A stretch of 32,000 bases of DNA, from assembly GCF_000284115.1 (NCBI RefSeq), contig NC_017080.1, forward strand, positions 870,001 through 902,000, written 5' to 3'. The notes below the pieces were generated by a model, which worked only from the letters and a program-made list of their open reading frames with translations, was not told the DNA's origin and did no database searches. Shown one piece after another: positions 1 to 32,000 of this stretch (position 1 is the stretch's first letter; the number at the start of each line of letters is the position of its first letter). The position numbers and the translations under genes are program-made. The stretch comes from Phycisphaera mikurensis NBRC 102666 (GTDB lineage Bacteria; Planctomycetota; Phycisphaerae; Phycisphaerales; Phycisphaeraceae).

Positions 1-3000
1 ACCGCGATCCAGAACGCCGCCGAGGTGAGCTTCACCAGCCTGCCCGGCGACGGCACCGACGCCGGCACCGGGGGCAACGGCACCGGATTGGCGGCGGGCA
101 CGCCGGGCGGGACCCAGGGCGAGCGGACCGGCGCCGGCGGCGTGAACGACCACGTCGACACGGACGCGGATCTCGGCACCACGGCCTCCCCCACCATCGA
201 CCTGCTGGCGCCCGCCACCGCCGCGGCCTCCGTCGGCGACGAGGTGACCTGGGAGGCCCGGGTCACGCTGCCCGAGGGGCGGACCCGGAGCTTCAGCGCG
301 AGCTTCGACGTTCCCGACGGCCTGGCCGTGACCGGCTGGCGCATCGTGCCCGGCGGCTTCGCCGGCACGCTGCCCACCCCCACCCAGACCTCCGGCGGAG
401 CCAGCGGGGAGGACCTGACGCTCTCCTTCGGCGACCTCACCAACCCCGCCGACGGCGGCGGCGGCAACGACGGCTTCCGCATCGAGTTCGACACCGTCGT
501 GGTCGACGAGGCCGCCAACGCCGACGGCGCCCGCCGCACGCTGCTCGCCAATCTGGACTTTGTCGACGGGCAGGACGACGCCAGGGACGACCGGGACGCC
601 ACGGCGGAGAGCGTGACGGTGGTCGAACCGGATCTCTCGGTCGCCACCGCCGCGTCGGGCGGGGCCACCGCGAGCGACCCGGTCACCTTCGTGACCACGG
701 TCGTGCACACGCCCGGCAGCTCCGCCACGGCCTACGACCTCTCCTTCGCCGACGCCGCCCCGGCCGGCTTCGTGGTCACCGGGATCGCCGGGGTGGCGGC
801 CGCTCCGGGCACCACGCTCCCCGCCGGGCTCAACGCGGCCTCGTTCGAGGTCGCTCCCGATGGGCGGTCCGTCCGCCTGGTCGCCGGCGTCGCCGAGGCG
901 CTGGACCTGCCGCTGGGCACCGGCTTCGAGCTCACCTGGACCGCGTCCGCGACGGCCGAGGCCCTCGCCGGCGCTGCCTATGCGAACGACGCGCAGCTCG
1001 CCTGGACGAGCACCGACGGCGAGCCGGGGGCCGGCGAGCCGGGCGAGCGCGACGGCAGCGACGGCGTCGGGTCGGCCCCCGCCTACCAGCAGGACGCCAG
1101 CGGCCTGGTGGTGGTGGAGGCGGAGCGGTACCACGGCAGCAGCGACGGCAGGGATTCGATGTGGTCCGTCATCGACGCGGGCGGCGGCGCCACCGCCGTG
1201 CGCGCCGATCCCAACGCGGGGCTCAACACCGACACCGACCTCGCCTCGCTGTCGCCCCGGCTGGATTACCGCGTGGAGTTCGACCGCAGCGGCACGCACT
1301 ACGTGTGGGTCCGGATGCGGGCCGATCCCGACTTCCCCGGCGGCAACGACAGCCTCCACATCGGCCTCGACGGGGCGAGGATCGCGTCCTCGGACCGGAT
1401 CTCCGCGAGCAACCAGACCGAGTTCATCTGGACTCGGAACACGATGGACAGCGCGGAGACCCGGGCCCACATCGACGGCATCACCGCCGGTGAGCACACG
1501 CTGAACCTGTGGATGCGCGAGGACGGCGTGGAGGTGGACCGGATCCTGCTCACCGACGACGGGTCCTTCACGCCGGGCTCGGGCGTGGGACCCCCGGCGA
1601 GCGCCGGCGGCCCCGACGGCACGACCGACCGCTACGCGGCGGAGGCTTCGGCCGAGCGGACGCTTCCGGCGGACCTCAGCCTCACCAAGCGCTTCCACGG
1701 CGACCCCGCCGCCGGCGGCACCATCGACTCGGCCGCGATCGGCGACACGGTCACCGTCGAGCTGGTGCTGGACCTCTCCGAGGGCACCACCTCCGGCGTG
1801 TCCATCGCCGAGCGGATCCCCGCGGGCCTCCGCCTCGTGGACGGCAGCCTGCGGCTGCTCTTCGACGCCGGCGTCTCCGCGCCCGACGCGGCCGACGCGT
1901 TCAGCGTCGCGGCCAACGGCGTGGACCACACGCTGTCGCTGGGGGACGTCGTCGTCGAGCCCGACGGCGGCTCGGGCAACGACCGCGTCACCATCCGCTA
2001 CGAGGCGGTCGTCGAGAACGCCGCGGCCACCACGGCGGCCACCTTCTTTCGGGAAGCCGCGACGGCGTCCGCCACCGCCGGCGGCGGCGTCAGCGACAGC
2101 GGGGTCGATCGCCTCGACGTCGACGAGGCCGACCTGACGCTTGCGTCGTCGGTGATCGGCACCTCCCGGCCGGACGGCGACACCGACGCCATCGAGGCCG
2201 GCGACACCGTCACCTACCGCGCAGAGGTCGCGCACGCCGCCACCAGCGAGGCGGGCGCCTTCGACCTGACGCTCACCGACGCCGCGGCCGACGGCCTGCT
2301 GATCACGGCCCTTGACGCGGTAAGCGGCAGTTCCGGATTGACCGCCGCCGACTTCGAGATCGTCGACGCCGGCGGGAACGCCGTGACCGACGGCAGCGGC
2401 GGGGTGGGGATCCGCCTTCTGCCCGGCCGCGACCTCGCCGAGGGCCAGACGCTGCGGGTCGACTACGTCGCCACCGCGCAGGCGGGCGTCTCCGCCGGCG
2501 CTGCCCTCGCCACCGACCTGCGGCTGACCTTCACCTCCACCGACGGCTCGAACGCCGACGAGCGGAACGGGTCGGCGTCGCCCGGCTTCAACGACCACTT
2601 CCGCGCCGCCAGCGCCTCCGCCACGGCGGGCGACGCCTTCGAGCTGACCAAGGCCGTGGCCGACGCCGGCGGCGACGGCGGGGCCGCGGTCGGCGAGACG
2701 CTGACCTACACGCTGACGCTGGAGCTCTTCGAGGGCACGACCGACGGCGTCCAGATCGCGGACGTCCTCCCCGGAGGCGTCCGCATCCTCGACGGCACCG
2801 TCGCCGTCGCCTTCGGCACGCCGGGCACGACGACGAGCAACACGATCCCCGCGACGGTCGTCCCCAGCGGGCAGGACCTGCTCTTCGACCTCGGCACGGT
2901 CGTCGTCCCCGGCGACGGCAGCGGGAGCAACAACACCGTCACGATCACCTACGACGCGGTCGTGGAGAACGCCGCTTCGAACCACCGGGACGCCACGCTC

Positions 3001-6000
3001 GCCTCCGGCGCCACCGCATCGGCGACGCCCGCGGCCGGCGACCTCGCCGCCACCGCGACGCCCGCGTCCATCGACGTCGACGAGGCGGACCTGACGCTGC
3101 AGACCGCCATCGTCGGAACCTCCCGCCCCGGTGACGCGACGGCCGGCATCGAGGCCGGGGACACCCTCACGTACCGCACCTCCGTCGCCCATGCGCCCGG
3201 CAGCGAAGCCGCGGCGTACGACCTGCTGCTCCGCGACGACGCCGCGGAGGGCCTGCGGATCACCTCCATCGACCGCGTGCTCGGCGCATCGGGCCTCGCC
3301 GCCGGCGACTTCCGGATCGTCGACGCCGCGGGCGACCCGGTGGCGCCCGGCGTCGGCGGCGTCGCGATCGAGCTGCTGCCCGGCCGCGACCTCGGGCTGG
3401 CGGAGTCCTTTGAGGTGGAGTACACGGCGACGGCGCAGGCCGACCTCGCCGCGGGCGCCACCCTCGCCAGCGACGCGCGGCTGACCTTCACCTCCACCGA
3501 CGGGCCCAACGCCGACGAGCGGGACGGATCCGGCGACTCCGCCGAGGACGACTTCGTCCGCTCCGCGGCGGTCGCGGCGTCCGCCGGCGACCGCCTGGAG
3601 CTCACCAAGACCGTGTCCGAGCCCTCGGGCAACGGCGGGGCGGAGATCGGCGAGACGCTGACGTACACGCTCCGCCTCGCGCTCATCGAGGGCGTCACCG
3701 AGGCGGTCACGATCGCCGAGCGCCTGCCCGACGGCGTGACGCTCGTGCCCGGGAGCGTCGCCGTCACCGGCGGCACGGCCGGGACCACCTTCGGCAACCC
3801 CGACGCCGCGACCGACTTCGTCCAGACCGGCCGGGACCTCGCCTTCACCCTGGGCGACGTCGCGATCCCCGCCGACGCCTCGGCGACCAACGCGACGGTG
3901 ACGCTGACCTACGACGTCACGGTCGACAACGCGGCGGGGCTCCAGCGGGGCACGCCGCTCGCCTCGGCGGCGACCGCCTCCGGCGGCGGCCCGGGCGTGG
4001 CCGACAGCACCGACGACGCCGCGCTCGCGGTGGCCGAGCCCGAGCTGACGGTGGCCACGGCCATCGACGGCACCAGCCGCCCCGGCGGCGCGACGAGCGG
4101 GCTCGAAGCGGGCGACACCGTGCGGTACGCGACGACCCTCGAGCACGCCGGAGGCAGCGACGCGACCGGCCACGATGCGATCCTGGTGATCCGCGCCGCG
4201 CCGGGGACCTCGTTCACCTCGCTGGCGGACGTGACGATCGGCGGCTCCAACGCCCTGGGCCTGACGGCCGCGGACTTCGAGCTCTTCGACGCCGGCGGCG
4301 GGCCGGACACCGGCCTGCGGCTGATCGACCCCGGCGGCGCGGACCTGGGCGTCGGCGAGCGGCTCGAGATCGGGTACACGGCGGTCGTCGGCGTCGGCGT
4401 GGAGCAGAACGCGCAGCTCGACGCGATCGCCACGGCGGCGTGGAGCTCCCTGGACGGAGCCGTACCCGGCGAGCGGGACGGCGGCGACGGCGTGGGTGGC
4501 CCGCTCGACGATTACGCGGCAACCGCCACGGGCTCCGTCGAGAGCGGGCAGTCGCTGGCGGTCGTCTCCAGCGTGTCCACCCCCGCCGGCGACGGCTCGG
4601 CGACCGTCGGCGAGGTGGTGACCTACGCCTTCGCGGTGGAGGTGCCCGAGGGCACCACCGAGGCCGTCGTGCTCGACCTGGTGCTCCCCGCCGCGGTGCA
4701 GCCCGTGCTCGACGACGCGGCCCGCCCGCCGGCGCTGGCCGCCGCCGCCGGCAACGCCGGCATCGCGTCGGGCTTCGCGGGGGTCGCCTCCTTCACCGAC
4801 CTCGGCGGCGGCCGCTACCGCGTGGACCTCGGCGACGTGGTCAACCCCGACAACGGCGTCGACGGCGACGAGACCGTCACGCTGACCTTCGACGCCCGCG
4901 TGCTCGACCGGCCGGCCAACGCCAACGGGGCGCTGCCCAACGCGACCGCCTCGGTGGCCACGACCTCCGGCGGCGGGCTCACGGCCACCGACCCGCAAGC
5001 CTCCTTCCGCGTCGACGAGCCGGAGCTGGGCCTGACCAAGACGGTCGACAACGCCACGCCGCGGCTGGGCGAGACGGTGACCTTCACCCTCGACACCGCG
5101 CACCTCGACGCCTCCACCGCCACCGCGCACGACCTGGTGATCACCGACGCGATGCCCCCGGGGCTGACCCTGGACGCGGGCAGCGTGGTGGTGCGGGTCG
5201 ACGGCGTCGCCTTCCCCGCGGGCGTGGTCGCCGGCAACGGCCCCGGCGACGCCTCCGTCCGCGTCGACCTCTCCTCCCTCCCCGAGGGGGTGGCGGTCCG
5301 CGTCACCTACGCGGCGGTGGTCACCTCCGACCCCGCGGCCTTCGGCGACACGCTCGACGCCCCCGCCGGCCTGGCCTGGGACTCCCTCGCCGCCGACGAC
5401 GGCGGCACCGACTCGGAGGACCGCGACGGCTTCGTCACCGACACGACCGACGCGCCGACCGTCATCTCCGGTGCCGACCTCGTCGTCAGCGTCGACGACG
5501 GCGCCGCGGACCGCGTGCCCGGCGAGACGTTCTCGTACGCCGTCCGCGTCGAGAACCCGGCGCTCCCGCACGGGCTCGCCGCCCGCGGCGTGGTGGTGAC
5601 CGCGGTGGTGCCCGAAGGCCTCACCTTCATCGGGACCACCGGGGCCGGGTCGGACTGGGCCGCGTACGACGCGGCGACCCGCACCCTCACCTCCACCGCC
5701 CGCGGCATCGCCACGGGCGCGGCGGACACGCTGGCGGTGGACGTCCGCGTCGACAACGCCGCGGCCTCGGGCCTGGAGAGCTTCACGCTCGGAGCCAGCG
5801 CGACGCAGCAGGACCTCGAGCCCACCCCCGCCGACAACGCGGCGAGCGACACGGACACCCTCCGCGCCGCCCCCGACTACGCCGTCGAGGTGACCGACTC
5901 GGTCGCTCCCGGCGAAGCCCTCGAGCCCGGCGACACGATCCGCTACGGCGTCGTCGCCTCCAACGTCGGCAACCAGGACGGCACCGACGTCGTCGTCACG

Positions 6001-7452
6001 CTCCGGCTCGACCCCGCGGCGATCGAGGACGTCCAGCCCTCCGGCAACGGCGTCTACGACCCCGCCACCGGCGTGGTGACCTGGACGCTCCCGACCCTCG
6101 CCGCCGAGGGCCCCGGCGCGACGCCGGCCCCCGGCAGCAGCGCCGCCTTCACCGTGGACGCCACCGTCCGCGGGGACCTCTCCGCGACGATCGTGAGCTT
6201 CACCGGCGACGCGGCGATCGCCGACGACGGCGGCGACGGGGCGGATCCCGACGCAAGCAACAACGGCTCCGCCGGCGTGCCGGTCGCGCTGGAGGCGGTG
6301 CCGAACCTGGGCGTGACGATCAGCGACGGCCTCGACGGCGCCTCGCCCGGCGACGAGACCGCCTACGTGGTGACGCTGAGCAACGCCGGCCCCGGGCAGG
6401 AGGCGGTGAACGCGGTGGTGGAGGTGACCCTCCCCGAGTCGGTGCTCCGCGTCACCACCGTCGGGACCGGCCCGGACGCGGTGGACGTGGCGGCGATCGC
6501 CGACCCCGCCACCGGCGTCGCGACCTTCTCGGGCATCGCCCGCACGGCCGACGGCGTGGAGGTGCCCTACACCGCCACGCTGACGCCGGCGTCGGCCTCG
6601 GCCGAGCCGGGCAGCGGCAACGCGACGCTCCGCTACGCCTTCGCCTCGGTGCCGGTGGGCGTGGTCCTCCCGCTGGTCCACAACACGGAGCTGCTCGACC
6701 CGCCGCCCTCGGGCGTGCGGTCGTACGCCAGCTCGGTGACGGTCGCCGACGACGGGACCAACGGCCTCGAGCGGGACCTCCGCAACAACACCGCGACCGA
6801 CGCGAACAGCCTCGACGTCTTCGTTTTCGACTCCGGAACGGACGCCCGCCCCGGCGGCTCGGGCTCGGGCTTCTCCGCCGGGCCGCGGGCCTACGGCGTG
6901 GCGGCGGGCTTCGACGACGGCTTCCGCAGCTTCGCCTCGTCCGACCGGGCGCCCGACCCGGTCTACAGCGGCAACGCCGCGCCGGGCGCCTCGGTCAGCG
7001 TCGACCTCTACGACGACCAGGGCAACCGCATCGGCAGCCGGAGCGTCACCGCCGACGCGGCCGGGAGCTGGTCGCTCTCGCTGCCCTCGGCGATCATCCA
7101 CAGCGAGAACCGCGTGGAGGCGCCCCCCGTCTTCGCCGAGGCCCGCAACTTCGGCTACGGGCACCGGCTCTTCGACGACCGCCTGTCTTCGCTGGGGTAC
7201 GACGTCGCCGGCGGCGGCAACACGGTGGGCACGCTGCTGGGGCCGGGCTCCTTCACCGCGGTGGTCGGCAGCCAGGCGGGGACGCTCGGCGGCGGGCTCG
7301 ACGGCGAGACGCCGATCACCGGCTTCACGCCGGCGACCGGCCAGCGGGCCTTCGTCACCGGTGCCCTGAACGTCCCCGCGGTGTTCGCGGACGCGGCGGG
7401 CCCGAGTGTGGCCGCCGCGGCGGAGGCGGCGAGGCGCCCGCTGGCGGGCTGA
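1..7452 (+). CDS. Giant repetitive cell-surface adhesin-like protein with DUF11 / conserved-repeat-domain modules; 5' end lies outside the window
   Basis: The frame is open from nt 1 (no stop before the track start at 25). The track ORF is 2475 aa with a stop at 7450-7452. At least 7 DUF11-like modules are visible (e.g. LGLTKTVDNATPRLGETVTFTL..., ADLVVSVDDGAADRVPGETFSYAVRVEN..., PNLGVTISDGLDGASPGDETAYVVTLSNAG...). An L.[FW]TS.DG....ER[DN]GS motif recurs at module ends. A Big-like segment sits near the C-terminus (VYSGNAAPGASVSVDLYDDQGNRIGSRSVTADAAGSWSL). Confidence 0.85.
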   Translation, partial: TAIQNAAEVSFTSLPGDGTDAGTGGNGTGLAAGTPGGTQGERTGAGGVNDHVDTDADLGTTASPTIDLLAPATAAASVGDEVTWEARVTLPEGRTRSFSASFDVPDGLAVTGWRIVPGGFAGTLPTPTQTSGGASGEDLTLSFGDLTNPADGGGGNDGFRIEFDTVVVDEAANADGARRTLLANLDFVDGQDDARDDRDATAESVTVVEPDLSVATAASGGATASDPVTFVTTVVHTPGSSATAYDLSFADAAPAGFVVTGIAGVAAAPGTTLPAGLNAASFEVAPDGRSVRLVAGVAEALDLPLGTGFELTWTASATAEALAGAAYANDAQLAWTSTDGEPGAGEPGERDGSDGVGSAPAYQQDASGLVVVEAERYHGSSDGRDSMWSVIDAGGGATAVRADPNAGLNTDTDLASLSPRLDYRVEFDRSGTHYVWVRMRADPDFPGGNDSLHIGLDGARIASSDRISASNQTEFIWTRNTMDSAETRAHIDGITAGEHTLNLWMREDGVEVDRILLTDDGSFTPGSGVGPPASAGGPDGTTDRYAAEASAERTLPADLSLTKRFHGDPAAGGTIDSAAIGDTVTVELVLDLSEGTTSGVSIAERIPAGLRLVDGSLRLLFDAGVSAPDAADAFSVAANGVDHTLSLGDVVVEPDGGSGNDRVTIRYEAVVENAAATTAATFFREAATASATAGGGVSDSGVDRLDVDEADLTLASSVIGTSRPDGDTDAIEAGDTVTYRAEVAHAATSEAGAFDLTLTDAAADGLLITALDAVSGSSGLTAADFEIVDAGGNAVTDGSGGVGIRLLPGRDLAEGQTLRVDYVATAQAGVSAGAALATDLRLTFTSTDGSNADERNGSASPGFNDHFRAASASATAGDAFELTKAVADAGGDGGAAVGETLTYTLTLELFEGTTDGVQIADVLPGGVRILDGTVAVAFGTPGTTTSNTIPATVVPSGQDLLFDLGTVVVPGDGSGSNNTVTITYDAVVENAASNHRDATLASGATASATPAAGDLAATATPASIDVDEADLTLQTAIVGTSRPGDATAGIEAGDTLTYRTSVAHAPGSEAAAYDLLLRDDAAEGLRITSIDRVLGASGLAAGDFRIVDAAGDPVAPGVGGVAIELLPGRDLGLAESFEVEYTATAQADLAAGATLASDARLTFTSTDGPNADERDGSGDSAEDDFVRSAAVAASAGDRLELTKTVSEPSGNGGAEIGETLTYTLRLALIEGVTEAVTIAERLPDGVTLVPGSVAVTGGTAGTTFGNPDAATDFVQTGRDLAFTLGDVAIPADASATNATVTLTYDVTVDNAAGLQRGTPLASAATASGGGPGVADSTDDAALAVAEPELTVATAIDGTSRPGGATSGLEAGDTVRYATTLEHAGGSDATGHDAILVIRAAPGTSFTSLADVTIGGSNALGLTAADFELFDAGGGPDTGLRLIDPGGADLGVGERLEIGYTAVVGVGVEQNAQLDAIATAAWSSLDGAVPGERDGGDGVGGPLDDYAATATGSVESGQSLAVVSSVSTPAGDGSATVGEVVTYAFAVEVPEGTTEAVVLDLVLPAAVQPVLDDAARPPALAAAAGNAGIASGFAGVASFTDLGGGRYRVDLGDVVNPDNGVDGDETVTLTFDARVLDRPANANGALPNATASVATTSGGGLTATDPQASFRVDEPELGLTKTVDNATPRLGETVTFTLDTAHLDASTATAHDLVITDAMPPGLTLDAGSVVVRVDGVAFPAGVVAGNGPGDASVRVDLSSLPEGVAVRVTYAAVVTSDPAAFGDTLDAPAGLAWDSLAADDGGTDSEDRDGFVTDTTDAPTVISGADLVVSVDDGAADRVPGETFSYAVRVENPALPHGLAARGVVVTAVVPEGLTFIGTTGAGSDWAAYDAATRTLTSTARGIATGAADTLAVDVRVDNAAASGLESFTLGASATQQDLEPTPADNAASDTDTLRAAPDYAVEVTDSVAPGEALEPGDTIRYGVVASNVGNQDGTDVVVTLRLDPAAIEDVQPSGNGVYDPATGVVTWTLPTLAAEGPGATPAPGSSAAFTVDATVRGDLSATIVSFTGDAAIADDGGDGADPDASNNGSAGVPVALEAVPNLGVTISDGLDGASPGDETAYVVTLSNAGPGQEAVNAVVEVTLPESVLRVTTVGTGPDAVDVAAIADPATGVATFSGIARTADGVEVPYTATLTPASASAEPGSGNATLRYAFASVPVGVVLPLVHNTELLDPPPSGVRSYASSVTVADDGTNGLERDLRNNTATDANSLDVFVFDSGTDARPGGSGSGFSAGPRAYGVAAGFDDGFRSFASSDRAPDPVYSGNAAPGASVSVDLYDDQGNRIGSRSVTADAAGSWSLSLPSAIIHSENRVEAPPVFAEARNFGYGHRLFDDRLSSLGYDVAGGGNTVGTLLGPGSFTAVVGSQAGTLGGGLDGETPITGFTPATGQRAFVTGALNVPAVFADAAGPSVAAAAEAARRPLAG
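1105..1575 (+). other. Lectin / carbohydrate-binding-module-like beta-sandwich domain embedded in the adhesin
   Basis: The segment is LVVVEAERYHG...WSVIDAGGGATAVRADPNAG...LDYRVEFDRSGTHYVWVRMRA...GNDSLHIGLDG...FIWTRN...ITAGEHTLNLWMREDGVEVDRILLTDDGSFTP. The pattern (VEAE..., G.Y.VW.R, NDS, REDG..DRI.LT) resembles CBM/ConA-like sugar-binding modules. Family assignment is by pattern only. Confidence 0.5.
1672..4551 (+). repeat. Three in-frame tandem two-domain modules of about 957-963 nt (about 320 aa) inside the adhesin gene
   Basis: The LTK anchors (acc aag) lie at 1684, 2647 and 3604, giving periods of 963 and 957 nt. The VDEADLTL anchors lie at 2116 and 3073, with a diverged AEPELTV near 4030. 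The modules align along their whole length at protein level (e.g. GETLTYTLTLELFEGTTDGVQIADVLPGGV vs GETLTYTLRLALIEGVTEAVTIAERLPDGV). Confidence 0.8.
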
Positions 7453-7453
7453 T

Positions 7454-7501
7454 CCCGCGGACCGCGGCCGTTTCCGGCCGGAACCGTCTGCGGTCCGCGG
7501 G
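7454..7501 (+). terminator. Terminator-like hairpin (CCCGCGGACCGC / GCGGTCCGCGGG) 2 nt after the adhesin stop codon
   Basis: A perfect 12-bp inverted repeat spans 7454-7465 / 7490-7501. The 24-nt loop contains a nested GTTTCCGG/CCGGAAC pairing. The 3' arm is partly duplicated at 7502-7510. No U-tract follows. Confidence 0.4.
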
Positions 7502-7604
7502 GTCCGCGGGGTCGCCGGCGGCGGCTCCGATAAGGGCCGCGGCAACGCCGGCTCCGGCCGGACGCCGGGACGGCCGATGACGCCGGTCGCCGGAACCGCC
7601 CGCC

Positions 7605-9392
7605 ATGACCCAGACCGCCACCGCCACCTCGCCCCCCGCCGCGACGGCGGCTGCGCCGGCCCTGCGGCTGACGCGGGGACAGGCCCAGCCGGGTCCGGAC
7701 GAGTGCTTCGCCCGCCTCCGGAGCTTCCGCGGGCCCACGGAGGCCTTCCTCGCCGAGCTGCTCGGGCTGCAGGCGGCGCTGGCCGGCGCCGTGGCCGGGT
7801 GGGTCTTCGCGGCGGGATCGGCCGAGCCGCTGGCGGCGACGGGGGCGGTGGACGCGGCCTCCACCGCGCGGGCGGCGGCGCTGGCTGCGGGCGAGGCTTC
7901 CCCGCCGGGCCCGTTCCGTCTGCAGCCGCTGGCCGGGCCCGAGGGCCCGGTGACGGTGCTCCGCCTCCCGGTCCCGGTCGCGGCGGGGGCCGACGCCGTC
8001 ACCCGCGAGCGGCTCGCGCTCACCGCGACGCTCTACGGCCTGCACGAGCAGCGGCTCGCCGCCGAGCGGGCGGGCGCCGGCCTGGCGGTCGCGGCGATCG
8101 CGGCGGTGGCCGGGGAAGAGGCGTCCTTCGAGGCGGGGGCGCTCGCGCTGGCGGCGGCGCTGGTGGACCGGCTGGGACCCGGTGCCCAGGCGGCGGCGGT
8201 GGGCTGGCCCGGCCGCGGCGGGCGGGTCCGGGTGGCGGCGATCGCGCCGCTCACCGACGCCGACGCCGGCACGTCCGCCCACCAGGCGCTGGCGGCGGCG
8301 CTCGCGGAGGCGAGCCGGTCTCCGCTGCCGCACACGGACCCCGCGGCCGCCCTCGCGGCGGAGGCGCTGGGCACGCCCGCCGCCGCCGCCGTCGCGGCCC
8401 GGCCCGGGGAGCCCGCGGCCGGGCCGGTGCTGCTGCTGGGCTTCGACCCCGCCCGGCTGGATCCGGGGCTGGCGGCGGCGCGGCTGGCCGCCGTCGCCGC
8501 CGCCGCCCGGGGCCCGCTGGCGTTGCTGGCGCGGGCCGATCGGCCGCTCGCGGGGCGCCTGCCCGAGGCTCTCGCCCGCGTGGCGGTCCGCGGAGGCGTC
8601 GGCCGGCGCGTGGTCGCGGCGGCGCTGGCCGTGGCGCTGGGGGCGGTCGCGCTGGTCCCGGTGCCGGCGACGGTGCGGGCGGGCTTCACCGCGGAGGCCG
8701 ACGGTGCCCGCACCGTGGCGGCCGCGGCCGAGGGCCAGCTCGCCTCGGTCGCGGTGATGCCCGGCGACGCGGTGCGCGCCGGGGTCACCGTGCTCGGGAC
8801 GCTCGCCACCGACGAGCTGCGGCTGGAGCGGGCCACCCTCCTCGCCGAGCGGAGCACCCACCGGCGCGAGGCTGACGACACGCGCGGCCACGACCCGACG
8901 GCCTCCCGCCTCGCGGAGCTGGAGGTCGAACGGCTCGACGCCGCGATTGCGCTCGCCGACCACCGCATCGCCGCGGCCCGGCTGGTCTCGCCGATCTCCG
9001 GGGTCGTGACCTCCCCGGACCTGCACCCGCGGATCGGCACGCCGGTCACGCGGGGGGAGACGCTCTTCGAGGTTGCCGACCCCGCGCGCCTGACCGCCGC
9101 GGTGGCCGTCCCCGAGGCGGTGGCGCACCGGGTGCGGGTGGGGGCCCGCGGCCGGCTGCGGCCGGCGTCGCACCCCGGGGTCTCGCTACCGGTCACCGTG
9201 ACGCGCCTCAGCCCCCGGGGCGAAGCCACCGCGGCCGGCACCGTGTTCCGCGTGGAGGTCGCCTTCGACCGCGTTCCCGGCTGGCTGAAGGAGGGTTCGC
9301 GGGGGCAGGCCCGGATCGACGCCGGCCACGCCCCGCTCCTGGGGCAGTGGGTGGGTCCGACGCTGGACGCGCTGCGGCTGCACATGCCATGA
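7605..9392 (+). CDS. HlyD-family periplasmic adaptor (membrane fusion protein) with a cytoplasmic N-terminal extension of about 330 aa (possibly GAF-like)
   Basis: 595-aa ORF with high GC3. A single TM segment is visible (RRVVAAALAVALGAVALVPVP). It is followed by MFP hallmarks: GQLASVAVMPGDAVRAGVTVLGTL, a coiled-coil stretch, LVSPISGVVTS, GTPVTRGETLFEVADPARL, and a beta-barrel tail ending GSRGQARIDAG. Its stop overlaps the next start (ATGA at 9389-9392). Confidence 0.75.
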   Translation: MTQTATATSPPAATAAAPALRLTRGQAQPGPDECFARLRSFRGPTEAFLAELLGLQAALAGAVAGWVFAAGSAEPLAATGAVDAASTARAAALAAGEASPPGPFRLQPLAGPEGPVTVLRLPVPVAAGADAVTRERLALTATLYGLHEQRLAAERAGAGLAVAAIAAVAGEEASFEAGALALAAALVDRLGPGAQAAAVGWPGRGGRVRVAAIAPLTDADAGTSAHQALAAALAEASRSPLPHTDPAAALAAEALGTPAAAAVAARPGEPAAGPVLLLGFDPARLDPGLAAARLAAVAAAARGPLALLARADRPLAGRLPEALARVAVRGGVGRRVVAAALAVALGAVALVPVPATVRAGFTAEADGARTVAAAAEGQLASVAVMPGDAVRAGVTVLGTLATDELRLERATLLAERSTHRREADDTRGHDPTASRLAELEVERLDAAIALADHRIAAARLVSPISGVVTSPDLHPRIGTPVTRGETLFEVADPARLTAAVAVPEAVAHRVRVGARGRLRPASHPGVSLPVTVTRLSPRGEATAAGTVFRVEVAFDRVPGWLKEGSRGQARIDAGHAPLLGQWVGPTLDALRLHMP

Positions 9393-11593
9393 CCGGTGCC
9401 CACGCCGAGCCCTGGGAAGCCGTCGGCGCCCTGAAGCTGCGGCTGCGCGACGGGCTGCGGTGGTCGCACCACGCCACGCCCGGCGGCGTCTGGCGCGTCG
9501 TCCGCAACCCGCTGTCGGGCCGGTGCGCCCGCGTGGACCGCGCCGGGTTCGTCTTCCTCCACGCCCTCGACGGCGAGCGGACGGCCGAGGAGGCGCTCGC
9601 CATCGCGGCCGAGACGCTCGGGCCCGCCGCGCCCGACCGCGAGGAGGCGCTCGGGCTGATCGCGTTCGCGACCTCCGCGGGCCTGCTCGGCCAGTCGCTC
9701 CCGCCGGCCGCCGCCGCCGTCGTCGAGCGACGCTCGGCCCGCCGGCGCGCCGCCCGGGTGCAGCGGGGTCTGTCGGTGCTGTTCTGGCGGCAGCGGCTGT
9801 GGAACCCGGATCGCCTGCTCGACCGGGTCGCCCCGCCGCTGTCGCCGGTGTTCTCGGGGCTCGGCTTCGCGGTCTGGCTGCTCGCGCTGCTCGCCGGCGC
9901 CTGGCACCTGGCGGCGGGCTCGGAGCGGTTCGCCGAGGCGCTGGCCGGCGCGCTGCGGTTCGATCCGGCCTACCTCCTGGGCGCACTCGGCGTCTTCGTC
10001 GGCCTCAAGCTGCTGCACGAGCTCGCCCACGGCGTGGCGTGCAAGCACTTCGGCCGCGGCGTGCCCGGCGGCTGCGAGGTGCCCGCGGTGGGGCTGATGC
10101 TGCTGGTCGCGGTGCCGGTGCCGTTCATCGACGTCACGTCCAGCTGGCTGATCCCCTCGCGCTGGGGGCGGGCGGCGGTCGCGGCCGCGGGGCTGTACGC
10201 CGAGCTCTTCGTGGCGGCCCTCGCCGCGGTGGTCTGGGCCCACACCGCGCCGGGCCTGCTGAACACCCTCGCCTTCCAGACGGTGCTGATCGCCTCGATC
10301 GCGACGATCCTCTTCAACGCCAACCCGCTGCTGCGGTACGACGGGTACCACGCCCTCGCCGACGCCGCCGGCATCGCCAACCTCGGGCAGCGTGCCCAGG
10401 CGATGGTCACCGGCGCGGCGCTGCGCCTCCTGGGCGTGCCCGCGGAGCGCGCCTTCGCCGCGGCGCCCGGCGGGGAGAGCTTGGGCGAGGCTTCGACGCG
10501 GCAGCGCGTCCTGCTGGTCGTCTACGCCGTGGCGTCGACCGCGTACCGGTGGCTGATCCTCGCCGTGATCGTGGTGATGGTCGGCGGGCAGTGGCTGCTG
10601 CTGGGCAAGGTGCTGGCGGCGATGGCCGCCGTCGGCTGGCTCGTGCTGCCCCTGGCCCGCTTCGTCGCCCGGCTGCGGCGCGAACTCGCCGAGGCCGGGC
10701 GCGGCCGCCGGGCGCTGGCGGTCGGCGGCGGCGTGGCGGCCGCCGCGGTCGCGCTCGCGGTGCTGGTTCCGGTGCCCCGCTTCGCCTTCGCGCCCGGCGT
10801 CGCCGAGGCGCGGGCGACGGCCCAGGTGCGGCCCCGCACGGGCGGCTTTCTCCGGCGCGTGCTCCCCGCGGGCGAGGCGGCGGACCCCGCGGGCCCGCCG
10901 CTGCTCACCCTCGCCGATCCGGCCCTCGCCGCCGAACGCGCCGGCGCCGCGGCCCAGCTCGCCGCCGCCCGCGTGCGGCTCGACGCCGCCGCCGGCGGCC
11001 CGCCGGCGGAGGCCGCGGCGCTCGCCGACCGCTGCGCGGCCCTCGCCGACCGCCTCGCCGAGCTCGACCGCCGGATCGCGGCCCTGCGCGTGCCCGCCGC
11101 CGCCGCGGGCGTGTGGATCCCCGAGGACCCGCACCTCGCCGCCGGCGACTTCCTCGCGCCCGGCGTGCCCGCGGGCGTGGTCGCCGATCTCTCCGGCCGG
11201 CGCGCCCGCCTGCTCGCCGACCAGCACCTCGGGCCCCGCCTCGCGGCGGCGATGGGCCCCGGCGGCCGGGTCACGGTGCGGTCCTCCGCCGGGCGCTTCG
11301 AGGCCCGCGTGCTGGAGATCGCCCCGGCCGGCTCCACCCGCCTGCCGTCCGCGGCCCTGGGCCAGGCCGGCGGCGGGGCGGTGCGGCTGGAGACCGGGCC
11401 GCGGCCGGACGCCGCGCCCGGCGGCGAGGCGGCCGAGCCCTTCTTCGAGGTCGTCCTCGACCTCGTCGCCCCCGCGGACGGCCGGCCGCTGCCGCTGCCC
11501 GGTGAGCGCCTCCGGGGCACCTTCCGCCTGCCCGCCGAGCCGCCGGCGGTGACCGCCGTCCGCTGGATCCGCCAGGCCCTGCTCGTGCGCTGA
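9389..11593 (+). CDS. Fusion protein: PqqD/RRE-like N-terminus, M50 (site-2 protease family) zinc metalloprotease membrane domain, and a C-terminal HlyD-like adaptor domain
   Basis: I place the start at ATG 9389 (ATGA overlap with the upstream stop); the track start at 9347 would overlap further. The HExxH motif (HELAH) is at 10016-10030 inside a hydrophobic segment. The second S2P motif (NANPLLRYDG, matching NxxPxxxxDG) is at 10316-10345. Multiple TM segments are present. The N-terminus (LRLRDGLRW...VWRVVRNPLSGRCARVDRAGFVFLHALDGERTAEEAL...LIAFATSAGLL) follows the PqqD pattern. The C-terminus has MFP-like strands and a coiled coil (AAERAGAAAQLAAARVRLDAA..., VTVRSSAGRFEARVLEIAP). Confidence 0.75.
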   Translation: MTGAHAEPWEAVGALKLRLRDGLRWSHHATPGGVWRVVRNPLSGRCARVDRAGFVFLHALDGERTAEEALAIAAETLGPAAPDREEALGLIAFATSAGLLGQSLPPAAAAVVERRSARRRAARVQRGLSVLFWRQRLWNPDRLLDRVAPPLSPVFSGLGFAVWLLALLAGAWHLAAGSERFAEALAGALRFDPAYLLGALGVFVGLKLLHELAHGVACKHFGRGVPGGCEVPAVGLMLLVAVPVPFIDVTSSWLIPSRWGRAAVAAAGLYAELFVAALAAVVWAHTAPGLLNTLAFQTVLIASIATILFNANPLLRYDGYHALADAAGIANLGQRAQAMVTGAALRLLGVPAERAFAAAPGGESLGEASTRQRVLLVVYAVASTAYRWLILAVIVVMVGGQWLLLGKVLAAMAAVGWLVLPLARFVARLRRELAEAGRGRRALAVGGGVAAAAVALAVLVPVPRFAFAPGVAEARATAQVRPRTGGFLRRVLPAGEAADPAGPPLLTLADPALAAERAGAAAQLAAARVRLDAAAGGPPAEAAALADRCAALADRLAELDRRIAALRVPAAAAGVWIPEDPHLAAGDFLAPGVPAGVVADLSGRRARLLADQHLGPRLAAAMGPGGRVTVRSSAGRFEARVLEIAPAGSTRLPSAALGQAGGGAVRLETGPRPDAAPGGEAAEPFFEVVLDLVAPADGRPLPLPGERLRGTFRLPAEPPAVTAVRWIRQALLVR

Positions 11594-11635
11594 GCGGCTC
11601 CGGCCCGCGGCTGGAGCGCCCCGCCACCCCGCGGC

Positions 11636-12565
11636 TCAATCCGCCGCGGCGTCGGCGACGGGGTCCGCACCGAGCGTCGCGAGGTCCAGCCCCACCGTGA
11701 AGCCGGCGGGCAGGCGGCCCCCGGGGTTCTCGATCTCGAAGACGCAGCGGAAGGAGCGGCTGCCCGGATCGATCTCCGGCAGCGCCGCGATCAGCCGGCC
11801 CCGCAGCGCTTCCGCCCCCGCCAGCGAGGAGCGGAAGCGGACGCGGGGCCCGGGGCCGTCGCGGCCGGCCCCGGCGAGGCGGTCGTGCAGACGCTCAGGG
11901 AGGTAGACCACCGCGTGCAGCGGGTCCAGCGCCGCCAGCCGCAGCACCGGATCCCGCGCCGCCACGCTCCCGCCCTCCGCCGCCTCGACCGCGAGCACGA
12001 CGGCGTCGAAGGGGGCCACCAGGCGGTGTTGGGCCAGCAGGGCCTCCTCCACCGCCAGCTCGGCGGCGGCCAGCGCCCGGCGCTGCCCCGCCGCGTCGCG
12101 GCGGGCCTCGGCCACCGTGACCGCCGTCCGCGCCGCCTCCAGCTCCCACGCCGGGGCCGCGCCCGAGGCGGCGGCCTCCTCGGTGCGTCCCAGCTCCCGG
12201 CGGGCCTGCTCCGCCACGGCCGCGAGCTCCACCGCCTCGGCGGTGGCGGAGGCGCGGACCCCGGCCGCGGCGACGCGGGCGGCCTGCACCGAGTCGTCCA
12301 GCCGCGCCAGCAGGTCGCCGGCCGCGACGGCCGCGCCCTCACGCACCGCGACCTCCGCCAGCGAGCCGCCGGTGAGCGCCCGCAGGACGACCTCCCGGCT
12401 CGGCCGCACGACCCCGATGGGGGCGTCGGTCGCGTCGGCCGCGGCGGCTGGATCGGCCTCGGCGTCCGCGGCGGGTTCCACCGCCGAGGCGTCCGCCGCG
12501 AGCGGCAGCCACGCCGCGAGCGCGGCGGCGAGGAGCATCCGGAGGGGTCGACGCGGGTGGTTCAT
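11636..12565 (-). CDS. Secreted HlyD/efflux-type periplasmic adaptor subunit
   Basis: I place the start at ATG 12565 (MNHPRRPLRMLLAAALAAWLPLAADASA, a Sec-type signal peptide). The residues upstream in the track ORF are Arg/Pro-rich. MFP motifs are present: GSLAEVAVREGAAVAAGDLLARLDD, a coiled coil, LVAPFDAVVLAV, DPLHAVVYLPE and SRSFRCVFEIENPGGRLPAGFTV. The gene converges on the M50 fusion gene, with 42 bp between the two stops. Confidence 0.75.
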   Translation of the reverse strand: MNHPRRPLRMLLAAALAAWLPLAADASAVEPAADAEADPAAAADATDAPIGVVRPSREVVLRALTGGSLAEVAVREGAAVAAGDLLARLDDSVQAARVAAAGVRASATAEAVELAAVAEQARRELGRTEEAAASGAAPAWELEAARTAVTVAEARRDAAGQRRALAAAELAVEEALLAQHRLVAPFDAVVLAVEAAEGGSVAARDPVLRLAALDPLHAVVYLPERLHDRLAGAGRDGPGPRVRFRSSLAGAEALRGRLIAALPEIDPGSRSFRCVFEIENPGGRLPAGFTVGLDLATLGADPVADAAAD

Positions 12566-12609
12566 GGGCCTGCCATCGGCCGGCGCGGCCCGCGAGCATC
12601 GCCGCGGCC

Positions 12610-12651
12610 GCGGACCGCCGCGGGGCGGGCGGTTTCGCGGCGGCGGTCCGC
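12610..12651 (-). terminator. Terminator-like hairpin (GCGGACCGCCGC / GCGGCGGTCCGC) downstream of the GSP17M-like gene
   Basis: A perfect 12-bp inverted repeat spans 12610-12621 / 12640-12651 with an 18-nt loop. It starts 15 nt after the stop at 12666 (minus strand). It belongs to the same GGACC/GGTCC-centred family as four other gene-end hairpins. No U-tract. Confidence 0.35.
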
Positions 12652-12665
12652 GGCGGCCGCCGCGG

Positions 12666-13193
12666 TCACGCCGCCGGCACCGCCGGGGCGTCTTCGCCCG
12701 CGTCGGGACCGTCGGCAGCGGATCCGTCCAGGCCGGCGGCCCGCCGCGCCTCGCCGGTGAACTCCGCATCGCAGAGCACCTTGAAGCGCTGCGCCGCCAG
12801 GGAGCCGACGCTCGAGAAGTCACGCTTCCCGCCGGTCAGCAGGTAGGTGAGCAGGCGGAAGATCGCGCCGAGGATCGCCCCGTAGAGCACGCACATGAGC
12901 AGGAAGTTGACCCAGCCGCCCGGCTCCAGGGTGAAGGCGCCCAGCAGCAGGCCGATGAACAGGCCCAGGACCGCGCCCGAGCCGGCGCCCTGCAGCGCCG
13001 CCTTCCCGGGGTTGAGCCGGCCGGTCACCTTCTCGACGAACTGCAGCCCCTCACCGACGATCGCGCAGTGCTCGACGGGGAACCCGGCGTCGCTGAGGCG
13101 GTCGACGAGGGCCTGCGCCTCGGCGTAGGTCTTGAAGGTGCCCAGCACGGGGCGATCGGTGTCGGGAGCGGTCTGGTGGACGCCGGCGGGCAT
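12666..13193 (-). CDS. General stress protein 17M (YflT)-like domain membrane protein
   Basis: The 175-aa ORF reads TFKTYAEAQALVDRLSDAGFPVEHCAIVGEGLQFVEKVTGRL, then two Gly-rich TM segments, then GGKRDFSS...RFKVLCDAEF. This closely follows the pattern of actinobacterial GSP17M-like membrane proteins. Confidence 0.75.
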   Translation of the reverse strand: MPAGVHQTAPDTDRPVLGTFKTYAEAQALVDRLSDAGFPVEHCAIVGEGLQFVEKVTGRLNPGKAALQGAGSGAVLGLFIGLLLGAFTLEPGGWVNFLLMCVLYGAILGAIFRLLTYLLTGGKRDFSSVGSLAAQRFKVLCDAEFTGEARRAAGLDGSAADGPDAGEDAPAVPAA

Positions 13194-13229
13194 GGGAGGG
13201 CCTTCTCGGGGTGGAGGAACGCAAGAAAT

Positions 13230-14237
13230 CTAGGCGGGCTCCGGCCCGGCCGCCCGCCTTCCCGGATCGTCCGCGCGGTAGGCCGCCGCGGCCTCCTCCA
13301 GCTTCGCCGCGACCCGCTCCCGCAGCGCCGGCGGGGCCTCCACCCGCGCCCCGGGGCCGTATCCGAGCACCCACCAGAGGATCTCGTCGAGGCCGTCGAC
13401 GCGGAAGCTCAGCGTCACCGAGCCGTCGTCGTGCCACGCGCTCTCCTGGCTGGGGTGCCAGAGGGTGGCCTCGGCCGTCTCGGCGAACGCGGGCAGGAAG
13501 CGGACGCGCACCTCGTCGATGCGTCCGTCGGGGCTGCGGATCATCCGCCACGCCGAGCCGAGGTGCCGGGCCATGGTGAAGCTCTCGGGCACCTCGAAGC
13601 GCGTGTCCGTCAGTTCGACCCGCGTGAAGCGCGAGAGCCGCAGGTTCCGCGCCTCCCCGCGCTCGCCGCGGCCGTGGTGCAGGCCCGTGACGTACCAAGC
13701 CCGCCGCGAGAAGTGCAGCTCCCAGGGGTCGAAGCGGAAGGATTCCGGCGGCTTGGTCAGGCTCTCGTAGAGGCAGGCGGCGGACCGCCGCTCGCGGATC
13801 GCCCGGTCCAGCCGCGCGTAGACGTCGTCGGCGACGCCGTCCTCCCGCGGCGAGGGCGCCAGCGACACCGCCGGCGTGGCTTCGCCGTCCGCGGCGACCA
13901 GCGCCGCCGGCAGCGCCGCCCGGAGCTTCCGCGCCGCCTCCCGCAGCGGCCGGTCCAGCGGCGTCGGCAGGGCGTTGCCCACCTCGCTCGCCAGCGTCAA
14001 TGCCGCCGCCTCCTCCAGCGTGAGGTCCGGCGGCTGCAGCCAGAAGCCGCGGCCGAGCCGGTGCGTGCCGGGCTTGCCCGGCTCGAAGCGGACCCCCGCC
14101 TCCCGCAGCTTCTCCAGGTAGCGGCGGGCGGTCCGGGGGGTCGTGCCCAGCGTCTCCGCGATCTGGGCCGTGGTCATCGCCCCGCCCGCCTGGAGGTGGA
14201 CGAGGAGCCGCAGCGTCCGCTTGAGGTGGTCGTTCAT
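13230..14237 (-). CDS. HTH-WYL-WCX transcriptional regulator (YafY/PafBC-like)
   Basis: I place the start at ATG 14237 (MNDHLKRTLRLLVHLQAGGAMTTAQIAETLGTTPRTARRYLEKLREAGV, an N-terminal HTH). The upstream 166 codons of the track ORF are Arg/Pro/Ala-rich. A WYL-type core is present (FRFDPWELHFSRRAWYVTGLHHGRGEARNLRLSRFTRVELTDTRF). A C-terminal extension domain follows. Confidence 0.8.
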   Translation of the reverse strand: MNDHLKRTLRLLVHLQAGGAMTTAQIAETLGTTPRTARRYLEKLREAGVRFEPGKPGTHRLGRGFWLQPPDLTLEEAAALTLASEVGNALPTPLDRPLREAARKLRAALPAALVAADGEATPAVSLAPSPREDGVADDVYARLDRAIRERRSAACLYESLTKPPESFRFDPWELHFSRRAWYVTGLHHGRGERGEARNLRLSRFTRVELTDTRFEVPESFTMARHLGSAWRMIRSPDGRIDEVRVRFLPAFAETAEATLWHPSQESAWHDDGSVTLSFRVDGLDEILWWVLGYGPGARVEAPPALRERVAAKLEEAAAAYRADDPGRRAAGPEPA

Positions 14238-14548
14238 GGTCGGTGGGAGGCGGCGTGGCCACGGGCCTCCCCCCGGCGACCGCGGGCGGGAACCTATCGC
14301 AGGGTGCGCCCACCCCAAGCCCCGGGGCCGCCAGCCGCGGCGAGCGGCGCCTCCGCGGGCGCTGGCGGTGCACGCCGCGTGCGGAGGCCTCGGCTGCGCC
14401 GCCGCCGGCGGACAAGACGCTGTCCGCGCGAGCCACCGGGCTGCGTCCCCCGCGGTTGCGAGGAGGAGGGGAGTTCGTAGGATGTTCGGATGCTCCCGAA
14501 CGACCCGATCGCGTCCCGCCGGCCGGCCAGGCGCCGCCCCGGACGGCT

Positions 14549-14860
14549 TCAGGCGGCCTCGGACACCGGCAGCAGCCGCATGCCGCGCAGCGGGATCCGC
14601 GGGTCGTCGGTCACGGGCCGGACGTGGGGGAGCGTGGCTTCCCAGGTGTCGGTGTGCCCCTCGATGATCGAGACGACGCGGACCTTCCCCGCCGGCAGCT
14701 CGACGCCTTCGGCGGGGATCAGCCAGAGGTGGCACATCTGCGAGAGCGGGAAGCGGGCCCCGCCGGCCTCCGCGTAGAGTTCGGTGCGGAGCGTCGCCTC
14801 GCAGGAGCGCCGGGGGCCGATCGCCTCGCGGAACGCGTTCGGGGGGGAGGGTTCACGCAT
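14549..14860 (-). CDS. Small hypothetical protein (103 aa), no recognisable family
   Basis: Nearly every codon ends in G/C (read by eye). The composition is balanced, unlike a shadow ORF. No real gene overlaps it on the other strand except at the start codon. The start could be ATG 14860 or ATG 14884. Confidence 0.55.
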   Translation of the reverse strand: MREPSPPNAFREAIGPRRSCEATLRTELYAEAGGARFPLSQMCHLWLIPAEGVELPAGKVRVVSIIEGHTDTWEATLPHVRPVTDDPRIPLRGMRLLPVSEAA

Positions 14861-15428
14861 GGATTCTTTCTCCGGAGACGCCACCGCCCGCGCCCGCCGC
14901 TACCTGCGGTCGCGAGACGCCTCCATCCTACTCGCTCCGGCCCGCGGGCTCCACGGGGACGTGATGCAGTCGACGCGGTCGACCTTTCTGAAGGTCTTCG
15001 GCCGCCGCGAGGCCTTCGAGCTCGAGTGGCGGGTGTACCGGAGGCTCCGCAGCGCCGGCGTGCTCGCGGTGAGCGGCTTCGCGGTGCCGAGCCTGCTCGA
15101 CGCCGACCCCACGCTCGGCGTGCTGGAGCTCTCGCGGGTGCAGCCGCCCTTCGTGCTGGACTTCGCCTCGGTGACGATCGACCAGACGCCCGAGCAGAGG
15201 TGGCCGGACGAGCCCGGCCGCCTGCAGGCGTCCTGGGCCCGGGCCGAGGAGGCGTTCTCGGCGCACCCGCCCGCGCACTGGGCCCGCGTCGTAGCGCTCT
15301 ACGAGGAATTCGGCCGCCGCTTCGGCGTCTGGATGCTCGACCTGCACCCCGGCAACATCGCCTTCGCCGACGCGGACCGGTCGGTCCCGTGTCCTACGCC
15401 ACCCAGAAAGTCCATGGGCGTCCGTTGA
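14859..15428 (+). CDS. Protein-kinase-like (APH / RIO / Kdo-kinase-like) protein, apparently truncated just after the catalytic loop
   Basis: GC3 is high. The N-lobe-like part reads FLKVFGRREAFELEWRVYRRLRSAGV...LELSRV. The catalytic-loop motif LDLHPGNIAF is followed by only about 20 residues, and no DFG/DxD metal-binding motif appears before the stop at 15426-15428. The start is uncertain (ATG 14859, or 14964 at MQSTRS). The 3' end runs into degenerate repeat sequence. Confidence 0.5.
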   Translation: MDSFSGDATARARRYLRSRDASILLAPARGLHGDVMQSTRSTFLKVFGRREAFELEWRVYRRLRSAGVLAVSGFAVPSLLDADPTLGVLELSRVQPPFVLDFASVTIDQTPEQRWPDEPGRLQASWARAEEAFSAHPPAHWARVVALYEEFGRRFGVWMLDLHPGNIAFADADRSVPCPTPPRKSMGVR

Positions 15429-15439
15429 TGCACAGCCTC

Positions 15440-15988
15440 GGCTGCCACGCCCTCTCGGGTCCGACCCTCGACACGGACTTCTCAAACGGTCCATCTCCGG
15501 GTGCCACGCCGCTTGCGGGGTGGGGTGTCCGCAGGACACGCGGCGGATCCGCGCCTCCGCGGGCGGCGTGGCGCGTGCGGGAGGTTGTCGCGACGCGGCC
15601 ACCCCCCAAGGGGCGTGGCACCCGGGAGCCTCGAACAAGCGGAGAACTCGGGTGCCACGCCGCTCGCGGGGTGCGGTGTCCGCAGGACACGCGGCCGCTC
15701 CGCGGCTCCGCGGGCGTCGCCTCCGGCGTCCGCCATCCCGCAAGCGGCTTAGCGGATGCGGGAGGTTGTCGCGACGCGGCCACCCCCCAAGGGGCGTGGC
15801 ACCCGGGAGCCTCGAACAAGCGGAGAACTCGGGTGCCACGCCGCTCGCGGGGTGCGGTGTCCGCAGGACACACGGCGGATCCGCGGCTCCGCGGGCGTCG
15901 CCTCCGGCGCCCGCCACCCCGCAAGCGGCTTGGCGGGTGCGGGAGGTTGTCGCGACGCGGCCACCCCCCAAGGGGCGTGGCACCCGGG
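15440..15988. repeat. Tandem array of three hairpin-forming MITE/REP-like elements (125, 155 and 155 bp) separated by identical 26-bp linkers, plus a degenerate upstream fragment
   Basis: The elements are 15499-15623, 15650-15804 and 15831-15985. Each is bounded by GGGTGCCACGCC ... GGCGTGGCACCC, a 12-bp perfect terminal inverted repeat that extends to about 21/24. Each contains internal palindromes GTGTCC-GCA-GGACAC and GTCGCGAC. The linker GGGAGCCTCGAACAAGCGGAGAACTC occurs at 15624-15649 and 15805-15830. A partial GGCTGCCACGCC lies at 15440-15451. Periods of 151 and 181 bp are not multiples of 3. Confidence 0.85.
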
Positions 15989-16021
15989 CATCGGCCGCTC
16001 GAGAATCGCCCCGAACGCGTG

Positions 16022-17158
16022 TCAGTAGGTCCGGCCCCGCCAGGTGGCTTTCCCGCCCCCGAGCTTCCGCGCCAGGGCGTACCACTGGATGGCGACGAGG
16101 GTCGCGATGCCCACGGGGCGCAGGAGGAAGGCGCGGACGCCCTGGTGGAAGCGGCGGGTGACCGCGAGATTGGTCGCCAGCGCGAGCGCGGCGGGCGCCA
16201 GCGCCGCCCACGCGGGGACGGGCCAGGCGCCGAGGCACCAAGCGGCGGCGAGCACCCAGGGCAGGACCCAGCCGCCCAGGAGCAGCGTCGTCCAGGGCAG
16301 GATCGCCACCGGGGTCGCCATCGCCTCGGTCGCGTTCTTGGCGAAGCCGGCCCAGGTGCCGCGGAAGTCGTCGTACATGCGGCAGGTCGCGCTGCCGGTG
16401 CCGTCGAAGAGATCGGTGAGGTGGCCGGCCCGTCGGAAGGTTCGCGGCAGGGCGACGCCGTCGTGGATGCTGTGGCGGATCGCCGCGTGGCCGCCGCAGC
16501 CGAGGTAGGCGTCGCGGTCGGCGGCGAACCACTGGCCGCAGCCGGCCCCGAAGCCCGGCAGGGTCGAGGCGCGCATCCGCTTCATCGGCAGGTAGCCCAC
16601 GAGCACGGCGGCGATCTGCGGCACCACGAGGTCCTCCCCGGCGGAGGTCGTGAGCTGCTCGGGGAAGCCCGAGACCAGCGCGGCCGGGTTGCGGTCGAGC
16701 TCGGCGACGAGGCGGGCGAGCGTGCCGGGCCGGAGGCGCACGTCGGCGTCGATCCAGGCGAGCCGGCGGTGTCTCGCACGCTGGGCGAGCACCCAGCAGG
16801 CGTGCTGCTTGCCGTTCCACCCCTCCGGCAGCGGGGGCGCACGCTCCAGGCGCACCCGCGGGTCTTCGGCGGCGAGGGCCTCCACGGCGGCGGCCGTGCC
16901 GTCGGTGGAGTGGTCGTCGAGCACCACGACCTCCAGCGGCTCGACGCCGCCGGCCGCGGCGAGCACCGCCCGCACGCAGCCGGCGATGCCCGCCGCCTCG
17001 TCGCGGGCGGGGATGAGCACCGAGAGCCCGCCCGGCCCGGCCGGCGGGGCGGGCGCCTCGGGCAGCCGCCTGAAGCGCCCGAGGTTGCGGAAGGTCATCC
17101 AGGCGGGCAGGGCGGCGAGGGCCAGGATCACGAGCGAAGCGGCCAGCGGCCAGGTCAT
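16022..17158 (-). CDS. Membrane-anchored family-2 glycosyltransferase
   Basis: The 378-aa ORF has an N-terminal TM segment. GT2 signatures follow: LSVLIPARDEAAGIAGCV, VVVLDDHSTDGT and WIDADVRL. C-terminal TM helices are present. It is the last gene of a minus-strand operon that also holds two acyltransferases. Confidence 0.8.
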   Translation of the reverse strand: MTWPLAASLVILALAALPAWMTFRNLGRFRRLPEAPAPPAGPGGLSVLIPARDEAAGIAGCVRAVLAAAGGVEPLEVVVLDDHSTDGTAAAVEALAAEDPRVRLERAPPLPEGWNGKQHACWVLAQRARHRRLAWIDADVRLRPGTLARLVAELDRNPAALVSGFPEQLTTSAGEDLVVPQIAAVLVGYLPMKRMRASTLPGFGAGCGQWFAADRDAYLGCGGHAAIRHSIHDGVALPRTFRRAGHLTDLFDGTGSATCRMYDDFRGTWAGFAKNATEAMATPVAILPWTTLLLGGWVLPWVLAAAWCLGAWPVPAWAALAPAALALATNLAVTRRFHQGVRAFLLRPVGIATLVAIQWYALARKLGGGKATWRGRTY

Positions 17159-17207
17159 GCGCGAGCGTAGGGAGCGGCCGTGGGCGCTCCACGCCGCCGC
17201 GCCGGCT

Positions 17208-18053
17208 TCAGCCGCGGGCGTCTTCGCCGTGCTCGGCGACGTAGGGCCGCCCGCGTGCCCAAGCTTTTGCGCGGCCCCAGAGGCCGTAGATCCCGCCGGG
17301 GCCGGCGGTGCCGCCGAGCACGGTGTCGAAGCGCGCGGGGTCCTGCCGCTCGGCGGCGACGGCGAGGCGGTCCATCGCGTCCTCGAGGCCGCCCTCCAGC
17401 GCCCGCTGCGCCGCGTCGACCCCGCCGGCCTCGCCCGCGAGCTCCGGGAGCGGCGTCGGCGTGCCGGCGGCGATCAGCAGCTCGGGGGTCTTGTCGTGCC
17501 AGAACGGGTACTCGACCGCGAGCGGGAGCACGACGACGCGGCCGGCGCGCGGATCCCTCGCGAGGCGGACGCAGAGGTGCGCGAGGCCCGGCCGCAGCCG
17601 GACCGGCCGGACCCGCGGGTCGGTGAAGGCGCCCTGCCCGGTGACCCAGAGCGACGCCCCCGGCGTCTTCAGCGCCGCGACGCCGGCCCGCAGGAAGGCC
17701 CGGCCGCCGGCGGCGCTGCCCGGGTCGACGCCGAAGAAGCCCAGCCGCTTGAAGACGCCGTAGCGCTCGAGCATCTCCGCGTGGATCGGCGCGTAGCTGA
17801 CCCCCTCACGCATCGGCGTGATGCTGCGCAGGACCACGCAGGTCATCGGGTCCCACCAGGCCGCGTGGTTCATCACGACCAGCACCGGGGCCTCGCGGGG
17901 GAGGCCCGACAGCGCCGGCCGGCTCGCCCGCAGCAGCCGCACCGCGTGGAAGTGCTTGGCGACGTACCGCCGGGCGTACCAGGTGAAGCCGCGGACCGCC
18001 GGCTCCCAGACGGCCGGCAGGTCGCGGTCCGCGGCTCGCCCCGGCCGGCTCAC
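17208..18053 (-). CDS. Lysophospholipid-acyltransferase-family protein (second acyltransferase of the operon)
   Basis: The motif is VVMNHAAWWD (NHxxxxD), followed by LWVTGQGAFTD. I propose a GTG start at 18053, which overlaps the upstream TGA stop as GTGA (18053-18050). There is no in-frame ATG near the domain start. The rest of the 489-aa track ORF upstream is Arg/Pro-rich. Confidence 0.7.
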   Translation of the reverse strand: MSRPGRAADRDLPAVWEPAVRGFTWYARRYVAKHFHAVRLLRASRPALSGLPREAPVLVVMNHAAWWDPMTCVVLRSITPMREGVSYAPIHAEMLERYGVFKRLGFFGVDPGSAAGGRAFLRAGVAALKTPGASLWVTGQGAFTDPRVRPVRLRPGLAHLCVRLARDPRAGRVVVLPLAVEYPFWHDKTPELLIAAGTPTPLPELAGEAGGVDAAQRALEGGLEDAMDRLAVAAERQDPARFDTVLGGTAGPGGIYGLWGRAKAWARGRPYVAEHGEDARG

Positions 18054-18784
18054 CGCGGCCCGCCCCCCAGCCGCCGATGGACGGCCGCGTGCAGCGCCAC
18101 CACGCGCTCGTGCACGAGGGCGAGGCCGGCGTCGGGCCCGAGCTCGCGCAGCCGCTTCGGCGGGATCGGCTCTCCGTAGGCGACGCCGATGCGCCCGGTG
18201 GGCGCCGGCAGCTTCGCGTGGATCGGCCAGGCCTCGAAGACGCCGGCGATGCCGACGGGGACCACGGTCGCGTCGGAACGCTTCAGGATCAGCTTGATCC
18301 CGTTCTGGAAGCCCTTCACCGCGCCGTCGGGGGTGCGGGCGCCCTCGGGGAAGAGCAGCAGCGCGTGCCCCTGGTTGAGCTTCTCGATGCAGGCCTTCAT
18401 CGCCTTGATGTCGCCCGCTTCCTGGTCGACCGGGATCGGGTTCATCGGCACGGTCAGCACGCGGTAGAACCTCGACGCCCACAGCGTCTTCCGCGCGAGC
18501 GGGTGGAACTGCCGCTTGTGGCAGCCGAGCCCGACGACGATCGGGTCCAGGAAGCTCTGGTGGTTGGACACAAAGACGACCGGACCGGCGTCGGGGATGT
18601 TCCGGACGCCCCAGGCCCGCCAGCGGTAGCACGCGACGAACCACAGCCAGGCGAGGGCGTGGTAGAGCTGCCACCACAGGATGCGGTGGACCGGCTCGCC
18701 GGGCTGGCGGTTGCGGACCCGCTGCAGGAGGCCGCCGGTCCGGGCGGGGCGGGGCGGCTGGGGCGTGGCGGGATCCCGGGGCAT
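18050..18784 (-). CDS. plsC: 1-acyl-sn-glycerol-3-phosphate acyltransferase-like protein
   Basis: I place the start at ATG 18784 (MPRDP...). The motifs are VFVSNHQSFLDP (block I) and LLLFPEGARTPDG (block III), with an N-terminal hydrophobic anchor. The stop is at 18050-18052. Confidence 0.75.
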   Translation of the reverse strand: MPRDPATPQPPRPARTGGLLQRVRNRQPGEPVHRILWWQLYHALAWLWFVACYRWRAWGVRNIPDAGPVVFVSNHQSFLDPIVVGLGCHKRQFHPLARKTLWASRFYRVLTVPMNPIPVDQEAGDIKAMKACIEKLNQGHALLLFPEGARTPDGAVKGFQNGIKLILKRSDATVVPVGIAGVFEAWPIHAKLPAPTGRIGVAYGEPIPPKRLRELGPDAGLALVHERVVALHAAVHRRLGGGPR

Positions 18785-18881
18785 GGGCGAGCTGGTCCGT
18801 CCGGAGACGCGGGGGCGTGCGGATCGCACCCCGGCGACGCCGCGATGCGGCCCGGAAAGGTAGCGGCGTAGCTTGTGCCCG

Positions 18882-19169
18882 ATGCCCGGCACGCCCCCCT
18901 ACACCGCTTCCGAGGCGCTCGACCGCGGCTTCCTCGCGGCGCGGGCGCAGGCGCTGGAGATTGCGGCGCTGCTCGACCGCCTCGGGCGGGCGGGCCCGAT
19001 CGCGGAGGAGGACCCGCGCCTGCGGGCCTTCCTGGCGGGGCTGCCGGTGCTCACCGACGGCCGGGGCGACCGCGCCCGCCGGATGCTCGAAGCCTGGAGC
19101 GAGCCCCTTGCACCCCCCGCGGACGGCGCCGTGCCCGGGGCGGCGTGCGGCGTCCCCACGGCCCGGTGA
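18882..19169 (+). CDS. Small hypothetical protein (95 aa)
   Basis: GC3 is high. The sequence is plausibly helical (YTASEALDRGFLAARAQALEIAALLDRLGRAGPIAEEDPRLRAFLAGLPVL). It is divergent from plsC. No family is recognised. ATG 18873 is an alternative start. Confidence 0.45.
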   Translation: MPGTPPYTASEALDRGFLAARAQALEIAALLDRLGRAGPIAEEDPRLRAFLAGLPVLTDGRGDRARRMLEAWSEPLAPPADGAVPGAACGVPTAR

Positions 19170-19176
19170 GGCCGCG

Positions 19177-20118
19177 TCAGCCCGCGGACCGCGGCGGTTG
19201 GAGGCCTCGCGGGCCCGCGGTCCGCGGCGCCGCGAGCGCGGCCTCGAGGGCGGCGCGGAAGGCGCGGGCCCGCGCGAAGGTCCACGCCCACAGGCCCACG
19301 GCCAGCGCCAGCAGCAGCAGCGCGGTGGCCGGCGCCACCAGGCCCCGCCACCGCGGACCGATGCGGAAGAGCAGGTCCAAGCGGTCGGCGGCGTTGACGG
19401 CGAGCCCGATCGCGGCCACGGCGACGAGCGCCCGGAAGTAGCCGCGCCACAGCTTCCGCAGCGACAACGCCGCGGCGGGGGCGTCCGCCCGCGCCGCGAG
19501 GTCGTAGAGGTGGCGCCAGGCGAACATCAACCCGATGAAGAACAGCGCATGCGTGCCGCAGAGCGCCGTGTCCTGCAGCGTCCAGCTGCCGCCGACCCCG
19601 CGGCGGCTCGCGAGGGTCCACGCCGACCACGCCACGGCGGCGACCATCGCCGGCAGGCCCAGCGCGGTGAACCAGCGGGCGAACAGGCGGCCGTTGCGCT
19701 GCAGCCAGGGCTCGGGGGGGCCCGGGGGCTTCGTGGTCAGGCTCCACACGCCCGCGGTGGCGACGGCGAGGCCGGGGTAGACGCCCAGCGGCAGCAGCGC
19801 CATGCCGACGCTGAGCCGCCGGGCCCCGCCCAGGACGGCCCCGCGGAACGCCGGCGGGCCCGCGGCGAGCGGATCGGCCTGCGCCTCGACGTCGATCTCG
19901 CGGCCGCACTCGGGGCAGGCCGTCCCGGGCTTGCGGCCGCGGAGCAGGTAGCCGCAGCGCGGGCACGGAAGGTCGGCGTCGATGCGGCCGTCGCCGTCGA
20001 GCCGGACCGGCGGCGACGCCGGGAAGGCGAGCGTGGCGCGGCCGCCGGAGCGCGCCGGGCGGGGCGCGGTGCCCGCCGCCGGGCCGGCGGTCGGCTTCTC
20101 GTGGGGCGGCGTGGACAC
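19177..20118 (-). CDS. Zinc-ribbon membrane protein (hypothetical)
   Basis: The N-terminal CPRCGYLLRG-x7-CPECG motif forms a four-Cys zinc ribbon. At least 5 hydrophobic helices follow. The C-terminal tail (PRTAGPRGLQPPRSAG) is the translation of the hairpin repeat, so the true stop is uncertain. Confidence 0.65.
   Translation of the reverse strand: MSTPPHEKPTAGPAAGTAPRPARSGGRATLAFPASPPVRLDGDGRIDADLPCPRCGYLLRGRKPGTACPECGREIDVEAQADPLAAGPPAFRGAVLGGARRLSVGMALLPLGVYPGLAVATAGVWSLTTKPPGPPEPWLQRNGRLFARWFTALGLPAMVAAVAWSAWTLASRRGVGGSWTLQDTALCGTHALFFIGLMFAWRHLYDLAARADAPAAALSLRKLWRGYFRALVAVAAIGLAVNAADRLDLLFRIGPRWRGLVAPATALLLLALAVGLWAWTFARARAFRAALEAALAAPRTAGPRGLQPPRSAG
19182..19227. terminator. Terminator-like hairpin (CCGCGGACCGCGG / CCGCGGTCCGCGG) between convergent gene ends
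   Basis: A perfect 13-bp inverted repeat spans 19182-19194 / 19215-19227 with a 20-nt loop. It begins 13 nt after the stop of the 95-aa ORF. It lies inside the last 17 codons of the minus-strand ORF 19177-20118. Confidence 0.4.
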
Positions 20119-20320
20119 CGCCCGACGCTATCGCCGCGTGGACGTCTCGGGGTGCGCCTGCGGCACACCGCACCGCGCCTCACCTCCCGCCGCCCCCGCG
20201 GGCGGGCTTCCGCCCCGGCCGCGTCGGTCCCCATCGCCGTGCCAGGGCACGGCCGCTTCGACCTCTCGCCGGAGCGAAAGCCCGCGGACGCGGGAACCGC
20301 AAGGAACGGGGCGCACTTCG

Positions 20321-21751
20321 CTAGCTCCGCTGGAAGCCGAACTCCGGCCGCGGCAGCCGCGTCGGCTTGGCGTGCGGCCCCCGCGGCCTCCCGCCCGCCG
20401 GCTTGGCCGGCTTCCCGGAGGCCTGCGGGTTCGCCGCCCGCCGCGGCGAGCGGGCCATCAGCATCGTCCCGCTGAGCCCGCCGGCGATCAGGAAGTTCAG
20501 CGGGCTCTCCATGCCGTTGAAGAGGCAGTCCACCTGGTAGATCGCCAGCATCATCGCCAGCGCGGTCGAGGGCGCCACCGAGCGCTGCAGCCAGCGGTAC
20601 GCCGGGAACCGCCACAGGAACATCAGCACCGGCAGGATCAGCGAGAGCATGAAGAAGCCCATGCCCAGGATCCCGGCCTTGCCGTAGAGGATGATCCACA
20701 GCCCGTCGGCGACGCTGGTCTTGTCGCCGGCCTCGTTGAACACCGCGGAGCGGTTCCACCCGCCCCAGCCGAAGACCGGCCGCTGCGAGGCCTTCTCGAT
20801 CAGCACGTTCTCGTTGACGAAGCGGAAGTTCAGCGACTGGGCCCGCTCGGAGCTGAAGCGTGCGACGAAGTCGACGAGGTCGGTTCCGTCCCAGACGCCC
20901 TTGGCCCGGGCGATGATGTACAGCGGCGACACCAGCATGAACACGATCATCGGCAGGCGGGTCTGCAGGATCACCGCCGCGAAGAGGGCCGCGGTGACGC
21001 CCACCGCCAGGACGATCGCGCCGGTGCCCTTGCAGAAGAAAGCGACCACCGCGAGAACGGGAACCGCCGCGGCCATCAGCACCGGCGTGCGGCCGATGCG
21101 GACGGGCACCCGGCTCCGCCAGAGGATCAACCCGATGACCGCCCCCGAGCACATGTACAGCGAGGTCATCAGCCCGGACTGCATGAAGCCGCGCGGCCGG
21201 TAGCCGCCCCAGCGGACCGCGTGGGCGAAGCCGTGCTGGTGGAAGCCGTAGAAGTTGCGGTGCAGCGTCGGCGCCATCCGCATCTCCCAGAGGCAGATCG
21301 GGATGTAGGCGAAGGCGCCCATGAGGAAAGCGGTCGCCAGCAGCCGCATGTCGTCGGCGGTCTTGAAGTACATCCGCCCGATGAACCAGGGCAGGGTCCA
21401 GCTGCCCAGCCAGGCGTTGGTCTCGGAGAGGCCGTCGTAGATGCCCAGGCCGTTGGAGATCGACGACGCCATCGGCGAGACGATCGTGAACATGATCAGC
21501 GGGGCGTCGATCCAGCGGAGCTTGAAGCGGATCAGCCGGCCCTGGTCGAAGAGCGCCGTCGCGAGCAGCACCCCCGCCGAGCTGGCCGACATCTTGGTGT
21601 AGTCGGGCAGGCCGCTGAGCTTGTAGCCCGCCATCGGCAGGAACAGCCACGCCAGGAAGAAGCACCAGACCACGGCGCGCTTCGGCGGCATCACCATGAA
21701 CAGCGCGAGGGTGAAGGGGATCCACCCGAACATCGTGAGCGAGGTGAGCAT
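20321..21751 (-). CDS. Polytopic membrane protein, O-antigen ligase / polymerase (Wzy_C)-like
   Basis: The 476-aa ORF has about 10-12 TM helices. A large loop follows a CKGTGAIVLAVG segment. A later segment (ADGLWIILYGKAGILGMGFFMLS) resembles the Wzy_C region. The C-terminal tail is basic. The family call is by pattern only. Confidence 0.5.
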   Translation of the reverse strand: MLTSLTMFGWIPFTLALFMVMPPKRAVVWCFFLAWLFLPMAGYKLSGLPDYTKMSASSAGVLLATALFDQGRLIRFKLRWIDAPLIMFTIVSPMASSISNGLGIYDGLSETNAWLGSWTLPWFIGRMYFKTADDMRLLATAFLMGAFAYIPICLWEMRMAPTLHRNFYGFHQHGFAHAVRWGGYRPRGFMQSGLMTSLYMCSGAVIGLILWRSRVPVRIGRTPVLMAAAVPVLAVVAFFCKGTGAIVLAVGVTAALFAAVILQTRLPMIVFMLVSPLYIIARAKGVWDGTDLVDFVARFSSERAQSLNFRFVNENVLIEKASQRPVFGWGGWNRSAVFNEAGDKTSVADGLWIILYGKAGILGMGFFMLSLILPVLMFLWRFPAYRWLQRSVAPSTALAMMLAIYQVDCLFNGMESPLNFLIAGGLSGTMLMARSPRRAANPQASGKPAKPAGGRPRGPHAKPTRLPRPEFGFQRS

Positions 21752-21959
21752 GCGCAGGGCCTATCGGCGGAATCCGGGTGCGGCATCGACGGGCCGCCCG
21801 GCGGCCGCTCAAGCGTCCGCCGCGGCGAGCCGACACGGTCGCGAACAACGTAGGAGCGGCGGGCGCCCGGAGACGGCCGCGACCGGGGGCGCGGCCAAAG
21901 CGTTCCGTGTCTCTACCGTTGCCTCCGCCTCGCCCGCCCTCCGGCCCGATGATCACCGC

Positions 21960-23351
21960 ATGCCCGACCGCCACCGCAAGCACTTCGTCCTCGACACCAA
22001 CGTCCTCCTGCACAACTCCGCGGCCCTGCGTCTGTTCGACGACAACCACGTGGTCATCCCCTTCGCGGTGGTCGAGGAGCTGGACACCTTCAAGAAGAAC
22101 AACGACGACAACGGCCGGGCCGCCCGCGAGGTGATCCGCCAGCTCGACCGGCTGCGGAAGAAGGGCAAGCTCAACGAGGGCATCGTGTGGAACGACCACG
22201 GCGGCACGGTCCGGATCGCCTTCGCCAGCGACGGCGACGCCCCGCCGAACATCAAGCTCGACTCGCCCGACAACCGCATCATCGCGGTGGCCTGGAAGCT
22301 CCAGGAGGAGGGCCGCGAGGCGGTGCTGGTGACCAAGGACATCAACGTCCGCATCCGCACCGACGCGCTGGGCGTGCCCACCGAGGACTTCGAGGCCCAG
22401 AAGGTGGACGCCGACCGGATGTACCGCGGCTACGAGGAGGTGACCGCGCCCGACGAGCTCATCGACGAGCTGTACGCGGAGAAGCAGCTGGAGCTGGAGG
22501 CCATCGAGCCTTACCTGGTGCGGCCGCCCGAGGAGGAGGGCGGCGCGCCGGTGCCCTTCGCGCTGCACGCGAACCAGTTCGCCCACCTGCGGGGCACCGG
22601 CTCGGGCAGCCACGTCGGCCTCGGCCGCCGGCTCGCCGACACCGATCACCTCATCCCGATCCAGAACCAGCGCAAGGCCGTGCACGGCATCGTCGCCCGC
22701 AACGTGCAGCAGACGATGGCGCTGGACCTCCTGCTCGACGACGACATCCCGCTGGTCACGCTGCTGGGCTCGGCGGGCACGGGCAAGACGATGCTCGCGC
22801 TCGCCGCGGGCATGACCCGCACCGTCCAGGAAGACCGTTACGACAAGCTCCTGGTGGCCCGGCCGATCATGCCGATGGGCCGCGACATCGGCTACCTGCC
22901 CGGCACCAAGGACGAGAAGCTGGGCGCTTGGATGCAGCCGATCTTCGACAACCTCGAGTACCTGCTCTCGCGGCGCGGCGTGGGCAGCCCGCACGCCGAG
23001 AGCCGAACCTCCGAAGCCCGCGTGGAGAACCTGCTCAGCCAGGGCAAAGTCGTGCTCGAGCCGCTCACGTACATCCGCGGCCGCAGCATCCCCAACAACT
23101 TCATGATCGTCGACGAGGCGCAGAACCTCACGCCCCACGAGGTGAAGACCATCGTCAGCCGCGTGGGCGAGGGCACCAAGATCGTGCTCACCGGGGACGT
23201 GCACCAGATCGACAACCCGTACCTGGACACCGCGAGCAACGGCCTGGCGTACCTCATCGAGCGGCTGAAGGGCCATCCGCTGGTGGGGCACGTGACGCTG
23301 GCCAAGAGCGAGCGGAGCGAGCTGGCGAGCCTCGCGGCGGAGCGGCTGTAG
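21960..23351 (+). CDS. phoH2: PhoH2-type protein: N-terminal PIN domain fused to a PhoH-like ATPase
   Basis: I place the start at ATG 21960 (MPDRHRKHFVLDTNVLLHN...VIPFAVVEELD..., PIN acidic residues). Walker A is GSAGTGKT. Walker B is MIVDEAQNLTPHE. The PhoH motif is LTGDVHQIDNPYLD. Confidence 0.9.
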   Translation: MPDRHRKHFVLDTNVLLHNSAALRLFDDNHVVIPFAVVEELDTFKKNNDDNGRAAREVIRQLDRLRKKGKLNEGIVWNDHGGTVRIAFASDGDAPPNIKLDSPDNRIIAVAWKLQEEGREAVLVTKDINVRIRTDALGVPTEDFEAQKVDADRMYRGYEEVTAPDELIDELYAEKQLELEAIEPYLVRPPEEEGGAPVPFALHANQFAHLRGTGSGSHVGLGRRLADTDHLIPIQNQRKAVHGIVARNVQQTMALDLLLDDDIPLVTLLGSAGTGKTMLALAAGMTRTVQEDRYDKLLVARPIMPMGRDIGYLPGTKDEKLGAWMQPIFDNLEYLLSRRGVGSPHAESRTSEARVENLLSQGKVVLEPLTYIRGRSIPNNFMIVDEAQNLTPHEVKTIVSRVGEGTKIVLTGDVHQIDNPYLDTASNGLAYLIERLKGHPLVGHVTLAKSERSELASLAAERL

Positions 23352-23419
23352 CGTCGGGGTCGCTTCCGCGGACCTGCGGGAGGCCCGCCGGGCCGTGGAT
23401 TTTCGGGTAAGGTTCGGGG

Positions 23420-24607
23420 ATGGACGATCCCGGGGATGCTCGGCCGGACAAGGCCGCGGAGGTGCTGGCGGTTCTGACGCTGCTGCTGACGCCGGGGCTG
23501 GGCCGGGTGAAGCTGCGGGCGGGGCTGGGCCACTTCGGATCCGCCGCCGCGGCCGCCGCGAGCGCGGACTGGTCGCGCGTGCCGGGGGTCGGCGAGCGCG
23601 CCGCCGGGAACCTGGGCCGGGCGCTCGCGGCGACGCGGGCGGCCGGGAGGGCGGAGGCGGAGCTGGCGGCCGCCGCGGCGGTGGGTGCGGAGGCGGTGCT
23701 GCTGGAGGACCTGCCCTTCGCCCTGCAGCGGACGCCGGACGCGCCGCCGCTGCTGTTCGTCCGCGGCCGCTTCGTGGTGGAGGATGCGCTCGCGGTGGGC
23801 GTGGTCGGCTCGCGGGCCTGCTCGGCCTACGGCCGCGAGCAGGCGGCCCGCTTCGCCGCTCATGCGGCCGATGCGGGCATGACCGTGGTCAGCGGCGGGG
23901 CCCGCGGCATCGACGGCGAGGCGCACCGGGCGGTGCTGCGGCGCCTGGAGCTCGGAGGCCGCGGCCGCACGGTGGCCGTGCTCGGCTCGGGCCTGGGCAA
24001 GCCCTACCCCGCCGAGCACGCCGGGATGTTCGAGGAGATCGTCGACCGCGGCGGCGTCGTCTGCTCGGAGCTGCCGGTGGGCACGCCGCCCTCGAAGCAG
24101 AGCTTCCCGGCACGCAACCGGATCATCAGCGGGCTCTCGCTGGGGATCCTCGTGGTGGAGGCGGCGGACCGCAGCGGCGCCTCGATCACCGCCCGCCTCG
24201 CCTCCGACGAGCACGGCCGCGTCGTCATGGCGATCCCCGGACGCCTCAGCGACCCGAGCTCGGCCGGCTGCCACCGCATGATCCGCGAGGGCGCGACGCT
24301 GGTGAGCTCGCCGCCGGAGATGCTCGACGCGCTCGGCGAGGCCGGGCAGCGCCTGCAGGAGGAGCTGGAAGCCCGCGGCGACCTCGCGCCCGACGCGTCC
24401 GCCGACGCCGAGCCCATCGCCGTCGCGTCGCTGACGGAGCTGCAGAAGCGGGTCGTCGCGGCGCTGCCCGAGCGGGGCGGCGCCGGGGTGGACGCCCTCG
24501 CCGCCGCCACCGGTCTGCCGGCGGCCTCGCTGTTCGGCGAACTGACGGTGCTCGAGCTTCGCGGCGTCATCACCAAGAGCAGCGCGGGTTTCCGCCAGCG
24601 CGGATGA
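23420..24607 (+). CDS. dprA: DNA-processing protein A (DNA-protecting protein for transformation / recombination mediator)
   Basis: The Rossmann-like core reads VGVVGSRACSAYGREQA...VVSGGARGIDGEAHRA...TVAVLGSGLGKPYPAEH...FPARNRIISGLS...VVEAADRSGASITAR. A C-terminal winged-helix-like tail follows. Confidence 0.9.
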   Translation: MDDPGDARPDKAAEVLAVLTLLLTPGLGRVKLRAGLGHFGSAAAAAASADWSRVPGVGERAAGNLGRALAATRAAGRAEAELAAAAAVGAEAVLLEDLPFALQRTPDAPPLLFVRGRFVVEDALAVGVVGSRACSAYGREQAARFAAHAADAGMTVVSGGARGIDGEAHRAVLRRLELGGRGRTVAVLGSGLGKPYPAEHAGMFEEIVDRGGVVCSELPVGTPPSKQSFPARNRIISGLSLGILVVEAADRSGASITARLASDEHGRVVMAIPGRLSDPSSAGCHRMIREGATLVSSPPEMLDALGEAGQRLQEELEARGDLAPDASADAEPIAVASLTELQKRVVAALPERGGAGVDALAAATGLPAASLFGELTVLELRGVITKSSAGFRQRG

Positions 24608-24616
24608 GGCTTCCCG

Positions 24617-24662
24617 CCGCGGACCGCGGCCCGGGCACGCCCTCGCGGGGCGCGGTCCGCGG
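24617..24662. terminator. Bidirectional terminator-like hairpin (CCGCGGACCGCG / CGCGGTCCGCGG) between convergent dprA and the PhyH-family gene
   Basis: A perfect 12-bp inverted repeat spans 24617-24628 / 24651-24662 with a 22-nt loop. It starts 10 nt after the dprA stop and ends 2 nt before the stop of the minus-strand gene. No U-tract. Confidence 0.45.
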
Positions 24663-24663
24663 A

Positions 24664-25635
24664 TCAGCCATCGCCGACGGCGCGGCCGGGCTTCTGCTCC
24701 TTCGCGCAGCCGCCCTCGCCGCTGGGGCGGACGTGCGGGCGATTGACGTCGCGGGTGCCCATCCAGGCGTACGGGTCCTCGCCGGCGATCATCACGACGT
24801 CGCGGGCGTCGGCCTTGGCCACGGTGCGGTTGTGGTCGAGGAAGGTGTCGTGCTCCTGGAGGTTGGCCGTCCAGGGCAGGAGCGAGGTCGCGCTCATGTA
24901 GTGGTTCACCAGCACGCGGCGGAAGCCGGCGGTCGCGGTGTTCGGCAGCGAGCGGTGCAGCAGGTAGCCGTTGAAGAACACGATCGACCCGGCCTTCACC
25001 TCCACCGGCACGGCGTCCTCCTCGCTCCAGGGGAAGCCGGTGCTCTCCTCGGCGCAGTCGAAGCGGCGGTCCTCCTGCACGGCCTGCGGGTAGAGGACGC
25101 CGCGGCGGTGCGAGCCGGGCAGCACCCACAGGCAGCCGTTCTCGGTGGTGGCGTCGTCGAGGGCGATCCAGCCGCCGCACAGCGAGCGGTCGCGGGTGGG
25201 GATGTAGTCCTCGTCCTGGTGCCAGGCCTGGCCGGGCTTGCCGGCGGCCTTGATGAACAGCATCGACTGCATGCACTTCACGTCGGGCCCGATGACGCCG
25301 GTGAGCGTCTCGACCATCGCCGGCGTGGAGAGCATGCCGTGGAGGAAGGCCGAGATCTTGTGCGGGAAGTGGATGCAGAGGTACTGCTTGAGCACCTCCT
25401 CGTCGGTCTGTCCTCCGTGATCGCCGAGCTGGCCGCCGAAGGCGCCGCGTTTCCCGCGGCACACGGCCGTCGCCTCGTCGAGCACGCGGCGGACGTCGTC
25501 CGCGTCGAGCGCGTTCTCAACGATGAGGTAGCCGTTCTCGTGGTAGAAGCCGGCGGCCTCGGGCGTGAGGAAGCCCGGTCGCGAGGCGTCGAGGCGGGCG
25601 GCGGCGGGCGGGGCGAGCGAAGTGGCGGTGGTCAT
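24664..25635 (-). CDS. Phytanoyl-CoA dioxygenase (PhyH) family Fe(II)/2-oxoglutarate-dependent oxygenase
   Basis: The 323-aa ORF has the N-terminal FYHENGYLIVENAL. The HxD iron motif lies in WHQDEDY. A distal His lies in YLLHRSLPN. Confidence 0.8.
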   Translation of the reverse strand: MTTATSLAPPAAARLDASRPGFLTPEAAGFYHENGYLIVENALDADDVRRVLDEATAVCRGKRGAFGGQLGDHGGQTDEEVLKQYLCIHFPHKISAFLHGMLSTPAMVETLTGVIGPDVKCMQSMLFIKAAGKPGQAWHQDEDYIPTRDRSLCGGWIALDDATTENGCLWVLPGSHRRGVLYPQAVQEDRRFDCAEESTGFPWSEEDAVPVEVKAGSIVFFNGYLLHRSLPNTATAGFRRVLVNHYMSATSLLPWTANLQEHDTFLDHNRTVAKADARDVVMIAGEDPYAWMGTRDVNRPHVRPSGEGGCAKEQKPGRAVGDG

Positions 25636-25641
25636 GGCGAT

Positions 25642-25713
25642 GGGTCCGGGCGAGGCGTGGGTCCGGGAGAGGCGTGGGTCCGGGGGAGGCGTGGATCCGG
25701 GGCGTGTCCCGGG
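25642..25713 (-). promoter_or_regulatory. Three perfect 17-bp direct repeats plus a degenerate fourth, immediately upstream of the PhyH-family start codon
   Basis: The repeats are GGGTCCGGG[C/A/G]GAGGCGT at 25642-25658, 25659-25675 and 25676-25692. They are identical except at position 10. A truncated copy follows (GGATCCGGGGCGT...). The first copy begins 7 nt from the ATG (25635, minus strand). Confidence 0.4.
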
Positions 25714-25870
25714 CGAACATCATCGCAGAACAGCCGCGGCAACGCCATGCCCGGCCCGATCCAAAACATGCCCGAGAGTGAGATGTACCCCGCCGCACGG
25801 GAGCGACCGCCCGCGCCCCGCAGCGGCTCATCCGGGATCCGCGAACGCGTCGAACCTGCTTCTTCGAAAG

Positions 25871-26547
25871 TTGCGTGGCGAAGCCACGCTGGCCACGTCG
25901 CGGATCCAGCTTCCTCGCGCACAAGCAGACAGAGCGGCGTCGCCGCTCAGCTCTCGCAGCCAGCCTGGCCGCGTTAGCTGCGTGGCGACGCCACGCTGTC
26001 CGCGTCGCCGATCCAGCTCCCTCGCGCACAAGCAGACAGAGCGGCGTCGCCGCTCAGCTCTCTCCGCCAGCCTGGCCGCGTTCGCTGCGTGGCGACGCCA
26101 CGCTGTCCGAGTCGCCAATCCAGCTATTGCGCGCACAAGCAGACAGAGCGGCGTCGCCGCTCAGCTCTCTCCGCCAGCCTGGCCGCGATAGCTGCGTGGC
26201 GACGCCACGCTGTCCGAGCCGCCGATCCAGCTCCCTCGCGCACAAGGCAGACAGAGCGGCGTCGCCGCTCAGCTCTCGCCGCCAGCCTGGCCGCGCTAGC
26301 TGCGTGGCGACGCCACGCTGTCCGGGTCGCGATCCAGCTCCCTCGCGCACAAGGCAGACAGAGCGGCGTCGCCGCTCAGCTCTCTCCGCCAGCCTGGCCG
26401 CGCTAGCTGCGTGGCGACGCCACGCTGTCCGGGTCGCGACCCAGCTCCTTCGCGCACAAGCAGACAGAGCGGCGTCGCCGCTCAGCTCTCGGAGCCGACG
26501 ACGCCACGCTGATTGGGTCGCGGATCCAGCTCCCTCGCGCACAAGCC
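25871..26547. repeat. Tandem array of about 6.5 copies of a 107-bp unit carrying two 17-nt perfect palindromes
   Basis: The CGTGGCG anchor occurs at 25874, 25981, 26088, 26195, 26303 and 26410, giving periods of 107, 107, 107, 108 and 107. Each full unit contains GCGTGGCG-A-CGCCACGC and GAGCGGCG-T-CGCCGCTC. The copies differ by a few point changes or indels, and the end copies are degenerate. The array lies in the 977-bp gap between the VOC gene end and the PhyH gene start. Confidence 0.9.
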
Positions 26548-26612
26548 AGGCACCGCGGCCTCGCCTCCGGAGCCAGCCGCGTGACGCCGGTTCCGGTTGC
26601 GGCTCCCGGCGT

Positions 26613-27035
26613 TTACGCCGCTCCGGAGGCAGCCGGGGAAGCCGCATCGAGCGCCGGGTCGAGGTTCTGGATCACGTCCACGACGATGCCCGCGGGTCCG
26701 GCGAGCAGGAAGTGGCGCTGGCCCCAGGGCTCGGTCTTCGGCGGCAGCACGACGTCGGCGTCCGGCGGCCCGAGCTCTTCGAAGGCCCGGTCCACGTTCT
26801 CGACCTCGAAGGAGAACACCAGCCCCTCCCGTGCGAAACGCGGGTGGAGGGCGCTCGGCTGAGAGGGGTGGTCGGGCACGAGGAAGCCGAGCTGGGCGCC
26901 GCCCTCGTGCACCAGGTGGAGGTACCAGTCTTCATCGAAAGCGGGCTGAAAGCCGAACTTCGACACGAAGAAGTGCCGGCAGGCGGCCAGCTCGTCGGTC
27001 ACCACCAGCGGGAAGAAGGCCTTGGGCTTGATCAC
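26613..27035 (-). CDS. VOC-family (glyoxalase / bleomycin-resistance / dioxygenase fold) protein
   Basis: The 140-aa ORF reads FFPLVVTDELAACRHFFVSKFGFQPAFDEDWYLHL...GLVFSFEVENVDRAFEEL...PWGQRHFLLAGPAGIVVDVIQ. This is the typical paired beta-alpha-beta-beta-beta pattern. Confidence 0.8.
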   Translation of the reverse strand: MIKPKAFFPLVVTDELAACRHFFVSKFGFQPAFDEDWYLHLVHEGGAQLGFLVPDHPSQPSALHPRFAREGLVFSFEVENVDRAFEELGPPDADVVLPPKTEPWGQRHFLLAGPAGIVVDVIQNLDPALDAASPAASGAA

Positions 27036-27088
27036 GGCGGGAGGCTACCGCCGAGCGACCAAGGAACCCCGCCGAGGAGGTCCAACGC

Positions 27089-27100
27089 GGGAACGTTCCC
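27089..27100. promoter_or_regulatory. Perfect 12-bp palindrome GGGAACGTTCCC in the VOC / AraC divergent intergenic region (candidate operator)
   Basis: Seen directly in the sequence. It lies 54 nt from the VOC start (27035) and 117 nt from the AraC start (27217). Its function is inferred from position only. Confidence 0.25.
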
Positions 27101-27216
27101 GAGCGGACTGCTGTCGGCGGAAGCCACCGATGATCGTTTTCGGTGCTCGGCGGAGACCCAGGAGAACACGGCACGCCGCGGTCTGTCATCATCGCGGCCG
27201 GAGGTGCCGCCACGCC

Positions 27217-28029
27217 ATGCCCGACGCCATCGAGAACCTGTCCGAGGGCGCGGCTTGGCCGGTGGCGGCGGTCTTCGGATCGGTGACGTATCCCCCGGGC
27301 GGGAGCTACGGGCCGCGGGTTCAGGCGGACGTGCAGCTGGTCGTGGCCGACTCCGGGAGCCTGCGGCTTCAGAGCGACGGGGCGGTGCTGCGGCTCGCGG
27401 CGGGTGAAGTCGTGTGCCAGTGGCCCGGGGCGGTGGAGCACTGGCGCTTCGACGCGGAACGGCCCACCACGCACCGCTGGGTGGCGATGTCGTTCGGGGA
27501 GGGTTCCGCCCCGGCCGTCGGGGCGTGGGCGGCGGAGGCGCCGCGGACGGCGGCGGAGAGCCCGGCGTTGCGGGCGCTGTCCGCGGCGGGGCTCGCGCTG
27601 CGGGGCGATGGGTCCGCGGGCGCGTCGGCGGCGCGGCTCCGCCTCGCGGCGGCGAGCCTCCGCGGCTTCCTCGAGGGCGGCGCGGCCCGCGGCGTCGGAG
27701 CCCACGAGGACGCCCGGCTGCCGCCGGCGCTGCGCGCGATGCAGGCCCACATCGCCGCGCACGCCGCCGAGCCGACGTCGCTTGCCGACCTCGCCTCCGC
27801 CGCGCACGTGACGCCCAGCCACCTCGTCCGCCTCAGCCGCGAGCACCTCGGCGTGACCCCGGTTGCGCTGCTGTGGGAGACCCGCGTCCGCCGCGGGCTC
27901 GACCTGCTGAAGAACACCGGCCTCTCGGTGGCCGAGGTCGCCGACCAGTGCGGCTTCGCGAACCCGTTCCACTTCTCGCGCCGCGTGAAGCGGGCGACGG
28001 GGAAGCCGCCGCGCGCCCTGCGGGGCTGA
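27217..28029 (+). CDS. AraC-family transcriptional regulator (cupin-like sensor plus two HTH motifs)
   Basis: I place the start at ATG 27217 (MPDAIENL...); the upstream track residues are Arg-rich. The C-terminus reads LADLASAAHVTPSHLVRLSREHLGVTP...GLSVAEVADQCGFANPFHFSRRVKRATGKPP. Confidence 0.85.
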   Translation: MPDAIENLSEGAAWPVAAVFGSVTYPPGGSYGPRVQADVQLVVADSGSLRLQSDGAVLRLAAGEVVCQWPGAVEHWRFDAERPTTHRWVAMSFGEGSAPAVGAWAAEAPRTAAESPALRALSAAGLALRGDGSAGASAARLRLAAASLRGFLEGGAARGVGAHEDARLPPALRAMQAHIAAHAAEPTSLADLASAAHVTPSHLVRLSREHLGVTPVALLWETRVRRGLDLLKNTGLSVAEVADQCGFANPFHFSRRVKRATGKPPRALRG

Positions 28030-28033
28030 CCGC

Positions 28034-28081
28034 GCCGCGGACCGCCGAACCCTCCGGGCCCAACGCCCCGCGATCCGCGGC
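28034..28081. terminator. Terminator-like hairpin (GCCGCGGACCGC / GCGATCCGCGGC) between convergent gene ends
   Basis: An 11/12-bp inverted repeat spans 28034-28045 / 28070-28081 with a 24-nt loop. It starts 5 nt after the AraC stop and ends 39 nt before the stop of the minus-strand gene at 28120. Confidence 0.35.
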
Positions 28082-28119
28082 CGCTGCACCCCGCCGCCGC
28101 CGCCACCACGCGCCCCGCC

Positions 28120-29283
28120 TCAGCGGACCCAGCTGCGCACCGTCCGCGGGCTGAGGTCGTCGAGCTCGCCGCCGGTGGCGGCGGTGATGCGGTCGAGGTC
28201 CGCGTTGGGGCCGCCGAGCGAGACCACGCTGAAGGTCGGCTTGGAGGGCGCGTCGGTGACGCGGCCGAGCACGTAGTCGGCGGCCTTGTCCCACTCCCGG
28301 CGGCCGGTGATCACGATGACGTGGTCGGGGCGGGCACCCAAGGCCGCGTGGAGGCCGTCGTAGAAGCCCTTCCGGCCGGCCGCGGGCGCCTGCTCCTGCA
28401 GCTTCGCCAGGCTCGCCCGCAGCGCCCGGCCGGGGGCGAGCGGCTGACGCGGCAGCCGCGAGACCTCGCCGTCGTGCACGTAGAAGACGCTGACCTTCTC
28501 GCCGTCGCCGTTGCGGGAGAGCGTCGCGAGCAGCGTCGCGTTGACGTCGTCGATCCAGCCCCGGCTCTGCTCGACGGCGTCGACGAGCACGGCGGTGTGC
28601 CCGGCGATCGGCTGGCGGAGCACCGTGGGGGTGTTCCAGCCCATCGGGTTGTCGGGATCCTCCGGAGCCTCGGCCGGCTTGGCGGGCTCGGGCGTCGCGG
28701 CGACGGCGGGTGCAGCGGCCACCCGGAGCGGGGGCGTCGCGGCGGGCTCGGGCTCGGGCTGGAACAAGGAGCGCCGCTCGGTGGAGGCGTAGGCGGTGGC
28801 GGGGCCGGCCGGCGGGGCCTTGGAGGTGATCATTACGACGATCACCACGCCCAGCGTGAGGATCAGCACGCCCGCGCCGATCGCGCCGGCGAGGATCGCG
28901 GCCTGGTGGCCTCCGCTCCCGCCGCGGGAGCCCCGGTCCTGGAGGCTGATGAGCTGGGTCGGCGCCGCGGCTTCGTGCGGCGGCTGCACGACGTTGAGCG
29001 CCGGGGCGGTGCTGCCGTTGCCGCTGTAGACATCCTGCAGCTGCGTGCCCGAGCGCGACGAGCCACGCGAGGAGCCCGACCGCGAGGATCCCGAGGCCGT
29101 CGACGCGGAGCGTCGCGCGCCCGAGCCCTCCGCGCCCTCCGCGGCGAGGCGGACCGGCATGCGGGCCGCGTCGCTGGGGATGGCCAGCAGCGACTGGCAG
29201 TGCGTGCACCGGCAGGTGAGGCCCTGGTAGGCGGGATCCACCCGCAGCTTGGCGGAACATTTGGGGCAGGCGATGGTGATCAT
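28120..29283 (-). CDS. Zinc-ribbon / single-TM / vWA-like-domain protein (hypothetical)
   Basis: I place the start at ATG 29283 (MITIACPKCSAKLRV...LTCRCTHCQSLL, an MJ0042-type zinc finger). A Ser/Gly/Arg-rich linker follows. A TM segment reads AAILAGAIGAGVLILTLGVVIVVMI. The C-terminal alpha/beta domain (VLVDAVEQSRGWIDDV...HVIVITGRRE...FSVVSLGG) resembles vWA but has a degenerate MIDAS motif. Confidence 0.65.
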   Translation of the reverse strand: MITIACPKCSAKLRVDPAYQGLTCRCTHCQSLLAIPSDAARMPVRLAAEGAEGSGARRSASTASGSSRSGSSRGSSRSGTQLQDVYSGNGSTAPALNVVQPPHEAAAPTQLISLQDRGSRGGSGGHQAAILAGAIGAGVLILTLGVVIVVMITSKAPPAGPATAYASTERRSLFQPEPEPAATPPLRVAAAPAVAATPEPAKPAEAPEDPDNPMGWNTPTVLRQPIAGHTAVLVDAVEQSRGWIDDVNATLLATLSRNGDGEKVSVFYVHDGEVSRLPRQPLAPGRALRASLAKLQEQAPAAGRKGFYDGLHAALGARPDHVIVITGRREWDKAADYVLGRVTDAPSKPTFSVVSLGGPNADLDRITAATGGELDDLSPRTVRSWVR

Positions 29284-29554
29284 GTCGGAGACTCCTGGGC
29301 GGCGGCCCGGGCGGTGATGCGGGCCCCGGAGAAGGCGCACGCACGGGAGGAATCGGCGGAAACGGGCCCGGACTTGCGGGCGCAGCGAGGGGGAAGGTCG
29401 CGCGGGGCGGGTGCGTGGCCGGCGAGGAACCCCGCAAGAGACGATACGGGCGCGGCGCCCGCAAGGGTCGTCGGGGACGGACGTTCGCGGCGGTCGCCGC
29501 CCCGGGTGCCCGCGGCGGTGGCCCGGGGAGCCCGCCGGTCCCGCAGGTGGCCCG

Positions 29555-30703
29555 TCAGCGCGCCTCCTCCGCCGCCGCGAGCGAGCTCCGCCGCCGGTCG
29601 CCGAACCGCATCAGCACGAGGCCGAACTCGAAGAGCAGGTACAGCGGCACCGCCAGCACCATCATGCTGATGATGTCGGTGGGGGTGAGCACGGCACCGA
29701 CGACGAGGCTGCCAAGCAGGGCGTAGCGGCGGCCGGCGGCGAGGATCTCCGGGTCGAAGAGCCCGGTGCGGCCGGCCAGCAGCATCACCACCGGCACCTG
29801 GAAGGCGGCGACGACGCCCAGGCCCATGAACACCGCGAAGCGGATGAACTCGTCGAGCTTGGGCAGCGGCGTCACGAGGCTGCGCGACGAGGTCGCCAGC
29901 TCGCGGACCTCGCCGCCGAGGAACAGCTTGACCTTCCCGTCGCGGCGGTCGACCCAGACGTCGCCGTCGGCGGGCTCGGCCGGCTCGGCGCCGCGGACCG
30001 GGAGCGAGAAGGCGGCGGGGTCGGCCCGGTCCGCGGATCCGGCGGCCGCGGCCGGCGCGGGCGGCTGGGCCCCCGCGGCGAGCCGCGCCGCGGGGGTCCG
30101 CGCGGCCGGATCGGGCAGCGGCACCGGCTCCAAGCCCACGGCCAGCGCGTGGTCCGGCACGCCGTACGCGCGGAGGAAGACGCTCATCACCGGGCCCGGC
30201 GGGCCCGTCTGGGCGGGCGGGTACACCGTCGCGGCGAAGTTCAGGAAGAACAGCAGCGACACCGGCAGCAGGATGAAGTACGTGAAGCCCACGCCCAGCG
30301 CGGTCATGATCGTGCTGAAGGGCGCGAGCACGTACACCGCCCGCCGCTCGTGCTTGTACAGGCCGACCGCGACGAACTGCCAGAGCTGCACGAGGATCCA
30401 CGGCGAGGCGAGGATCAAGGCGCCCACCAGCGTCACCGGCAGGTAGACGCCGGTGAAGCCGGCGGTCGGGTCGGTCACGTAGGTCTGCGGCGGGAACCCG
30501 GTGGCGTCCATCGCCAGCAGCAGCGGGCGGGCGATCCACGCGATCAGCCGCGGCCCGTACCACACGGTGACGCCGAGGGCGATGCCGCAACCCAGCAGCG
30601 CCCTCACCAGCCGCCGGCGCAGCTCGTCGAGGTGGTCGCCCAGGGGCATCGGCGGGTCCTCCGCCTCGGGCGTGGCGGGCGGGAGCTGGTCGAGCGGCGG
30701 CAC
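29555..30703 (-). CDS. tatC: Twin-arginine translocase subunit TatC carrying an insertion of about 110 aa in the loop between TM3 and TM4
   Basis: TatC hallmarks are present: HLDELRRRL, LASPWILVQLWQFVAVGLYKHERR, FAVFMGLGVVAAFQVPVV and VLTPTDIISMMVLAVPLYLLFEFG. At 382 aa it is long compared with the roughly 250 aa typical of TatC. The start could be ATG 30703 or ATG 30649. Confidence 0.85.
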   Translation of the reverse strand: MPPLDQLPPATPEAEDPPMPLGDHLDELRRRLVRALLGCGIALGVTVWYGPRLIAWIARPLLLAMDATGFPPQTYVTDPTAGFTGVYLPVTLVGALILASPWILVQLWQFVAVGLYKHERRAVYVLAPFSTIMTALGVGFTYFILLPVSLLFFLNFAATVYPPAQTGPPGPVMSVFLRAYGVPDHALAVGLEPVPLPDPAARTPAARLAAGAQPPAPAAAAGSADRADPAAFSLPVRGAEPAEPADGDVWVDRRDGKVKLFLGGEVRELATSSRSLVTPLPKLDEFIRFAVFMGLGVVAAFQVPVVMLLAGRTGLFDPEILAAGRRYALLGSLVVGAVLTPTDIISMMVLAVPLYLLFEFGLVLMRFGDRRRSSLAAAEEAR

Positions 30704-30865
30704 AGGGCTGTTTTAGTGCGCCGTGCGCAATCTCCTGACTGCCTCTGCGGGCGGGGCGCGCCCCTCGCCGCGTCGGCTGCACCGCACTGCGGGGGCGGGG
30801 CGGCTTCGCCACCTCGCGATCGACACGTCCCGCGCCCGCCGGCCCGGCGCCTTCTAGCGTCCGCC

Positions 30866-32000
30866 ATGCACAGCACCAACGGACGCACCCGGAGCGTTTG
30901 GGCGGCCCCGCGCGGCGAGGGTGCGGGCCAGGATCCGCCGCTGGGCGAGAGCCAGAGCGCGGACGTGGTGGTGGTGGGCGCGGGCATCGCCGGCGTCACC
31001 ACCGCCTGCCTGCTCGCGGCGGAGGGCAAGAGCGTCGTGGTGCTCGACGACGGCCCCGCCTTCGGCGGCGAGAGCCTCCGGACGACCGGGCACCTCAACG
31101 ACTACCCCGACGACGGTCTCCGGGAGATCGAGAGCCACCACGGCACCGAGGGCCTCAAGGCCTGCGTCGACAGCTTCGCCTTCGCGCTGCGAACCATCGA
31201 GCGGCTCGCCGCCGAGGCCGGCGTGCCCGACGCGGTGCGGCGAATCCCGGCTTACCTGGTCGTGGTGGACGACGGCCGAAGCCAGAATTACCTCGCCGAG
31301 GAGCTGCACGCCGCCGAGCGGATCGGCTACCCGCTCGAGGCCGTGCACCGCGCCCCCACGCCCGCCGGGCCCGACGGCCGCGCCCTGCGGATGGACCGCC
31401 AGGGCCGACTCGACGCGGCCGCCTACTTCCCGGCGCTGCTCACGCTCGCGCGCGAACGGGGCGTGAAGCTCTACCCGGGCACCCGCGTCGCGGACATGCG
31501 GGCGCAGACCGGCGACGGCGGCGAGCCCGACCGCGGCGGCACCTGGGTGGAGACCCGCGACGGCCACCGCGTGAACGCCGACTGGATCGTCACCGCCACC
31601 AACTCGCCGGTGAACCCGAGCCTCGCCGATCTCGCCGCGATCCACGCCCGCCAGGCCGGCTACATGACCTACGCGGTCGCGCTCGACGCCGCGGGGGCGG
31701 GCGTCGAGGACGCCCAGTTCTCCGACACGCGTGAGCCGTACCGCTACGCCCGACGCGCGGAACTCGGCGGCCGCGAGGTGCTCATCGCCGGCGGCGAGGA
31801 CCACAAGGTCGGTCAGGACCAGGACCAGGACCAGGACCCCGAGCCGGGCCGCACCGGCGGGGAGAGATTCGACCGCCTCGAGGCCTGGGCCCGCTCGTGG
31901 TGGCCGGGGCTCGGCGAGCGGACGCACGCCTGGAGCGGGCAGGTCTTCGAGCCCGTCGACGGCGTCGGCTTCGTCGGCCGCAACCCCGGCAGCGCCGAGA
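30866..32000 (+). CDS. FAD-dependent oxidoreductase (DAO/GR2-type Rossmann N-terminus); 3' end lies outside the window
   Basis: This ORF is not in the supplied track because it has no stop within the window. My own translation from ATG 30866 gives MHSTNGRTRSVW...ADVVVVGAGIAGVTTACLLAAEGKSVVVLDDG, a GxGxxG dinucleotide-binding motif. The frame stays open with high GC3 to nt 32000. The track ORF 30854-31927 (minus) is its antisense shadow. Confidence 0.8.
   Translation, partial: MHSTNGRTRSVWAAPRGEGAGQDPPLGESQSADVVVVGAGIAGVTTACLLAAEGKSVVVLDDGPAFGGESLRTTGHLNDYPDDGLREIESHHGTEGLKACVDSFAFALRTIERLAAEAGVPDAVRRIPAYLVVVDDGRSQNYLAEELHAAERIGYPLEAVHRAPTPAGPDGRALRMDRQGRLDAAAYFPALLTLARERGVKLYPGTRVADMRAQTGDGGEPDRGGTWVETRDGHRVNADWIVTATNSPVNPSLADLAAIHARQAGYMTYAVALDAAGAGVEDAQFSDTREPYRYARRAELGGREVLIAGGEDHKVGQDQDQDQDPEPGRTGGERFDRLEAWARSWWPGLGERTHAWSGQVFEPVDGVGFVGRNPGSAE

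What the first reader, a model, noticed from the sequence alone, without database searches (positions are those of the whole stretch)
7605..12565. Transporter-less cluster of three HlyD-type adaptors, one fused to a PqqD-like module and an M50 intramembrane protease, directly downstream of a giant adhesin
Seen in sequence: two translationally coupled genes (ATGA overlap at 9389-9392) and a convergent third gene all encode membrane-fusion-protein (HlyD-like) periplasmic domains. The middle protein also carries both site-2-protease catalytic motifs in hydrophobic segments (HELAH at 10016-10030; NANPLLRYDG at 10316-10345). It has an N-terminal stretch of about 90 aa with the PqqD/RiPP-recognition-element pattern (about 9425-9700). 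The first protein has a cytoplasmic extension of about 330 aa (GAF-like by pattern). No ABC, RND or MFS pump and no TolC-like gene lies within at least 7 kb upstream, which is taken up by the adhesin. None appears anywhere downstream in this window either. Established knowledge: HlyD/MFP adaptors normally bridge an energised inner-membrane transporter to an outer-membrane channel, M50 proteases cut substrates within the membrane plane, and PqqD-like domains bind leader peptides. Inference: the protease itself may act as the inner-membrane partner of an adaptor assembly, coupling peptide or anchor cleavage to delivery across the periplasm. The substrate is not evident. Candidates are the neighbouring adhesin or an unlinked small peptide. 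I know of no characterised system with this architecture.
Basis: partly seen in the sequence, partly recalled or inferred. Interest (0 to 1): 0.72.

Follow-up and report, generated by a model that had tools for sequence, protein, structure and literature searches.

The report
Leader-cleaving giant-protein export cassette, motor missing
These three genes are the envelope-spanning adaptor and leader-processing part of a widespread but never tested secretion apparatus for very large surface proteins; the cassette was first noted in 2015, and this bacterium's copy lacks the SecA-like motor gene that almost all relatives carry.

Summary
The sequence observation holds. Three real genes in Phycisphaera mikurensis encode membrane-fusion-protein (MFP) domains. 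The middle protein is an RRE/PqqD-like domain, an M50-type intramembrane metalloprotease and an MFP in one chain.

The "transporter-less, unknown architecture" reading does not hold. The cluster belongs to a cassette described by Kamneva et al. 2015 (PMC4452313), whose Table S2 lists these two genes.

In relatives, a truncated SecA paralogue follows the M50-MFP gene in 60 of 65 loci. In the cultured relative Mucisphaera it sits between B and the convergent MFP gene. Here only 42 bp lie at that position.

A TolC-family gene sits immediately upstream of the giant gene, about 5 kb outside the window.

New here:
- The neighbouring proteins, including this 4118-aa DUF11 protein, carry an N-terminal LEPR-XLL motif (NCBIfam NF012209).
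- The N-terminal domain of B most resembles leader-binding lasso-peptide RREs.

I propose a type-I-like duct. The RRE docks the LEPR-XLL leader, the M50 site cleaves it, and three MFPs plus TolC carry the protein out. What drives export in this SecA-less copy is unknown. Nothing has been tested experimentally.

The parts
1..7452 (+). C-terminal 2483 aa of a 4118-aa DUF11/CLIPPER-repeat giant protein (P0218), the proposed substrate. Its N-terminus lies about 4.9 kb left of the window and reads MPEPRPSAKPARRGPRYSTLEPRLLMDANP.
   Evidence: GC3 0.97 in frame. Pfam DUF11 E 2.5e-36, GH115_C and DUF7619. NCBIfam LEPR-XLL NF012209 scores 17.3 bits at aa 19-33, just above the cut-off of 17. The first 45 residues contain no hydrophobic Sec-type h-region.
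7605..9392 (+). Gene A: cytoplasmic N-terminal region (aa 1-335, degenerate GAF-type), one TM helix (aa 336-354, nt 8610-8666), and a periplasmic MFP domain (aa ~367-574).
   Evidence: Pfam HlyD_3 and HlyD_D23. TIGR01730 60 bits. Hydropathy. Aligns end to end with GAF-MFP orthologues, E 1.5e-24. 22 of the 24 aligned family members hit Pfam GAF; this copy does not. An A-type gene lies directly before B in 65 of 68 related loci.
9389..11593 (+). Gene B: fusion of an RRE/PqqD-like domain, an M50-type intramembrane metalloprotease and an MFP domain. Its start overlaps the stop of A (ATGA).
   Evidence: NCBIfam daptide_HExxH E 2e-36 over aa 27-432, covering profile positions 11-378 of 379, but 125.9 bits is below the cut-off of 300. 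AF2 model pLDDT 85, pTM 0.69. More than 598 relatives in GTDB species genomes.
9458..9676 (+). B aa 24-96: cytoplasmic beta3-alpha3 winged-helix domain (RRE/PqqD-like), the proposed leader-docking site.
   Evidence: Secondary structure in two models. Foldseek hits TbiB1-leader complexes 5V1V/5V1U (prob 1.00, TM 0.69, rmsd 3.3), lasso B1 6JX3 and CteB 5WHY. The family profile hits PqqD 3G2B at E 2e-4 over the whole chain. Pfam PqqD is found in homologues (28 bits in L001) but not in this copy.
9809..10765 (+). B aa 141-459: polytopic membrane core carrying HELAH (nt 10016-10030) and NANPLLRYDG (nt 10316-10345).
   Evidence: The HExxH and NxNPLLRYD residues and Y320 are invariant, and G319 is conserved in at least 90%, across 25 homologues. 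Hydropathy shows about 8 hydrophobic segments. The best PDB match of the N-terminal model is M. jannaschii site-2 protease 3B4R (E 0.048, prob 0.99, TM 0.40). Pfam M50 is sub-threshold here at 13.9 bits, but it is precomputed for most homologues.
10772..11590 (+). B aa 462-734: periplasmic MFP domain (beta-barrel and lipoyl parts plus an alpha-hairpin at aa 511-564).
   Evidence: Foldseek MexA, AcrA, MacA, ZneB and EmrA, E 4.5e-11 to 1e-7, TM about 0.6 on the target. Profile against PDB sequences: MacA, EmrA and MexJ, E 3e-18 to 1.5e-15.
11594..11635 (.). A 42-bp gap between the stop of B and the stop of convergent C. This is the position where relatives carry the SecA-like ATPase gene.
   Evidence: Sequence. 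In Mucisphaera calidilacus the order is LEDR-protein, A, B, SecA-like (666 aa), then a convergent C. SecA-like follows B in 60 of 65 loci. No SecA similarity in any frame of the window.
11636..12565 (-). Gene C: secreted periplasmic MFP (309 aa; an alternative start at 12538 gives 300 aa).
   Evidence: TIGR01730 111 bits, above the cut-off of 94.9. Pfam HlyD_3 E 3.4e-14 and Biotin_lipoyl_2. N-terminal hydrophobic segment at aa 11-29. A C-type MFP is present in 36 of 39 related loci with enough flank.

Best explanation
A, B and C are the inner-membrane and periplasmic core of a type-I-like, one-step export apparatus. It is dedicated to proteins that carry an N-terminal LEPR-XLL leader. Here the substrate is the adjacent 4118-aa DUF11 surface protein.

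Shown:
- The gene string is TPR protein, TolC-family OMP, LEPR-XLL giant protein, A, B, with C convergent.
- All three are MFPs. B also carries a leader-peptide-binding-type RRE domain and a conserved M50 active site.
- The same cassette recurs in hundreds of genomes next to LEPR-XLL proteins, normally with a truncated SecA paralogue and often with DUF3467.

Inferred:
- The cytoplasmic RRE of B docks the LEPR-XLL leader of the unfolded substrate.
- The M50 site removes the leader at the membrane. This is functionally like the C39 peptidase domain of peptidase-containing ABC exporters.
- The MFP domains of A, B and C form the periplasmic sleeve onto the TolC-like channel.
- The GAF-type cytoplasmic domain of A gates or regulates the process.
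- In relatives, the SecA-like motor (NBD1, PPXD and NBD2, with no wing or scaffold end) feeds the chain.

In P. mikurensis that motor gene is absent from the locus. Export here must therefore use a motor encoded elsewhere or the housekeeping SecA, or it is impaired.
For: Cassette conservation:
- More than 598 loci in species genomes of Planctomycetota, Verrucomicrobiota, Pseudomonadota, Desulfobacterota, Nitrospirota and Campylobacterota.
- A lies before B in 65 of 68 loci. SecA-like lies after B in 60 of 65. A C-type MFP is present in 36 of 39, DUF3467 in 17 of 39, OEP in 4 of 39.
- SecA-like scores 497-540 bits to SecA models over profile positions ~16-608 of 789, below the cut-offs.
- Prior independent description.

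Substrate link:
- Strict LEPRx[LM][LMF] occurs 11 times in 2.5 M aa of six-frame translation of the loci. In ten cases it lies 19-80 aa after the upstream stop; in the eleventh (P. mikurensis) it is at residue 20 of the called protein. All are at the start of ORFs that are long or cut by the contig end.
- NF012209 is hit by the giants of this locus, L001 and L075.
- Among homologues of the giant's body, 3 of 3 with an LE[PD]R N-terminus have cassette genes alongside. 0 of 2 without the motif do; those are sortase-linked instead.
- The Mucisphaera and Mesorhizobium plasmid loci, retrieved through SecA-like, also start with an LE[PD]R protein.
- From the leader side, 77 of 80 metagenome hits are N-terminal and 42 ORFs exceed 1000 aa. 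Of 45 loci with at least 2.5 kb visible upstream, 7 carry A, B, SecA-like or DUF3467, and 15 carry any cassette-type part.

Domain evidence for B.

Other points:
- The TolC-family gene lies directly upstream of the giant gene. Close homologues of it (E 1e-99 to 1e-113) sit next to other LE[PD]R giants.
- The giant's N-terminus has no Sec-type hydrophobic core.
Against: - No experiment exists for any member. Only expression of the GAF gene in M. extorquens has been reanalysed.
- RRE-leader binding and cleavage are inferences. No complex could be modelled here.
- LEPR-XLL scores only 17.3 bits in this giant, against a cut-off of 17.
- The locus lacks both the SecA-like gene and DUF3467, so it may not be functional. 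At least one other locus (L088) also lacks SecA-like within 10 kb, so the motor may not be obligatory.
- An M50 fold is not known to conduct polypeptides, and no other polytopic membrane protein is in the cassette. The inner-membrane path is therefore unexplained.
- From the leader side, most loci show no cassette upstream. The downstream side is hidden by the 10-kb flank limit.
Confidence: 0.6

Rival explanations
1. Self-sufficient, motor-less assembly. The M50-MFP protein together with A, C and TolC moves or releases the substrate without any dedicated ATPase. Energy might come from proton-motive force or from folding and Ca2+-type ratcheting outside the cell.
For: No ATPase gene lies within 10 kb upstream of the giant gene or 20 kb downstream of B. 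L088 (Pseudomonadota) has OEP, giant, A-, C- and B-like genes and SapC, but no SecA-like within 10 kb. All residues invariant in the B family are retained here.
Against: 60 of 65 related loci encode the SecA paralogue directly after B, often with overlapping or abutting reading frames. The closest cultured relative has it exactly where this genome has 42 bp. Absence in cis does not show absence from the genome.
Confidence: 0.12
2. Decaying remnant. After loss of the SecA-like gene and DUF3467, the cassette no longer exports anything and the genes persist by inertia.
For: Two otherwise common cassette genes are missing. Pfam no longer detects GAF in A, or M50 and PqqD in B, at its thresholds. 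B is at most 39% identical to any relative.
Against: All three ORFs are intact and of full family length, with GC3 of 0.90-0.95. The catalytic and other invariant residues are kept. The 4118-aa substrate gene and the TolC-like gene are intact.
Confidence: 0.12
3. Maturation and export system for a small ribosomal peptide (RiPP or bacteriocin). The RRE-M50 module trims a leader peptide and the HlyD proteins export the product. The giant gene is only a neighbour.
For: The RRE plus HExxH membrane protease module aligns end to end with the daptide leader protease model (E 2e-36) and weakly with YydH/LiaK. The RRE is structurally closest to lasso-peptide B1 proteins.
Against: The score is far below the daptide family cut-off (125.9 against 300). 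No modifying enzymes, precursor-like small ORFs or ABC exporter appear in this or the related loci. The conserved neighbours are LEPR-XLL proteins of 270 to more than 10,000 aa, a SecA paralogue and TolC.
Confidence: 0.06
4. Anchoring or regulated release rather than export. The giant protein is exported by another route, and the A/B/C-TolC complex tethers it in the envelope. This would resemble the retention module of LapA-type adhesins. M50 cleavage, controlled by the GAF domain, would release or signal.
For: The GAF-type sensor domain on A and the protease fused to an envelope-spanning adaptor suggest a regulated cleavage step. T1SS adhesins are known, from established knowledge, to be retained in TolC-type channels by N-terminal modules.
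Against: The giant protein has no Sec or Tat-type N-terminal signal and no other exporter gene nearby. A SecA-derived motor in relatives argues for translocation rather than tethering alone.
Confidence: 0.08

Closest known systems
Secondary-SecA_DEAD / type-I-like conserved locus of Kamneva, Poudel & Ward 2015 (PLoS One 10:e0129066, PMC4452313)
   Same: Same gene families: a Peptidase_M50/HlyD protein, a GAF/HlyD protein, a HlyD/biotin-lipoyl protein and an occasional OEP. P. mikurensis PSMK_16500 and PSMK_16490 appear in their Table S2. They also proposed M50 as the membrane component with the SecA_DEAD protein replacing the ABC ATPase.
   Different: This locus has no SecA_DEAD gene beside B. 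The paper did not report the RRE domain, DUF3467, the LEPR-XLL leader or giant proteins as substrates. Its "distance 1/2 from SecA_DEAD" entry for P. mikurensis does not fit the sequence.
Classical type I secretion (HlyB-HlyD-TolC; LapBCE) and peptidase-containing ABC exporters (PCAT, C39 domain)
   Same: An MFP sleeve plus a TolC-family channel, encoded next to a giant repetitive surface protein. The concept of removing an N-terminal leader at the exporter is shared with PCATs.
   Different: There is no ABC transporter. Three different MFPs replace one. The signal is an N-terminal LEPR-XLL motif rather than a C-terminal signal or a GG leader. The protease is an M50 metalloprotease with an RRE rather than a C39 cysteine peptidase.
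RiPP leader peptidases of the RRE + HExxH intramembrane type (daptide protease NF041824; YydH/LiaK NF058609)
   Same: B aa 27-432 aligns over almost the whole daptide protease model (E 2e-36). It shares the RRE-then-membrane-HExxH architecture.
   Different: It scores below both family cut-offs. It is fused to an MFP. The context has no RiPP genes, and the presumed substrates are large proteins.
Site-2 proteases (RseP, SpoIVFB, MjS2P; Pfam PF02163)
   Same: HExxH and NxxPxxxxDG motifs in hydrophobic segments. MjS2P 3B4R is the best PDB match of the membrane core.
   Different: Pfam score is below gathering. There are no PDZ or CBS domains and no sigma/anti-sigma context. The structural match is weak (TM 0.40).
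Accessory SecA2 systems of Gram-positives and SecA_DEAD domains inside giant Omnitrophota proteins (West-Roberts et al. 2023 preprint, 10.1101/2023.11.21.568195)
   Same: A SecA paralogue dedicated to very large surface proteins. The paralogues lack the wing and scaffold part.
   Different: Those systems have no MFP, TolC or M50 partners described. In this window the paralogue is absent altogether.

Membership tests
Kamneva-2015 secondary-SecA_DEAD/T1SS-like cassette | Peptidase_M50 + HlyD fusion protein | tested here: met
   B.. Listed as PSMK_16500 in their Table S2.
Kamneva-2015 secondary-SecA_DEAD/T1SS-like cassette | GAF + HlyD protein adjacent to the M50 gene | tested here: met
   A overlaps B (ATGA) and aligns end to end with GAF-MFP orthologues. 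GAF itself is not detected by Pfam in this copy, although 22 of the 24 aligned family members hit it.
Kamneva-2015 secondary-SecA_DEAD/T1SS-like cassette | Small HlyD/biotin-lipoyl periplasmic protein | tested here: met
   C. TIGR01730 111 bits, above 94.9; Biotin_lipoyl_2.
Kamneva-2015 secondary-SecA_DEAD/T1SS-like cassette | Secondary SecA_DEAD protein (no wing/scaffold) encoded in the locus | tested here: not met
   tblastn finds nothing in 32 kb. Nothing in the 10 kb upstream of the giant gene. Elsewhere in the genome could not be tested.
Classical type I secretion system | ABC transporter (HlyB type) as inner-membrane energiser | tested here: not met
   Pfam on all ORFs of the window. No ABC gene lies next to B in related loci.
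Classical type I secretion system | MFP and TolC-family outer-membrane protein | tested here: met
   A, B and C are MFPs. The OEP-family gene L085:7819-9897 scores Pfam 94.4 bits and lies outside the window.
Classical type I secretion system | C-terminal secretion signal / RTX repeats on the substrate | tested here: inconclusive
   Pfam finds no HemolysinCabind in P0218. The giant in L001 does have it. The uncleaved C-terminal signal has no profile to test.
Peptidase M50 (site-2 protease), Pfam PF02163 | HExxH and NxxPxxxxDG motifs in membrane segments | tested here: met
   HELAH 210-214 and NANPLLRYDG 310-319. All motif residues are invariant in 25 homologues except G319, which is at least 90% conserved.
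Peptidase M50 (site-2 protease), Pfam PF02163 | Score at or above the Pfam gathering threshold | tested here: not met
   13.9 bits against 27.2 for this copy. The best homologue tested scores 26.2.
Peptidase M50 (site-2 protease), Pfam PF02163 | S2P core fold | tested here: inconclusive
RRE / PqqD-like leader-binding domain (PF05402) | beta3-alpha3 winged-helix fold resembling solved RREs | tested here: met
   TbiB1 5V1V/5V1U prob 1.00, TM 0.69; also 6JX3 and 5WHY. Profile against PqqD 3G2B gives E 2e-4. Pfam is sub-threshold in this copy.
RRE / PqqD-like leader-binding domain (PF05402) | Binds a leader peptide | not testable with these tools
   Needs complex prediction or binding assays.
Daptide biosynthesis intramembrane metalloprotease (NF041824) | Score at or above the curated cut-off, with daptide BGC context | tested here: not met
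   125.9 bits against 300. No biosynthetic genes nearby.
LEPR-XLL domain protein (NF012209), for the giant neighbour | N-terminal LEPRxLL motif at or above the cut-off | tested here: met
   17.3 bits against 17 at aa 19-33 of P0218, which is marginal. The giants in L001 and L075 score 33 and 20.7 bits.

The most novel reading that the evidence does not exclude
This is a distinct envelope-spanning secretion pathway for leader-bearing proteins, many of them giant. The features that set it apart are:
- An RRE domain, otherwise known from RiPP biosynthesis, recognises an N-terminal LEPR-XLL leader.
- A fused site-2-type protease removes that leader.
- A hetero-oligomeric sleeve of three MFPs hands the chain to a dedicated TolC-like channel.
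- A SecA-derived motor replaces the ABC transporter.

P. mikurensis would then be a natural variant that runs the pathway without its own motor gene.
Probability: 0.35. Interest if true: 0.85.

Novelty: new variant of a known kind. Interest (0 to 1): 0.6.

Why it matters
LEPR-XLL proteins are among the largest bacterial proteins. One on a Mesorhizobium plasmid is 10,518 aa, and one in Aquincola is 13,617 aa. The paper library searched here holds nothing on how they leave the cell.

The cassette is found in hundreds of species, including plant symbionts, methylotrophs and planctomycetes. NCBI annotation still names its parts "hypothetical protein" and "DEAD/DEAH box helicase".

If the model is right, it adds a secretion route that combines parts of the Sec, type I and RiPP-maturation machineries. 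It also gives a simple sequence tag, the LEPR-XLL leader, for predicting its substrates. The SecA-less P. mikurensis locus offers a natural test of whether the motor is essential.

Tried and rejected
- **Literature.** A search for M50 + HlyD + PqqD returned no papers. The "giant/SecA/HlyD" hits were irrelevant, apart from the 2015 paper and the giant-gene preprint. LEPR-XLL and DUF3467 appear only in incidental mentions.
- **Whereabouts of the motor.** I could not test whether P. mikurensis encodes the SecA paralogue elsewhere. The top 120 hits of the SecA-like search named no P. mikurensis protein. The 25 plasmid records listed, out of 143 with a match, included no Phycisphaera.
- **DUF3467 in this genome.** The 116-aa ORF upstream of the TPR gene is not DUF3467.
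- **Regulatory signals.** Promoter and terminator scans found nothing in this 80% G+C region.
- **Leader scan.** The ten-sequence leader alignment was too variable for a collection scan. A four-sequence alignment worked.
- **Shadow ORFs.** Long ORFs on the opposite strand (for example 8033-11227 -, and 12117-14480 +) were rejected by codon-position G+C.
- **The "giant" ORFs after B in L014, L038, L066 and L072.** Their N-termini resemble the helicase HrpA. This rests on memory and was not tested. They lack the LEPR motif, so they were not counted as substrates.

Full report
**Source and gene calls.** The middle protein is 100% identical to a Phycisphaera mikurensis protein carried on a 3.8-Mb contig. 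The window is 69-83% G+C and full of shadow ORFs, so genes were accepted only where third-position G+C marks the frame. That gives five features:
- the 3' part of a giant gene (1-7452 +);
- A (7605-9392 +);
- B (9389-11593 +), overlapping A by ATGA;
- a 42-bp gap;
- convergent C (11636-12565 -).

**Checking the observation.**
- A has HlyD_3 and HlyD_D23 hits at aa 367-557. It has a single TM helix at aa 336-354, which leaves about 335 cytoplasmic residues.
- C passes the curated cut-off of the RND_mfp model (111 bits against 94.9). It starts with a signal-like segment.
- B carries HELAH (nt 10016-10030) and NANPLLRYDG (nt 10316-10345). In 25 homologues of only 25-38% identity, all of these motif residues are invariant except G319, which is at least 90% conserved.

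For B the standard profiles are weak. Pfam M50 scores 13.9 bits against a cut-off of 27.2, and Pfam PqqD is not found. I therefore sought other evidence:
- NCBIfam's daptide intramembrane metalloprotease model aligns over aa 27-432, almost its full length, at E 2e-36. The score is below the cut-off.
- An AlphaFold model built on the 25-sequence alignment has pLDDT 85.
- The C-terminal ~280 residues of that model match MexA, AcrA, MacA and ZneB (E 4.5e-11). The family profile hits MacA, EmrA and MexJ sequences at E 1e-15 to 3e-18.
- A second model of residues 1-462 has pLDDT 85.6. Its best PDB match is the M. jannaschii site-2 protease (E 0.048, prob 0.99, but TM only 0.40).
- The next matches to that model are lasso-peptide RRE proteins solved with their leader peptides (TbiB1 5V1V/5V1U, prob 1.00, TM 0.69; also 6JX3) and the RRE of CteB.
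- The family profile also hits PqqD 3G2B over its whole length (E 2e-4).

So B is RRE, then M50-type protease, then MFP. The RRE and MFP parts are well supported. The protease fold is supported mainly by motifs and family homology.

No ABC, RND, MFS or OEP gene exists in the window.

**What the relatives show.** Neighbourhoods of B homologues immediately changed the picture. In a metagenomic Phycisphaerae contig and in Aquincola, B is flanked by a GAF-MFP gene, a ~670-aa SecA-like gene, a small MFP, DUF3467 or a TolC gene, and a giant gene of 2873+ or 13,617 aa.

I classified ORFs in the best 80 loci with phmmer:

| Feature | Count |
|---|---|
| A directly before B | 65 of 68 |
| SecA-like directly after B | 60 of 65 |
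| C-type MFP present | 36 of 39 |
| DUF3467 present | 17 of 39 |
| OEP present | 4 of 39 |

The SecA-like protein is a genuine SecA paralogue. It has SecA_DEAD, PPXD and the second P-loop domain and scores 497-540 bits to SecA models. It ends near profile position 608 of 789, so it lacks the wing/scaffold end.

**Prior art.** This cassette was described bioinformatically by Kamneva, Poudel & Ward (2015). They reported secondary SecA_DEAD proteins encoded with Peptidase_M50/HlyD, GAF/HlyD and HlyD/biotin-lipoyl proteins and sometimes OEP. They proposed that the SecA_DEAD protein supplies ATPase activity and that the M50 protein supplies the membrane component.

Their Table S2 lists P. mikurensis PSMK_16500 and PSMK_16490, which are B and A. 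I found no experimental follow-up in the library. NCBI annotation still calls the parts "hypothetical protein" and "DEAD/DEAH box helicase".

**What is peculiar to this locus.** tblastn with two SecA-like queries, DUF3467 and TolC finds nothing in any frame of the 32-kb window.

Walking upstream via the full-length giant protein (P0218, 4118 aa) shows the gene order TPR protein, 692-aa OEP-family protein (Pfam OEP 94.4 bits), giant protein, A, B. No SecA-like gene lies in the 10 kb upstream. The TolC-like gene is thus part of the string but lies 5.0-7.1 kb left of the window.

In the cultured relative Mucisphaera calidilacus the layout is LEDR-protein, A, B, SecA-like, then convergent C. This is identical to the window except for the SecA-like gene, which sits where P. 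mikurensis has 42 bp. The complete-genome copy has the same neighbours as the draft.

Kamneva's table gives B and A "distance 1 and 2" from a SecA_DEAD protein. That does not fit the sequence, and I cannot explain it.

One other locus also lacks SecA-like within 10 kb. L088 (Pseudomonadota) has OEP, a giant gene, and convergent A-, C- and B-like genes plus SapC.

**A substrate tag.** The N-termini of the big neighbouring ORFs share the motif F-E-x-LEPRxLL(S/M)A. The P. mikurensis giant begins MPEPRPSAKPARRGPRYSTLEPRLLMDANP. This is NCBIfam NF012209, the LEPR-XLL domain. The scores are 17.3 bits here (cut-off 17), 33 bits in L001 and 20.7 bits in L075.

Evidence for the link between this motif and the cassette:
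- Across 2.5 M aa of six-frame translation of the loci, the strict motif occurs 11 times. In ten cases it lies 19-80 aa after an upstream stop, and in the P. mikurensis case it is at residue 20 of the called protein. All are at the start of ORFs that are long or cut by the contig end.
- A relaxed motif adds three ORFs of 270-370 aa, so substrates need not be giant.
- Among 120 homologues of the giant's body, 20 have an LE[PDE]RxLL N-terminus. Three of these were checked and all sit beside cassette genes. Two without the motif sit beside sortases and have no cassette.
- Loci retrieved through the SecA-like protein begin the same way. Mucisphaera has RFESLEDRVLLSA. A 10,518-aa Mesorhizobium plasmid protein has HFEALEPRLLLSAD.
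- Starting from the leader in metagenomes, 77 of 80 hits are N-terminal and 42 ORFs exceed 1000 aa. Of 45 loci with at least 2.5 kb visible upstream, 7 carry A, B, SecA-like or DUF3467, and 15 carry some MFP or TolC cassette-type gene. The downstream side is hidden by the flank limit, so this is a lower bound.
- The window holds no second such motif.
- The giant's N-terminus has no hydrophobic Sec-type core.

**Mechanism.**

Shown: the gene content and order, the domain make-up, conservation of the active site, and co-location with LEPR-XLL proteins and a TolC-family gene.

Inferred:
- The RRE of B binds the LEPR-XLL leader, as lasso-peptide B1 proteins bind theirs.
- The M50 site removes it, functionally like the C39 domain of peptidase-containing ABC exporters.
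- The MFP domains of A, B and C build the periplasmic sleeve to the TolC-like channel.
- The GAF-type domain of A regulates.
- The SecA-derived motor drives the chain in relatives.

Unexplained:
- How a polypeptide crosses the inner membrane, since B is the only polytopic protein in the cassette.
- What drives export in P. mikurensis.

Rivals are a truly motor-less assembly, a decaying remnant, a small-peptide (RiPP-like) system, and an anchoring or release device. Each is scored in its own section. The RiPP reading is the weakest, because no precursor or modification genes are conserved.

**Verdict.** It is wrong on novelty and on "transporter-less".

The locus is a SecA-less variant of a catalogued but experimentally untouched cassette. 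The leader/RRE link and the dedicated TolC-like partner are new, testable additions.

Noticed in passing
L085:6472-9897 (about 5.0-8.4 kb left of window base 1): A 352-aa TPR protein and a 692-aa OEP/TolC-family protein lie on the same strand directly upstream of the giant gene. Close homologues of this unusually long TolC-like protein (E 1e-99 to 1e-113) sit next to other LE[PD]R giants in L086, L087 and L088.
   Followed up: partly
Kamneva et al. 2015, Table S2 (PMC4452313), against window 11594-11635: The table places PSMK_16500 and PSMK_16490 at distance 1 and 2 from a SecA_DEAD protein. No SecA-like sequence exists in the window or in the 10 kb upstream of the giant gene. The discrepancy is unexplained.
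   Followed up: partly
L015:9083, L029:1934, L063:6454 (related loci): ORFs of only about 270-370 aa also start with the LE[PE]RxLL motif beside the cassette. The tag is therefore not restricted to giant proteins.
   Followed up: no
L088:24914-25639; Kamneva Table S2, cluster 4: A SapC-family protein recurs in proteobacterial versions of the cassette. A 2026 preprint on Chlorochromatium giant proteins also mentions sapC and tolC next to giant genes, and mentions a separately acquired secA. These may belong to the same system.
   Followed up: no
L092 (Mesorhizobium ciceri plasmid NZ_CP088148, 16982-55951): A complete cassette with a 10,518-aa LEPR-XLL Ig-like protein sits on a 458-kb plasmid. 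Rhizobium, Ensifer and Rhodobacteraceae plasmids also match the SecA-like protein. This fits horizontal spread.
   Followed up: partly
L014:7393, L038:12938, L066:1814, L072:1697: The long ORFs after B, or near it, in these loci begin with a sequence resembling the helicase HrpA N-terminus. This rests on memory and was not tested. L014 and L038 are two of the five loci that lack SecA-like after B.
   Followed up: no
window 12666-14735 (-): Directly beyond C lie a YflT-domain stress protein (175 aa) and a WYL/WCX-domain HTH regulator. It is unknown whether they relate to the cassette.
   Followed up: no
window 21696-23351 (+) and 29555-30703 (-): A PIN-PhoH fusion protein (551 aa), and a TatC homologue of 382 aa. 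The TatC length is well above the 208-position Pfam TatC profile, and the match comes in two separate stretches.
   Followed up: no
window 8033-11227 (-), 12117-14480 (+) and many others: Very long shadow ORFs (up to 1064 aa) run opposite real genes in this 80% G+C DNA. They could mislead ORF-based annotation.
   Followed up: yes
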